In this document: positions 1 through 40,361 of the stretch, piece after piece
Position numbering within the stretch: position 1 is the first letter of the stretch
Layout: the number at the start of each line of letters is the position of its first letter
DNA from: a virus
Length of the DNA stretch: 40,361 nucleotides
Reading direction: 5' to 3' (one strand)
Virus record (IMG/VR): IMGVR_UViG_3300045988_155968
Span: 1-40,361 of that record
Translations under genes and position numbers: made by a program
The notes under the pieces: generated by a model
Seen by the model: only the letters and a program-made list of their open reading frames with translations
The model's database searches: none
Told to the model about the DNA's origin: nothing

Positions 1-419
1 CCGTGTACCAGGACCTGAGGGCGGAGCTCGGCGAGGTGGCGGTGCCGCTGAACACGGGCGTGGAGGCGAGGAACCGGAAGAAGTACGTGCGCCTCAGGGA
101 CGAGATGTGGGGAATGGAGAAGGACTGGTTCGACGCCGGCGGCACGCTTAACGGCGTGGGCCGCTACGAGGACTGGACGACCGACCTCACGAACATCGAG
201 TACTTCTACGACCAGAAGGGCCGCTACATGATAGAGTCGAAGCGCCACTACATCGGGCGAGGGTTCCCCTCGACCGACTGGGCGGACGCGCTCGGTCACT
301 CGCTCCTCGTGAGGCCCGTGAAGGACGCCTCGGACTTCTCGCTCGCGAGCAAGGAAAGCCCGGTACTATTAAGGCGAGACGGATACGGGGACTACCCGTG
401 CGACTGGATGGGAATATGA
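1..419 (+). CDS. terL: Terminase large subunit, C-terminal part. Same gene as 39312..40361, wrapping across the circular junction.
   Basis: The reading frame is continuous with the ORF that runs off the window end, and bases 1..119 are identical to 40243..40361. The protein ends DWMGI at 419, and the portal ATG overlaps its stop (ATGA). Confidence 0.8.
   Translation, partial: VYQDLRAELGEVAVPLNTGVEARNRKKYVRLRDEMWGMEKDWFDAGGTLNGVGRYEDWTTDLTNIEYFYDQKGRYMIESKRHYIGRGFPSTDWADALGHSLLVRPVKDASDFSLASKESPVLLRRDGYGDYPCDWMGI
363..373 (+). promoter_or_regulatory. Conserved 11-mer GTACTATTAAG, copy 1 of 4, lying 42 nt upstream of the portal ATG inside the terL 3' end.
   Basis: The exact 11-mer is also present at 2592, 5639 and 13994, always on the + strand at late-gene boundaries. 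Confidence 0.5.
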
Positions 420-2587
420 CACCACAGAGCGAATTTCAGACGACAGAACCGACTCCATTCGACTTCAACCCGAACACTATCGCGCCCTCTCTTTCGAGGG
501 TGAAGATCGACGACTTCACCGACCCAGACATGTCGTGGGTCATGAACGGCGAGAAGTACTTCATGACACCCGACAGGGCCACCGGCCTCAACCCAATGCA
601 GGAGAGGAAGCTCCGCGAGAAGGCGGAGGCCGACTTCTCCGCCGCGGACTCGTACTGGGGTGGCCACTACAGGGAAATGCGCACCGACTGGGAGTTCTAC
701 GGCGGCAAGGACCAGTGGACCATGGACGCGAAGCTCGCGAGACAGGGGCGCCCCGTGCTCACGATACCGGTCATACCGAAGTTCGTGAAGAGGATCGTCG
801 CGGAGACGAAGAAGAACCCGCCGGCCGTGAAGCTCAACCCCCGCGAGGATTCCGACGTGAACAAGGCGGAAATCGGGATGGGGCTGGTGCGCTACATCGA
901 GGACGTGTCCGGCGCGAAGTACGCCTACTCGCACGGGCTCGAATGCGCGGCGGTAGGCGGGCTCGGATGGATACGCGGCAGGATGGACCTGAAACGGCGC
1001 ACGCTGCGGGTCGAGAAGGTGAAGGACCCGTTCAGGTACTACATGGACCCCGACGCGGAGCGCGAGGACGGCTCCGACGCTAACTATTTCATTTCCAGGT
1101 ACAAGAAGACGCGCAACCGCGAGGTCACGTGGTGCTACGAGTACTGGTGGAAGGAGTACATGCCGGAGGAGAAAGCGGACGGCGTGTTCTGGGCCCTCGT
1201 GGAGGGCGACAGGGTTATCGACTACGGGCGTTTCCCGGGCGAGATAATCCCGATATTCCCCGTAATCGGCGAGGACGTGAACTACGACGGCGAGAGGGTG
1301 CTCAAGGGCATCGTGCGCGACATGGTGGACGCGCAGAGGAGCTACAACTACCTCAAGAGCCAGGAGGTGGAGACGATAGCGCTCTCCCCGAAGGCTCCGA
1401 TAATGGCCGAGGAAGGAACCATCCCGAAGGAATACGAGCGCGACTGGAACAACTGCACGAAGAACCCGACGAAGGTGCTCAAGTACCGCATGACGAACAC
1501 GGACGGCGAGCCCGCGAAGTCTCCCCCCCAGTTCCTCACGGGCATGAAGGTCGATACGCAGTGGATACGCGAGGCGGCGGTAGGCGCCATCAACGACCTC
1601 AAGGAAGTGACGGGCATCTACGACACGGCCCTCGGTTCCGATTCGAGGGAACTCTCGGGCAAGGCCATCATAGCGAAGCAGATTACGGCGGACGCGGGAC
1701 AGTTCACGTACACGGAACACTTGCAGATGACAATCCAGCAGATAGGCCGCTGGATGATGCAGGTCATACCGTACGTGTACAAGGGCGAACGCGCGATAAG
1801 GATTTTGGGCGAGGACGGGAAGCTGAGGAGCGTCGATCTCGACAGGCCGATGGGGGAGAACACGCCGGAAGAGGATCAGGTGCCGATGGACCTTGACTTC
1901 ACGGAGATGGACATTTCCGTCGCGAGCGGCAACTCGTACGCCACGAGGCGCGAGGCGGGCGTCGATGCGTTCCAGAGCATCATGCAGGCGATACCGGAAA
2001 CGGCGTCCGTGATAGCGGACCTCGCCGTGAAGAACATGGACATACCGTGGGCGAGCGAGGCGGCGGAACGCCTGCACGCGATACTCCCGCCGGAAGTGAA
2101 GGCCGCGGAGAAGGCCCCGAAGGGATTCGTCCCGGCGTCACAGCTACAGCAGGCGATGGAAATGTTCGAGCAGGCGAAGGCGGCGAACACGCAGATACAG
2201 GAACAGATGCAGGCACGCATCGTCGCGCTGGAGGGCGAGCTCAAGAACCAGATACAGGGACGTATCGCGGCGGAGCGCATCAAGGGCGAGTACGGTCTCG
2301 CGGAGGTGCAGATCAAGGAGATGAACGCGAACCAGCGCGAGGCTATGAAGGTGCAGGCGGACGTGGAGAAGAGCTCCGCGAAGATACAGACCGACCTCAT
2401 ACGCGAGGTGGGCGAGAGGGCGAGGGATGCGGCGAAAGCTTCCTCCGAAATAGCGAGGGAGCAGAAGTACGGCAATGGAGTTCAGCGCGGTCCAGTCAAT
2501 GAGTCCCACGTGAAGCTGGAGATGGACAACCCCACGCTTTTGGACGACCGTATGACGAACGAGGAAATGCTGATGAACCTGAAATAG
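416..2587 (+). CDS. Portal protein, about 724 aa, P22 gp1-like in size, with a long C-terminal coiled-coil (barrel-like) region.
   Basis: It lies immediately downstream of terL with an ATGA overlap. The size (about 724-729 aa depending on GTG 398 or ATG 416 start) and an E/Q/K-rich C-terminal helical tail are typical of P22-like portals. Synteny terS-terL-portal-scaffold-coat supports the call. Confidence 0.7.
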   Translation: MTPQSEFQTTEPTPFDFNPNTIAPSLSRVKIDDFTDPDMSWVMNGEKYFMTPDRATGLNPMQERKLREKAEADFSAADSYWGGHYREMRTDWEFYGGKDQWTMDAKLARQGRPVLTIPVIPKFVKRIVAETKKNPPAVKLNPREDSDVNKAEIGMGLVRYIEDVSGAKYAYSHGLECAAVGGLGWIRGRMDLKRRTLRVEKVKDPFRYYMDPDAEREDGSDANYFISRYKKTRNREVTWCYEYWWKEYMPEEKADGVFWALVEGDRVIDYGRFPGEIIPIFPVIGEDVNYDGERVLKGIVRDMVDAQRSYNYLKSQEVETIALSPKAPIMAEEGTIPKEYERDWNNCTKNPTKVLKYRMTNTDGEPAKSPPQFLTGMKVDTQWIREAAVGAINDLKEVTGIYDTALGSDSRELSGKAIIAKQITADAGQFTYTEHLQMTIQQIGRWMMQVIPYVYKGERAIRILGEDGKLRSVDLDRPMGENTPEEDQVPMDLDFTEMDISVASGNSYATRREAGVDAFQSIMQAIPETASVIADLAVKNMDIPWASEAAERLHAILPPEVKAAEKAPKGFVPASQLQQAMEMFEQAKAANTQIQEQMQARIVALEGELKNQIQGRIAAERIKGEYGLAEVQIKEMNANQREAMKVQADVEKSSAKIQTDLIREVGERARDAAKASSEIAREQKYGNGVQRGPVNESHVKLEMDNPTLLDDRMTNEEMLMNLK

Positions 2588-2591
2588 GCCC

Positions 2592-2602
2592 GTACTATTA
2601 AG
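2592..2602 (+). promoter_or_regulatory. GTACTATTAAG copy 2, lying 4 nt after the portal stop.
   Basis: Exact repeat of the 11-mer. Confidence 0.5.
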
Positions 2603-2745
2603 GACTGAAGAAATTTTGGGAGTCCGCACCGCACGGACTTTAAGCCTATGCGGGATATTACGCAGCGGGTTCACGGAACCGTTACCCAAGACGGGGAAAT
2701 GTTCAGCGGCGGTTGACATACGGACAACGGCGCGTCCGGCTTCCC

Positions 2746-2778
2746 ATAAGGAACGCGAAGGCACCGGATAAGGAACGC
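2746..2778 (+). repeat. Direct repeat ATAAGGAACGC x2, 11 bp separated by 11 bp, in the 5' leader of the scaffold gene.
   Basis: Copies seen at 2746..2756 and 2768..2778. The second copy supplies the AAGGAA Shine-Dalgarno for the ATG at 2784. Confidence 0.5.
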
Positions 2779-2783
2779 AATCC

Positions 2784-3695
2784 ATGGCGCAATCAATGGA
2801 AGAAGAGATCGACGGACTGGACCTGGAGAAGAACTTCACCGGAGAAACCGAAGAGGTGAAGGAAAAAACTCCGAAGGAACCCGAGCACAAGGAACCCGAA
2901 CCGGACGCAGGCAAGCCGGAGGAGCCGAAAGGCGCCGAGGACAAGGCCGATGGCGAACCGGAGCGGAAGGAACCCGAGCAGAAGGACAGGGACCCGTTCG
3001 GCGTGAAGGGGCATACCCCGAAGGGCGTACAGGAACGCATCAACGCGCTTTCCCGCAGCAACAGGGAGCAGAAGGAGCAGATAGCCCGCCTCACGGCGCA
3101 GCTCGAAAGTTTCCGGAAGGACCTGCCGAAGCCTGCGGAGAAGACGAGGGACGATTTCGGGACCGACGAGGAATGGATAGACTACCGTGCCGAGAAGAAG
3201 GCTCGCGAACTGGTCGAGTCCATTAGGTCGAAGGAACGCGAGGAGGCCGAGATGGCCGAGGCGAAGGAATCGTTCTCGAAGTCCGAGGAGGACGCGCGGA
3301 CGAAGCTCATTGACTACGACGACGTGATGTCGTCGGAAGTGAACCTGCCCGTTGACCGGGACACGTACATGTACGTGCAGAAGTCACCGCTAGGTGCGAC
3401 AGTGCTCTACACGCTGAAAAAGATCGAGGCGGTAAGGAACCAGTTCCTCATGACGCCAGACGCCGGCAAGATTGCCTTCGTCAAGAGCATCGAGGAACGC
3501 ATACGCCAGATACGGGAAGGACAGCCCGCAAGCAATGAACAACCGCCGCAGGCAGTACCGCCGCAGGCGCCACCGAAGGCGGAGGAGCCTCCGAAACCGG
3601 CCCTCAGGCAGCCTCAGGACGTGCGACACCCGGTAAGCCGAGGCCTGGACCCCGCCACCTGCTCGATGGACGAGTGGATGGAGAACGGGGACTAG
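2784..3695 (+). CDS. Scaffolding protein, 303 aa, highly charged E/K-rich with a Pro-rich tail.
   Basis: It sits between portal and coat. The composition is typical of scaffolds and the length equals P22 gp8 (303 aa). Confidence 0.55.
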   Translation: MAQSMEEEIDGLDLEKNFTGETEEVKEKTPKEPEHKEPEPDAGKPEEPKGAEDKADGEPERKEPEQKDRDPFGVKGHTPKGVQERINALSRSNREQKEQIARLTAQLESFRKDLPKPAEKTRDDFGTDEEWIDYRAEKKARELVESIRSKEREEAEMAEAKESFSKSEEDARTKLIDYDDVMSSEVNLPVDRDTYMYVQKSPLGATVLYTLKKIEAVRNQFLMTPDAGKIAFVKSIEERIRQIREGQPASNEQPPQAVPPQAPPKAEEPPKPALRQPQDVRHPVSRGLDPATCSMDEWMENGD

Positions 3696-3719
3696 CAACA
3701 AGTTTAAAGGAAAATCAAC

Positions 3720-5006
3720 ATGTCAACCGTAACAACTACCAACAGCCCGGCGTACATCTCGGGCTACGTCGTGAAGGAAGCCACCAAGGCCTTCATGAAC
3801 GCACGACTTTTCTCCGGCTTCGTAAGAAGCGAATACCGCAACGACTTCGAGGAACGCGGCGCCAAGAAGGGCGACACCATCTTCGTCCGCCGTCCGGCCC
3901 AGTTCCGCGTCCGTACCGGCGCAGGCATGGAAATCCAGGACGTCCATGAAGACAAGGTCCCGGTCACGCTCCCCGAACAGAAGGGCGTGGACTTCCAGTT
4001 CTCCGCAAGGGAACTGACCATCGACATCGACAAGGGCGGCAACGAGTACTCGAAGCGCTGGATCCGTCCGGCAGGCTCCGCACTCGCCACCGACTTCGAC
4101 TCCGAAGGTCTCGACAAGGCGTCCCGTACCGCGGGTTCCGCCGTCATCGTCGGCTACTCGTCCACGAACGACCAGATCTACGAAGCCTTCCTCAAGGCCA
4201 AGGGCATCCTCAACAAGTTCCTCGCGCCGAAGAACCCGACGGAACGCATGGCGTTCGTCGGCTCCGACATTGAGAACAAGCTAACGCAGAACGTGAAGCA
4301 GCTCTACAACAACGCGCAGGCCATCACCAAGGCCATCAAGGACGGCACCATCCAGGACGTCGCGGGCCTCACGTGGGGTTCTACCGACCTCGCCTATGTG
4401 CACGTGAACGGCGGCGGCGGAACGACCTTCACCCCGGGCACCATCACGCCCGACTACGAGAACCTGACCCAGTGGATCCCGTACACCGGCGCGAGCGGAC
4501 TCGCCGTCGGCGACACCGTCGAGTTCTCGGACTCCTACTTCGTGAACCCGGAAAAGAAGAAGGTGTACACCGACAAGCTCCAGCGCAAGGTGTTGGGCCT
4601 CAAGACTGAAAGCGGCACCAAGTACGCCCTCGTCTATTCCATCCGTCCGGTCATCGCCGAAGGTAACGTCACCGACCCGGAAAGCCGCAAGAAGTACGCC
4701 ATGGCGAACTGCTCGGCTCTCCCGAGCGCGGCGGCCTCTGTGCTCGGCGTGGCAGGCGAAAGCTACATCTGCTGCCCGGTTCTCCACAAGGACGCCATGG
4801 TCCTCACCAACGTTGACCTCGCCCGCCCGAAGAAGGTGGAAATGTGCAACTCGGTGAACTACAAGAACGTGGTCATCCGCTTCATCGAGGACTACTCCGT
4901 CACGACGGACCAGTTCCCGGACCGTCTCGACATGCTCGGCGTGTTCACGTCCCTCCTCCCGGAATGGATCGTGGACGTCGAGATCCAGGTCACGTCCTCG
5001 ACATAG
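3720..5006 (+). CDS. Major capsid (coat) protein, P22 gp5-like, 428 aa.
   Basis: There is a strong RBS (AAAGGAAAA), codon bias suggesting high expression, the size matches P22 coat (430 aa), and the gene follows the scaffold. Confidence 0.65.
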   Translation: MSTVTTTNSPAYISGYVVKEATKAFMNARLFSGFVRSEYRNDFEERGAKKGDTIFVRRPAQFRVRTGAGMEIQDVHEDKVPVTLPEQKGVDFQFSARELTIDIDKGGNEYSKRWIRPAGSALATDFDSEGLDKASRTAGSAVIVGYSSTNDQIYEAFLKAKGILNKFLAPKNPTERMAFVGSDIENKLTQNVKQLYNNAQAITKAIKDGTIQDVAGLTWGSTDLAYVHVNGGGGTTFTPGTITPDYENLTQWIPYTGASGLAVGDTVEFSDSYFVNPEKKKVYTDKLQRKVLGLKTESGTKYALVYSIRPVIAEGNVTDPESRKKYAMANCSALPSAAASVLGVAGESYICCPVLHKDAMVLTNVDLARPKKVEMCNSVNYKNVVIRFIEDYSVTTDQFPDRLDMLGVFTSLLPEWIVDVEIQVTSST

Positions 5007-5550
5007 ACGTGTTGACCTTCCGGCCCCCGGTTCCCTGTAGTCCGAGAACCTGGAGGCCGCGATAGTCAACGTCCTTTACGGTTTCTCCGTTGAGATGGTG
5101 GAAGTTTCGCACTTCCGCCATTTTCTTTTCTGTCGCCTTGACGCGGCTGTACAGCATCGACATGGCCTTCAGGCGTACGAACCTGACGTAGTTCGGCCAC
5201 GGTCCCTTTTCCGGGTCCCATTTTTCGAGCAGGTGGACCATGCAGATGTAGAAGTCGTTGGTGTAGTCCTCCATCGACACGCCGTCTATGGAAATCCTAG
5301 GGCTCCCCTTCCATATCGATATTGATATGGAACAGAGCGTGAGCACGTCCCTCTGTTCCTCGGGCGTCATCGGCACCTTGAACAGCGCTATCCTGTGGAT
5401 TATCTTCTTGACCTTTTCCGGGAGCGTCCGCCCCAGTTCGTAGAGCGTATCCCTGCTTATGCAGACTTCGCTCTTGGTGGCTATGTCCCAGTAGTAGTAG
5501 GCAGTACCGTCGTACTTCCTCTTGATGCGTCCTCTCCGTATGGACTTCAT
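4990..5550 (-). CDS. Hypothetical protein on the opposite strand inside the late operon (moron-like), with possible HTH-like segments.
   Basis: A 186-aa ORF sits in a lower-GC island between the coat gene and the next virion gene. It has its own sigma70-like promoter (TTGACT, about 18-bp spacer, TATATT) and a palindromic operator upstream. Confidence 0.4.
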   Translation of the reverse strand: MKSIRRGRIKRKYDGTAYYYWDIATKSEVCISRDTLYELGRTLPEKVKKIIHRIALFKVPMTPEEQRDVLTLCSISISIWKGSPRISIDGVSMEDYTNDFYICMVHLLEKWDPEKGPWPNYVRFVRLKAMSMLYSRVKATEKKMAEVRNFHHLNGETVKDVDYRGLQVLGLQGTGGRKVNTSMSRT

Positions 5551-5562
5551 GCCGGAATCTCT

Positions 5563-5581
5563 TGTTTACATGTTGTAAACA
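5563..5581. promoter_or_regulatory. Perfect 8-3-8 palindrome TGTTTACA tgt TGTAAACA in the leader of the minus-strand gene 4990..5550.
   Basis: Inverted repeat read directly from the sequence. The same TGTTTAC half-site recurs in the CI/Cro switch region (33265..33332) and at 38733. Confidence 0.45.
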
Positions 5582-5638
5582 GCCGAACTACATCTTGTCA
5601 ACAATATAAACAATTTTTCGACAACAAGTCAACATGAC

Positions 5639-5649
5639 GTACTATTAAG
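5639..5649 (+). promoter_or_regulatory. GTACTATTAAG copy 3, lying 14 nt upstream of the ATG at 5664 with a GGAGG RBS between them.
   Basis: Exact repeat of the 11-mer. Confidence 0.5.
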
Positions 5650-5663
5650 ACGGAGGATTTTAT

Positions 5664-6593
5664 ATGCCGAACACCGCAAGGGACATAATCAGGGACGCGT
5701 TCATACGATCTACGCTCAGGGGCCTCGGCGACACGCCGGACGACCTTGAGACGAAGGACGCCCTCGCCATGCTGAACGAGATACTTGACACGCTCAGCCA
5801 GAAGGAGGAGTTCTCGACAGGGAACGCCTCGGTAATAATCGACATGCCGCCGGGACGCCGGTTCGTTACGCTTTCCGACAACCCGCACAGGGTATTCACG
5901 GCCGTGGCCGGTATTGACGGGATACGCTGCATCTGCGGGGATTCCCATGAACTGAACGTGAACGACGGGATAGACGTGAGGATAGGGGCCGAGTCATACA
6001 CGACAACCGTTTCTTCACTGGTATCCCATGTGGAATTTGTGCTTCCGCCGAACGCGAACCTTAGCGGTTCCTATGTAGGCACGTTCAAGCTGCATTCCGA
6101 GCCGGAAGATTTCTTCATCGACATCGTGACGGCTCCTCCCGTGAACATGTTCCAGGTGGTAGGTTCGGGAGTCGGGCAGTTGCAGGAATGCCAGCAGCAG
6201 GATTTCTATTCGGCGGAGCGCGTAGGCAGGTGGTGGTGGTACGACAAGGGCAACACCCCGTACCCGAGGCTGTGGGTAAGCGGATGCGACCGCGTGATGG
6301 CCGTATTCCCTAAGCCTACGTTCAAGAACGTCACGCTCGACACGGACTTCACCTCCATGGACTCTTCCGCGAGGAGCGCTATAAAGTACCGTCTCGCGGC
6401 TGAAATAGCGTCCACGGCGGGATTCACGGCGGTAGAGCAGTCGCTCATGGCGAAGTACAGGCACTCTTTCGCCACGTTCGTAAGAAGCCGATCCCAGAGC
6501 GCGTCACCGATACCGGACTACTCGGCACCTGGATACAGGGACAGCCTCTACTACGACATATTCACCGACGGGGGCGGACATGCCACTTTCTAG
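5664..6593 (+). CDS. Virion structural protein (hypothetical), 309 aa.
   Basis: Called on ORF, RBS and position in the head/tail-completion block after the coat gene. Confidence 0.45.
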   Translation: MPNTARDIIRDAFIRSTLRGLGDTPDDLETKDALAMLNEILDTLSQKEEFSTGNASVIIDMPPGRRFVTLSDNPHRVFTAVAGIDGIRCICGDSHELNVNDGIDVRIGAESYTTTVSSLVSHVEFVLPPNANLSGSYVGTFKLHSEPEDFFIDIVTAPPVNMFQVVGSGVGQLQECQQQDFYSAERVGRWWWYDKGNTPYPRLWVSGCDRVMAVFPKPTFKNVTLDTDFTSMDSSARSAIKYRLAAEIASTAGFTAVEQSLMAKYRHSFATFVRSRSQSASPIPDYSAPGYRDSLYYDIFTDGGGHATF

Positions 6594-8157
6594 TTTCGAC
6601 GCGCTCGTAGGACCGGCCTACAGCTACCCCAGCAAGCCTGTCGATTGCCAGGAGTGCGTCAACTTCGAGTGCCTGAACGTCGGTAGCTCGGCATCGCCGT
6701 ACAGGCACATGATCGTTTCCACTCCTGGAACGAAAAGGATCAGGTTCCGCGTCCACGGGACATCGGAGGTGCTAGACGCCCTCCCTACCGTAAACGCTTC
6801 GCAGAGCCGCATAAGGGGTATCCACAGGTGCTCGGTGCCGTTCAGCGGTGACACTTTCGACGGGGTTGTCGTTGTCGGTTCCGACGCGGTATGGAAGCTC
6901 GGCATGCCGGACGCGGGTTTCGTATGCGAGATAACCAGGCTCGGTATAATTTCGGAAGGTTCCTCCCCAGTTTCGATAATCGACGCAGGCGGCGAGAGCG
7001 GAAGCGCCGTACCGCAGAAGGTCCTTATAGCGGACGGTACGACTGCGTATTACGTTGACATGGACACCATGGCGTTCGGCTCGCTCGGAAACACCATGCC
7101 CCAGCGTCCTTCCGTACTCGCCTACCTCGACGCGAGGGTCTATATGTGCGGCACGGTGAAGAACGACGGGTCTCCTTCGCAGCGGGTTTACTGGTCGGCC
7201 ATCAACAGGCCCGACTCGTGGCAGGAACTGGACTTCGTGAGCGCTTCCATGTTGAGCGACCCGGTGAAGGCCGTAGCCGTTACCGGCAACTACATGTGGA
7301 TGATAGGCTCCGAGACTTTCGAGCTGTGGCAGACGACTTCATCGACTGGCACGCTCTACTCACCCATACGCAAGGTGAACGGCGTGGCTTCGGGCGTAGG
7401 CACGTGCAGCAAGGATTCCGTAGCTACTATAGCTTCCAGCGTGTTCTTCGTCGGAGGAGGCGAGACGGGACGCCTGCACGTTTACGAGGGCGGTTCCAAC
7501 GGTTCCATATCCGTAATCAGCACGGACGCGATGAGCATGGAATTTGCGAGGTACGGGACGCTAGACGACGCTGTAGGCATGTGCTGGAGCGACGATGGGC
7601 AGCTATACTACTCGGTGACTTTCCCTACGCAGGACGTGACGTGGGTGTACAACGTAAACCAGAAGTACTGGCACAAGAGGTCTTCGAGGAAGAACACCGT
7701 GGACCACAGGTGGAACATAACCTGCATCGCGGGAGCCTACAGCATGGTCCTCGGGGCGAACGGCCTTACCGGGGAGCTCTACCACGTGAGTTCGCACTAC
7801 AACGACGACGACGGTGAGCCGATAGTGAGGCGCAGGGTGGCCCCGCACCTCAAGGCGAACGGCAGGCTCCTCATGCACAGGAGCCTCGAACTTGAACTCG
7901 AATGCGGCAACGCCCTTCCGTACGGGCAGGGCAGCGACCCTCAGATAATGCTCTGTGCTCTCGACGGTGCCGGAAGGATCCGCAGGGAGCCAAGATGGAA
8001 GTCAAGCGGTACGCAGGGAATGTACAGGCGCCGCGTGAAGTGGTACAGGCTCGGCACGGCGGTTGACCGCTGCTACGAGATTTGCGTGTCGGACCCGGTA
8101 AGGTGGGTCATATACGGCGCCGTAATAGAGACCGAGGAAGGACAGGGAGGCAAGTGA
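6580..8157 (+). CDS. Virion structural protein (hypothetical), 525 aa.
   Basis: ORF overlapping the neighbouring gene starts and stops, in the late block. Confidence 0.45.
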   Translation: MPLSSFDALVGPAYSYPSKPVDCQECVNFECLNVGSSASPYRHMIVSTPGTKRIRFRVHGTSEVLDALPTVNASQSRIRGIHRCSVPFSGDTFDGVVVVGSDAVWKLGMPDAGFVCEITRLGIISEGSSPVSIIDAGGESGSAVPQKVLIADGTTAYYVDMDTMAFGSLGNTMPQRPSVLAYLDARVYMCGTVKNDGSPSQRVYWSAINRPDSWQELDFVSASMLSDPVKAVAVTGNYMWMIGSETFELWQTTSSTGTLYSPIRKVNGVASGVGTCSKDSVATIASSVFFVGGGETGRLHVYEGGSNGSISVISTDAMSMEFARYGTLDDAVGMCWSDDGQLYYSVTFPTQDVTWVYNVNQKYWHKRSSRKNTVDHRWNITCIAGAYSMVLGANGLTGELYHVSSHYNDDDGEPIVRRRVAPHLKANGRLLMHRSLELELECGNALPYGQGSDPQIMLCALDGAGRIRREPRWKSSGTQGMYRRRVKWYRLGTAVDRCYEICVSDPVRWVIYGAVIETEEGQGGK

Positions 8158-8510
8158 TGGCAAGACAGATACTTGCGCAGCTCGAAGGCGTCTTCGTGCA
8201 GAACATGCCGAGGGTGCAGCAGACCATGAGGAACGGCGACGTGAACCCCGACTGGAACCCGTTCATGAACTCTTTCGACTCGTGGATGCAGCAGGCGTGT
8301 ACGCCAGTGGAAATTGCGGACGGACTCTACGCGGCAAGGGTAGGGTGCGTCATTACCGTGACAGGGACCGTGAAGGCGGGAGCGGAGATAGAGACTGTCG
8401 GTCCTGCGGAAACTTTCGTACGTGAAGGTGTCACGTTCCGCAAGGAAGGGCTAATAATTGGAACAGACACGGACACGGCCGTATCCGTGTCGTACATAGC
8501 GAGGAAATAG
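8157..8510 (+). CDS. Hypothetical virion protein, 117 aa, with its start at an ATGA overlap.
   Basis: The ATG at 8157 overlaps the TGA of the preceding gene, and the ORF track extends in frame from 8082. Confidence 0.4.
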   Translation: MARQILAQLEGVFVQNMPRVQQTMRNGDVNPDWNPFMNSFDSWMQQACTPVEIADGLYAARVGCVITVTGTVKAGAEIETVGPAETFVREGVTFRKEGLIIGTDTDTAVSVSYIARK

Positions 8511-8512
8511 AT

Positions 8513-9457
8513 ATGGGCGGACTTATAGCTGGAATAGCAATATCAACGATAGCCTCGGCGATAAGCGGGTCGATGGGCGCCGATGCGCAGAGGGAGGCAT
8601 ACGAGAAGCTTGCGCGGGCTTCCGAGCAGGAACGCGCCGAGTTCAGGAAGGCATACGACCAGGCTTACGGTCCCGGCTCCTACAACGCGCAGATGCAGTC
8701 AATCGGCGCGAAGGCCGGACGCCAGTTCTACGACGCTCTTAACGACAATGCTGCTTGGGACAAGTACATCAACGGAGAAAGGGCCTACGTAGCTCCTCAA
8801 GACTTCACCTTCACGGAGAAGGACTTCACGGACGATCCTAGCTACAAGGTGAGACTCAAGGAAGGTCTTGACGCTCTCGACCAGAGCAACGTAACGAACG
8901 GGCTTAATTTGTCCGGCGCTGCGATAAAGGCGACGAACGACTACGCGCAGGACCAGGCGAGCAAGGAATACGGAGCCGCATACGACCGTGCGTTCCGTAA
9001 GTACACTGACGACCGCAACTTCGACTACAACGCATGGAAGGCGCAGGCGGACCAGTACTACAACAACCTCTTGCAGAAATTGAATGGTCTCGGGCAGGCA
9101 AGCAGCCAGGGCGTACAGGCGAACAGCGCGCAGGCGCAGGCATTGCAGGCACTGGCGAACAACAACGCTTCCTCGATGCAGCAGCAGGCCACGGCTCAGG
9201 GAGCGGCCGGCATGGCGGGTACTTCCGCGACCACGTCCGTACTCGACGCCATAGCGAAGGGACTCACGACCGGAGCCGGTCTATACGCCTCGCAGGCGGG
9301 AGCCACACCGACAGCGGCTACTCCGGCAAGTTCCTCTCCGACTAACACTTACACGCTCTCGGGAGCGATAGACAGCGGCGGACAGGATTTCGCCAAGCTG
9401 TTCCTCAACGGCTGGAACCCGGCTATACCGACAACGCAGAACCTCGTGGGGGCATGA
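8513..9457 (+). CDS. Hypothetical Ala/Gln-rich protein with a hydrophobic N-terminus, a possible internal or ejection protein.
   Basis: It has an RBS (GAGGAAA), an N-terminal transmembrane-like stretch, and a position analogous to the P22 ejection-protein block. Confidence 0.4.
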   Translation: MGGLIAGIAISTIASAISGSMGADAQREAYEKLARASEQERAEFRKAYDQAYGPGSYNAQMQSIGAKAGRQFYDALNDNAAWDKYINGERAYVAPQDFTFTEKDFTDDPSYKVRLKEGLDALDQSNVTNGLNLSGAAIKATNDYAQDQASKEYGAAYDRAFRKYTDDRNFDYNAWKAQADQYYNNLLQKLNGLGQASSQGVQANSAQAQALQALANNNASSMQQQATAQGAAGMAGTSATTSVLDAIAKGLTTGAGLYASQAGATPTAATPASSSPTNTYTLSGAIDSGGQDFAKLFLNGWNPAIPTTQNLVGA

Positions 9458-9458
9458 C

Positions 9459-9917
9459 ATGGACAACATGATTAACTTCAATCAGATGGTCGCGGATGCC
9501 ATGAAACATTCAAGGTATCTGGACACTCCGGGTCATGAGACAATCGACTATTCCGCAATAGCGTCTTTCGAACAGAACAGGCACAATCCCGAAGCGACGA
9601 AGAAGTTTTCAAGTCCGTCACCGCAGTTCAATCTAGGCATGGGCTACCTCGGAGGCAAGGAAGCGACTCCAGAGAGCGATTCCCTCGAATCCGACAGGCG
9701 AAAGGTCGAGGCGGTCGTTCACGGGCAGGCTACCGTTGACGACCTTCTAGCTGCATTGCGCATGATGGCCTCGATGGAGCCGGACGCGCCGTCCAACCCG
9801 GTAATGCAGCTAGACAGGCAGTACAAGGGTTCCGACGCCATGAGGGGCATTCCAGGCACGGTGGCACAGTACCCGACCGCAGGCGGTATGACACGAGAAA
9901 CCGAGTACAGGTTCTAG
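9459..9917 (+). CDS. Hypothetical protein, 152 aa.
   Basis: Tightly packed ORF in the late operon. Confidence 0.4.
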   Translation: MDNMINFNQMVADAMKHSRYLDTPGHETIDYSAIASFEQNRHNPEATKKFSSPSPQFNLGMGYLGGKEATPESDSLESDRRKVEAVVHGQATVDDLLAALRMMASMEPDAPSNPVMQLDRQYKGSDAMRGIPGTVAQYPTAGGMTRETEYRF

Positions 9918-9928
9918 GAGATTTTACT

Positions 9929-11728
9929 ATGGCTGCATTTGACCTCAATTCGCTTTACTTTTTGAAGAACGCGGCTCCGAAGACTACGAGCTTCGAGGAA
10001 GCCGCCGCGCCAATCAAGACTGGATTCGACCTCGGCACCGCGTACAACGAGAACTACAACAGGAACTCGCTCCAGAACCTTATCGCACAGCGCGAGAGCG
10101 AGGGCGTGCCGTTCGACCGTCTCTCCAACGAGGCGGCTAAATGGGACTTGAACGCCGCAGCAAACATCATGCGTCCCGAGGCTCGAAATAGCATAGACTT
10201 TAACTTCAAGCAAAGCGCCGTCGAATTTGACCGATGGCGTAAGGAAATGGCCAGAAGAATTTGCGGGCTCATTTTGCAGAAGTCCGACGAGCTCGGCATG
10301 GCGCCCGACCAGCAGTACGGAGTTCTCGACACGGCGGCTCATTACGTCGTTACCTACGACCCGGAGCTTGCGGAGTTCCTGATGCAGCAGGCGAACACTA
10401 GACGCTACAACGCCGCACGCACGGCACCGAAGATGCAGAACCAGGACGAAAGCAAGCTCTATCCTTCCGAGATTTCCTCAAGGAAGGCCAAGGCTAACGA
10501 TGTCGATTTCGCGGGCGCCAACCGCTTCCTCGGCACGTACCAGAACAACTCCGCCAACGTAGGAGCGATGCTTGCAAACCTGTATTCTACAGGAAAGCTT
10601 CCGTACTTGAAAAAGGCATGGATTGACGGCGTTACGCAGTTCGCCATGAACTCCGACCCTTCGACATTCATGAACAACTCTATATGGGACAACGCGACTG
10701 TATCCAAGGCCATAGAGCTTTTCATGAACGGAGGAATGGCGGAACAACAGGAAGATACGGTTATCGAGCAGGCTCCTGTTTCCACTCAAGTAAGCCCTGC
10801 TAAAGTTCCTTCCGCATCTAAAGTGAATTTGCCCGAAAACGACGATTACACGAGATCCATAAGGTCATACTACATACCAGGTAACGCGGCACGCGGAACG
10901 AGGGAAAACCTCAACGTGTCGAGGATTGACAAAGACTTGAAAAAGTACTACGACAACCTCGAAGCGTTGCAGTACATGGTGGGCGTGCTTTCGCAGGACA
11001 ACCAGCGATTTGCCGGAGTGAAGGGAGATGCCGGTGCCAACAGCGAAAACGGGGTCGTTAAGGTAAACCGCGAAAAGGTTCAGAAGCGCATAGACGAGCT
11101 CAAGGAACTTGAACGCGGCGGGTTTACGCCCGAAACCGCCAATGCTCTCAAACTTTCTGGTAAGACCGGACAGACTCTTTCGGACGAAATCGCAAGATGG
11201 CAGAGAATACCGAAGATAATAGACGCCTACTACCAGAATCCGGGCGCGATACTTCCGCCTCTCGTAAGGACGTTGCTTCCCGAAGAACGTGCTACCGACG
11301 AGGACGTAAAGAGAATCATAAAGTCCGACCTCGGCGATGACGGTTATAACAAGCTGTTCAACGCGATAGCGGCTACGGACAATAATATGCTAGGTTCGCT
11401 ATTGAGCAAGGAAGCCTACGCGAACGCCGTTAGAAAAGTTGCTCCAATAATCATGAACAACATTAACAAGGAGTATAAGGCTCTTGTCAAGGCTAACAAC
11501 GGCGATATAGGAAAGGTTGACAACGCACTTCGCGAAGCGTACAGGTACGACGACGACGTAATCGACTACGTGAAGGGCAACAAGATTCTTTTCACTGTCA
11601 AGAAGTACTACGACAAGGAAGCCGAACGTGTAAAGAACGAGCGCGAAAAGAAGGAAAAGGAAGTTTTCGAGCGAGGAAACACGCCTTCTAAAAAGAAGTA
11701 CACGGAAGCCGACTGGGATAACTTTTAG
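9929..11728 (+). CDS. Large hypothetical virion protein, 599 aa, a possible ejection or internal protein.
   Basis: It has an RBS (AGGAG), and its size and position resemble P22 gp16/gp20-type ejection proteins. Confidence 0.4.
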   Translation: MAAFDLNSLYFLKNAAPKTTSFEEAAAPIKTGFDLGTAYNENYNRNSLQNLIAQRESEGVPFDRLSNEAAKWDLNAAANIMRPEARNSIDFNFKQSAVEFDRWRKEMARRICGLILQKSDELGMAPDQQYGVLDTAAHYVVTYDPELAEFLMQQANTRRYNAARTAPKMQNQDESKLYPSEISSRKAKANDVDFAGANRFLGTYQNNSANVGAMLANLYSTGKLPYLKKAWIDGVTQFAMNSDPSTFMNNSIWDNATVSKAIELFMNGGMAEQQEDTVIEQAPVSTQVSPAKVPSASKVNLPENDDYTRSIRSYYIPGNAARGTRENLNVSRIDKDLKKYYDNLEALQYMVGVLSQDNQRFAGVKGDAGANSENGVVKVNREKVQKRIDELKELERGGFTPETANALKLSGKTGQTLSDEIARWQRIPKIIDAYYQNPGAILPPLVRTLLPEERATDEDVKRIIKSDLGDDGYNKLFNAIAATDNNMLGSLLSKEAYANAVRKVAPIIMNNINKEYKALVKANNGDIGKVDNALREAYRYDDDVIDYVKGNKILFTVKKYYDKEAERVKNEREKKEKEVFERGNTPSKKKYTEADWDNF

Positions 11729-11736
11729 GAGGTTTT

Positions 11737-13986
11737 ATGACTTACAGAATCTCTAGCCCGACCGGAGAAGTCAGGACCGGCCTTACAAAAGAGGACGTAT
11801 CTGATTTCAAGAACGCAAAACTCAAAAAAGGAATTGACCCTAAAGCAGCCGGATACAAGATTGAAGTAGAAGATTTCGAAGAAGAAAGTTCCGCAAATCA
11901 AGAACCGGAATCTTCGAAGACTTCCTACGAAGACCGCAAGAACGCTTTTCGCCGTGTTGACGAGCGCATCCTTTCCGAAGTTTTTCCCAACATAGCGGAA
12001 CAGGTAATGAACGGCAATCAAAAGTTTGACCTCGGCATGATCCGTGCCGGTCTTTCGGACGCATTCTCGCTTCCAGGAAGAGCCGTTTCCGCATACATGA
12101 GCAGCATGCCGAACATGAAGGGAGAACGAGACACTTTCGACCTCGGGAGGCGAACTGGAGAAGGGACGAACATAGCAGGAACTATCGCAAGGGACCCTGT
12201 TACCGGAGCTACTGTTTTAGGCGGTCGGCTTTTAGCAAGGGGAATCCAAGGCGGGGCGCGTCTCGGGAAATTCCTTCTAGGAGGAGGCGGATTCGGTCGA
12301 GGAGTAGGCGGAGCCGTTGCAGGCGCCGCCGAAGGTGTCGGTATTGAAGGAGCTTCATCCGCATTGAACGACCGTGACTTCACAAAGGAAGGCGCCGTTG
12401 TAGGGGCCGTTTCTGGAGGAGCGTTCGAAGGTCTAGGCCAGGCCGCACAGGCCCTATTGCAGAAGTACGGAAAGAACCTTGTCAAGTCTTCCGTACAGGC
12501 TCTCAATCTTGGAAATACTGACCGGGCATTGACCGACGAGGAACTTGTAAGGTTCCTTTCAAACCAGCGTAACGTTGACGCGCTTGAAAAGACCCTTGAC
12601 GCCGCTTCTTCTGGAAGGAACATGACACCGTTCGTGAACGACAGAGGCAAGGCGCTTGAAGGCGTGCTGGAACAGTCGAGAAACGACGCAATCTACACTT
12701 TGGTCGGGGAGCCTTCATTGAACAGGGGCTTCGACAAGGGCGTGGATTTTTCCAACCCGACTTCCGGCGACATGCAGAGAAGGATGAACGCGTTCAACAC
12801 GCCGGCCGAACAGCTTGAAACAATCCAGCCGAAGACCGTGTACAAGGAAGGAGGGAGGAGCACGGAAGAGCTCAACTACCCTCCACCGAGAAAGTTCACG
12901 TCGAGAAAGAAGCCCAACGACAACAAGGATTACAGATACCAGTCCAACGCTGAGTTCAACATCGAGAAGTTCGCGGACAAGTGGGCAAGCGTTTCGGACA
13001 AGATTGACGGAGCCAACGTACGTCCGGGCGACATTTCCGCAGACGAGGCCGCGATGCTCGACCTACTTAAAGAAGAAGCGGAAAAGGACGCAAGGATAGT
13101 GAAGGGATATACGCCGGACAAGGTGATAAGCTCGAACAAGTTCCTTAACGACCGTAACCCGTTCTCTACAGGTTTCGTTGACAAGGACTTTTCCGACTTT
13201 ATCGCAAGCAAGAACAGGGAAGGCCTATCTACGGAGTTCATAAGGGAAGTAAGGTCTATAGCAGGAAAGAACGACATGGAAGGGCGGAAGGTAACTGACG
13301 CCATAATCGAGAATATCGACAACCGTGGTCTCCGTCCTTCGGAAATAGAAAGGGCGTTCGCCTATTCAAAGAACGACCCGATAGCCGTAAGGAAAGGTTA
13401 CAGGAAAGCCATCGACAGGTTCTCGGACACGCTGTCCGACTATGCTGACGGGAAGGTCGGCACGTCGGGAAGAAACGCCAAGGGCGAACGCTATGTCGTA
13501 GGCAAGGACAACATGAAGAAGTACGCCTACACGTACCTTGCAAGGGTGCAGGAAATTCTCGAAAAGAAGGGAGCACTGAAACACGAGGATGTTGTTGACC
13601 TGTACGGACTTGCGACGAACGTAAACGACAACACTGTGCAGGATGCCGTGATCCAGCTCCTGAAGGACCTCAAGGTATCGGAAAGGGCTATTTCTGACTT
13701 CGAGAAGAACGCAGGGTCGTACGCCATGCTGAACAAGGCCCGCACGAGGATGAAGCGCAACGCCAACGAGGACAACCCGTTCAAGGGCACTATGGTGGCT
13801 CCAATTTATCCACAGGAAGGGTTCAATTCGGCCAACGCCATAGGCTACAGGCTACAGAAGGAAAACTTCAATTTGGGCAGAGGCGCGATGACGCCTATGG
13901 ATAACCCCACCAAGTACGGTCAAGGAGCTAGAGCGGTATATAACTTAGGGATGACCCGCTACAGGAATAGGGATTCAAAAGAATAG
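11737..13986 (+). CDS. Large Gly-rich virion protein, 749 aa, a possible injection or ejection protein.
   Basis: It has an RBS (AGGAGG), and a long Gly-rich segment (GGRLLARGIQGGARLGKFLLGGGGFGRGVGG...) is typical of injected or tape-measure-like proteins. Confidence 0.4.
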   Translation: MTYRISSPTGEVRTGLTKEDVSDFKNAKLKKGIDPKAAGYKIEVEDFEEESSANQEPESSKTSYEDRKNAFRRVDERILSEVFPNIAEQVMNGNQKFDLGMIRAGLSDAFSLPGRAVSAYMSSMPNMKGERDTFDLGRRTGEGTNIAGTIARDPVTGATVLGGRLLARGIQGGARLGKFLLGGGGFGRGVGGAVAGAAEGVGIEGASSALNDRDFTKEGAVVGAVSGGAFEGLGQAAQALLQKYGKNLVKSSVQALNLGNTDRALTDEELVRFLSNQRNVDALEKTLDAASSGRNMTPFVNDRGKALEGVLEQSRNDAIYTLVGEPSLNRGFDKGVDFSNPTSGDMQRRMNAFNTPAEQLETIQPKTVYKEGGRSTEELNYPPPRKFTSRKKPNDNKDYRYQSNAEFNIEKFADKWASVSDKIDGANVRPGDISADEAAMLDLLKEEAEKDARIVKGYTPDKVISSNKFLNDRNPFSTGFVDKDFSDFIASKNREGLSTEFIREVRSIAGKNDMEGRKVTDAIIENIDNRGLRPSEIERAFAYSKNDPIAVRKGYRKAIDRFSDTLSDYADGKVGTSGRNAKGERYVVGKDNMKKYAYTYLARVQEILEKKGALKHEDVVDLYGLATNVNDNTVQDAVIQLLKDLKVSERAISDFEKNAGSYAMLNKARTRMKRNANEDNPFKGTMVAPIYPQEGFNSANAIGYRLQKENFNLGRGAMTPMDNPTKYGQGARAVYNLGMTRYRNRDSKE

Positions 13987-13993
13987 ATACCGG

Positions 13994-14004
13994 GTACTAT
14001 TAAG
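13994..14004 (+). promoter_or_regulatory. GTACTATTAAG copy 4, lying 5 nt upstream of the ATG at 14010.
   Basis: Exact repeat of the 11-mer. Confidence 0.5.
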
Positions 14005-14009
14005 AACGT

Positions 14010-16298
14010 ATGAAAAGCGTTTTACTCGGCGGACTCAAGGTATGGCTCGTGAACGACGGCGGAAAGCCGCTGTCGGCTCCTGGAGGCCGTGCCAGATTCT
14101 TCAATGCGGAAACTTCACTCCCCGAAACGGTATATTCCGACATCGACCTTACGCAGTCGGACGCGTTCGGTCCCGTAGTCTATACGGACGAGCTCGGCTA
14201 CCTGCCCGCAATATGGCTCAAGACGGACCGTCTCTACAAGGTACGCGCGGAACAGAAAATCCCCGGAAGCGGGAACCAGTGGGTTCTCCTGTGGGAAGTG
14301 GACAACGTTGGCTACATCGACCCGCATGAGTCCGAAAATCCGGGGGATACCCCCGTTTTCGTTACGGACATTTCGGCATTGAAGGACGTTGACTTTTCGG
14401 CACATTCTGTTGTTTATGTCTTCGGATATTACGCCCCGGGCGACTGGGGCGAGCCCTCCATTTTCGAATGGGACCCGGACTGTTCGAAGGTCCCTGACGA
14501 CGGTGCATACGTCCTACCAAACGACCGCCAGCAGGCACAGTCGGGACGGTGGGTGCAGGTGTTCGACGGGGCCATGTTGGACGTCCGCAAGTTCGGGGCC
14601 ATACCCGACCTTGCGGAACACCCGGACGTCACGTCACAGGTAGTGAACGCGGTGCATTTTTCGCAGGACAACAGCACGAGGGTAAGGCCTCTTACCGTGG
14701 CGTTCGTTGCCCCTGGAAAGTACGGATTCAGCGGGAATTTCGACTTCTCGTACTTCACGTTCACGGACATATCGTCCGAGACGAACGACATCTACCCCGT
14801 CGAATGGTTCGTCGGTAACGACGTCGTTTTCAAGAACATCACGTCCATATCTTCAGTTTACACTCTTTCGAAGAATACGGAAATCCTTGCCGACAAGGAA
14901 CTTGTGGAAGGCCTTGTCTCTTTGCAGGTCGAAGGCGGAGGAAAGATAGAGGTCGATCCCGCGTGGTGGGGTTCAAGGAACTGCGTGCTGGAAGACTGCT
15001 ACGTCAAGTGCCGTTCTGTATCCACTAACTTCAAGGACTTCACGCGTTGCGCTGTCGAGTCCAACGGAATGATGGGCGGCGAAGTTTCCCTTACGTCCAT
15101 GGGATTCAAGGAATCGTGGCTCACGCCCAGTTTCGACCTCGGGAACCTTTCGCTCGTCGATGTGAACTACGACGTGCACGATTGCAGGTCGGGCGACTCG
15201 TACATCGCCATCAAGAACGGGCAGAACGACCCCGACTACGGAGACATGTTCGGTTCATACGTTTCCAATGCTCCTATGCTCGCCGGGAATGTGACTTTGA
15301 AGAACGCAAATGGCAGCATCACGGTATCGGCTTCCGGCTACACCAACCTCGACCTCGACGGGTTCGAAGGTACGGTGACGACACCGTCCGAGCCTTCATC
15401 GACACAGCCTAGACTTTACGCGAAGAACTGCGACATAATTTTCGCCGGCGGCAACGACTACGCCCAGTTGAGGCTCCGCAGGTGCAGCACATCCGGCACT
15501 GCCGTAAAGGTCGTCGGCAACGCCCTTGTCGATTATTGCGACATGGGTTCCGCGCTCATGTGCCACGGTGACCTGACCGTAAAGAACAGTACCGTTGGTG
15601 GTAACGTGACGCATACGTGCGCCGGTACGCTCAACCTCGTGTTCACCGACAACGTGCTCAACGCGCTTCTGAACATCGGCGGTACGACTCCTGGAACGCT
15701 GGTGAACGCCATAATCACGGGCAATACGTCTGGAGTACCGAACCCCATAGCGGTTGACCGTACTAACCTAGACCTAGTGGATTCTCACCACGGCTACACC
15801 TATAGCGGCAATTCCGGAACGTTCCTTCCCGACGTTACCAGTCCGGTCACGTTCACTGTCGGAGTAAGGTACTATGTCAACTTAGGTTCTCCGACCCCTC
15901 CGAGGTACAGGGAAGCATACAGGACGCTACAGCGCCCGATTACAGGCAACTTTATCAAGATGTGGAACAACGCGACGTTCTTCGACAACGTGCAGTTCTT
16001 CCGCATCGGCACAGACCGTTTCCACGTACTCGCGAAACTTGTCGGATGGGACGGCAGGTTCGTTGACGACCCGTACGTAAGCTACTGCGACATCAACGTG
16101 GGAGCGTACCACATAGACGGAATGACGTGGGGGATAAAGCCGTTCTGGACTGACCCTTCGTCAAGCGAAGACGACCTTGAATCGGTATTCAACACGGCTT
16201 TCTTCCGTGGTGTCGAGCAGCACGGCATAGAGGACGACCCGCCCGACTACGACCGTAAAATTTCGATTGTGTACGAGAACCTGGAGAAGCACCTATGA
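14010..16298 (+). CDS. Putative tailspike or tail fiber, 762 aa, with possible beta-helix-like repeats.
   Basis: It is the first gene of the tail block. Repetitive G/N/T-rich segments (GGNVTHTCAGTLNLVFTDNVLNALLNIGGTTPG) resemble parallel beta-helix spikes. Confidence 0.4.
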   Translation: MKSVLLGGLKVWLVNDGGKPLSAPGGRARFFNAETSLPETVYSDIDLTQSDAFGPVVYTDELGYLPAIWLKTDRLYKVRAEQKIPGSGNQWVLLWEVDNVGYIDPHESENPGDTPVFVTDISALKDVDFSAHSVVYVFGYYAPGDWGEPSIFEWDPDCSKVPDDGAYVLPNDRQQAQSGRWVQVFDGAMLDVRKFGAIPDLAEHPDVTSQVVNAVHFSQDNSTRVRPLTVAFVAPGKYGFSGNFDFSYFTFTDISSETNDIYPVEWFVGNDVVFKNITSISSVYTLSKNTEILADKELVEGLVSLQVEGGGKIEVDPAWWGSRNCVLEDCYVKCRSVSTNFKDFTRCAVESNGMMGGEVSLTSMGFKESWLTPSFDLGNLSLVDVNYDVHDCRSGDSYIAIKNGQNDPDYGDMFGSYVSNAPMLAGNVTLKNANGSITVSASGYTNLDLDGFEGTVTTPSEPSSTQPRLYAKNCDIIFAGGNDYAQLRLRRCSTSGTAVKVVGNALVDYCDMGSALMCHGDLTVKNSTVGGNVTHTCAGTLNLVFTDNVLNALLNIGGTTPGTLVNAIITGNTSGVPNPIAVDRTNLDLVDSHHGYTYSGNSGTFLPDVTSPVTFTVGVRYYVNLGSPTPPRYREAYRTLQRPITGNFIKMWNNATFFDNVQFFRIGTDRFHVLAKLVGWDGRFVDDPYVSYCDINVGAYHIDGMTWGIKPFWTDPSSSEDDLESVFNTAFFRGVEQHGIEDDPPDYDRKISIVYENLEKHL

Positions 16299-17806
16299 GC
16301 CTATCGAGAATGTACACGCCTGTACTCCATTTTGACGACATCAACGGAAGGCCGCTTGTCGGCGGCAAGCTTTACACCTACAATGCGAACTCTTCGACTC
16401 CTGCACCGACATACAGGAACAAGTCCGGCACGTTGTTGAACGAGAACCCGATTTCGTTGGACGAACGCGGCGAGTGCGAAGTATGGCTCGTTGACGGTAT
16501 CCGCTACAAGATGGTTCTCGTTGACCCAATAGGTACGCAGGTATGGGAAGCTGACGACGTGTTTTCCATGACAAACCTTGTAAATATCACCGTCGATGGT
16601 ACGAGTCCTGTTAATGTTTCACAATCCGTTGTCGAAGGAGTTACCAGATATACCGTATCGCTTAAAAAATATTTCGTTGATGAAGTTCACGACAACACCA
16701 GGAACATAGCAAACGAGACCGAAAGGGCGCAGGGTGCGGAACAGAACTTGTCTCAAAGCATAGACACCGTAAGCAGTCAACTCGCTAATGAAACTGCAAG
16801 GGCGCAGGAAGTTGAACATACTCTTTCGGAACGGATAGAAACTGTTAATACGTCGCTGTCTAACGAGACTTATAGGGCGAAAACTGCCGAAGCGTCCGCA
16901 CGTACCGTGGTGAGGGCTGGCGAAGGAATACAGGTATCCAAGGTTGTCGATATCGAAGGCGACGGACACGACGAGTATTTTGTAAGCACCTACCTTCCGA
17001 AAGCCACAAGCACCCGATTCGGCGTAGTGAAGACAGGCGACGATACCGTACAGGTAGTACCGAAGAACACGCCGTCGCAGAACAAGCACAGGACGTATCC
17101 GGTGCAGAAGAACGCGGACGGGCAGATGGTCGTCAACGTACCGTGGCGTAACGACTTCAAGAACGTGTACAAGGGCGTCCTCATTCTCACGATCGAGGGA
17201 ACATGTACGGACGAGTACCGCGAAGCTACAGCCGTAACGTCCGAACACGTCACGACACAGATAGTTTCCCCGTACTACGACGACGTGAGCGTCTACGGGT
17301 ATAACACGTACTCCGTGGCCTACCACGAGGAAGCGGGACACCCTGCGGACCACAGGCCGGAATTCCACGTGGACAATGCCGGAAAGCTCTACTTCACTTT
17401 CGAGGACGAACACCAGGAAGCCCTCGCGTTCCATTTCGCTCTCAGCATCGCATCGAAGACAGGGTACGATTTCATCGATGACAACGAACCCGTCTATGCG
17501 GAATGGGGCCACGACAATTCGATGAAGCAGCCTGTCATGGACATGGTTAGGACTATTGTAGTCAAGAAGTCCGACGGCAACACGATCAACGCGATACTCG
17601 GCAACGGAGTCAATCTTTCCAGCGCGAAGACTGTGGACCTTACCACGTCTTACAAGATAGAGGCGGTGGCTGAATACCTCTATACATGCAGTCCTCCCGA
17701 GTTCTTCGTGTTCGATGCCGTTGACGACCAAGGGGACAACATGGTCAACGAAGACGGGGACAACATGGTGTTTTATGAAGAAAATCCCGAATACATAGGA
17801 GATTAA
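16295..17806 (+). CDS. Putative tail fiber, 503 aa, with N-terminal tandem peptide repeats of about 21 aa.
   Basis: Three tandem NETxRAQxxExxLSxxIxTV repeats (nt about 16700..16890) are typical of fibrous tail proteins, and the start is an ATGA overlap. Confidence 0.45.
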   Translation: MSLSRMYTPVLHFDDINGRPLVGGKLYTYNANSSTPAPTYRNKSGTLLNENPISLDERGECEVWLVDGIRYKMVLVDPIGTQVWEADDVFSMTNLVNITVDGTSPVNVSQSVVEGVTRYTVSLKKYFVDEVHDNTRNIANETERAQGAEQNLSQSIDTVSSQLANETARAQEVEHTLSERIETVNTSLSNETYRAKTAEASARTVVRAGEGIQVSKVVDIEGDGHDEYFVSTYLPKATSTRFGVVKTGDDTVQVVPKNTPSQNKHRTYPVQKNADGQMVVNVPWRNDFKNVYKGVLILTIEGTCTDEYREATAVTSEHVTTQIVSPYYDDVSVYGYNTYSVAYHEEAGHPADHRPEFHVDNAGKLYFTFEDEHQEALAFHFALSIASKTGYDFIDDNEPVYAEWGHDNSMKQPVMDMVRTIVVKKSDGNTINAILGNGVNLSSAKTVDLTTSYKIEAVAEYLYTCSPPEFFVFDAVDDQGDNMVNEDGDNMVFYEENPEYIGD

Positions 17807-17809
17807 CTT

Positions 17810-20146
17810 ATGGCTGACAAGAGAATTTTCCAACTGGAAGAAGAAGGCTTTCTCGACGACATCACCGACAAGGTGTACATGTGGCTCGACAAGAAGGCAA
17901 ACGAGGGCGAGTTTCAGGAGCCGTCGTGGAAGTTCAAAGCGAACGTGTTCTTGAAAATCTTGAACAACTTTGCGACGAAGTTCGTTCCTAACGTCTTGAC
18001 CGTAGAGGGCAAGTGCTACTGGCACGATGGAGAGCTTTTCACGTGCGATGTTGCATACACAGGCGACTGGAACCCGGCGAACTTCACGGCTACCAGCATC
18101 GACGCGCTGTTCGCACGAAAGGACTTTGTTGAAGCTCTTCAATCTGACATTCAAAATATCGAAGGAAATTTTGACGAGGTTCCTAGCATATCGTTCAGGT
18201 CTGTTGTCGATAATTTAGAAGGACTGACTACACGAGAGTTCAAAAATACTGACGGACAGATTGAAATCTTGTCGAACCGATACATTGCAAGTGACGGCTC
18301 TCTTGTAGAGGAGAACAACAGCTCCGTCTCGGATTACATACCAATTTCCGGCGGAATAAGCGACATCGAGTTCTGCAATAGAGACATCGATGGAAGACTT
18401 GGCGTGGCGTTCTATGATATGGACAAACATTTCATATCGGGCGTAAGCGCTGGAAATACAGGAACGGCGATAGCAAGTATGTGGTACTACTCTGACGTTA
18501 TACCGACAATACCTTACAACGCGATGTATATGCGTGTTGCCGGAAATTCGCGTTTAGGACATTCCATAAAATTTACGTGCGAAGAAAAAATAGTACCTCA
18601 ACCGGGCGTAGATTACGTGATTGCAGAAGAAATAAGCCGAAATACGTTAATGTCTGTTGAAGGCATCGTAGACAACGAAGTGGAGTATTCTGCGGTAGAA
18701 TTGAACAACTATGCAATAGGCACGGATGGTTCCTCGGTATCATCCGGCAACAGTTCGATTTCTGACTACATTAAGATTACTGGACCTATTCACGAAATAA
18801 CCTATTGCAATCATACGGGGAACTCTCTCGGTGTTGCTTTCTACGACATCAATAAGAATTTTATATCCGGCGTGGACGCCGGAGCTACTGGTACACTAAT
18901 TCAGTATAGCTGGTATTATTCAAACGTAGTTCCTCAAATTCCGGAAGGTGCCGTCTATATGCGTATTGCGGGTAATAGAGCTCTAGGGCATACTCTTTAC
19001 TTAAAGATAGTGCAATTTTCTGTAGAATCCGCGAAAGCGGTTCGACCGGACGTAGGTTACGAATTTTTCTCGTATAACGTAGATTGCAGCGTTGACGACA
19101 CGGACGATTCTTTGAAGACAACTAGCTTGCAGGAAGAACCAGTAATATCGACAGACAACGGCCTTATAATGCTCCCGAGCGGCTACTCCGCAAACGGGAA
19201 GCCCTGTCAACTTGTCGCATTCAATCACGGCGCTGGCGGTACTGTTACTGCGAATAGTGCAAGCGGGTGGACGTCTTCTTCGATCAAGCTCTTGTTGAAA
19301 CGCGGCTACGCTGTTCTCTTTGTCAACGGAATACCGCAAGCGTTCCGCAATACGAAGTATTGCAACGGTGCGCAAACCGGAGCAGCCGCGCACATGGCAG
19401 GCATTATATTCTTGAGGTCGTTCAAAAAGGCGTATGATTATGTCGTAGGCAAGTACAACGTCACGAGAGAAATAGTGGCTCTCGGAGAAAGCATGGGCGG
19501 ACTAGCCGCATTGAATATAGCCTTGAGCGGAATTGTACCCGTGAGAGCCATAGCGATGGATGCACCGATAATCGACTTGTATCGTGACGCTTACTTTTCT
19601 GGCGGATGGTCTTCTGGTACATTGGGTGCAGGGACTTTCGGCATCATTGCATGGATGTATCAGTTCCGGGGCTGCGACTTTGTAAACGACACATACACGA
19701 TTGACGGAACGACACGAAGCATGGCGGACTTGCCGTCATACCCGGAAGATTGTGAAGCACTGTGGGAGTTGAACAAGGATAGAGTAGCAGCGTTTAACGC
19801 ATATTTGACGTCCAACGCACTTGTCAAAAACTTGGACAACGAATACGTCTATGACAAAAATTCAGATAATTGCCCGGATTACTACGCCAAGGCTTTAAGA
19901 TGTCCGTGCAAGATTTGGTTCGGTACTGACGACAACGTGAACAAGTTGTTCATCGCTAAAAATTTCGTGTCGCTTCTCCGTAACGCAGGGACTCCGGTTT
20001 GGCTCCGAGAGATACCGACATCGACTCATGGCGTGTGGAATATGACAACTACCTCCGTCGGCGTAGATTGTTCTATTGTAGAGGATGGCCTTACGTGCGG
20101 AGTATGCGGCGTTGAACTTAGTAATTGGCTCGACAGTATAGTATAA
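17810..20146 (+). CDS. Tail protein with an internally duplicated domain of about 140 aa and a C-terminal alpha/beta-hydrolase (esterase/lipase-like) domain.
   Basis: An HGAGG oxyanion-hole-like motif and a GESMG nucleophile elbow (GxSxG) lie in the C-terminal third. Two paralogous segments (SDGSLVEENNSSVSDYIPISG... and TDGSSVSSGNSSISDYIKITG...) sit in the middle. The gene lies in a lower-GC region. Confidence 0.55.
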   Translation: MADKRIFQLEEEGFLDDITDKVYMWLDKKANEGEFQEPSWKFKANVFLKILNNFATKFVPNVLTVEGKCYWHDGELFTCDVAYTGDWNPANFTATSIDALFARKDFVEALQSDIQNIEGNFDEVPSISFRSVVDNLEGLTTREFKNTDGQIEILSNRYIASDGSLVEENNSSVSDYIPISGGISDIEFCNRDIDGRLGVAFYDMDKHFISGVSAGNTGTAIASMWYYSDVIPTIPYNAMYMRVAGNSRLGHSIKFTCEEKIVPQPGVDYVIAEEISRNTLMSVEGIVDNEVEYSAVELNNYAIGTDGSSVSSGNSSISDYIKITGPIHEITYCNHTGNSLGVAFYDINKNFISGVDAGATGTLIQYSWYYSNVVPQIPEGAVYMRIAGNRALGHTLYLKIVQFSVESAKAVRPDVGYEFFSYNVDCSVDDTDDSLKTTSLQEEPVISTDNGLIMLPSGYSANGKPCQLVAFNHGAGGTVTANSASGWTSSSIKLLLKRGYAVLFVNGIPQAFRNTKYCNGAQTGAAAHMAGIIFLRSFKKAYDYVVGKYNVTREIVALGESMGGLAALNIALSGIVPVRAIAMDAPIIDLYRDAYFSGGWSSGTLGAGTFGIIAWMYQFRGCDFVNDTYTIDGTTRSMADLPSYPEDCEALWELNKDRVAAFNAYLTSNALVKNLDNEYVYDKNSDNCPDYYAKALRCPCKIWFGTDDNVNKLFIAKNFVSLLRNAGTPVWLREIPTSTHGVWNMTTTSVGVDCSIVEDGLTCGVCGVELSNWLDSIV

Positions 20147-20164
20147 AAAAAGGAGAAATAGATT

Positions 20165-20254
20165 ATGCACCACATCAAGGTAATCAAGGACGGAAACGTC
20201 AACAAGGTAGTCAAGGAACAGCTCGTTGACGGCGTGCAGTACGTGGACAACTAA
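20165..20254 (+). CDS. Small ORF, 29 aa.
   Basis: It has a strong RBS, AAGGAGAAATAGATT-ATG. It is short, so only possibly real. Confidence 0.25.
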   Translation: MHHIKVIKDGNVNKVVKEQLVDGVQYVDN

Positions 20255-20314
20255 CCGCGCGAAGGCAGTCTAAACAGCATCACTTCCGGCGCGGTAGCAA
20301 ATGTCGCTGCTTAT

Positions 20315-20500
20315 GTGGGTGTAGAGTATAGCGAAAATGCGGACTATACGCCGAATGTTGTTGTGTGGCATGAAGGATTGGCGTATGTATGTATTGCGAA
20401 TACTTCAGGTGCCTGGGATTCTACAAAATGGACTGCGGTGACTGTATCTACAATATTTGACATGATTGGCGATGTTGAATCGTTGTTGGCGGCGTTGTAA
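20315..20500 (+). CDS. Small hypothetical protein, 61 aa.
   Basis: ORF between the tail genes with a GTG start. It may be a remnant or a small tail-associated protein. Confidence 0.25.
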   Translation: MGVEYSENADYTPNVVVWHEGLAYVCIANTSGAWDSTKWTAVTVSTIFDMIGDVESLLAAL

Positions 20501-20513
20501 GGAGATTTTGAAA

Positions 20514-21425
20514 ATGACTATTGCTAGTGAAATTACGCGCTTGCAGGGCGTAAAATCGAACATTCTTGACGCCATTGCTGCAAAGGGCGTTTCTGTGCCG
20601 AGCGGTGCAAAGCTTGCCGATTGCCCGGAGCTGATTTCTTTGATTAGCGGTGGCGGCGGTTTTGAGGCTGACAATGTTGTAAATATTGTACCGATTGACA
20701 AAATGGTTGTCGTTGACGCCAATGGCTATATCGGTTTTGACCTGACGAACTATTTTCAGACTCGCGGTGCGACTTTCTATTACAACTATGCGATTTTGTC
20801 CGCTGGTGACAACTTTTCGGACAAGGGGCTTGGACAAGTTACATTCTTTACTCCGGCGGGCAATACTATCGGTGGGCGCACTTACCGATCTGTTATCATC
20901 GGAGGCAAAGAATGGCTTGCCGAAAATCTTGATTTTAAGTTCAGTGGCTTGGCTTTCGGCCAAAGTGAAACGTCTAGCAGCGAACCTCGTGGAAATTACT
21001 ACCAGAATAACTCTTCGTCGTATGGCAAATATGGCATCCTATACAACTGGATCGCAGTCAAGTATCTCGAAGACAACAAGTCCTCTTTGATTCCTGGCTG
21101 GCATGTTCCGACAACCGCTGAATGGGATGCGCTTGCCACGGCTGTTGGCGGTACATCCGTTGCAGGTACAAAGCTCAAGTCCACAACGGACTGGTCATCT
21201 GGTGCCGGTACTGACGATTACGGTTTTTCCGCGCTCCCTGCGGGCTACTACAATGGCAGTTTCCGCACTCTTGGCTCCTACGCTTACTTTTGGACGGCCT
21301 CAGAGTACGATAGTAGTTACGCGTACAACCGGAACTTGAATACAGGCGCAAGTATGAATTCGAGCGACAACTACAAGAACTACCAGTACTCGGTTCGTCT
21401 CGTCAAGGATTCCCCGTCCGCATAG
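20514..21425 (+). CDS. Putative receptor-binding or tail fiber protein with a C-terminal Fibrobacter-succinogenes-major-paralogous-type (TIGR02145) domain.
   Basis: Motifs KEWLAENL, GILYNW, GWHVPTTAEW, AGTKLKSTTDWS, GFSALPAGY, YFWTASEY and SVRLVKD match the hallmark pattern of the TIGR02145 (Fib_succ_major) domain. It has an RBS (AAGGAGA) and is the last gene of the tail block. Confidence 0.6.
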   Translation: MTIASEITRLQGVKSNILDAIAAKGVSVPSGAKLADCPELISLISGGGGFEADNVVNIVPIDKMVVVDANGYIGFDLTNYFQTRGATFYYNYAILSAGDNFSDKGLGQVTFFTPAGNTIGGRTYRSVIIGGKEWLAENLDFKFSGLAFGQSETSSSEPRGNYYQNNSSSYGKYGILYNWIAVKYLEDNKSSLIPGWHVPTTAEWDALATAVGGTSVAGTKLKSTTDWSSGAGTDDYGFSALPAGYYNGSFRTLGSYAYFWTASEYDSSYAYNRNLNTGASMNSSDNYKNYQYSVRLVKDSPSA

Positions 21426-21446
21426 GCGTAAGCCTTGGCGGACCCG

Positions 21447-21490
21447 CCCCTAGCGGCTAAAGCCGCAAGGGGCAACATTATTGTTTTTGG
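21447..21490 (+). terminator. Rho-independent terminator after the tail genes.
   Basis: Hairpin CCCCT-A-GCGGC-TAAA-GCCGC-A-AGGGG followed by TTATTGTTTTTGG. Confidence 0.55.
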
Positions 21491-21686
21491 TAAACATCAG
21501 CTTACGGCGGACCCGTCTGTAAAGGCGCTGCTGCACTACTTGGGCGAAGGAACGCTTATCATAATGCCACTCCCGGATTAGACGAGTTCTTGAACACTCG
21601 CGGGAACGACAGGTACGGAGTATCACGAAAACGGCCAATTATGAGAAAAGGCAAGCTACATTTCTTGAAATGGCTGGAGAGTAATC

Positions 21687-21929
21687 ATGGTTAATCAACA
21701 TTCGGAGTGGCGTAAATTTTTGCAACCTGTTATTACAGGTCTCGGTGCATTATTGGCAGCGGGAGCAATTGCATTGCAACAGTCTGCCTCCGGTAATTTT
21801 GAGTCAAGGCTTTCCGTTGTCGAGAACAAGGTCGGAGGCATAGACGAATTACGCCGTGACGTTACCGAACTATCCAAGAACGTCTATACGTTGATAGGCG
21901 AAATCCGTGCCGAGCGGAGGATACACTGA
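21687..21929 (+). CDS. Small membrane protein, 80 aa (N-terminal TM plus coiled coil), a possible holin or spanin-like or moron protein.
   Basis: It has an RBS (GGAGAG), a hydrophobic segment ITGLGALLAAGAIAL, and is followed by an overlapping 19-aa TM micro-ORF (21929..21988). Confidence 0.35.
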   Translation: MVNQHSEWRKFLQPVITGLGALLAAGAIALQQSASGNFESRLSVVENKVGGIDELRRDVTELSKNVYTLIGEIRAERRIH

Positions 21930-21984
21930 TGTGGACGATGCTCCTGTTCGCGATCGTCGGCGTGCTAATCGACGAGGGCGTGAT

Positions 21985-22374
21985 ATGATTCTCTCGATTC
22001 CATACGAGACGCCGAGTAAGAAGAACTCCCGCGTGATTAACCGTCGCACGGGTCGTTCGTTCCCAAGCAAGGCGTACCGTGAATGGCACGAGAACGCGTC
22101 CCTGTGGCTAAAGTATCATTACAACCTCGCTCCGCAGGGAGACGGGCCGTTCATGCTCCGCATACGCTTCTATCACGGGACTAATGCGAGGTGCGATTCC
22201 GACAACAAGGTATCTTCGATTCTCGACCTTCTCGTCGATCTTGGAGTGCTCCCGGACGACCGATGGCAAGTCGTGCGGAACATAAACGTGAGCAACTTCT
22301 ACGAAAAAGGGCATCCATCCGTACAGATTGGAATTTTCCCGTTGACGGACACGGATAAATTGAGTATATTGTAG
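21985..22374 (+). CDS. rusA: RusA-family Holliday junction resolvase, 129 aa.
   Basis: The N-terminus ILSIPYETPSKKNSR...RRTGRSFPSKAYREW resembles the RusA opening, and acidic motifs RCDSDN and DDRWQV match RusA catalytic Asp clusters. It has an RBS (GAGGG). Confidence 0.65.
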   Translation: MILSIPYETPSKKNSRVINRRTGRSFPSKAYREWHENASLWLKYHYNLAPQGDGPFMLRIRFYHGTNARCDSDNKVSSILDLLVDLGVLPDDRWQVVRNINVSNFYEKGHPSVQIGIFPLTDTDKLSIL

Positions 22375-22448
22375 TAAACGCATGGGTTATCCCGTCGTTT
22401 AGTGTTGCGGGGATGGCCGAGAGGCCATCCCTATTTTTCATCCTCCTT

Positions 22449-22469
22449 ATGTGTGCCTTTCGTGTGCCA
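22449..22469 (+). repeat. 21-bp direct repeat ATGTGTGCCTTTCGTGTGCCA, copy 1, a candidate integrase arm-type site in attP.
   Basis: It is near-identical (20/21) to 22679..22699, and the two copies bracket the tRNA-Met. Confidence 0.5.
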
Positions 22470-22483
22470 CCACGTCCGAAAGC

Positions 22484-22557
22484 GGGGTTTTAGCTCAATC
22501 GGTTAGAGCGTCGGACTCATAACCCGTTGGTTCCCGGTTCAAGTCCGGGAGGCCCCA
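22484..22557 (+). tRNA. tRNA-Met (anticodon CAU), an initiator-like anticodon arm with two mismatches, lying inside the putative attP.
   Basis: Manual cloverleaf: acceptor GGGGTTT/AGGCCCC (two G-U pairs), D-arm GCTC-AATCGGTTA-GAGC, anticodon loop CTCATAA, T-arm CCCGG-TTCAAGT-CCGGG, discriminator A. The anticodon stem has only 3 clean pairs. Confidence 0.65.
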
Positions 22558-22560
22558 TTT

Positions 22561-22594
22561 ATAGCCGCTTCCGCTTCGGATGCGGCTATTTTGC
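22561..22594 (+). terminator. Strong hairpin plus T-run immediately after the tRNA.
   Basis: ATAGCCGCTTCCG-CTT-CGGATGCGGCTAT followed by TTTG. Confidence 0.5.
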
Positions 22595-22678
22595 TACATT
22601 CCGGCTTATTTTTATCTTTTCCACACCGAATTATCTGTTATCATGTATTATTATTTTCTATCTTGAAAAATCAAGTGT

Positions 22679-22699
22679 ATGTGTGCCTTTTGTGTGCCA
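22679..22699 (+). repeat. 21-bp direct repeat, copy 2 (ATGTGTGCCTTTTGTGTGCCA), immediately upstream of the integrase RBS.
   Basis: See copy 1. Confidence 0.5.
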
Positions 22700-22711
22700 G
22701 GAGATATACCA

Positions 22712-23743
22712 ATGAAGAACTACTCTATAAGCCAGCGCAAGAAGTCACGAGGGAACCTTACGTGGTACGGACGGACCTTCGAGAACGGAGTGCTGCTGTC
22801 GGAGATTTCACTGAAAACCGAACGGAAGGCCGACGCGAAGGCGTGGCTCGACGCGATGAACGCGTCGAGGTTCATGCCGGAGAACATGTTCCGCCTTCCG
22901 GGAACGGAAAAGGACATGGCAGTAAAGGACGCGGTGCGCTCGTTCATGGACTCCGTGTCGGCTTCCAACGGGACGGATTCGAACACCTACAGGGCGTACT
23001 CGTACAGGATAGCCCACTGGGCCCGTTTCTGCGAACGGAACGGGGTATCCACACTCGTTTCTTTCACGAGGGATATTGCGACAAGGTACGTGTCCGAAAC
23101 GGCCTCCACGCACGCCCCTAAGACCATGAGGGAGATGGTCAGACTCCTTCGCCAGTTCTTTGCGTGGTGCGCCGAGACCTATTCCATCGAAGGATACGAC
23201 CCGATGAAGACGGTGAAGTCTCCGAAGCTGGAGAAGCGCGAGAAGGCGTTCTGGACTCCGGCACAGATAGACGCCATTCTCGACAACGCGCCCACGCCGG
23301 AGTTCCGACTGTTCTGGGCTTTGATGGCGTTCGCTGGCCTACGGCACACGGAGGCGTGCTCGTTCGGCCCTTCATCGATCGTAGGCAAGGAGATAAGGGT
23401 AGTCGGCAAGGGTAACAAGGAAGCCTTTCTCCCCATAGGAAAAAGGCTCGAAAAGGAAATATCGGAAGTGAAAATCTACGACGGTATGTTTTCGACGCAG
23501 AGGTACAGGAAGTCGGAGCGTTGCATAGACACGCTAAAGAAGGCGGTGTCGGAAGCGGGTCTGCCGAGCGAGGACGCGACCAACCACAAGTTCCGTCACA
23601 GCTTCATATCGAATCTTCTCCGAAGCGGCGTGACCGTTCCGGCGACAGCGCGTCTAGCCCGTCACGAGGACCCGAAGGTGACGATGGAGACGTACTCGCA
23701 TCTGCTCCAGGAGGACTTGCAGGAGTCGATAGACGTTCTTTGA
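22712..23743 (+). CDS. int: Tyrosine integrase (phage integrase family).
   Basis: Box I AFAGLRHTEA (Arg), box II HKFRHSFISNLLRSG (H-x-x-R) and the catalytic Tyr in METYSHL are present, with an N-terminal core-binding-like domain. It has an RBS (AGGAGA). Confidence 0.9.
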   Translation: MKNYSISQRKKSRGNLTWYGRTFENGVLLSEISLKTERKADAKAWLDAMNASRFMPENMFRLPGTEKDMAVKDAVRSFMDSVSASNGTDSNTYRAYSYRIAHWARFCERNGVSTLVSFTRDIATRYVSETASTHAPKTMREMVRLLRQFFAWCAETYSIEGYDPMKTVKSPKLEKREKAFWTPAQIDAILDNAPTPEFRLFWALMAFAGLRHTEACSFGPSSIVGKEIRVVGKGNKEAFLPIGKRLEKEISEVKIYDGMFSTQRYRKSERCIDTLKKAVSEAGLPSEDATNHKFRHSFISNLLRSGVTVPATARLARHEDPKVTMETYSHLLQEDLQESIDVL

Positions 23744-23903
23744 GCTGCTTGACTTCGAGCATGAGGGTCCTCTTGTCTGCTAGGAGCTTCTTCCTGTCGT
23801 TGACGAGTTCGCGCACGGCGTCCATCACCACGGACTCTTCGAGGAGGGCTACGGGGTATCCGTAGAAGTTGATTACCTTTGAGTGTAGTTCTTCGTACAG
23901 CAT
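23604..23903 (-). CDS. Hypothetical protein, 99 aa, convergent with and overlapping the int 3' end.
   Basis: ORF only. The 140-nt overlap with int makes it uncertain, though it could be an excisionase-like or regulatory gene. Confidence 0.25.
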   Translation of the reverse strand: MLYEELHSKVINFYGYPVALLEESVVMDAVRELVNDRKKLLADKRTLMLEVKQLKERLSTPASPPGADASTSPSSPSGPRDGLDALSPERSRRFGEDSI

Positions 23904-23977
23904 TACTCTTCCTTCTTCTCGCCCGACTTAATCATGTCGAACCACTTGCGTTTCAGCGACAAAGTAAGCGTTTTCAT
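23903..23977 (-). CDS. 24-aa ORF with a strong RBS (AAAGGAGGCAAA-ATG) whose sequence, MKTLTLSLKRKWFDMIKSGEKKEE, looks like the N-terminus of a longer ASCH-like protein, so it is a possible truncated or frameshifted gene.
   Basis: It stops at TAA and is immediately followed (TAATG) by the 23604..23903 ORF in another frame. Confidence 0.25.
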   Translation of the reverse strand: MKTLTLSLKRKWFDMIKSGEKKEE

Positions 23978-24035
23978 TTTGCCTCCTTTGCTAAAGTCTA
24001 ACCACGCACATCCGCAGATATGCGGGTGTTAGGCT

Positions 24036-24305
24036 CTAGCCGTTGTCAATCAAGTCCTTGATACGTTCACCGAGAACATCGACGTATTCCTGCATCGCCT
24101 TCGCCTGCTTGCGCCACAATTCCTTGTGGTGTGCGCTCACGGCTTCGGGATTAGCTTCGATAGACTTCTTGAGCTTTTCGAGCATCTGGCAAGTCGTGTT
24201 GCGTTCGATGGCGAGCTCGCAGACTACCTCGGAGTTCGAGCGTACTCTGCGACGTTCGCAGCAGTCAGAAATAGGTCTTAACAAGTTTTCATTTGCTTGT
24301 TCCAT
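24036..24305 (-). CDS. Hypothetical early protein, 89 aa.
   Basis: ORF with an RBS (AAAGGAAACAAA-ATG). Confidence 0.45.
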   Translation of the reverse strand: MEQANENLLRPISDCCERRRVRSNSEVVCELAIERNTTCQMLEKLKKSIEANPEAVSAHHKELWRKQAKAMQEYVDVLGERIKDLIDNG

Positions 24306-24320
24306 TTTGTTTCCTTTGCC

Positions 24321-24734
24321 CTACTGGGCGGTTGAGTTGTTTGGTTTGAAGTTCTCGGCGATAGCATCCCAACGCCAACGCCAACGTTCCCAATATTTCA
24401 TTTCTTTGCTCATGTACTCCCAAGATGCCCCGCATCCGTTCACCTTTGCATCTTCCTCGTCATACCTTGCGTTGCACATTTCGGTCATCGCCAAGCACCG
24501 CTTGTATTTCTGATGATTCATCTTCTTTAGGAGCGTTCTTGCAGCTCTTTTGGCTTGCTCATCACTAATTGCAAGATTATCGCAATCTATTCTATATGAT
24601 TCGCATAGTTTTTCAAGCCTTTGAATATCTTTGTCCTTATCCGCAATCACCTTGTCGGCTTCCGACTTGAGGTAGTAATCGGCTAACCCTTTTCCATCCG
24701 GTGTTGGGGCTATGTACGCTTTCAGTTCGCTCAT
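24321..24734 (-). CDS. Hypothetical early protein, 137 aa, with a Trp-rich C-terminus.
   Basis: RBS (AAGGAG) and an ATGA overlap with the upstream gene. Confidence 0.45.
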   Translation of the reverse strand: MSELKAYIAPTPDGKGLADYYLKSEADKVIADKDKDIQRLEKLCESYRIDCDNLAISDEQAKRAARTLLKKMNHQKYKRCLAMTEMCNARYDEEDAKVNGCGASWEYMSKEMKYWERWRWRWDAIAENFKPNNSTAQ

Positions 24735-25039
24735 TCGTACTCCTTAGCCTTGGCTAAAGTTTTTTGGACTACCTTGTCCCATTTGTTAGCTTCATCATAT
24801 TCGCTCAACGTAAGATGCCATTGCGCTACAGCGCAAGCCCTTTCGTGCCTCGCCAGCCACAGCGCACGCATTAGACTACGTTCGCGCATCCCCGCGTCCA
24901 CGCTCTCTGTGTACGCCGTGGCCTGCACGGTCTCCAGCTTCGCCTTGAGTTCCGCGATGGCGTCGTCAACGTCGCGAATTTGATAATACGGCTCGCCTGA
25001 ACGGTAATCGTGTTTTATTTTCAATTCGTCACACTTCAT
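24731..25039 (-). CDS. Hypothetical early protein, about 102 aa from the internal start MKCDELKIK (the ORF extends to 25135).
   Basis: The start at 25039 overlaps the TGA of the upstream small gene (ATGA), with an RBS (GGAAGGAAAAAG) upstream. Confidence 0.4.
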   Translation of the reverse strand: MKCDELKIKHDYRSGEPYYQIRDVDDAIAELKAKLETVQATAYTESVDAGMRERSLMRALWLARHERACAVAQWHLTLSEYDEANKWDKVVQKTLAKAKEYE

Positions 25040-25176
25040 TTTACTTTTTCCTTCCTTTTGGTTTCCGTTTTGGGCTTTGACGGCTTGAATCCGTTGAGCC
25101 ATTTGGCCATCTGCGATTTGCGTTTCTGTAACCATCGGTTACGCACCGCTTGCATGTCTGCACCTGCGCTGCTCAT
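25036..25176 (-). CDS. Small basic protein, about 46 aa (MSSAGADMQ...KEKVK).
   Basis: Its ATG overlaps the TGA of the zinc-ribbon ORF, so it belongs to the ATGA-coupled chain. Confidence 0.3.
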   Translation of the reverse strand: MSSAGADMQAVRNRWLQKRKSQMAKWLNGFKPSKPKTETKRKEKVK

Positions 25177-25304
25177 GCTTTGACCTCCGTTATTTTCTGT
25201 CTGAACCCGTCCGCGCAGTTTTCGCAGAGGGGGACGAATCCACGCATCCATCTCATGCGGTACTCCTTGCAGGGCTTCTTTCGTCTGCACCACCAGCAAT
25301 TCAT
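25173..25304 (-). CDS. Small zinc-ribbon-like protein, 43 aa (MNCWWCRRKKPCKEYRMRWMRGFVPLCENCADGFRQKITEVKA), not in the supplied ORF track.
   Basis: It has a CxxC...CxxC arrangement, an RBS (AAAGGAGAA), and a TAATG overlap with the upstream gene. Confidence 0.35.
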   Translation of the reverse strand: MNCWWCRRKKPCKEYRMRWMRGFVPLCENCADGFRQKITEVKA

Positions 25305-25528
25305 TACATTTCTCCTTTTGTCTTGGCTTTCCAGAAGGCTACATCGTCTTCGAGCTGGGCAATTCTAGCGTTCATCTTTGCGATGTGTACCGTGTGCTCG
25401 GTGTCACGGCGTTTCAGTTCCGCGATCTCTCGCTTGAGGGACTCGTACTCCTCAAGCGGGATTTCGCACGTCATGACGGGCGGGTGCGTGGCGTTAGGGT
25501 GTAATGGGTAGTGCTTCTCGTTGCTCAT
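25304..25528 (-). CDS. Hypothetical coiled-coil protein, about 74 aa, from the start at MSNEKHYP.
   Basis: RBS (AAAGGAGA) and an ATGA overlap with the upstream basic protein gene. Confidence 0.4.
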   Translation of the reverse strand: MSNEKHYPLHPNATHPPVMTCEIPLEEYESLKREIAELKRRDTEHTVHIAKMNARIAQLEDDVAFWKAKTKGEM

Positions 25529-25944
25529 GCTGCTTGATTCTCCTTTAGTTGTTCTTCTCGTTTGCGTTGTTTCCATGCCTTCTGCAACTGCCTTCGGTGC
25601 TCACGCCATGCGGGGTCGTCCTTGTGGCGCTCGAAGTATGCACGGCTCTTTTTCAATGAGTTGAGCCTTCCCTTCTCGGTAGCCCTGTAGCGTGCGCCTC
25701 TGCGCTTAGCGCTTGCCTTGCCACGAGAAGTATTGTCCCACTCTCGGTGCTTCTGCTTTCGCTCCGGCGTGGACTCCCTTTGGCGCTCCTTCTCGCGTAC
25801 CTCTGGGCGTTGCCGATATTGCCTCATGTACGTCTTCTTGTAGTTGCTTTCGTTCCTCTTTACGGGGTCTTCAATCCGCTGCGGCTTGTAGCTGTCGCGG
25901 TGCGCCTCGCTGCGCTCCGCTATCATCGATTCCCAGTCTTGCAT
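25525..25944 (-). CDS. Highly basic Arg/Lys-rich protein, 139 aa, a possible nucleic-acid-binding or regulatory (N-like) factor.
   Basis: ORF whose composition is more than 35 percent R/K/E. Confidence 0.4.
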   Translation of the reverse strand: MQDWESMIAERSEAHRDSYKPQRIEDPVKRNESNYKKTYMRQYRQRPEVREKERQRESTPERKQKHREWDNTSRGKASAKRRGARYRATEKGRLNSLKKSRAYFERHKDDPAWREHRRQLQKAWKQRKREEQLKENQAA

Positions 25945-26270
25945 TCATCTAAACCGTTTATTATCAGCTTGATGCGTTCCGCTTCGCCTTCGAGTTCTTT
26001 CTTGCGCTTTTCGCGGGTTCGTCCGTCATTCTCCATGAAGAGCCAGCACTTGTACATCATGCCGTAAAGCCTGTTCTTTTCATTGACAACTTCGGAAATC
26101 TTGTCGCGCTCTTCGATAAGGAGCTTTGCAAGAGTCCTTTCTGTAGGGGTTGATTTTTCGCTGTTGGCTATCACCAAGAGCTGTTTTCTATATACCTTTA
26201 TTCCGTTGTTAATGCAGTAACCGGCTTTCATCTCTTTTCCGCATTCGCTGCAAATTCTTTTTTCTGCCAT
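25923..26270 (-). CDS. Hypothetical protein with an N-terminal Cys cluster (CSECGK...GYC).
   Basis: ORF with an RBS (AAGGAGA). Confidence 0.45.
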   Translation of the reverse strand: MAEKRICSECGKEMKAGYCINNGIKVYRKQLLVIANSEKSTPTERTLAKLLIEERDKISEVVNEKNRLYGMMYKCWLFMENDGRTREKRKKELEGEAERIKLIINGLDECKTGNR

Positions 26271-26309
26271 TTGTGATTTCTCCTTATTTAAACTTTTGCC
26301 CGTTTTCGC

Positions 26310-26732
26310 TCACGCCACATACTTCGCTATGCGGTCGCAAGCCTTGCGGCACAGCGCCACGAGCTTCTTCTTGCCTTCCTTGTAATTGTCCAAGTTTCTG
26401 TCGTACCCACATACGGAATGAATGAAGTCATTGTATATTGCATCGACAAGTGTCTTTATAGAGTTGTTCCTGTGGCAATTAAAACTTTGTTCGTTAATTG
26501 GGCTTCCGCTTCCATACGTTCCTACCATGTAGTCAAATTCGTAGTAGATATATTTTCCGAACCTGCAAAGCTTGATTTCGATGTTATCCCGCGTCAGCTT
26601 GCCTTCGCGAAATTTCAGAACGTTGTCCACGAATACTCCGCAGTCATTCTTCCCGCCTTCGGGTATGTTGCTCAATAGCCATTGTCCGTGACCTTCGAGC
26701 AGGTCGAATAAGTCCATCTGTCCGTTGTCCAT
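26310..26732 (-). CDS. Hypothetical protein, 140 aa.
   Basis: ORF with an RBS (GGAGAGG). Its start overlaps the stop of the pentapeptide-repeat gene (TGATG). Confidence 0.45.
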
Positions 26733-27463
26733 CAGTACCTCTCCGCTTCTTCACGTGTCCTAAAGAAATGGAATCCGCTCGCGCACTCCACGTTGTACAT
26801 GAGGTTGAAATCCTCTATCTCGATGTCTTGACCCAAGCGGTACTTAAAATCGTTGTCATGTTGGCTGTGCAGCACAACCTTTCCGCCCATGTCAGTAATC
26901 TTGGCTCGGTTTGTTCGGCACTTGGAGTTGTTGATGCTGAACACTATCGCCCCTGCCGGAATCGTGGCGGTGATGATTACACCTTCGTTAGTTTTCTTGT
27001 AGCCCGTTATCGGTTCCTTGAGTATCTGTCCGAGCCGAGGCTTTTCTTTTTCGTCAAGATTGGCGCCGTACAAATTGGCGCCGTACAAATTGGCGCCGGA
27101 CAAATCGGCGCTGGACAAATTGGCGCCGGACAAATCGGCGCCGGACAAATTGGCGCCGGACAAATCGGCGCCGGACAAATCGGCGCCGGACAAATCGGCG
27201 CCGGACAAATCGGCGCCGGACAAATCGGCGCTGGACAAATCGGCGCCGTACAAATTGGCGCCGGACAAATCGGCGCCGGACAAATCGGCGCCGGACAAAT
27301 CGGCGCTGGACAAATTGGCGCCGGACAAATCGGCGCCGGACAAATCGGCGCCGGACAAATTGGCGCCGGACAAATCGACGCGCATATTCTTCCATCCTTC
27401 GCAGTCCTCTTTCAGCCAGTGCTGGTGATTCTCGATTACTTTGTTCAATTCTTCCTTTATCAT
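26732..27463 (-). CDS. Pentapeptide-repeat protein (more than 20 tandem A[D/N]LSG units) with a non-repeat C-terminal domain.
   Basis: The protein reads ...[29 protein letters not shown]... The start at MIKEELNKV has an RBS (ACGGAGAA), and the upstream in-frame extension to 27568 lacks an RBS. Confidence 0.75.
27057..27378. repeat. About 22 near-identical 15-bp tandem DNA repeats (GGCGCCGGACAAATC and variants) encoding the pentapeptide repeats.
   Basis: Seen directly in the sequence. Units differ at only 1-2 positions. Confidence 0.9.
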
Positions 27464-27640
27464 TAGTGATTCTCCGTTGTAAAAATTCCGTCTTTTAGCG
27501 CTGGATACGCAACCAGCTCCGCACGGGTCGTGTAATACCAAGAGGGGGTTAATGGTTGTTCCGTGCAAATTGTTCCCTCCGGCGGTGGTGAGGTGATAAG
27601 CGTGTTGTGAATGTGTCGTACCGCCATCGGGATTGTTAGA

Positions 27641-27716
27641 GGCTCCTGCGGGACTCGAACCCGCGACTTCCGCTATCTTGTGGTCTTGATATCGTTACCA
27701 CTCGCTCTAGCAGCGC
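27641..27716 (-). other. tRNA-like remnant: a canonical T-arm plus acceptor 3' half (GCGGG-TTCGAGT-CCCGC-AGGAGCC) for which no 5' cloverleaf half could be folded.
   Basis: Minus-strand GGTTCGAGTCC T-loop signature. A 5' acceptor strand, D-arm and anticodon arm could not be fitted by hand, so this is a possible tRNA fragment or pseudo-tRNA. Confidence 0.25.
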
Positions 27717-27747
27717 ACTAACCATCTGTGCTAAGGAGTTTGTTAAT

Positions 27748-28039
<292 letters not shown>

Positions 28040-28056
<17 letters not shown>

Positions 28057-28441
28057 ACGAGTAGACCTCTTTCAGCCACTTGGCAGATTCCTTAGTGCAG
28101 GGGAGAATTTCGAAAACGTCCAGCAAAAGGATTTCGTTCTTAGACGGTTCTGAGAACTTGCAGTTTTCAGCCTTTCGCGGTCCGTTGTTTGCGAGTTCCG
28201 TAAGCGTAAACTTGCTATCCCATTTCCACAGGCGACGAGCCTGTGCAACCTTGACCGCGTTGTGGCTACCGAATACGGGGTGTTCTACGAGATAGCCTGC
28301 GTGTACACCGCATTCGTGACCACGGAAAATACAGTAAGGATGATTAGCGTCGTCTTCGTCAAAAGACGGTGCGTTGGTGGCTATAGACGATTTCTTGACG
28401 TAGATTTCGCCGTTGAAGTTGATTTCTTCCAATTCTAACAT
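28040..28441 (-). CDS. Hypothetical protein, 133 aa.
   Basis: ORF in the early leftward operon. Confidence 0.45.
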
Positions 28442-28475
28442 ATTACTTTATCCTTTAAGTTGAGGTTAAACTTAG

Positions 28476-28559
28476 CGGAAGATGGTGGACTCGAACCATC
28501 AAGCGGATTAACCGCGTCTCTTTAGCAAAGAGATTCCTTACCAGTTAGGCTAATCTTCC
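28476..28559 (-). tRNA. tRNA-Ser (anticodon GCU), type II with a long variable arm.
   Basis: Manual fold of the minus strand: acceptor GGAAGAT/ATCTTCC, D-loop AACTGGTAA, anticodon stem TCTCT/AGAGA with loop TTGCTAA, variable arm GCGG-TTAAT-CCGC, T-arm GATGG-TTCGAGT-CCACC, discriminator G. Confidence 0.7.
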
Positions 28560-28948
28560 ATTGACCACGCACGGGGAAGCAAATCACGGGATATTTATTT
28601 AACTCATTTTTTCCTCGCGCGTGGGTGCTTCGGGCGTGGCATAAACAACAGAGAGCTTCCGAATCGTTCGCAGAAACAACGATCATCCGGTTTAAAGTTG
28701 ATTGTTTTTCCTGTTTTGGATTTGGTTACTCGTCACGCCTTCGGCTTCGCCGTGGGCTAAAGTTGGGCTCGCACGGCGAAAACTTTTTTAAAACCCCTTA
28801 CTTCTTCGGCGGTTTCTTGCCGCCGTTCTTCTTGCCTCCGCAAGCCATACGCGCCTCCTTTGGTTAATCGTTCAATCCTAGCGGATATACCGCGTACAGG
28901 GTTAGACAAGATGTAGTCCGGCTGCCTGTCGCCTGTACGCGGTTCTGT

Positions 28949-29143
28949 TTACAGTCCTTCCTTGCCGATGAAGAGCAAGGCTTCCTCGATGGCGTTCTGC
29001 GCGACCTTGATGTTTCGCGTATCGCCGCATTCCTTGAGAAGTTCCGACGCCTTCACGAGGTAGTCCCTCGGTCCGTGCTTCACTGGAGTTTCCTCGGTTT
29101 TCGGAGCTTCGTTCACTTCGAGTTTTTCTTTATTTTGCGTCAT
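28949..29143 (-). CDS. Hypothetical protein, 64 aa.
   Basis: ORF. Confidence 0.35.
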   Translation of the reverse strand: MTQNKEKLEVNEAPKTEETPVKHGPRDYLVKASELLKECGDTRNIKVAQNAIEEALLFIGKEGL

Positions 29144-29164
29144 TATTGTTCCTTTTGTTGATTG

Positions 29165-29701
29165 TTAGAATGGAAGGTCGTCCGCGGATTCCGCCGTGTC
29201 GTTCGTGGGCCACTGCTGTGCCTGCTGAGTGTTCACTCGCTGCTGTCCGTAGGCTGGCCCCTTCTGCGGAGGCTTGTGGTACTTGCCCGTTCTAAGAACG
29301 GAGTCGTAGCGCTGGCTGATACTCCTTGCCATGTCGTCGCTCGCGGAACGGAGTCCGCGGTTCGCAAAACTGCCCGGCTTGTTGACGAACTTCACCTTCT
29401 CGGTAGTCTGCCCGTTGTACTCGGACATTTCCGTGGAAATCTCGCATTCGAGACCCGCCATGGTGTCGGGGTAATTCAGGTCGATGAGGGTCTGCCCGGT
29501 AAATCCGAGTTCGCGAAGCGTCTGCACCGTCTTCTCGGCGGCCTTTTCCGAGAGCCACAGGTCAGCGACGAACTTCTTCTGGACTTCGGTGTCGTTGTCC
29601 AGGTCGCGTGTCGTCATCACCATCATGCGGACGCTCGGTGTGTGCTTCTCCTTCGATTCCGCGAGACTCGTGCTCACGATCGTAGCTGCGTAGTTAGCCA
29701 T
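29165..29701 (-). CDS. Putative single-stranded DNA-binding protein (SSB-like), with a Gln/Gly-rich linker and an acidic C-terminal tip DDLPF.
   Basis: The C-terminus ...AESADDLPF resembles the SSB DDDIPF tail, and the gene is adjacent to the recombination ATPase. The N-terminus is not a classical OB-fold by eye. Confidence 0.4.
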   Translation of the reverse strand: MANYAATIVSTSLAESKEKHTPSVRMMVMTTRDLDNDTEVQKKFVADLWLSEKAAEKTVQTLRELGFTGQTLIDLNYPDTMAGLECEISTEMSEYNGQTTEKVKFVNKPGSFANRGLRSASDDMARSISQRYDSVLRTGKYHKPPQKGPAYGQQRVNTQQAQQWPTNDTAESADDLPF

Positions 29702-30620
29702 TTGCGGCCTCCTTCTTTTCTTCTGTTACGTTGATGTTCTGCTTTACGCGGTAGCTGTTGACCTTCTGCGCGAGCTGCTGGGTGGTCCACTTGCCCGATT
29801 CGATCCACTTCGTAGCCTTCTGCGCGATGTCGGGGCGCATGCTCTTCACGTAGCCCATGAACTCGGCCTTGAGGGCTTCCGTGTCCTGCGGCTGTCCCTG
29901 CGTGATGGCCTCCATGATGGCCGCCATGTCGAGCGGCATTACTTCGGGTAACCCGTAGCGGTTCTTGGCGTCCCATGCCGCGCTGTGTGTAGTCTGCACG
30001 ATGCGTCCGTCACCGCCGTATGCCTTCGAGCGTATGCCGTCCTTGCGTGTGTACATGTCGAACTGCGCGAACAGTACGCAGTCGCACCACTCGCGGAAGA
30101 TGCCGGAAATCTTGGAGTTCAGCTTGGATTCGAAGTGGTCGTAGTTGTCGCCCACGGGATTGTTCACGGTCTTTACCTGCGAATGGCAGAGGAGGAGTAC
30201 GTTCATCCCGTCCGAGTTCAGGCGGTCGAGGCGCATGAGGAGCTGTCTAGCTTCCTGCTGGGCCACGACGTAGCCCTTGCCGTAGCCGAAGTCCTCGATG
30301 TTCTTGTGTCCGTTCTTCGCGCATACGTGGCTGTAGAGCATCGGTTCCACCCAGTCGAGCGTGTCGATGACGATGGTCTTGAAGTCGCCCTTGTTCGCGG
30401 CGAGTTCGTCGAGGAACTGGAGGATTTCTCCCCAGTTCTCGGGAGTGAAGCTCGGGATGTCCGCGAACTGGGGACCGACAAGGCCGGATTCGCCGCACAC
30501 GAAGACAGGGTTCGGCATGGAGGCCCCGGCGGTTGACTTGCCTACGCCTTCCACGCCTATCATCATGATTCGCGGTGCGCGGGGCGTCTGCTTCTTTGTG
30601 ATTTTTTCGAGTAATGACAT
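29694..30620 (-). CDS. Sak4-like / AAA_24-family recombination ATPase (RecA-like).
   Basis: Walker A IMMIGVEGVGKST near the N-terminus, IVIDTLDWV (Walker B-like), a size near 300 aa, and genomic context with SSB and a nuclease. Confidence 0.6.
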   Translation of the reverse strand: MSLLEKITKKQTPRAPRIMMIGVEGVGKSTAGASMPNPVFVCGESGLVGPQFADIPSFTPENWGEILQFLDELAANKGDFKTIVIDTLDWVEPMLYSHVCAKNGHKNIEDFGYGKGYVVAQQEARQLLMRLDRLNSDGMNVLLLCHSQVKTVNNPVGDNYDHFESKLNSKISGIFREWCDCVLFAQFDMYTRKDGIRSKAYGGDGRIVQTTHSAAWDAKNRYGLPEVMPLDMAAIMEAITQGQPQDTEALKAEFMGYVKSMRPDIAQKATKWIESGKWTTQQLAQKVNSYRVKQNINVTEEKKEAANG

Positions 30621-30646
30621 TGTTTTATTTCTCCGTTTGTGTTGTT

Positions 30647-31660
30647 CTAAAGTTCCTCGTTAACCTTCTCCGCCTTCCTGAAAAGCGTCACGTCGTCGAT
30701 GGACGCGCATCCCGTGCACACGTCGAAGTATTCGCACTGGCCGTACATGCTGCATGCGTTCGGGTTCCTGCTGAAACGTCCCATTCGTTCCGCGTCCGCT
30801 ATTTCACGTCCCACGGCCCACATGTCGAACAGGTATTCCGCGAGGTCGTCCGAGCTTCGCGCCACGTCTAGACGTGCGAAGTAGTAGTCGGGCCTTTCCG
30901 CTATGTCGGCCGCCAGGCGTTCGCCGTATTCCTCCGGAGTCTCCTCGCGTGTCATGAGAATAATTCCGTTGTCCTTGTCCGCGGACTGCCTCGGCTTTCC
31001 GTTCTTGAGGTAGGCGCGTTCGCCGGAATCCTCGTACACGGCGATTTTGAGCCCTTCCTCGTCAAGTACGGGGATGCTGGAGGAAGGCTTGATAGACGGC
31101 TTGCGGATGACATCGTAAAGGCAGTTCTGCGCGTCGTAGCCTGCGGCCTGCGCTCCTACATAGTAGCCGCTCACCTGACCGTCGATGGGAATCTTCTTCC
31201 AGTAGTCGGAACCGGGGCCTATGTCCTGCGAGGTGGTCTTGTGCTCGACAATGACAATCCTTCCCGTGTCCTTCTCCCTGGCGATTGCGTCGATCTTCCC
31301 GGCGAGCGTCCACGTCCTCGACACGGCGCCCGTCTCCGGGTTCATTAGGGGAGCCTCGAACCCGATCTCGGCGCCTAGCGAGTCATATTTGGAGACGTCG
31401 TTGAGGTACTTGAGGCAGTATCCGTCGAAGAGCTTGCGGAGCGTGACGGCCTTGAACGGGTCGTCGAGGGCGAACAGGTCCTCCGTGATTTCCTCGCGCT
31501 TCCAGTAGCGTTCGAGCAGAGCGTGGAACGCCGTACCGAAGGAGAGCGCGTCGGAAGCAACCACCGGGCGCTTCATTTCAACGTATGCCAGCTTGTACGC
31601 CCTGTGGCACTGGGCGAACTTCGAGCGCATAGAGTTAGTAAGAAGTCTTAGGTTTTCCAT
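30647..31660 (-). CDS. PD-(D/E)xK nuclease of the Cas4/RecB family (phage exonuclease) with a 4-Cys cluster.
   Basis: IVIVEHKTT (ExK) motif, Cys near the N-terminus (QCHRAY) and a C-terminal CSMYGQCEYFDVCTGC, as in Cas4/AddB-type nuclease domains. Confidence 0.65.
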   Translation of the reverse strand: MENLRLLTNSMRSKFAQCHRAYKLAYVEMKRPVVASDALSFGTAFHALLERYWKREEITEDLFALDDPFKAVTLRKLFDGYCLKYLNDVSKYDSLGAEIGFEAPLMNPETGAVSRTWTLAGKIDAIAREKDTGRIVIVEHKTTSQDIGPGSDYWKKIPIDGQVSGYYVGAQAAGYDAQNCLYDVIRKPSIKPSSSIPVLDEEGLKIAVYEDSGERAYLKNGKPRQSADKDNGIILMTREETPEEYGERLAADIAERPDYYFARLDVARSSDDLAEYLFDMWAVGREIADAERMGRFSRNPNACSMYGQCEYFDVCTGCASIDDVTLFRKAEKVNEEL

Positions 31661-31756
31661 AGTAGTCCTTAAACATAGTAGTCCTTAAAGATTGAGGGCT
31701 CCATCTTGACATTGGGGATTTGCTTAGTCGCCCTCGGACCATGATCTTCCCGATTC

Positions 31757-32002
31757 CTATATCGCCCTTCCCTTCTCCATGACTTCGAGCGCGAAGCTGT
31801 CGAGCCATTCCTGCGGGAACCACATCGGCGAGCCGCTTGTCATCTGGATGAACTTCACCCGTACCTTCGCCCGTCCGGCGCGTGTCGCGGCGACAATCCT
31901 GTCCAGCGTAGAAGTGGAGAGCCCCACGTACTTTGCGGCCAAGTCCCTGTTGAGACACTTCATGCCGCCGATAACCTTGGTGTCCGGCTGTTTCTTCATC
32001 AT
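31757..32002 (-). CDS. Small HTH DNA-binding protein (AlpA/excisionase/MerR-like).
   Basis: The helix-turn-helix is LNRDLAAKYVGLSTSTLDRIVA. Its ATGA is coupled to a 31-aa TM micro-ORF upstream (32009..32104, not in the track). Confidence 0.5.
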   Translation of the reverse strand: MMKKQPDTKVIGGMKCLNRDLAAKYVGLSTSTLDRIVAATRAGRAKVRVKFIQMTSGSPMWFPQEWLDSFALEVMEKGRAI

Positions 32003-32090
32003 CCCTCCGCTATCGCGGCAAGCGACATGAGCAGGTAGAACATCACGAATATTCCCGCGAACGTCACGTACTTGAGCAGTGTCTCGTCAT

Positions 32091-32303
32091 TCATCTGTCC
32101 CCTCCAATAAGAAGCTGAGCTAACCGTTCGAGCTCGGCGAAAGTGTTCCTGAACCCGCTATTTTCCTTGCGTTCGACCGAGACCTTGATGTCTCGCGGAA
32201 CTACGCCGTATGCGTGGATGTGGGCGTCGTCGGTCTCGCCTATCACTTCGAGCTTCCAGTTTCCCTTGCGCGACTTGCGCGGGTGAAAATATCTTGTGTC
32301 CAT
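32091..32303 (-). CDS. Hypothetical protein, 70 aa.
   Basis: ORF. Confidence 0.35.
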   Translation of the reverse strand: MDTRYFHPRKSRKGNWKLEVIGETDDAHIHAYGVVPRDIKVSVERKENSGFRNTFAELERLAQLLIGGDR

Positions 32304-32578
32304 TACAGTCCCCCGTAGTTATCAATGACGAAATAGAGCACGAATGCGAACGTGAGGAGCACGGCGCACAGGATGAGAGCGTCGGCGAGGATGATGTCAA
32401 AATCGTACTCGTCGAGCAGGTCCATTAGCGCTTCCTTAATCTGTTGGAGCTTGTACTTTAACATATCGGTCCTCGATGTGTAGTTTGTTTGGATTTCACT
32501 TGTGTACGTTGTTCCGTCGTAAGCAGGCTTACGCTCGAAGTGCATCTTGAATATCACGACTCGTGGTTCCATCATCCG
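32303..32578 (-). CDS. Hypothetical small membrane protein, about 91 aa, with a C-terminal TM.
   Basis: Internal start MMEPRVV with an ATGA overlap to the 32572..33057 gene, and a hydrophobic C-terminus ILCAVLLTFAFVLYFVI. Confidence 0.35.
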   Translation of the reverse strand, partial: RMMEPRVVIFKMHFERKPAYDGTTYTSEIQTNYTSRTDMLKYKLQQIKEALMDLLDEYDFDIILADALILCAVLLTFAFVLYFVIDNYGGL

Positions 32579-33057
32579 TTCCTTCTTTTGCGTTTCTTCG
32601 CCACGGACGCGCAGTACGCCTTGCACGCGGCTTCCCAGTTCATTATAGGGTTCCCGTCCTTGTCCTTGCCCTTGCGTTCCTTCAAGTTGATCTGTGCCCA
32701 TTCCACTGCGTCATCGACGTCTATTCCGTTATCTACTGCGAAGTCTATAACTTCCTGTTTCGTCTTCGGTAGCGACTTGGCGTTTTCAACCTGTCCCCGT
32801 TCTCTCCATCTCTTGAGCGCGGCTTTTCTCCTAATCTCGGCGAAGTCTATAGATTCGTTAATCATTATTGATTCTATGGAGCCTTCTTGAGAACTGTTCG
32901 ATATGAGCCTTTTTATCATTACCTTGAATCTCTTTCCGGCCTGGCAGTCCGTCATGGTCAGAATTTCAATCCAGTCAGAAGGGAAGAACTTGAACCAAGT
33001 GAACCTCTTACGATTTCTCTTTGGCTCGTCTATGCTCATCTTCGACCAGCCTGTCAA
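32572..33057 (-). CDS. Hypothetical protein with a DUF1376-like N-terminal motif, a possible replication or primosome-associated protein.
   Basis: N-terminal FTWFKFFPSDWIEIL...GKRFKVMIKRL resembles the W-x-F...DW...G-x-Y pattern of DUF1376 phage proteins. Low certainty. Confidence 0.35.
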   Translation of the reverse strand: MTGWSKMSIDEPKRNRKRFTWFKFFPSDWIEILTMTDCQAGKRFKVMIKRLISNSSQEGSIESIMINESIDFAEIRRKAALKRWRERGQVENAKSLPKTKQEVIDFAVDNGIDVDDAVEWAQINLKERKGKDKDGNPIMNWEAACKAYCASVAKKRKRRNG

Positions 33058-33163
33058 CTATCGAACCGATGGAGTCACGCTTGTTTTCTTTTTTGGACTC
33101 CTCCTTCATTTCGACTAGCAACTTGTGAGTATGTCCGCTCACCTTTACCATTTTTTCGTTCAT
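33008..33163 (-). CDS. Cro-like ribbon-helix-helix regulator, about 51 aa, the first gene of the leftward early operon.
   Basis: Internal start MNEKMVKVSGHTHKLLVEMKEE with an RBS (GGAGGTAGCA). Alternating hydrophobic pattern after the beta-strand region. It is divergent from the CI-like gene. Confidence 0.45.
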   Translation of the reverse strand: MNEKMVKVSGHTHKLLVEMKEESKKENKRDSIGSIVDRLVEDEHRRAKEKS

Positions 33164-33264
33164 TGCTACCTCTGTCCTGTTATAAAAAGAAAAGTGTTTT
33201 GTCACTGTATGTTCACTTTTACGATACAAAGATATAATATTTTTCAACAAATAGTGTAAAAAAA

Positions 33265-33332
33265 GTAAACAAAAATAGTTATTTTTTGTTTACAATCGCC
33301 ATTTAAACGTTATTCGAGTCCAACTTGTTTAC
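33265..33332. promoter_or_regulatory. Genetic-switch operator and promoter region: a 29-bp near-perfect palindrome GTAAACA-N15-TGTTTAC (33265..33293) plus a third TGTTTAC half-site (33326..33332) in an AT-rich divergent intergenic region.
   Basis: Inverted and direct repeats read from the sequence, lying between the divergent RHH (-) and XRE-HTH (+) genes. Confidence 0.5.
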
Positions 33333-33353
33333 TTTTTTTCTACCTTGGTTCGC

Positions 33354-33776
33354 ATGGACCGCAAAAAGTCGCTTGAAATATTTTCAAGCGGATTCGACAA
33401 ATTCATAAAAAGGAACGGCTACACGCTGGAACAGGTAGGCGATTTGCTTGGCTGCGGAAGGTCAAACGTACACAAGATAAAGTCCGGGAAAAATTTTCCG
33501 TCTATGGACGGCGTTTTCATCCTTGCGGAAAAGGGGATGACACTCGAAGAAATTTTTGGCGACGAGCTTGCGGACAAATTAATAAAAAGCGCATCCAAGA
33601 ACAACGTAACGGACAACAGCGAAAGCCCTAAAGTAAACGCATTGCGGGACGACACAAGCTTCATAAATTCGGAAGCGTTCAAGCAGGGAGTACTGAAAGT
33701 GTTGAGCGAGCAGCAGATTCTAGAGTTCAAGATGAACCAGTCGCTGGACAAGCTCATGGGAGAAATAAAGAAATAA
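33354..33776 (+). CDS. CI-like repressor (XRE-family HTH), about 140 aa, the only rightward gene within the early region.
   Basis: The HTH is LEQVGDLLGCGRSNVHKIKSGKNFPS. It is divergent from the Cro-like gene and convergent with the upstream leftward operon. Confidence 0.55.
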   Translation: MDRKKSLEIFSSGFDKFIKRNGYTLEQVGDLLGCGRSNVHKIKSGKNFPSMDGVFILAEKGMTLEEIFGDELADKLIKSASKNNVTDNSESPKVNALRDDTSFINSEAFKQGVLKVLSEQQILEFKMNQSLDKLMGEIKK

Positions 33777-33781
33777 AAAAA

Positions 33782-33811
33782 AGGACGGCACGAGCCGCCC
33801 CGGTACGTCCT
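33782..33811 (-). terminator. Hairpin AGGACG...CGTCCT with a T-run on the minus strand (A-run 33771..33781), a terminator at the end of the upstream leftward operon.
   Basis: 6-bp GC stem with the internal mini-hairpin GGCACGAGCC. Confidence 0.45.
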
Positions 33812-33827
33812 CCCATGCGGGATCGCG

Positions 33828-34115
33828 TCACTTGTCCCTCTTTTCGACAAATTCCTTTTTAAGCTCCTCAAGCTGGACAGTAGGCTGTTCCTGTAGCGAG
33901 AGCAGCACGACCTTCTTGGAAAGTTCCTCCTCCATGAGAGCGTATGCGCGTTCCATAGAATTGAGAAGTATCTCCAGCACCTGTTCGCTGCCCATTCCTT
34001 TATTGAGGGCTTCCCTTGAGAATCCCGAGTGTTCCTTGAGCCACAGTACGGTGGACTTCATGGACTCACGTTTACCCTTGCAGTAAGCAATCTCGAAGAG
34101 TTCGTCCGAGTTCAT
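33828..34115 (-). CDS. Hypothetical protein, about 95 aa.
   Basis: ORF with an RBS (AAGGAGAAAATAAA-ATG). Confidence 0.4.
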   Translation of the reverse strand: MNSDELFEIAYCKGKRESMKSTVLWLKEHSGFSREALNKGMGSEQVLEILLNSMERAYALMEEELSKKVVLLSLQEQPTVQLEELKKEFVEKRDK

Positions 34116-34382
34116 TTTATTTTCTCCTTGCGTGTTGTTTTGGACATGGATTTCAATATACATTTTAATCCCACAAAATCAATAGGCAACAATAAATTAG
34201 TTTGTCTAGTATGCACGTGCATACATTTGTAATGCACTACCTATGCCATAACATAACATATCATAACATAGAGTATATCTATATTAAGCATTATATTCTA
34301 TAAAAACTCTCTCTATATAAAACCCTCTTCTCTAGAGGAGAGAGTGTGAGAGAGGGGATTTTAGATAGAGCTAGGGGAGAGT

Positions 34383-34409
34383 AAAAAAAATGGCCCTCCG
34401 TAGAGGGCC
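34383..34409 (-). terminator. Rho-independent terminator (GGCCCTC-CGTA-GAGGGCC plus a T8 run on the minus strand).
   Basis: Perfect 7-bp GC stem. The A8 run at 34383..34390 is read as U8 on the minus strand. Confidence 0.55.
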
Positions 34410-34438
34410 GGTCCGTCAACGAAATGACGGCGGTGCGT

Positions 34439-34734
34439 TCATTCTGTTTTTTCGTATATCTCCATAAACTTCTCCTCATCCCTGGTAAGCATGTAGCACC
34501 TAGAATCCCTCGACGACCACACGGGGCAGCGCCCGTCCTCGTCGCAGAACATAACCGCGCACTTGACACGGTGCCACATGGCGCTCGCGTCCTGGCGAAT
34601 GGTCGTCTTTTCCTTTTCTTCTTTTTTCTGATCCTTCGGGGAATCCGGGAGGACCGAACACGTGACGGCCACGGCCGCGTATATGGCGAGCAGCGCAGCG
34701 CTTCCCAGTAGAGCCTTCTTGTCGTCTTGGATCA
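34439..34734 (-). CDS. Putative secreted or lipoprotein, about 98 aa, Cys-rich. Superinfection-exclusion-like candidate.
   Basis: Start MIQDDKKALLGSAALLAIYAAVAVTC has a signal peptide with a Cys at the end of the h-region, plus 5 more Cys in the mature part. ATGA overlap with the upstream HTH gene. Confidence 0.4.
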
Positions 34735-34968
34735 TATTCCCAGGTCCTCCTTCTTGAAGCCGTAGAACTTCCGGTTCTTTACTATGAACACCCTGTAGGC
34801 CCGTATCTCGCCCGTCTGGATGCCCTTCCAAAGCGAACGCCTGGGGATGCCCAGCGCCAGCGCCGCAGTCGTCAGGTCAACCCACCCTGGCGGGAGCGGC
34901 ACGCGGAACCCCCTGGGGTTACCCATCGGATACCCCGTCATTTTCGTTTTCTTGCGCACTGGAGCCAT
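34732..34968 (-). CDS. HTH DNA-binding protein (Xis/AlpA-like).
   Basis: The HTH is LTTAALALGIPRRSLWKGIQTGEI. The start is ambiguous (M1 or M10). Confidence 0.45.
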   Translation of the reverse strand: MAPVRKKTKMTGYPMGNPRGFRVPLPPGWVDLTTAALALGIPRRSLWKGIQTGEIRAYRVFIVKNRKFYGFKKEDLGI

Positions 34969-35209
34969 TTTTAGGCCATCCCCCTATTCCCCTAGCCCTC
35001 ATCTCCTTCATGCGCTCAGAACGCTGCTTGCGGACTTCCTCGGGGATATCCCTCTTTATCTTCTTCCGGTTTTGCTCGACGAACCCCAGTACATCGACCA
35101 CCAGTGAATCCAGCACGGCGGCCGGGTCCTTGCCCGCCTCGACGTCGGTGCGGGCCTTCTCCGCTGAAAATTCGAGCCACGGGATAGAGTACGGTTTCAA
35201 GTATGGCAT
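34919..35209 (-). CDS. Hypothetical protein, 96 aa.
   Basis: ORF. Confidence 0.35.
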   Translation of the reverse strand: MPYLKPYSIPWLEFSAEKARTDVEAGKDPAAVLDSLVVDVLGFVEQNRKKIKRDIPEEVRKQRSERMKEMRARGIGGWPKNGSSAQENENDGVSDG

Positions 35210-35287
35210 TGTTATCTCCTTTCCACGATTACCACTCTTGTTTGTTAATTATGAATATAATTAAATTATTTGAAAAAGCAACGTTAA

Positions 35288-35788
35288 TTAAATTGCCATC
35301 CTGAGCTGCGACGCGTCGAACTTTCCGCAATTCCTTATCGCTTCGGCGCATTCGTAAGCCTGCGCGAACGTGAGGCGGTCGCCGGGGAGCATTTCACACA
35401 CCGCTTCCCATATTTCCGGGTGTACGTTGCTTTCGAGGTTATCCAGCTCTTCCGCCTTGTCCATGTACTCCGAAAATTCGTCTTCCTTCTTCTCTAGCTC
35501 TTCCTCCAGCGACTCACAGTGCTTTTCGAGGTCCTTGATTTTCTTCTCGTTCATTTCGTACGCCCTTTTCGTGGCGGTCTCCACCATGGCGTTAAATTCT
35601 TCTACCTGGTTGAAACTTAGCATGTAGTTTGACGTAATTTCGAGCAGCGAGGCCACGTCTTTCGCCGTGAAGCTTCCGCCGGTCATCCTCACCACTTCGG
35701 CCGCGTGACGGAGAGCGGAAAACAGAGATTTCGTTTCCCTCATTTCGTAGCTTATCGAGTGAGCTATTTTTTGTCCTTTTGTAAACAT
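35288..35788 (-). CDS. Hypothetical protein, 166 aa.
   Basis: ORF preceded by the conserved CAACACTAAAC leader element. Confidence 0.45.
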   Translation of the reverse strand: MFTKGQKIAHSISYEMRETKSLFSALRHAAEVVRMTGGSFTAKDVASLLEITSNYMLSFNQVEEFNAMVETATKRAYEMNEKKIKDLEKHCESLEEELEKKEDEFSEYMDKAEELDNLESNVHPEIWEAVCEMLPGDRLTFAQAYECAEAIRNCGKFDASQLRMAI

Positions 35789-35814
35789 GGTCTAGTCCTT
35801 GGGCCCGTGGCCCG

Positions 35815-35866
35815 GTTTAGTGTTGATTAACGGCATGCGGGGGCGCGAATCCCCGCGAGCGCTTTA
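35815..35866 (-). promoter_or_regulatory. Conserved intergenic element, copy 1: hairpin GCGGGG-N8-CCCCGC followed by AGCGCTTT on the + strand and by CAACACTAAAC (as read on the minus strand) 27 nt upstream of the ATG.
   Basis: Near-identical element at 37219..37282, and the 11-mer alone at 37947..37957. Confidence 0.45.
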
Positions 35867-36880
35867 GGCCGTGAAAACGTTGAGTTTGCCGAACTTCTCT
35901 CCGTCCCATGCGTCGAAGAGCGCCTTTGCGACTCTCATCCCGTTCGGGGTGTTCTGCCGCTGCCACGCGCCGAAGCGTGGACTCCAGCGGAAGCCGTTGG
36001 CCTTCAGCCTTCCGCGCGTCTCCTCTTCCGGCTTTCCGTCGAAAAAGAGCTGGACGCGTGCCGCCTCGTGGTTGTTTTCCATCCTCAAGCCTTCTTTTTC
36101 GCTAACGCCTAGTTTCAAGCCTTCGGCCTTTTCTTCTTCGACTATTGCGCGCGCCTTCTTGAGCTGTTCGAGGCGTGCGGACTTGTTTCTAATGTTCGCT
36201 GTTTCGTTAGAGATGCAAAAATAATCGCTTCTGTACATCGGACATCTTTTCAAAAATTCGTTTATTTTTGCTTTTGCTTTATCGCTCATGTTTTCGCACT
36301 GGTCCGCGTTGCCGTTCTTTCGAATTGACTTGTTCCAAGACAAATGCGCCGCGTGTTCTTCCTTCAAATATTCGATGTGCGCCTCCATCTTTTCGACGGC
36401 CAGCGGATCATCTGCCGCAATCGTCACGCCGTAACCTTGACGTCCTTTTCTCCAGAGTTCAATCTGCTTTGCGTTCGGCGTGGCCTTCATGAGCATGTCG
36501 ATAGTGTTTTTGATAAAGCGTTCTTTCTTGCCTTCAAATTCCTTGTACTTGTTTTCGGCGGCATCCAGGCGCTTTTGATAGCGGCGGTTGTTGAAGTTTG
36601 CAGGACCGGCAATAAACCACGGCGTATTAGACGCGTTGAAATTCGCCTGTGTTACATACTGTTCCTTTACGAGTGCGCGCCAGCTCTGCTCGCGTTCTTC
36701 AAGGATTTCTGCCTGTTCTTCGGTCCAGCTTCCGAGAATCTTGTAAAGCTTCTTGATTTCGTCGCAATTTGCGAAGTATGCGCTTTCGTTCTGCGCGTCT
36801 CTTTCGAGGCCTGAGCCGCGGTCAAAGAAGCTGTTGTTGTTGGCGCCTTCTATGAGGTTTTGGGGAATGATCGTTTCCAT
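35864..36880 (-). CDS. Hypothetical protein, 338 aa, with a conserved-looking C-terminal motif (FFDGKPEEETRGRLKANGFRWSPRFGAWQRQ).
   Basis: ORF with an RBS (AAAGGAGATAACACC-ATG). The family is not recognised with confidence. Confidence 0.5.
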   Translation of the reverse strand: METIIPQNLIEGANNNSFFDRGSGLERDAQNESAYFANCDEIKKLYKILGSWTEEQAEILEEREQSWRALVKEQYVTQANFNASNTPWFIAGPANFNNRRYQKRLDAAENKYKEFEGKKERFIKNTIDMLMKATPNAKQIELWRKGRQGYGVTIAADDPLAVEKMEAHIEYLKEEHAAHLSWNKSIRKNGNADQCENMSDKAKAKINEFLKRCPMYRSDYFCISNETANIRNKSARLEQLKKARAIVEEEKAEGLKLGVSEKEGLRMENNHEAARVQLFFDGKPEEETRGRLKANGFRWSPRFGAWQRQNTPNGMRVAKALFDAWDGEKFGKLNVFTA

Positions 36881-36884
36881 GGTG

Positions 36885-37202
36885 TTATCTCCTTTTGGTC
36901 GTGAGCGTTACAAATCCGTACTTTTCCTTTGCTTCTTTCTTCGGCATGATTTCCCACAATCTGGAATCGTAGCGCAAATAAAGACTTTTGCGCCCGTCAC
37001 GGAAAAGCCCGTCGAATTTGTTGCGTTTGTTGCTGTAGCGCACTGCGTCGCATACCCGGGGGAAAATCCGGCTTTCCTGGTCGTCGAATTCGTCAAGAAG
37101 GAACCTTTCGCACTCTTTTTTCGTTCCATCGAAAGCGATACAAGTTTCTTCCCTGTAGCGGCTTGCAATATAAGGGTCCGTGCATTGATATACTACTACC
37201 AT
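36885..37202 (-). CDS. Hypothetical protein, 105 aa.
   Basis: ORF preceded by conserved element copy 2. Confidence 0.4.
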   Translation of the reverse strand: MVVVYQCTDPYIASRYREETCIAFDGTKKECERFLLDEFDDQESRIFPRVCDAVRYSNKRNKFDGLFRDGRKSLYLRYDSRLWEIMPKKEAKEKYGFVTLTTKRR

Positions 37203-37218
37203 TTTTTTATCCTCGTTT

Positions 37219-37282
37219 TGTTAGTGTTGTTTAGTGTTGCTATGGGTCGCCGGGGTCGCGGATCCCCGGTAGCGCTTTCGAC
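37219..37282 (-). promoter_or_regulatory. Conserved intergenic element, copy 2 (hairpin GCCGGGG-N8-CCCCGGT plus AGCGCTTT, with CAACACTAAAC duplicated).
   Basis: See copy 1. The ATG at 37202 lies 27 nt downstream of the motif. Confidence 0.45.
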
Positions 37283-37301
37283 CTGTTTTTTTGTTGTTGG
37301 A

Positions 37302-37931
37302 TTATATTTCAAATATTTCCGGGTGCTCCCTGCGAATACTGTGAACTCCGGTTCTACTTATAATCACGTGATCCAGCACCGGTATTTGCAATATTTTCCC
37401 GGCGGCGGTCAAAACACGTGTTATGCTTATGTCTTCGGGGCTCGGGTTCGTACTTCCGCTCGGGTGGTTGTGGGCAAAAATAACACTTACGGCGTTATCC
37501 TTCACAGCTTCTCGGAACGCTTCGCGCGGGTGCGCCGGCGCTTGGTTGACTAGGCCGGTAGTAATGATGTGCTTGTTAATTATGTGGTTTTGGCTGTCCA
37601 GCGTGACGCATACTAGATGTTCTTGATCTTCGTACTTGAGACTTGCAAGAAGGCGTGCTATATATTCCGGCTCCGTCACGCTTTCGGCTTTTTCTCCGAC
37701 GATGTAGCGCGCGGACATTTCGCAACATGCAAGAACTTTACGGGCCATAGCGAGCCCAACGCCGCGTATTTTTGTAAGCTGTTCGACCGTCGGAATGGTT
37801 ACGGATTCAGAAAGAAGCTTTTCAACCTTGAACGCAATATCAACGTCACCAAGGATCAAGGCTAATAAATAGCTTGTGGATTTTTCGCGATAGCTTGTAA
37901 AAGCTTCGTTCTGGGTAAATGATACGTACAT
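37302..37931 (-). CDS. radC: RadC-like JAB/MPN-domain protein.
   Basis: JAMM motif HNHPSGSTNPSPED and the typical RadC length and architecture. Confidence 0.8.
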   Translation of the reverse strand: MYVSFTQNEAFTSYREKSTSYLLALILGDVDIAFKVEKLLSESVTIPTVEQLTKIRGVGLAMARKVLACCEMSARYIVGEKAESVTEPEYIARLLASLKYEDQEHLVCVTLDSQNHIINKHIITTGLVNQAPAHPREAFREAVKDNAVSVIFAHNHPSGSTNPSPEDISITRVLTAAGKILQIPVLDHVIISRTGVHSIRREHPEIFEI

Positions 37932-37959
37932 GGTTTTAACCTCGTGGTTTAGTGTTGTT

Positions 37960-38460
37960 GTTTCTTCTTTATGTATATAATATAAGTAATTTAATTAAGA
38001 TAGTCAATAGGTATTATATATTTTTAATTAAAATAATTAAGATTTTAGTAGATAAATTGTTAATAGATTGTTTATTTATTGAGAATTTTGTATTATTCAA
38101 TATATATATTTATTTATATATAGATATATAACTTATATGTACATACAAAATATATAAATCTATATTCATGATTATATCAATATATATTAGATTATATGTA
38201 ATAATATATATAAACTATATCATATAAACTATATAGATGTTATGTACAACGTTTATATAAATAGATATAAAAGATTGAATAAGTAAATAGTGTATTAACT
38301 GTTATATGTTTAAATTCTTTTACATCTACAATCACATTTATTTTATATATTTATGTCCGTCGAAAAAAAATCCTGTAGATATTTTCTAGGTCGTTAAATA
38401 CTTCTAAGTACCGGAAAAAAGTTACAGGAAGCAAAGAAAAAGATTCAAAATTTTTCTATC
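37960..38460. promoter_or_regulatory. About 500-bp extremely AT-rich, TATATA-repeat-rich non-coding region between the leftward early block and the rightward late block, a candidate origin or divergent promoter region.
   Basis: No ORFs and low complexity, with repeats such as ATATATAAACTATAT. Confidence 0.4.
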
Positions 38461-38565
38461 ACGCTTTTTCTTTCTCATGATCACGTGAGCATCGAAATAA
38501 ATTCCACACAAAAAGAAAATCCAACTTCGAAGCGTTGCCGATTATCCATATTATGTAAACTACAT

Positions 38566-38598
38566 GCCCAGTTGTGCACTTGCGCGGCTGGGCTTTTT
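38566..38598 (+). terminator. Hairpin GCCCAG-N16-CTGGGC plus T5 upstream of the terminase genes.
   Basis: Seen in the sequence. Confidence 0.45.
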
Positions 38599-38797
38599 CG
38601 TTTTCCGTCCGGATCAGTGAGCGAACCCCCCCCGGGGTGTATGGGGGTAGCATCCGAAACTGGGGCAGGGGGGCGGGGAAAAGACACTATATGCCCCCCG
38701 CCTTGCGAGTGTCCGATTCTTACGTAAATTTTTTGTTTACATACACCTATGGAGAGCCCTATTTCCATGGGGTGTATCCGTACTTTTAAGCCGTGGA

Positions 38798-38829
38798 GGG
38801 TCCAAGGGGGACCCGTTGAATTTTTTTTT
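38798..38829 (+). terminator. Hairpin GGGTCC-AAGG-GGGACCC plus T9 immediately upstream of the terS RBS, a candidate attenuator needing antitermination.
   Basis: GC stem then GTTGAATTTTTTTTT. The terS ATG lies 15 nt downstream. Confidence 0.5.
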
Positions 38830-38843
38830 CGGAGGAAAGATCC

Positions 38844-39308
38844 ATGGCTACGGAGAAGAAGGTATCGAGCGCGACCAGGCGTTACGTCCCTACGTCTGAG
38901 ATGGTGAAGTCGTGGCGTTCCGCGTGGGACGAGGTTGGCGGTTCGAACCCGTACTCCATGCGCATAGACAGGATTCTCAGGGGTTCCGGTTTCGGAATAC
39001 ACGACGTGAAGACGCGCATAGGCCTCGTGCGTTCGAAGAAGGACAGGGACAGGAACCAGGACGAGGCGGACCTGCTTTCTCTTGACGACGAGCTTCGTTT
39101 CATGAGCGAGCAGGGGCTTTTCGACAAGTGCACCGAGAGCACGAACGGGGCGATATTCCTCCTGGAGTCGAAGTTCGGCTACAGGAAGGGCCAGGACCTG
39201 AACCTCAACGTGGACCCGCAGCAGGTGAAGAAGGTTATCCGTTGGGGTGACGAGCAGGAAGAGGCGCCGAAACTTGAGGAAGTCCCGAAGCAGGCTGCGG
39301 AGGGATAG
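38844..39308 (+). CDS. Putative terminase small subunit, 154 aa.
   Basis: It has an RBS (GGAGGAAAGATCC-ATG) and sits immediately upstream of terL with a 3-nt gap. Assignment is by position only. Confidence 0.45.
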   Translation: MATEKKVSSATRRYVPTSEMVKSWRSAWDEVGGSNPYSMRIDRILRGSGFGIHDVKTRIGLVRSKKDRDRNQDEADLLSLDDELRFMSEQGLFDKCTESTNGAIFLLESKFGYRKGQDLNLNVDPQQVKKVIRWGDEQEEAPKLEEVPKQAAEG

Positions 39309-39311
39309 CTC

Positions 39312-40361
39312 TTGGGCGAGGTGGTCGAGGTTGTCCAGTTCACGAGCCCGAAGTTCAAGGTGCTGTACCCCGAGTACTCGAAGGGTAAGAAGTACCTCGT
39401 GTTCAAGGGCGGCCGCGCGAGCACTAAGAGCTGGAGCATAGCGAAGGCGCTCATAGACCATGCGTGCACCTACGAGGGATTGCGTGTCGTCTGCGGGCGC
39501 GAGATCATGAAGTCGATACAGGAGTCGAACAAGAAGCTCCTGGAGGACACGATAACGAGGGCCGGCAAGTGGGGCGATTTCAAGACCACCGCGAGCTACA
39601 TCGAGAACACGCGTACGGGTGCGCGTTTCACGTTCATGGGCATGAGGGACAACCCGAACAGCGTGAAGGGCCTAGAAGGCGTTGACATCTTCTGGGGCGA
39701 CGAGGCGGACAGTTTCAGCCAGGAATCCCTAGACCTCCTGTGCCCCACTATGCGTAAGCGCGGGTGCAAGGTGATTTTCAGCTACAACCCGCAGCTCCCG
39801 ACTACTCCGGTGGAGAAGTTGCAGCAGGACAGGGCGTCGCAGTGCGTGACGGTGTTCATCAACTACCTGGAGGTCCTCAAGTACCTCTCGCCGGAAGTGA
39901 TTTCCGAGGCGGAGGAGTGCAGGGAGAAGGAGCCGGAGAAGTACCGCTGGATATGGCTCGGCGAGTACAGGATGCAGTCGCAGGCCACGTTCATCCCGCT
40001 CCGTTTCGTTTCCGAGGGCTACAGGAAGCCGCCGGTAAGGACGAACGAGGGTGTCGTCGCCGGTCTCGACATCGGCCTTTTCCACGACAGGTGCGTGATG
40101 GTCGTTAGGCAGGGGCTGAACCTGCTGTTCGGCAAGGAATGGAAGATGGTTGAGAACAAGCTCCTCACCTCGCAGGTGGTGGGTCTTGTCGCGAAGTGGG
40201 GCGTGCAGCGCCTCGGCATAGACGCAGTGGGGCAGGGCTACCCCGTGTACCAGGACCTGAGGGCGGAGCTCGGCGAGGTGGCGGTGCCGCTGAACACGGG
40301 CGTGGAGGCGAGGAACCGGAAGAAGTACGTGCGCCTCAGGGACGAGATGTGGGGAATGGAG
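39312..40361 (+). CDS. terL: Terminase large subunit, N-terminal part, with a TTG start and GGAGGG RBS. It continues at 1..419 across the circular junction.
   Basis: Walker A-like VFKGGRASTKSWSIAKA and a Walker B/DEAD-like IFWGDEAD. The ORF is open to the window end and in frame with 3..419 because 40243..40361 equals 1..119. Confidence 0.85.
   Translation, partial: MGEVVEVVQFTSPKFKVLYPEYSKGKKYLVFKGGRASTKSWSIAKALIDHACTYEGLRVVCGREIMKSIQESNKKLLEDTITRAGKWGDFKTTASYIENTRTGARFTFMGMRDNPNSVKGLEGVDIFWGDEADSFSQESLDLLCPTMRKRGCKVIFSYNPQLPTTPVEKLQQDRASQCVTVFINYLEVLKYLSPEVISEAEECREKEPEKYRWIWLGEYRMQSQATFIPLRFVSEGYRKPPVRTNEGVVAGLDIGLFHDRCVMVVRQGLNLLFGKEWKMVENKLLTSQVVGLVAKWGVQRLGIDAVGQGYPVYQDLRAELGEVAVPLNTGVEARNRKKYVRLRDEMWGME
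40243..40361. repeat. 119-bp terminal duplication identical to 1..119 (circular contig closure).
   Basis: Exact identity of the window start and end. Confidence 0.95.

Follow-up and report, generated by a model that had tools for sequence, protein, structure and literature searches.

Introduction

In the textbook model of late gene control in P22-like phages, late transcription depends on a single late promoter and the Q antiterminator. In T4, by contrast, gp55 reads late promoters that carry an element at the −10 position only (PMC7892883; PMC3152322), and several late promoters with a poor −35 that need a phage-encoded factor are known from the P2 Ogr, Mu C, P1 Lpa and RinA/ArpU systems (PMC3152322). 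The locus described here has a P22-like complement of virion genes, and its putative late promoters, as we read them, are of the −10-only kind known from T4.

The window, by which we mean the whole 40,361-nt stretch of viral DNA analysed (IMG/VR record IMGVR_UViG_3300045988_155968), represents an uncultured temperate phage of Fibrobacter, P22-like and circularly permuted, the host being inferred from the 3' 41-mer of the phage tRNA-Met. Fibrobacter is a major degrader of fibre in the rumen, and we know of no cultured Fibrobacter phages; nor did a literature search return anything usable on Fibrobacter promoters or phages. Megablast with the whole window found no close relatives among deposited phages, tblastn with the sigma-like protein discussed below found no match there, and the nearest deposited phage portal is only ~30% identical; searching genome contigs for the portal likewise gave no match. 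Our comparisons were made with 14 related metagenomic genomes (portals 76–99% identical; in a distant one the sigma-like protein is 28% identical).

Results

A sequence-only reading of the window had drawn attention to four copies of an 11-mer on one strand at the boundaries of late genes. The exact 11-mer GTACTATTAAG is indeed present at 363, 2592, 5639 and 13994, all four copies on the + strand, and none of 100 dinucleotide-preserving shuffles contained any match (chance expectation 0). The count of four is right for exact copies and missed a fifth with one mismatch, GTACTTTTAAG at 38780 on the + strand, 5' of the gene for the small terminase. The motif shows no dyad. The variant copy, J0 (38780..38790, +), lies at the putative first late promoter, with the terS ATG at 38844, and each relative has its own motif copy at the equivalent place. 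J1 (363..373, +) is in frame within the large terminase ORF (3..419), at its 3' end; the portal ATG at 416, 42 nt further on, overlaps the terminase stop as ATGA. The placement at late-gene boundaries needs correcting here, as this copy is not intergenic, while the gene assignments given with it (portal, scaffold, coat, head-closure protein, ejection protein and tail genes) stand. J2 (2592..2602, +) begins 4 nt past the portal stop codon, heads the scaffold/coat unit and is 181 nt from the next start codon. J3 (5639..5649, +) lies between divergent genes, and 14 nt separate it from the ATG at 5664, which opens a block of head-completion and ejection genes. J4 (13994..14004, +) is found 7 nt past the stop of a 749-aa gene, with the ATG of the tail gene (14010) 5 nt further on.

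It had been proposed to look for the motif at the same junctions in related phages, and every relative has it at the five homologous junctions, always on the late strand. The 14 related genomes hold 62 copies, all of them on the late strand and none on the opposite one; 61 are at J0–J4, and the remaining one (L050:592) is upstream of J0. What varies is the sequence: each genome has its own 10–13-mer, identical across its junctions, and the types include GTACTATTAAG, GGAAyTATTAAG, GCATTATTCAGG (the motif of L006), GTACTTATTA, GTACTAATGA, GTATTATTCAGC, CTAyTATTAACC and yTTATCATTG, with GTACTAATGAG the motif of L046 and TTATCATTG that of L054. Cross-matches between distinct types are rare, and only types A and H overlap, through a common core GTAyTATTAAG. 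At J1 the motif persists inside the coding sequence of the terminase even as the amino acids it encodes vary (VLLR, VLIR, VLMR, ALFR), so that the C-terminal residues of the terminase change to suit each genome's own motif. In L053, a distant family member with a different gene order, there is no obvious repeated motif. This concerted variation of the motif within each genome implies a reader that is phage-encoded and co-evolves with its sites.

Among the 62 copies in the 14 genomes, only the 11 positions of the motif, a G/C-rich stretch and a purine at +6 carry information. T5 is present in 61 of the 62 copies, T8 in 58, A10 in 57 and A6 in 52; positions 12–13 are nearly free of T, and position 17 is a purine in 90%. 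Upstream of the motif each position carries ~0–0.3 bit, which agrees with the earlier remark that no −35 is conserved, and no second conserved element was found near the motif in any of this set. Positions 5–10 resemble a −10 hexamer; after them come a G/C-rich discriminator and, six bases past the motif, a purine. Counting against this resemblance, position 10, which is −7 in the proposed register, is A, versus the T typical of sigma-70 −10 hexamers. Canonical sigma-70-like sites number 29 in the early region against 15.7 ± 4.2 in shuffles, and are not enriched in the late region.

Other identities for the motif were considered and rejected. It is not a Shine-Dalgarno-like element (UAAGG), since TTCAGG, TTAACC and TTATTA, which occur among its variants, lack complementarity to the 3' end of 16S rRNA. 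A Bacteroidota-type −7 element (TAnnTTTG) was set aside because the phage has Shine-Dalgarno sequences and canonical TTGACA/TATAAT-like early promoters, and only the J0 variant resembles TAnnTTTG. Nor does the motif belong to an RNA hairpin, as no consistent pairing was found.

The tightest spacing is at J4, where the motif ends 3–7 nt before the ATG. The tail-gene ATG there has no Shine-Dalgarno sequence, although most other late genes have one; L054, the sole genome with a 16-nt spacing at J4, has AGGAG. A nearly leaderless mRNA had been suggested for this copy, and the suggestion fits both the lack of a Shine-Dalgarno sequence at ATG 14010 and the fact that the ATG usually falls at the purine position; judged from this layout, the tail-gene mRNA is predicted to be leaderless. 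Such a spacing without a Shine-Dalgarno sequence is consistent with transcription starting between the motif and the ATG, and it excludes an activator site further upstream.

An ORF of 186 aa (4990..5550, −), one of the regulators that the sequence-only reading had put forward, is a candidate for the reader: its product is predicted to adopt a fold resembling sigma domain 2, with domain 4 absent. The ORF, about as long as T4 gp55, is syntenic and adjoins J3 in every genome. By sequence the assignment is below threshold, with the window protein scoring 12.6 bits on the Pfam Sigma70_r2 profile, for which 24 is the cut-off; the same profile gave sub-threshold matches for 11 of the 16 close members (best E 0.002) and, in a wider set, for 6 of 38. 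A profile search of PDB sequences with the ORF returned no sigma factor, and hhalign gave E-values of 0.03–0.4 for homology to T4 gp55, which are not significant. The family has 34 cluster representatives among 1.84 billion proteins and corresponds to no Pfam or PHROG family. At two adjacent columns, those of window residues S83 and R85 (GGPN versus xxP[KR]), the proteins split genomes with C from genomes with A at motif position 9; residue-to-base covariation was, however, no better than in controls, where other groupings yield 0–4 such columns. Also counting against this ORF as the reader, L007 and L050 have a motif near that of the window, yet their protein is only ~48% identical to the window's.

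A scan found a canonical sigma-70-type promoter, TTGACT-18-TATATT (5603..5632, −; 10/12 matches), which lies back to back with J3 and would drive the sigma-like gene; in the relatives checked, TATATT and a TTGnnn −35 appear to be kept, judged by eye on the reverse complement of the J3 flanks rather than by a scan. Of 40 ORFs scanned against PHROGs, 20 of them also against Pfam, many stay unannotated; among the large ORFs, those matched by PHROGs or Pfam are structural (portal, tail beta-helix) and the rest have no match. Most early-region ORFs, large or small, have no recognisable function.

Several RNA structures accompany the sites. Directly 3' of J0, and before the terS Shine-Dalgarno sequence, a GC hairpin (38798–38814) is followed by a T9 run (38821–38829; together 38798..38829, +), a terminator-like match that is kept with GGGGACCC and the T-run in all relatives. 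It is either a 5'-terminal stem-loop or an attenuator/terminator; as it could terminate a transcript begun at J0, it counts against reading J0 as a promoter. Between J2 and the scaffold ATG at 2784 is a structured leader RNA of ~180 nt (2603..2783, +), with compensatory changes in 18 of 30 predicted pairs in a 13-genome alignment and no match to an Rfam family. A terminator-like hairpin with a 14-pair stem and a T-run (5092..5124, +) lies 86 nt past the coat stop, antisense in the sigma-like ORF; a similar sequence is present in L019, and the hairpin is likely the end of the J2 transcription unit.

Discussion

The 11-mer is probably the core, −10-type element of five late promoters (J0–J4) that have no −35, read by the sigma-like phage protein. 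Late promoters with an alternative factor were among the explanations offered earlier, and this is the one we favour: the conservation at the junctions, the concerted change, the layout of −10 element, discriminator and purine, and the predicted fold of the ORF product all point to it. From them we infer promoter function, the start sites and the 186-aa ORF as the reader. In the mechanism we propose, host RNA polymerase with its normal sigma would transcribe the 186-aa gene (4990–5550, −) from TTGACT-18-TATATT, and the sigma-domain-2-like product would then guide core polymerase to G-N-A-Y-T-A-T-T-M-A-G sites. Within these, positions 5–10 would act as the −10 hexamer, positions 1–4 as a lineage-specific upstream extension and positions 11–14 as the G/C-rich discriminator. 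Transcription would start at the purine ~6 nt past the motif, with predicted +1 positions at 38796, 379, 2608, 5655 and 14010, the last being the A of the tail-gene ATG, which would give a leaderless mRNA.

Concerted, lineage-specific variation demands only some phage-encoded reader, and it might be asked whether the motif is instead a promoter-proximal DNA site for another phage DNA-binding protein, a late activator or specificity subunit working with host sigma, with the sigma-like ORF not the reader. The many early-region ORFs of no recognisable function and the sub-threshold sigma assignment speak for this, but we think it unlikely. The motif lacks dyad symmetry and has no second conserved element near it, a sigma-2-like ORF lies beside J3 in every genome, and the few nucleotides between motif and ATG at J4 mean that the motif itself must occupy the −10 region, leaving an activator of the kind suggested earlier no room for a core promoter.

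Slightly less probable still is that the motif acts in RNA, where a phage-specific endoribonuclease or RNA-binding protein would cut or bind, splitting the long late transcript into portal, scaffold-and-coat, ejection-gene and tail-gene units or controlling their translation. A G/C-rich discriminator with a fixed purine at +6 is characteristic of promoters, the motif lies outside any conserved RNA structure, the ORFs scanned yielded no nuclease or RNA-binding domain, and the ORF beside the motif is sigma-like, not nuclease-like. It is true that the copies are strand-specific, A/U-rich, lineage-variable and at cistron boundaries, and that a cut at J4 would likewise yield a near-leaderless mRNA. 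J0 precedes the first late gene, which also tells against an RNA site, although it might be transcribed, given a + strand promoter-like site and a terminator upstream of it.

We regard it as very improbable that the copies serve a processive antiterminator of the RfaH/ops, lambda nut or Q type as loading or pause sites, allowing read-through of the late operon. It would suit such a factor that the elements are short, exact and restricted to one strand, oriented as a long operon is transcribed, and that a terminator-like hairpin follows J0, with a second one at 38566–38593. However, the ORFs scanned include no NusG/RfaH, Q or N homologue and no NGN/KOW domain, no terminators follow J1–J4, five sites exceed the need of a single-promoter Q-type system, and the spacing to a start codon without a Shine-Dalgarno sequence at J4 would be left unexplained; this option, also raised earlier, sits poorly with a site before the first late gene. 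Finally, that the copies are linkers for the exchange of gene modules between phages, or sites related to packaging or restriction, is barely credible: they do lie at functional-module boundaries, but linkers should be common to several phages whereas this motif is genome-specific, and the strict single-strand orientation, fixed distance to start codons and one copy within a coding region are contrary to it.

Returning to late promoters read by a phage sigma-like protein, we would go somewhat further, if only tentatively and at a little less than even confidence, and propose that P22-like temperate Fibrobacter phages have an undescribed family of domain-2-only minimal sigma factors, with at least 10 distinct, seemingly non-interchangeable 11-mer types and five late promoters each, including one for a leaderless tail mRNA and one with a new structured scaffold leader. 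Were this so, gp55-type late control, with a minimal sigma and −10-only promoters, would extend to small temperate P22-like phages, and transcription signals of Fibrobacter phages would be seen for the first time. The at least 10 natural factor/promoter pairs would be of use for studying the evolution of −10 recognition and as a source of orthogonal sigma/promoter pairs, and rumen metatranscriptomes offer a direct test of the model at the predicted start sites.

It is instructive to set the locus beside the known systems. With lambdoid and P22 late control, where a Q or gp23 antiterminator acts with one promoter and terminator, it shares P22-like virion genes and, at J0 only, a site with a hairpin and T-run immediately behind it, ahead of the terminase genes; it differs in having five sites versus one, with the motif recurring far downstream in the late block, and in the lack of a Q homologue among the ORFs scanned. 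RfaH/ops control goes with a NusG paralogue and an element in the transcribed leader, whereas no such paralogue was found among the ORFs scanned and the J4 element abuts the start codon. The activator-dependent systems (P2 Ogr, Mu C, P1 Lpa and staphylococcal RinA/ArpU) resemble the proposed one in having several late promoters that are poor in a −35 and rely on a factor of the phage. In them the conserved site is upstream, at −22 to −55, and often has a dyad; the window motif is at the −10 position and has none. The T4 gp55 system is alike in that its late promoters have a −10-position element only (TATAAATA in T4) and no −35. However, T4 is a T4-like myovirus and the window phage a 40-kb temperate P22-like podovirus, the sigma-like ORF has no significant similarity to gp55, and no gp33 or gp45 homologue was found among the 40 ORFs scanned, diverged counterparts being possible among the unannotated ones; further, the window motif is 11 bases long with a lineage-specific 5' part, and the sigma-like gene is embedded among the late genes in the opposite orientation. 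The T7, T3 and SP6 promoter sets differ in their conserved element, which is ~19–23 bases versus 11 here with a bacterial −10 layout, and the window has no ORF for a single-subunit (T7-like) RNA polymerase. What these sets do share with the present one is the presence of near-identical copies before late blocks, some of them in upstream coding regions, and a promoter specificity that shifts between related phages along with each phage's own reader.

Genome and host

PHROG and Pfam scans identified genes in the window for the portal (416–2587), scaffold (2784–3695), P22-type coat (3720–5006), head-closure protein (6580–8157) and an ejection protein (8513–9457), as well as tail beta-helix genes (from 14010) and genes for RusA, a tyrosine integrase, Sak4, an exonuclease and a primase. 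At the right end is the small terminase gene (38844–39308), and since the large terminase gene starts there too and continues through 1–419, the window is a complete, circularly permuted phage genome of about 40 kb. No deposited phage matched it at the DNA level, and the closest deposited portals are only about 30% identical to its own. The host is most likely Fibrobacter, judging from the 41 bases at the 3' end of the phage tRNA-Met gene (22484–22557, + strand, just upstream of the integrase gene), which are matched exactly in 23 genome contigs, 22 of them Fibrobacter or Fibrobacteraceae. A 22-bp direct repeat, TATGTGTGCCTTT[C/T]GTGTGCCA, flanks this tRNA gene (22448–22469 and 22678–22699), its second copy forming the integrase start, and in several Fibrobacter loci (L030, L031, L033 and L035) only the 3' half of tRNA-Met is present, fused to unrelated DNA in joints that look as they would at an attachment junction. 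A second tRNA gene, tRNA-Ser (GCT), is found in the early region (28475–28559, − strand).

A repeated motif at five late-gene junctions

The exact 11-mer GTACTATTAAG occurs at 363, 2592, 5639 and 13994, always on the + strand, and not one copy arose in any of 100 dinucleotide-preserving shuffles. Once mismatches were permitted, a fifth site, GTACTTTTAAG at 38780 (+), was recovered, bringing the junctions to five (J0–J4); the repeated exact 11-mer at late-gene boundaries described in the sequence-only reading is thus confirmed and extended. J0 (38780) lies upstream of terS, with a GC hairpin and T9 run within 8 nt, then GGAGG and an ATG. J1 (363) is in frame in the large terminase ORF, within its final 57 nt; 42 nt further on is the portal ATG, which shares bases with the terminase stop (ATGA). 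At J2 (2592) the portal stop is 4 nt before the motif, and a 181-nt leader and the scaffold gene follow. J3 (5639) is in a divergent intergenic region with an ATG (5664) 14 nt downstream, and J4 (13994) falls between the stop of a 749-aa gene, 7 nt before it, and the tail-gene ATG (14010), 5 nt after it. An unbiased k-mer count of the window yielded no comparable dispersed repeat; besides the motif there are just two tandem blocks (27050–27400 and 27800–28030; periods 15 bp and 6 bp) that are coding, in ORFs 26732–27568 and 27748–28056, both on the − strand, the first of which matches several PHROGs of unknown function.

The motif varies in concert within genomes

About 20 related contigs were gathered from IMG/VR, JGI metagenomes, ENA and Logan, with the 186-aa protein discussed below, the portal and two further late proteins as queries. 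In every relative a short motif is found at these five junctions, on the late strand only, in a version that differs by lineage and is uniform across all junctions within one lineage. The motif is GTACTATTAAG in the window and in contigs L001, L012 and L044; tGTAyTATTAAG in L002, L007 and L050; GGAAnTATTAAG in L003, L005, L010 and L047; GCATTATTCAGG in L006, L015, L016 and L049; GGTAyTATTCAGGA in L008; GTATTATTCAGC in L048; CTAyTATTAACC in L019; GTACTTATTA in L020 and L045; GTACTAATGA in L046; GTATTrTTAATG in L051; and yTTATCATTG in the distant genome L054. When motifs and genomes were cross-tabulated, each genome had 2–6 matches to its own type (2–3 on short or partial contigs) and none on the opposite strand, and cross-matching between types was slight, only types A and H overlapping through a common core (GTAyTATTAAG). 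The portals of the same genomes are 76–94% identical despite this divergence. L050 has a sixth copy at 592 (late-strand coordinates), in the AT-rich region upstream of J0, and in L048 two extra small genes (688–1900, late-strand coordinates) separate the J0 copy from the terminase genes.

Because paralogous sites co-vary within a genome while orthologous sites differ between genomes, the comparison calls for a reader that co-evolves with its sites and is therefore phage-encoded. At J1 the motif is retained within the terminase coding sequence while the encoded residues vary (VLLR, VLIR, VLMR, ALFR), and this shift to fit each genome's motif indicates that the constraint is on the nucleotides.

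A candidate sigma-like reader

Beside J3, a 186-aa ORF (4990–5550, − strand) separates the coat gene from the late block that follows; it is at the same position in every relative, including one at 28% identity, and its product diverges faster than the portal (47–84% versus 76–94% identity). It belongs to no PHROG family and has no above-threshold Pfam match, and the family comprises only 34 cluster representatives, all 78–231 aa, in 1.84 billion proteins. Eleven of 16 close members give a sub-threshold match to Pfam Sigma70_r2 (best E 0.002), and a conserved block, DY..FYi.MV..L..(F/W)D..KG.W..yvk, resembles sigma regions 2.1–2.2. With the AlphaFold2 model (pLDDT 75.7; core >88) as query, sigma factors were 20 of the 22 best Foldseek matches in the PDB, although weak (best E 0.03), and the matches of the predicted model in a viral structure library included phage sigma factors, one annotated as a "sigma factor for late transcription". 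Since neither a direct comparison of the family profile with gp55 nor a profile search of PDB sequences was significant, the predicted sigma-like assignment is of moderate strength, the structural evidence being stronger than that from sequence. A distant family member (P0038, 23% identity) is encoded at 1596–2231 of the 7-kb contig L053, upstream of terminase and P22-type portal genes on the same strand, a location unlike that in the window; no obvious repeated motif was seen on that contig.

The ORF has a canonical sigma-70-type promoter (TTGACT-18-TATATT, 5632–5603, − strand), whose −35 is a few bases away from J3, which would put two promoters back to back; by eye rather than by a scan, its TATATT and TTGnnn elements are kept in the J3 flanks of the relatives checked. 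The early region has more sigma-70-like sites than expected (29 against 15.7 ± 4.2); the late region shows no such enrichment (9 against 7.9). Some other phage DNA-binding protein, acting with host sigma, would also account for the concerted variation of the motif, but this reading must disregard the sigma-like ORF, and we lean slightly toward the 186-aa protein as the reader.

Motif anatomy and predicted starts

We aligned 62 motif copies from 14 genomes in the register set by the terminase reading frame at J1. The best-kept bases, as counts of 62, are G1 (53), A3 (57), Y4 (60), T5 (61), A6 (52), T7 (52), T8 (58), A10 (57) and G11 (47). The alignment holds no information upstream of the motif, hence no −35 element, which is consistent with the lack of domain 4 in the 186-aa protein. 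T is nearly absent at positions 12–13, as in a G/C-rich discriminator. Positions 5–10 would form a −10 hexamer (TATTAA in the window, TATCAT in L054), which places the predicted start at position 17, six bases past the motif and a purine in 90% of the copies: in the window A379, A2608, G5655 and A14010 at J1–J4, and G38796 at J0.

A14010 coincides with the first base of the tail-gene ATG. At J4, six genomes have 5 nt between motif and ATG, one has 3 nt and another 7 nt, and the tail gene lacks the Shine-Dalgarno sequence that most other late genes have, both of which fit a start between motif and ATG and a tail mRNA that would be leaderless or nearly so; L054, where the gap is 16 nt, has an AGGAG. 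That the motif is an upstream activator site is rejected, as J4 leaves no space downstream of it for a core promoter. A site of RNA processing or binding would match the strand bias and junction positions, but it leaves the fixed purine, the discriminator and J0 unexplained, and no nuclease was found in the ORFs scanned. The motif is probably the core of a late promoter, and the leading interpretation of the sequence-only reading, late promoters read by an alternative factor, is backed by the comparative evidence.

Leader RNA and the region around J0

The stretch from the J2 motif to the scaffold ATG forms a structured leader RNA of about 180 nt (2603–2783, +) that is conserved; across 13 genomes, compensatory changes are seen at 18 of its 30 predicted pairs. 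A likely pseudoknot (ACCGCA, 2628–2633, with TGCGGG, 2650–2655) covaries too, and ACGCAGCGG, AGCGGCGGT.GACA and a CAT[AG]AGG loop are invariant. The leader has no Rfam match, and may be a cis-regulator of scaffold and coat expression.

Upstream of J0, a 650-nt non-coding region (38131–38779, +), conserved in L001, L011 and L019, contains a strong hairpin with a T-run (38566–38593), an AT-rich block in which both strands carry sigma-70-like sites, and a G/C-rich conserved block, GGGGGTAGCATCCGAAAC..GGGGCAGGGGGGCGGGGAAAAGACACTATATGCCCCCCGC; it may be a pac site or an origin, or encode a small RNA. In the window (38798–38829, +) and all relatives, the J0 motif is followed immediately by a hairpin and T-run; the 3' arm of the hairpin, GGGGACCC, is invariant, and in some genomes an outer stem reaches right up to the T-run, as it does in intrinsic terminators. 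The motif as a loading site for an antiterminator is disfavoured, as J1–J4 have no following terminators and no NusG, Q or N homologues were found in the ORFs scanned.

Discussion

Recombination linkers are refuted, since the motif is specific to each genome, and its concerted change within genomes disfavours both inter-phage linker sequences and a host factor. In the model of phage-specified late promoters, host polymerase with its normal sigma would express the small 186-aa sigma-like protein, which would redirect core polymerase to five promoters consisting of a −10-type element only. J0 would drive the terminase genes, the hairpin and U-run that follow it perhaps acting as a 5' stabilising stem-loop of the transcript or as an attenuator, and J1 the portal gene. 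J2 would serve the structured leader, scaffold and coat, ending at a terminator-like hairpin and T-run (5092–5124, +) that lies antisense within the 186-aa coding sequence (residues about 142–153, KKMAEVRNFHH), so that late and sigma-gene transcription would converge and overlap. J3 would supply the head-completion and ejection genes and J4 the tail genes.

Such a system does not follow the P22/lambda model, in which one late promoter is paired with a Q antiterminator. It is like the T7-type phages in its lineage-specific promoter sets but differs in that a phage RNA polymerase is absent. Although demonstrable homology between the 186-aa protein and T4 gp55 is absent, and counterparts of gp33 and gp45 were not recognised in the ORFs scanned, its closest functional likeness is to T4 late transcription, in which gp55 reads an 8-bp late promoter motif at −10 with no −35 (PMC7892883; PMC3152322).

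Follow-up and report, generated by a model that had tools for sequence, protein, structure and literature searches.

A probable attP–integrase module centred on a tRNA(CAU) gene copy in a phage of Fibrobacter

Why does a phage carry a complete tRNA gene between two short direct repeats, immediately upstream of a tyrosine integrase gene? This arrangement is found at 22409–23743 of the 40,361-nt window, the whole stretch of viral DNA analysed here, and the tRNA might serve as a site of recombination, as a working tRNA, or as both. The gene content of the window consists of phage genes according to Pfam and PHROG searches, and its ends share a 119-nt overlap, so the window is a circular assembly that represents the free form of the phage, whose host is the rumen bacterium Fibrobacter. 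With a probability of about 0.85, 22409–22711 and the adjoining int gene constitute the attP–int integration module of a temperate Fibrobacter phage, with the core inside the tRNA(CAU) copy. The attP reading, which the initial annotation had already proposed for a tRNA beside an integrase, is supported by sequence comparison and borne out by empty host sites, by the junctions of relatives, and by a conserved arm geometry. This type of module is well known, and the relatives delimit this example unusually sharply.

The tRNA gene and its host counterpart

ARAGORN calls a 74-nt tRNA(cat) at 22484–22557 on the plus strand, and Rfam RF00005 matches it over the full model (1–71) at 63.4 bits (E 1.3e-11; gathering score, 29). 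The initial annotation had described a complete-looking tRNA (CAU) and made its reading depend on acceptance of the fold by tRNA scanners, and both programs accept it. Its assignment to an 'initiator-like' tRNA-Met, in contrast, is probably wrong. A G3-C70 pair is an indicator of tRNA-Ile(CAT), whereas a tRNA with a C3-G70 acceptor pair is not tRNA-Ile2, and A11-U24 and C1.A72 would indicate fMet (Silva et al. 2006, PMC1635315). The window tRNA has G3-C70, C11-G24, and G1-C72; thus, its 3-70 pair is not C-G, A11-U24 and C1.A72 are both absent, and fMet is excluded by C11-G24. In addition, the best E. coli match is annotated as tRNA-Ile and extends over 85–91% of the length, whereas tRNA-Met matches reach just 54%. 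These features suggest that the molecule is probably tRNA-Ile2, which carries lysidine and reads AUA, rather than tRNA-Met, and they point to an annotation trap, as any CAU tRNA named 'Met' from its anticodon may be tRNA-Ile2.

The Rfam alignment places two non-standard pairs, U27.U43 and A31.C39, in the anticodon stem; these are the T-T and A-C mismatches that had been noticed at the outset and considered a possible sign of decay. However, the anticodon arm of the commonest host allele does not differ at all from that of the window copy; both pairs thus belong to the host gene itself, and the idea of a decaying pseudo-tRNA is rejected. The host gene is seen in empty sites, in which the same tRNA lies behind a conserved host gene without int downstream, in about 49 rumen contigs (those with a flank long enough for scoring), and the same host flank is present in Fibrobacter MAG contigs. 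Over its 74 nt, the window copy differs from the commonest host allele at one position, with T5 instead of the host C5, which preserves a G.U pair, and dozens of contigs contain a host gene that matches 22512–22557 without a difference. Hence, from the proposed crossover through the 3' end, the attP consists of host tRNA sequence, as in a target-reconstituting attP. The surroundings of the tRNA are also recorded: the host flank on its 5' side ends in ...TTTACTAATTTTGGG[CT]GAGCTG, while the phage sequence is ...GTGTGCCACCACGTCCGAAAGC on the 5' side and TTTATAGCCGCTTCC on the 3' side. The possibility that the window tRNA stems from an assembly chimera was rejected, as the same full-tRNA attP is found in independent contigs from different samples (L072, L077–L080, L131, L156, and L157).

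Putative arm repeats, flanking elements and integrase

On the left, the attP region is bounded by an intrinsic terminator hairpin followed by TATTTTT (22409–22432, plus strand; terminator scan, fold -21.3 kcal/mol, z -4.35), which closes the upstream RusA/late operon (RusA ORF, 21985–22374). A second, phage-borne terminator hairpin with a T-run lies directly 3' of the tRNA at 22561–22594 on the plus strand (inverted repeat, fold -18.9 kcal/mol, z -5.18). A hairpin is found at this side of the tRNA in all related attPs and all host sites, and after integration the phage-borne one would act as the terminator of the rebuilt tRNA gene at attL.

The tRNA is bracketed by the sequence ATGTGTGCCTTT[C/T]GTGTGCCA, which occurs at 22449–22469 and 22679–22699 and nowhere else in the 40 kb; 0.01 matches are expected by chance, and two or more were seen in 0 of 100 shuffles. 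The two 21-bp direct repeats reported initially are therefore confirmed, and one extra shared base lengthens them to 22 bp. Each of the lengthened repeats, both on the plus strand, is made of two GTGTGCC units spaced by 11 bp: 22451–22457 and 22462–22468 in DR1 (22448–22469, P arm), and 22681–22687 and 22692–22698 in DR2 (22678–22699, P' arm). The motif itself is restricted to these two arms within the 40 kb, and the DR1 pattern had no matches in IMG/VR. In 11 of 11 related attPs of the GTGTGCC clade, whose integrases are 61–100% identical, the units lie at -61, -50, +169/170, and +180/181 from the core, and these positions are unchanged whether the P-side spacer is the tRNA 5' half or an unrelated filler. 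Three distant clades have their P-arm units at -60 to -63 and -47 to -51. Moreover, the motif changes with the integrase clade (GTGTGCC; GTGAGC; xCACCAC; GTGCAAC; and GTGTGC in a tRNA-Lys phage), and the P-arm and P'-arm motifs match each other in every clade. The earlier impression that the repeats look like arm-type sites is thus strongly supported by the relatives, through fixed unit positions and co-variation both between arms and with the integrase clade, and these patterns fit binding by a lambda-like integrase. DR2 stops 12 nt short of the int ATG, so that int might also be autoregulated through Int binding, and repeats in this position could additionally or instead serve a regulator.

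Between the 3' hairpin and DR2, a comparison of P' arms revealed a conserved A/T-rich block at 22637–22675 (plus strand), GTTATCATGTATTATTATTTTCTATCTTGAAAAATCAAG, with TTATCAT and TTATTAT 11 bp apart, which is kept in the window and in L072, L077, L118, L151, L155, L156, and L157 while its surroundings diverge. The block may contain sites for accessory factors (Xis or a host bending protein), the int promoter, or both. A sigma-70 promoter scan gave nothing useful for either the tRNA or int, and no excisionase was found by Pfam and PHROG searches among the small ORFs beside int.

An RBS (GGAGA, 22700–22704) precedes the integrase gene, which starts at ATG 22712, 154 nt past the tRNA end, and encodes 343 aa on the plus strand (ORF 22712–23743). 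The protein matches Pfam PF00589 (8.8e-14) and PHROG 1, integrase (6.7e-47), and it has the R...H-x-x-R...H/W...Y domain of tyrosine recombinases, with R211, H292-x-x-R295, H318, and Y328 invariant in 28 homologues. A single-protein search of species-representative genomes and IMG/VR found no close relatives of the integrase, which were obtained by an alignment-based scan; no contig location was found for one homologue, P0044 of Fibrobacter sp. UWH4. The AlphaFold model (pLDDT 84.9) comprises an N-terminal beta-beta-beta-alpha domain (strands 2–6, 18–24, and 27–33; helix 39–52), a low-confidence linker (53–70), a core-binding domain, and a catalytic domain. Foldseek matches the model to lambda Int, Xer, and Cre, among which only full-length lambda Int spans essentially the whole integrase, as its chains 1z1g, 1z1b, and 5j0n align over 340–362 columns. 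The model therefore suggests a separate lambda-like N-terminal arm-binding domain, an assignment based on the predicted fold, as residues 1–80 had no match to any Pfam arm-binding family.

Putative core, junctions in relatives, and competing readings

Where within this region would recombination take place? The imperfect dyad GGTTA (22501–22505) ... TAACC (22520–22524), read from the sequence, forms a putative core at 22501–22524 with candidate core-type Int sites, and it encloses a proposed overlap zone, GTCGGACT, at 22510–22517. This zone is composed of GT (22510–22511, tRNA positions 26–27) and CGGACT (positions 28–33). In attL junctions of relatives of the L003 type, element DNA begins directly after CGGACT, and the attR L140 is the mirror image, so that the right-hand limit of the crossover is taken from elements whose integrase is just 54% identical. 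In addition, dinucleotide 26–27 varies between otherwise identical hosts and likewise between otherwise identical phages, while the remainder of the overlap, CGGAC, is invariant, and partial-type attPs begin their identity to the tRNA at about (T)AGAGC. From these junctions and alleles, we infer a crossover at 22510–22517, with cuts expected on either side of 22510–22516/7. The core thus maps within the tRNA and not elsewhere, as the initial annotation required.

Integrated relatives (L074, L003–L009, and L140) occupy the same tRNA gene and not another site. In L074, whose integrase is 95% identical, 21 nt of host flank (exact in four host contigs), a host-type tRNA, the phage terminator, DR2, and int follow one another as they would in an attL, and L072, in which the D-loop differs, is the attP of the same phage. 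This 1.9-kb contig with its 21 nt of host flank is the sole lysogen-type junction for a close relative: look-ups of P0002–P0008 gave no other, and an exact look-up of the window phage's own integrase and RusA returned attP-type contigs, with no attL or attR among them. In the attL junctions of more distant relatives (L003–L009, int 54%), the element side is constant while the host flanks vary, and in the matching attR, L140, the downstream flank from the host is that of L097/L101. Many contigs, of phages as well as of hosts, end within the tRNA or at its edge. As regards assembly, a mis-join through the shared 74-nt tRNA could in principle yield a contig such as L074.

The attPs of these phages form a series at one tRNA locus: full tRNA, 3' part only, a minimal core splitting the gene, and repeat-mediated deletion. 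L118, L151, and L155, with integrases 89–94% identical, carry only tRNA positions ~22–76, and an attP can thus do without the 5' half; the initial suggestion that only the 3' part might matter was right with respect to recombination. A relative that targets tRNA-Lys (L002) has a classical partial attP with the same layout, while in L153 everything between the repeats is lost and a single hybrid repeat is left. Elements of the L003 type leave the tRNA unrestored at both junctions; the sequence at hand showed no tRNA that would compensate for this, and neither the attP and P-arm patterns of these elements nor a free form of the tRNA-splitting element was found in IMG/VR. The non-tRNA filler of partial attPs is 3–9/19 identical to the 5' half over the first 19 positions, which is about chance; the idea of a decayed 5' half is not borne out, and the comparison supports neither gain nor loss.

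These observations suggest a mechanism in which a heterobivalent lambda-like integrase would bind the core in the anticodon-arm region (~22501–22524) through its C-terminal domains and, through its N-terminal domain, the two tandem GTGTGCC pairs 50–61 bp to the left and 169–180 bp to the right of the core. Strand exchange with the identical host sequence at GTCGGACT would then insert the phage. The resulting attL would consist of the host promoter and the 5' half of the tRNA followed by the 3' half and terminator from the phage, which would rebuild the tRNA and leave the host gene intact; attR would hold a second full-length copy, because the phage also carries the 5' half.

One may argue that the tRNA is above all a working tRNA-Ile2 for AUA decoding, with a secondary or absent attP role and with the repeats as expression signals for the tRNA and int. 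The phage copy is indeed structurally intact according to Rfam and has the G3-C70 pair and E. coli match of a tRNA-Ile2, AUA accounts for 39% of the Ile codons of the phage versus 9% in host ORFs, and ARAGORN finds a second tRNA, Ser-GCT, on the same phage. In six phage lineages, the tRNA 5' half also matches the host at 25 of 26 positions while the adjacent leader diverges, and each repeat lies just upstream of a gene. However, in the close relatives with integrases 89–94% identical, the repeats and their spacing are unchanged around a 3' part that needs no promoter, and these phages are also AUA-rich; the tRNA of L156 has a U3.C70 mismatch; and the window copy has no host-type promoter motif upstream and lies 50 nt downstream of a strong terminator. 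The junction contigs also show recombination at the tRNA. A working tRNA fits as an addition to the attP and is unlikely as its replacement. A combination can be proposed tentatively, in which the attP is embedded in a functional tRNA-Ile2 gene used by the AUA-rich phage and bases 26–27 (22510–22511) are passed between phage and host, an exchange that would explain four alleles, GT, AG, CG, and CA, common to hosts and phages on otherwise identical backgrounds. If so, one element would be attachment site and codon supply at once, duplicated in the lysogen on integration, and the exchange might reflect heterology tolerance of the integrase or an allele-matching contest between host and phage at attB.

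Even if the attP lies in the tRNA, the GTGTGCC repeats might be operators of another phage protein, such as a repressor, an Xis-like protein, or a transcription factor. DR2 is flanked by the RBS and the likely promoter region of int, where operators are typically found; Int residues 1–80 have no Pfam arm-binding domain; and, as neither an excisionase nor a regulator was identified, another DNA-binding protein might occupy the repeats. Nevertheless, the motif co-varies with the integrase clade, is placed at fixed distances to the left and right of the core in all lineages, the distant ones included, and occurs nowhere else in the phage genome, and Int has a predicted lambda-like N-terminal domain. 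In a prophage, moreover, the repeat pairs would be ~40 kb apart, which makes sense for recombination and not for the regulation of int, and we regard operators as distinctly improbable. Still harder to sustain is the view that the repeats are functionless scars of tRNA entry, by target-site duplication or a mobile tRNA cassette, which we consider barely credible: direct repeats do bracket the tRNA, and L153 has lost all in between and kept one hybrid repeat, but in other phages they bracket partial tRNA fragments and even a tRNA-Lys fragment. They are also internally tandem with an 11-bp phase, and they are fixed in position over 61–100% integrase identity with a clade-specific sequence, while scars would be expected to decay and not to co-vary.

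Read as an attP–int module, the locus provides a concrete, testable integration system (int, core, four arm sites, and attB) for Fibrobacter phages. Fibrobacter is a major degrader of fibre in the rumen for which few genetic tools exist, and attP–int modules are the usual basis of integrating vectors. The attP series further offers a comparative system for the evolution of tRNA-targeting attachment sites.

Comparison with known integration systems

Heterobivalent integration modules of the lambda type target tRNA genes at the anticodon arm, as in HP1, P22, and mycobacteriophage L5, and the classes of sublocation within tRNA genes were reportedly defined by Williams in 2002, with related work said to come from Reiter and Campbell. 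The window module resembles these systems in having int beside attP, a predicted three-domain integrase, tandem putative arm-type repeats on both sides of the core, and a host-identical tRNA segment from the crossover to the 3' end, by which the gene would be restored at the int-proximal junction. Unlike them, the window attP holds the whole tRNA including the 5' half, such that integration should duplicate the gene, and the motif and geometry of its arm sites are specific to the group of the window phage. No description of a Fibrobacter phage integration system was found in the literature searched.

IntDOT of CTnDOT and Tn916 Int are tyrosine recombinases that tolerate heterology in 'coupling sequences'. 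In the window group as well, a short segment of the exchanged region differs between partners and appears to be carried over, and behaviour of this kind would explain the 2-nt polymorphism common to host and phage sites. The analogy is no more than a lead; apart from this dinucleotide, the overlap (CGGAC) does not vary in the window group.

The CAU tRNAs of lytic phages are a different case. The window tRNA is 80–90% identical over 65–70 nt to tRNA-Ile(CAU)/'tRNA-Met' of Acinetobacter phage ZZ1 and T4-like Enterobacter phages, which are likewise phage-borne and plausibly serve rare-codon decoding. However, those phages are lytic and carry tRNA clusters without an adjacent integrase or arm repeats, and the likeness is general tRNA similarity, not shared module ancestry.

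A closer parallel is tRNA-dependent lysogeny of actinobacteriophages, in which the common core measures only ~10 bp and integration destroys the host tRNA, for which a separate tRNA encoded by the phage compensates (Guerrero-Bustamante & Hatfull 2024, PMC10865867). Those phages, too, have a tyrosine integrase with an N-terminal arm-binding domain, and their core, which overlaps a host tRNA, lies between pairs of arm sites. In the window phage, in contrast, attP and attB match across the tRNA, integration would rebuild the gene, and it is the phage tRNA that forms the attP; as the complete tRNA would be rebuilt at both junctions, the phage is not assigned to tRNA-dependent lysogeny. It is the L003-type relatives, with restoration at neither junction, that resemble this lifestyle.

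The probable integration module and its carrier

The ends of the window (1-119 and 40243-40361) share the same 119 nt, the hallmark of a circular assembly at k=119, and the window thus represents a free, attP-form phage genome of ~40.2 kb. Structural genes on the plus strand extend up to RusA (21985-22374) and are followed by the tRNA gene, the integrase gene (int) and a minus-strand early region. The tRNA(CAU) gene that the initial annotation placed upstream of a tyrosine integrase is called by ARAGORN (22484-22557, plus strand, 74 nt, anticodon CAT) and covers the full Rfam tRNA model at 63.4 bits (gathering score 29). Its anticodon stem is mismatched as described, with two non-standard pairs, U27.U43 and A31.C39. 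The direct repeats reported to bracket it are also present: ATGTGTGCCTTT[C/T]GTGTGCCA is found at just two places in 40 kb (22449-22469 and 22679-22699; 0.01 matches expected by chance), and one further common base extends the copies to 22 bp (22448-22469 and 22678-22699). Each copy is made up of two GTGTGCC units 11 bp apart, and the single exact GTGTGCC elsewhere in the window lies on the minus strand within int. One strong hairpin terminator is located just upstream of the left repeat (22409-22432; -21.3 kcal/mol, z -4.35) and another strong one directly 3' of the tRNA (22561-22589 plus T-run; -18.9 kcal/mol, z -5.18). The integrase has 343 aa (PF00589 at 8.8e-14; PHROG 1 at 6.7e-47), and its ATG (22712) is 12 nt past the end of the right repeat.

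An A/T-rich block in the int-proximal arm (22637-22675), containing TTATCAT and TTATTAT 11 bp apart, is retained in eight related phages while the adjoining sequence has diverged, and may serve as an accessory-protein site or as the int promoter. A 99-aa ORF (23604-23903, minus strand) overlaps the int 3' end antiparallel by 140 nt and has a called counterpart in every close relative; neither Pfam nor PHROG gives a match, and it lies where an excisionase or regulator could be encoded. The first genes past int resemble anti-defence or RNA-repair cargo, namely a crAss001_48/Sequestin-like protein in the window (24036-24305, minus strand) and Acb2/Tad1-like, Tad2-like and RtcB genes next to int in relatives L077, L154, L155, L156 and L157. 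The phage also encodes a tRNA-Ser(GCT) with a long variable arm (28475-28559, minus strand; ARAGORN; Rfam 46.6 bits), and shows no enrichment in AGC/AGT codons over the host.

The host link of the phage is Fibrobacter: a tail-region protein carries a Fib_succ_major domain, and integrase homologues down to ~30% identity come mostly from Fibrobacter/Fibrobacterota genomes and MAGs. Some members of the integrase family (L010-L014, L020, L021, L033) lie in MAGs, all of a single study, that bear the names Eggerthellaceae, Sodaliphilus, Alistipes, Oscillospiraceae and Methanomethylophilaceae, and are probably mis-binned phage or Fibrobacter contigs. Judging by title and abstract, none of the papers listed in literature searches on Fibrobacter phages and prophages covers a phage of this kind or its integration system.

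The tRNA as a copy of a host gene

Searching with the 3' 46 nt of the tRNA identified 64 loci in JGI metagenomes and five more in IMG/VR. About 49 of these are empty chromosomal sites, in which the tRNA and then a host terminator come after a conserved host gene (...GGATTCCACTACGAATGGG...AAATATTTACTAATTTTGGGTGAGCTG), with no integrase downstream; the same host flank is found in Fibrobacter MAG contigs. The commonest host allele (18 copies; GGGGCTTTAGCTCAATCGGTTAGAGCGTCGGACTCATAACCCGTTGG...) differs from the window tRNA solely at position 5, where the phage has T for C and the G.U pair is kept. The "degenerate" anticodon stem is thus native to the host gene, which rules out the decaying phage duplicate that the initial annotation had considered.

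An initiator-like tRNA-Met, as initially proposed, is probably not the correct isotype; the "Met" label from ARAGORN reflects the anticodon alone. The tRNA has the pairs G3-C70, C11-G24 and G1-C72; the first indicates tRNA-Ile(CAT), whereas Met and fMet tRNAs usually have C3-G70 (Silva et al. 2006, PMC1635315), and the other two exclude an initiator. In addition, its best match in E. coli genomes, over 85-91% of the tRNA length, is annotated tRNA-Ile, compared with only 54% for tRNA-Met. These features make it likely that the gene encodes tRNA-Ile2, the lysidine-containing decoder of AUA.

Probable attachment site, putative arm-type sites and crossover

Junctions in related elements are informative on how this tRNA is used. 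A 1.9-kb contig with a 95% identical integrase (L074) starts with 21 nt that exactly match the host flank in four host contigs; from there it runs through a host-type tRNA and on into the phage terminator, right repeat and int. In L072, the attP-form contig of this phage, the left repeat and leader replace the host flank, and the D-loop carries a C versus the host T in L074, so the host-to-phage switch lies 3' of the D-loop. More distant elements, with a 54% identical integrase, sit integrated in Fibrobacter MAGs: in L003-L009, varied host flanks and varied host tRNA 5' halves all continue past ...CGGACT into the same element DNA (ATCAACCCAGCCCC...), at an attL junction ~290 bp upstream of int. 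The matching attR, L140, comprises the element repeat (TTGTGAGCTTTTTGTGAGA), filler, AGAGCAGCGGACT, the 3' half of the host tRNA and then the flank that lies downstream at the empty host sites L097 and L101. Moreover, phage contigs (L073, L075, L076, L152, L154) and host contigs (L086, L102) begin within the tRNA, and others end at it, as is expected when the same 74 nt stand in two contexts within one sample. L002, a phage contig of 61 kb whose integrase is 51% identical, shows the classical layout at another target: it carries tRNA-Lys(CTT) from the anticodon stem to the 3' end only, with GTGTGC-type repeats on both sides, and L012 and L015 have a full tRNA-Lys upstream of a related int. Integration at a host tRNA gene, as first suggested, is therefore supported by junctions in relatives (L074, L003-L009, L140), from which we infer that of the window phage. 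We put the probability that the window region is an attP with arm-type sites at roughly 85%.

The geometry of the repeats is strikingly constant. In 11 attP-form loci with 61-100% identical integrases (the window, L072, L077, L131, L118, L151, L155, L156, L157, L095, L127), the first bases of the four units, counted from the C of CGGACT, fall at -61, -50, +169/170 and +180/181, despite diverged terminators and divergence of most of the right arm. Five of them (L118, L151, L155, L095, L127) have no tRNA sequence in the 26 nt that separate leader and core; this filler matches the tRNA 5' half at 3-9 of the first 19 positions, about the chance level. Distant clades with 35-38% identical integrases have the same layout with another motif: xCACCAC in L126 and L143 (a pair of units at -62/-51 or -60/-49 and, from +181, three to four more), the same type in L092 (a weaker left pair at -61/-47, units at +196 and +219), and GTGCAAC in L147 (-63/-51 and +202/+213). 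The L003/L140 element has GTGAGC/GTGAGA in both arms. The motif is thus equal in both arms of each phage and different between integrase clades, which, together with its uniqueness in the window, is what one would expect if the phage's own recombinase reads these sites. This co-variation argues against host promoters or scars and, with the fixed positions, supports the earlier reading of the repeats as putative arm-type integrase binding sites.

The integrase itself is compatible with such predicted binding. In its AlphaFold model (mean pLDDT 84.9), a three-strand sheet plus helix at the N-terminus (residues 2-52) precedes a flexible linker and the core-binding and catalytic domains, and in a PDB search only full-length lambda integrase chains aligned over nearly the whole protein (340-362 columns); residues 1-80 match no Pfam arm-binding family. 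As the right repeat pair comes after the A/T-rich upstream region and ahead of the RBS, Int could also damp int expression by binding there. One relative with an 89% identical integrase (L153:2870-3000; ENA ERZ941534, k127 contig) has nothing left of the tRNA part, core and terminator between the repeats, and a single hybrid repeat (ACGTGTGCCTTTTGTGTGCC) stands before int; it is apparently a deletion between repeats that left the phage without an attP.

The crossover can be bracketed by comparing relatives. On the left, partial-type attPs, which carry only the tRNA 3' part, share tRNA sequence only from ~(T)AGAGC on (tRNA positions 21-25), and on the right, the L003-type element switches between host and element directly past CGGACT at both junctions. 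Within these limits, tRNA positions 26-27 (22510-22511) form a four-allele dinucleotide among the 49 empty host sites (GT 17, AG 13, CG 11, CA 8); within any one backbone, all other tRNA positions are invariant. For example, host contigs L091 (GT) and L145 (CA) are 100% identical over 60 nt upstream and 42 nt downstream, and L113 (GT) likewise differs from L116 and L122 (CG) only at the dinucleotide. The same alleles split pairs of phage attPs: L095 CG/L127 CA and L126 CG/L135 AG are otherwise identical, and L118 GT/L151 AG and L092 CG/L146 AG differ also at two or three filler bases. Homologous recombination is unlikely here because only ~6 nt of homology lie left of the dinucleotide. The simplest reading is that positions 26-27 lie within the exchanged segment, which would place the overlap at ~22510-22516/7 (GTCGGAC[T]). 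An imperfect dyad around it, GGTTA (22501-22505)/TAACC (22520-22524), could be the core-type sites, and the shared polymorphism may mark the overlap region, with either heterology tolerance or allele matching.

Is the complete tRNA then needed? Near-identical integrases occur with either form, the full tRNA in the window, L157 (94%), L072 (95%), L131 (89%), L077 (81%) and L156 (80%), and the 3' part alone in L118 (94%), L151 and L155 (89%) and L095/L127 (61%). The 5' half is thus dispensable for attP, in agreement with the initial suggestion that only the 3' part matters. Where present, however, it matches the host at 25/26 positions, while the leader next to it can differ at 7 of 15 (window versus L077), which suggests preservation either by selection for function or by repeated conversion against the host copy. 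A plausible function of its own, beside attP, is AUA supply: AUA makes up 39% of Ile codons in the window phage (18.9 per 1000) but 9% in host ORFs of at least 200 aa (5.2 per 1000; host contigs L082-L144). Its share is 33-39% in full-tRNA relatives, 26-35% in same-clade partial-type phages and 13-22% in most more distant ones, with one 3-kb distant locus as an outlier at 49%. Nevertheless, no promoter is recognisable for the window tRNA, which has a terminator 50 nt upstream, the full-length tRNA of L156 (Logan SRR30724629) has a T at position 3 and hence a U3.C70 acceptor-stem mismatch, a hint that selection does not always maintain the 5' half, and AUA-rich partial-type phages do without the 5' half. 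A working tRNA is therefore plausible as an additional role of the attP copy and not as a replacement for it.

Comparison with known integration systems

Systems of tRNA-dependent lysogeny use a short core and do not rebuild the tRNA (PMC10865867). The window phage differs in that the whole tRNA gene is present, and this mode is rejected for it. In contrast, the L003-type relatives (54% identical integrase), whose int is shared by IMG/VR prophages L158/L159, resemble it: their attP has only ~AGAGCAGCGGACT..AACCC in common with the tRNA, which is split and restored at neither junction, with no tRNA call in L003-L009 or L140 and no compensating tRNA in the 10 kb of available sequence.

In summary, the finding is real and the main interpretation of the initial annotation holds. 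Of interest to specialists are a complete, probably Ile2, tRNA inside the attP of an AUA-rich phage, the very clean arm-site geometry and co-variation, and the two-base polymorphism shared at the presumed overlap. Overall, the module appears to work like classical tRNA-targeting lambda-type systems, and by the features compared, namely catalytic residues, an N-terminal domain, a host-identical 3' tRNA segment, int adjacency and putative arm-type repeats on both sides, it is a predicted member of that kind.

Follow-up and report, generated by a model that had tools for sequence, protein, structure and literature searches.

Promoter-less hairpin and CA-rich leader cassettes between early genes of a temperate Fibrobacter-type rumen phage

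Introduction

The leftward early operon of a temperate, Fibrobacter-type phage of the rumen with a P22-type portal carries an 11-mer, CAACACTAAAC, ahead of three of its genes, and two of these copies lie in long intercistronic spacers behind a structured hairpin. We consider it an evenly balanced proposition that the spacer element is a promoter-less intercistronic RNA cassette, combining a CA-rich landing pad for ribosomes, a hairpin and a patch of homology for the swapping of early genes. The DNA analysed (the window) comprises 40,361 nucleotides of IMG/VR virus record IMGVR_UViG_3300045988_155968, and the host is probably Fibrobacter. A blastn search of INPHARED with positions 33000-40361 gave no match, and no genome contig was found when searching with the portal protein.

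Results

The early operon and its promoter

The RadC operon is driven by a TTGACT-17-TATATT promoter. The same arrangement, CTATTGAC..TATATTATA, was found 5' of the first early gene in ten relatives (L001, L002, L128, L136, L138, L141, L135, L148, L152 and L238), while the first early gene itself varies. The terminator scan placed a canonical terminator at 34409-34392, which closes the operon and borders an immunity-like region. The 338-aa protein encoded upstream of one of the spacers matched only a ‘primase’-labelled family in PHROGs, and neither a profile search against the PDB nor Pfam gave a match for it.

Distribution of the 11-mer

The original prediction had located exact copies of CAACACTAAAC at three minus-strand sites, 27, 27 and 16 nt before the respective ATG codons. 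Both the sites and the distances were confirmed, and a fourth exact copy (copy A, 22407-22397), which had been missed, was found with an offset of 14 nt. All four copies lie on the minus strand. When up to one mismatch was allowed, the number of matches was still 4, compared with 0.46 expected, and none of 100 shuffled sequences reached 4. The recurrence is therefore far beyond chance, as had been claimed.

Table 1. Positions of the 11-mer copies, structured elements and associated signals in the window
Feature	Position	Strand	Details
Copy D of the 11-mer	37947..37957	-	5' UTR of RadC; SD GAGG 37943-37940, 3 nt on; ATG 37931
Copy C of the 11-mer (37239-37229) with overlapping 10-nt tandem near-copy CAACACTAAC	37219..37239	-	SD GAGGA 37214-37210, then ATG 37202 of 105-aa gene
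Copy B of the 11-mer	35815..35825	-	5-6 nt 3' of outer stem
Small hairpin GGGCC-ACG-GGCCC, 35813-35801	35796..35813 (including SD)	-	Between copy B and SD; SD AAGGA 35800-35796, ATG 35788 of 166-aa gene
Copy A of the 11-mer	22397..22407	-	Between RusA-like stop (22374, +) and + strand terminator; + strand reads GUUUAGUGUUG
Degenerate leader word AACAACACAAAC, then GGAG	30634..30644	-	Before AAA_24 gene, ATG 30620
CAACAC-containing leader AAAACAACACGCAAGGAG	34127..34142	-	Before 95-aa gene, ATG 34115
Structured element, copy C, type 1	37238..37286	-	Covariance-model match 60.7 bits, E 3e-13; MFE fold
Structured element, copy B, type 1	35825..35873	-	Covariance-model match 74.4 bits
Early promoter TTGACT-17-TATATT, AT-rich tract 5' of hexamers	37979..38007	-	10/12 matches (promoter scan)
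Intrinsic terminator: 10-bp stem, tetraloop, then ATTTTTCATC	22409..22432	+	Closes late/RusA transcript; not a type-1 element

Copies D, C and B end 3-15 nt 5' of the SD of the RadC, 105-aa and 166-aa genes, respectively, and the 11-mer was unpaired in the predicted MFE folds of the leaders. Copy D has no hairpin on its 5' side. The small hairpin between copy B and its SD has a counterpart in L002, GCGCC-ACG-GGCGC, which represents a compensatory change. Within the operon, the motif and CA-rich leaders occurred only at a spacer or at the promoter and were absent from tightly packed or overlapping genes.

Drift of the leader word in relatives

In the relatives, the leader word differed by one or two substitutions or was another CA-rich word such as CCAAACC. 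The counterparts of copy B were CAACACTGAAC (L128, L152), CAACATTGAAC (L139) and CAACAACAACACCAAAC (L136), the orthologous place of copy C in L002 contained CAACACCAAACAACACAAAAC, and the position of copy D was occupied by AAACACTAAAC in L001 and L002. L152 had the leader of copy D with one substitution, followed by a different first gene. Leader words recurred within each lineage; in L136, CCAAACC was present four times, throughout on the sense strand and only in leaders. Thus, the claim that the exact 11-mer is conserved failed, since the word is specific to a lineage and drifts or is replaced outside it; judged by these comparisons, it is an ordinary lineage-specific leader word and not a conserved signal. 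The proposal of a leader module that punctuates the early operon was borne out, as the motif lies untranslated 5' of the SD and is predicted to be unpaired, and cassettes are found at the same junctions in relatives.

Considering the 18 type-1 and type-2 elements together, an SD and an ATG followed within 24-60 nt downstream in every case (18/18). The pooled tract after these elements consisted of 49% A, 29% C, 12% G and 11% T, with ACA occurring 1-4 times per tract.

A two-helix hairpin element

The original prediction had described near-identical GC hairpins placed right after the stop of the preceding gene. This was accurate for copy B, where GCGGGG-N8-CCCCGC, preceded by AGCGCT on the minus strand, lies directly 3' of the TAA of the 338-aa gene, but not for copy C, where the stem is CCGGGG-N8-CCCCGG, a compensatory variant, and begins about 20 nt past the RadC stop. 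The folds revealed that each of these hairpins forms only the inner helix of a larger structure with two helices. In this 49-nt motif, the outer stem is separated from the 6-bp inner stem by a 9-nt bulge on the 5' side, AAAGCGCU(N), and the loop is A-N-Y-CGCG-M. In element C, the outer stem is GGUCG/CGACC, the bulge AAAGCGCUA, the inner stem CCGGGG/CCCCGG and the loop AUCCGCGA; in element B, the outer stem shares sequence with the stop codon of the 338-aa gene, while the bulge, inner stem and loop are AAAGCGCUC, GCGGGG/CCCCGC and AUUCGCGC, respectively. All 12 homologous copies took the two-helix structure as their MFE fold. An Rfam search returned only two tRNAs in the window and no credible match in 35700-38100 at E values up to 10.

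Covariation among homologous phages, which had been proposed as a check, was analysed in two alignments. With 8 sequences, double changes were observed in 6 of the 12 pairs and 96.9% of the cells were paired; with 13 copies, drawn from relatives and from a Fibrobacter MAG, compensatory changes were present in 7 of the 12 pairs and 94.5% of the cells were paired. Sliding the pairing lowered the paired fraction to about 45%, and none of 500 shuffles matched the observed values. The bulge and loop sequences were invariant whereas the stems covaried. As the structures of type-1 and type-2 elements were out of register in the MAFFT alignment and the type-1 covariance model scored only about 10 bits on type-2 copies, type-2 elements were compared by their individual folds. 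A pseudoknot between loop and bulge (GCGC:GCGC or CGCG:CGCG) was set aside, since the loop segment directly adjoins the inner stem's 3' arm (0 nt in between), which makes a canonical H-type geometry impossible, and only 3 base pairs would be universal.

Conservation of the bulge and loop points to a specific, putative partner, and a simple insulator would need neither of them invariant, which counts against the cassette reading. The hairpin is predicted to act perhaps in stability or factor binding. The pattern of covarying stems with an invariant bulge and loop is also what a specific binding site would show if the element controlled elongation through a factor, in the manner of lambda nutR/tR1 or HK022 put, by modifying RNA polymerase or, together with the tracts, loading Rho, and so gated the downstream early genes. 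Such a role would suit the position of the element, typically after the first 1-3 genes from the early promoter (the window, L135, L147, L148, L152 and L238), and the canonical terminator at the end of the operon. It would also suit the C/A-rich tracts on either side of the copy C hairpin, which recall rutA and rutB flanking boxB in lambda. However, neither a boxA-like sequence nor a boxB-like 5-bp stem with a pentaloop was present, no N-like or Q-like protein was identified, and no N-like gene is conserved after the promoter among the relatives compared, where the first early gene varies and the operon thus lacks a conserved partner gene. The CA tracts, at 12-45 nt and abutting the SD, are short for a rut site, and read-through at the 34409 terminator into the immunity-like region would seemingly be harmful. 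We therefore regard control of elongation as a rather unlikely explanation.

Tests for promoter and terminator function

According to the original prediction, the hairpin would terminate the upstream transcript and the 11-mer would be, or belong to, a promoter from which the following gene is transcribed anew. The intergenic location directly past stop codons favours this, as do the GGGG...CCCC stems, which resemble the terminating stem-loops of T4-type PeSLs (PMC2839356). The scans nevertheless supported neither half of the proposal. No U-tract follows hairpin B or C on either strand, the 3' sequences being AUGCCGUUAAUC and CGACCCAUAGC, and the terminator scan listed neither hairpin, although canonical promoters and hairpin-plus-T-run terminators were present elsewhere in the window; among the copies of the 11-mer, only the hairpin at copy A has the features of an intrinsic terminator, and only on the + strand. 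The promoter scan detected no sigma70 -35/-10 hexamers on the minus strand in 35789-35863 or 37203-37301. Since the motif ends so close to the SD, there is no room for a start site and a leader, and copy D, like its homologues, is located some 21 nt 3' of the -10 hexamer in a conserved promoter of the sigma70 type and is thus within the transcript. No phage RNA polymerase or sigma factor was seen among the scanned ORFs, which included a minority of the large plus-strand ORFs. These results make a terminator-promoter arrangement highly improbable. A phage-polymerase promoter of the T7/T3/SP6 kind, considered because CACTAAA resembles T3 CACTAAAG, was rejected, as positions -17 to -9 are unconserved between the copies and no phage RNA polymerase was seen among the scanned ORFs.

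Mosaic joints at the cassettes

The cassette is portable, having been found behind six different upstream genes and ahead of at least four unrelated downstream genes. From the ATG of the downstream gene onwards, nucleotide identity drops to about 0.6, which in this global alignment is the level of unrelated sequences. Element B is kept after the orthologous gene in L001, L002, L128, L136, L138 and L139; its conservation is not distinct from that of its flank, because close relatives are also 85-96% identical at the 3' end of the 338-aa gene. The element of L152 is chimeric, with a C-type 5' half and a B-type 3' half joined in the AAAGCGCT core. Recombination would be the likely source of this mosaicism. 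Scanning viral contigs for CCCC-N(6-20)-CAACACTAAAC gave single random matches only, and scanning for TATATTATA-N(12-24)-ACACTAAAC gave two contigs already known plus AT-rich noise.

The joints and the chimera could also mean that the cassette works purely as DNA, as a recombination linker or as the site of a DNA-binding protein with AGCGCT/ACGCGT or CGCG cores. The hexamers within the ‘bulge’ are indeed palindromes, AGCGCT in type 1 and ACGCGT in type 2, and Watson-Crick covariation does not distinguish RNA from cruciform DNA; wobble support for the sense strand is thin (two G-U pairs against one A-C). On the other hand, every copy has the same orientation to transcription and is followed by an SD and an ATG at a constrained distance, a patch of homology needs no compensatory upkeep of two helices, and the type-2 hexamer of L136, AUGCGU, is not palindromic. 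We find an exclusively DNA-level role unlikely.

The orphan copy A

Copy A has no gene to serve. The 91-aa minus-strand ORF that follows it was rejected as a real gene, since it lies antisense inside RusA and its start region is missing in L142. The neighbouring RusA-like gene matches PHROG 34 (E 6.7e-14). The 3' half of copy A is predicted to be paired in a local inverted repeat. Both properties, the missing gene and the partial pairing, count against the cassette reading at this site, and exact identity of the 11-mer at four sites is more than a requirement for being ‘unstructured and CA-rich’ would produce.

An alternative is that the + strand of copy A, GUUUAGUGUUG, which lies in the 3' UTR of late RusA mRNA, provides the seed of an sRNA derived from this UTR, by which the three early leaders would be silenced. 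This would account for a geneless fourth exact copy in the opposite functional orientation and beside a hairpin with a U-tail, which lies 2 nt away. It would likewise account for leaders that are exactly identical inside one genome in spite of drift in relatives, and CA-rich enhancers are known sRNA targets, as in the GcvB example (PMC3879156). In the + strand fold, however, a stable hairpin (z -5.96) takes up the first 6-7 nt of the putative seed as paired bases. The sequence is also absent after the closest RusA relative, that of L142 (90% aa identity), and in the 21 kb of L136 examined, the leader word of that phage has no antisense copy. Moreover, the sequence at copy A is similar to a complete initiation region of the D type (motif, ACGRGG, AACC, ATG), consistent with a cassette orphaned at a mosaic joint. 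RNAduplex comparison of the RusA 3' UTR with the leaders was uninformative, as control leaders scored equally through long interior loops. Silencing by such an sRNA appears very unlikely.

Discussion

The cassette as an RNA element

We return to the promoter-less intercistronic RNA cassette. The 11-mer would be the best-conserved word of an unstructured, G-poor, A/C-rich and ACA-containing 5' leader, and this leader would serve early genes that depend on de novo loading of ribosomes, either close to the promoter or after a long intercistronic spacer. In the two spacers, the cassette of about 85 nt comprises, in order, the hairpin, U(U)AAA, the CA-rich tract, the SD and the ATG, with the leader and its 11-mer forming the 3' half of the cassette. 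The CA-rich tract may act as a ribosome standby site or translational enhancer, and the hairpin would keep the GC-rich spacer folded and apart from this tract. Probably, the hairpin also divides the cistrons as a 3'-end stabiliser, a processing point or a factor-binding site. At the DNA level, the conserved cassette could offer a homology patch through which phages exchange early accessory genes.

That the tract enhances translation is suggested by analogy with work in E. coli and Salmonella, whereas the host here is probably Fibrobacter. ACA- or CA-rich sequence beside the SD boosts translation, and CA-repeat tails serve as standby sites (Yang et al. 2014, PMC3879156; Sterk et al. 2018, PMC5934652). 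Those enhancers share with the present leaders a single-stranded, G-poor A/C tract 5' of the SD, and the tolerance of drift in relatives fits a signal that depends on composition. They differ in having been demonstrated by mutagenesis in enterobacteria, whereas our case is made from sequence, and the four exact copies of the 11-mer exceed what the enhancer model needs.

Comparison with other phage elements

The closest known analogue of the cassette is the PeSL (promoter-early stem-loop) cassette of T4-type phages (Arbiol et al. 2010, PMC2839356; Comeau et al. 2014, PMC4122927). Both are small composite intergenic cassettes, repeated within a genome, with a GC-rich GGGG...CCCC stem-loop, and both run at their 3' end into the SD and start codon of the gene that follows. 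Both flank variable early accessory genes and bear signs of recombination inside the cassette, as in L152. The defining feature of PeSLs is, however, a consensus sigma70 early promoter, and the stem-loops of PeSLs terminate effectively (PMC2839356, PMC4122927), whereas the Fibrobacter-phage cassettes lack promoter hexamers and have a CA-rich leader in the promoter's place. Their hairpin consists of two helices, its bulge and loop are invariant, and it lacks a U-tract.

Internal-loop hairpins between early cistrons of one polycistronic transcript are also a feature of phage T7. The RNase III hairpins of its early operon do not terminate transcription, and the upstream mRNA keeps a 3' hairpin that stabilises it, but T7 sites have a stacked helix of about 20 bp (about two turns). 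The present element, with only 11-13 bp of helix in total and a one-sided bulge of 9 nt, is short by the standard of canonical RNase III substrates.

With lambda nutR/tR1 and HK022 put, the element shares a structured RNA after the first early gene, C/A-rich flanks, conserved loops and covarying stems. A lambda nut site consists of boxA (CGCUCUUUA-like) and boxB, a 5-bp stem with a GNRA-like pentaloop, and is used by the N protein. The element described here instead has the bulge AAAGCGCU and the 8-nt loop A-N-Y-CGCG-M, with no boxA and no boxB pentaloop hairpin, and the two-stem-loop architecture of put is absent.

It is conceivable, but quite unlikely, that Fibrobacter phages and prophages possess in this element a cis-regulatory RNA not described before, to which a specific factor of the phage or the host binds and so gates the expression of accessory genes, with the 11-mer being at the same time the target of the GU-rich antisense seed in the late RusA 3' UTR. 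Under this combination, the swappable early accessory genes would possibly have anti-defence roles and be shut off late in infection.

Significance

Intergenic cassettes that are both expression signals and recombination joints are one route to plastic accessory-gene regions in phages, an idea so far based mainly on T4-type PeSLs. The present cassette would be a promoter-less counterpart of PeSLs in a temperate rumen Fibrobacter phage, with a covariation-supported RNA structure that is not in Rfam. The 49-nt motif and its covariance model can be used to find such early regions in rumen viromes, and the leaders offer a testable case of CA-rich leaders beyond enterobacteria.

The phage and its early operon

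The window appears to hold a complete temperate phage genome of ~40 kb, with genes for a P22-type portal, RadC, a PD-(D/E)XK nuclease, an AAA_24 ATPase, a pentapeptide-repeat protein, a RusA-like resolvase, an integrase, and two tRNAs. The contig it comes from belongs to a metagenome assembly in ENA. A blastn search of positions 33000-40361 gave no match in INPHARED. The host is probably Fibrobacter: Fibrobacter sp. UWH4 encodes, within a prophage-like region, a homologue 58% identical to the 338-aa protein, and the structured element described below is present in a ruminal Fibrobacter MAG. In family databases the sole match of the 338-aa protein, whose gene adjoins element B (the structured element 5' of 11-mer copy B), was a PHROG labelled 'primase'; there was no PDB match, the Pfam scan gave no family, and we take the C-terminal FRWSP...AWQR motif to resemble DUF3560. 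The operon gene set (RadC, the 338-aa protein and, in the related contig L132, SpoVG) resembles accessory or anti-defence islands.

An early promoter, TTGACT-17-TATATT, drives the RadC operon leftwards; a promoter of this type (CTATTGAC...TATATTATA) is located 5' of the first early gene in every relative examined. The operon ends at a canonical terminator adjoining the immunity-like region. The latter encodes a 143-aa protein (+ strand) with weak HTH matches and a divergent 95-aa gene, and contains several promoter-like sites. Beyond the early promoter, towards the terminase side, lies an AT-rich stretch (~36% GC) with degenerate ATATA-type repeats, followed by a long, probably spurious ORF with a non-coding GC-position pattern.

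Positions of the features in the window
Feature	Position	Strand	Remark
RusA-like gene	21931-22374	+
Inverted repeat UAAACG...CGUUUA	22375-22407		around GGGUUAUCCC
11-mer copy A	22407-22397	-
Terminator	22409-22432	+	canonical
22-nt direct repeat TATGTGTGCCTTTYGTGTGCCA	22448-22469, 22678-22699
tRNA-Met	22484-22557	+
Integrase gene	22712-23743	+
CAACAC-containing or CA-rich leaders	30644, 34137
Immunity-like region	33250-34430
Terminators, immunity-like region	34409-34392, 33801-33782		canonical; 34409-34392 ends the RadC operon
Third RadC-operon spacer	35210-35287
11-mer copy B	35825-35815	-	27 nt before ATG 35788 (166-aa gene)
338-aa protein gene	35864-36880	-
11-mer copy C	37239-37229	-	27 nt before ATG 37202 (105-aa gene)
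11-mer copy D	37957-37947	-	16 nt before ATG 37931 (RadC)
Early promoter	38007-37979		leftward
AT-rich stretch	38010-38480
Long ORF	38481-39461	-

The 11-mer is a leader word

The original prediction held that an 11-mer, CAACACTAAAC, repeated three times at fixed distances from early ATGs was not chance. All three copies and their distances were as described, and the non-randomness held, but a fourth exact copy (copy A) had been missed. Allowing up to one mismatch, the same four sites were found in the window where 0.46 would be expected, and four was reached in 0/100 dinucleotide shuffles; with two to three mismatches there was no overall enrichment.

At the early genes the 11-mer is untranslated, unpaired in predicted folds, and immediately 5' of the SD (GAGG, GAGGA or AAGGA) in every case, bearing out the proposed leader or punctuation module. 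Copy D, which has no hairpin, lies within the 5' UTR ~21 nt 3' of the -10 hexamer; its position is occupied by AAACACTAAAC in L001 and L002, and L152 has a D-type leader with one substitution before a different first gene. After element B the word is CAACACTAAAC in L001, CAACACTGAAC in L128 and L152, CAACATTGAAC in L139, CAACAACAACACCAAAC in L136, AAAACAAGACAACAATCAAAAA in L138, and TCAACACAAATAAAC in L002. The distant relatives L132-L135 lack the 11-mer and retain an A/C-rich sequence 5' of the SD. Because the words differ while the A/C-rich tract is kept, the conserved property is a G-poor, CA-rich, unstructured leader, and the 11-mer itself is an ordinary lineage-specific word. In 18 elements the tract from outer stem to SD measured 12-45 nt, with a pooled composition of A 49%, C 29%, G 12%, and T 11% and one to four ACA per tract; SD and ATG followed within 24-60 nt of the element in 18/18. 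Within the RadC operon, CA-rich leaders accompany a spacer or a promoter and are absent from overlapping or tightly packed genes.

In the L136 lineage the leader word is CCAAACC, present at four sites (9109, 9520, 9536, and 11284), always in leaders and on the sense strand, a sign that leader words may evolve in concert within one genome. The third RadC-operon spacer has no hairpin and carries a promoter-like TTTTCA-17-CATAAT, then the CA-rich leader TTAACAAACAAGAG; its counterpart in L139 (2114-2215) has a promoter-like TTGACT-17-TTAAAT. In the more distant L135 (9950-10052), the leader of a 169-aa gene contains a 36-nt tandem duplication, with TAAACAACAGAACCGTCACCCTTTTTACAAACTAAC in two copies.

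A covarying two-helix element

Both GC hairpins were present on the minus strand (B, GCGGGG-N8-CCCCGC; C, CCGGGG-N8-CCCCGG) with AAAGCGCT 5' of each, the stems being related by compensatory changes rather than near-identical. The predicted location right after a stop applied to B, which has the TAA of the 338-aa gene directly before it, but not to C, ~20 nt past the RadC stop. Each hairpin forms the inner helix (6 bp) of a larger fold, which also has an outer stem of 5-7 bp, a 9-nt bulge on one side, AAAGCGCU(N), and a loop of 8 nt, A-N-Y-CGCG-M. The outer stem is likewise compensatory (GGCAU/AUGCC in B vs GGUCG/CGACC in C).

Independent folds gave this architecture as the MFE structure in 12/12 homologous copies, with the 3' CA-rich tail unpaired. 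In an eight-sequence alignment, 6/12 pairs had double changes and 96.9% of cells paired; no shuffle matched the observed pairing, and slid registers gave ~45%. A covariance model of seven copies retrieved 13 (two in the window, L001/L151, L002/L150, L128, L135, L136, L138, L139, L141 (truncated), L147, L148, and L152), in which 94.5% of cells paired, with double changes in 7/12 pairs. It also retrieved a further full-length copy from L238, a contig of the Fibrobacter MAG (56 bits). A second class of element (type 2, B and C being type 1) precedes the DUF7659 gene in L002, L128, L138, L136/L155, and L141; it has the same two-helix plan, bulge A-A-C/U-GCGUA, loop G-Y-CGCG, and stems CCCGGG/CCCGGG, CACCGG/CCGGTG, TCCAGG/CCTGGA, and CCATGG/CCATGG. 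Rfam contained no family for the element.

That the bulge and loop do not vary speaks for a specific partner, which makes factor-dependent transcription control of the nut/put/rut type the main rival explanation, itself an unlikely one. Having the hairpins terminate and a promoter follow, as in the original prediction, is very improbable: a consensus scan that picked up the early promoter and, elsewhere, several hairpin-plus-T-run terminators found no promoter in either cassette (hairpin, CA-rich leader, SD, and ATG) and listed neither hairpin as a terminator on either strand. The 11-mer was also rejected as a -10 element with a leader, the distance to the SD being too short, and as a T3/SP6-type promoter core, as the likeness does not continue upstream of the core; no phage RNA polymerase was found among the ORFs scanned. 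The cassette is a leader or punctuation module, neither promoter nor intrinsic terminator.

Portability of the cassette

The gene 5' of the type-1 element is the 338-aa gene in most phages, RadC at window copy C, and genes of 98, 72, 54, and 55 aa in L152, L148, L147, and L135, respectively. The genes 3' of element B are unrelated among phages (166, 193, 57, and 230-232 aa). Around element B, nucleotide identity was 0.93-1.0 within the element itself and 0.85-0.96 upstream of it; it varied in the tail and dropped to ~0.6 from the ATG on. The L152 element is chimeric, its 5' half matching window C (AAAAACAGGTCGAAAGCGCT) and its 3' half window B, with the joint in the common AAAGCGCT core. The PeSL (promoter-early stem-loop) cassettes of T4-type phages are similarly portable and mosaic but carry a sigma70 promoter and a stem-loop that terminates transcription (PMC2839356, PMC4122927). 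That the cassette acts as DNA only is improbable; the wobble pairs (two G-U on the sense strand vs one A-C) do not decide the folding strand.

The fourth copy

Copy A is located between the RusA-like stop and a canonical + strand terminator, after which come the tRNA-Met and integrase genes. A 91-aa ORF that follows copy A on the minus strand was rejected as a gene, being antisense within RusA and missing its start region at L142; the motif is absent from L142, where the RusA locus is 90% identical. Because copy A resembles the entire D-type initiation region (motif, ACGRGG, AACC, ATG), it may be a cassette orphaned at a mosaic joint. On the + strand copy A reads GUUUAGUGUUG and stands directly before the terminator. 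This layout is that of an sRNA derived from a 3' UTR, with a seed that would be antisense to the three early leaders. This antisense role is quite improbable, as half of the seed is paired within a stable local hairpin (z -5.96) that sequesters half of copy A on either strand.

This hairpin, formed by the inverted repeat UAAACG...CGUUUA, is a second stable one beside the RusA terminator. The TATGTGTGCCTTTYGTGTGCCA repeats bracket tRNA-Met just upstream of the integrase gene and may serve as arm sites for the integrase or belong to attP.

Proposed function

The covariation-supported RNA structure, together with its PeSL-like portability, is a more interesting result than the 11-mer. The best explanation, to which we give an even chance, is an RNA-level intercistronic cassette of CA-rich landing tract and hairpin that doubles as a DNA homology patch. 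ACA and CA-repeat sequences act as translational enhancers or ribosome standby sites in enterobacteria (PMC3879156, PMC5934652), and on this ground the tract, whose core is the 11-mer, would promote de novo initiation as a standby site or enhancer. The two-helix hairpin would fold the GC-rich spacer out of the way and probably has a further role between cistrons, in stabilisation, processing or factor binding. As DNA, the cassette would serve as a homology patch for the swapping of early accessory genes.
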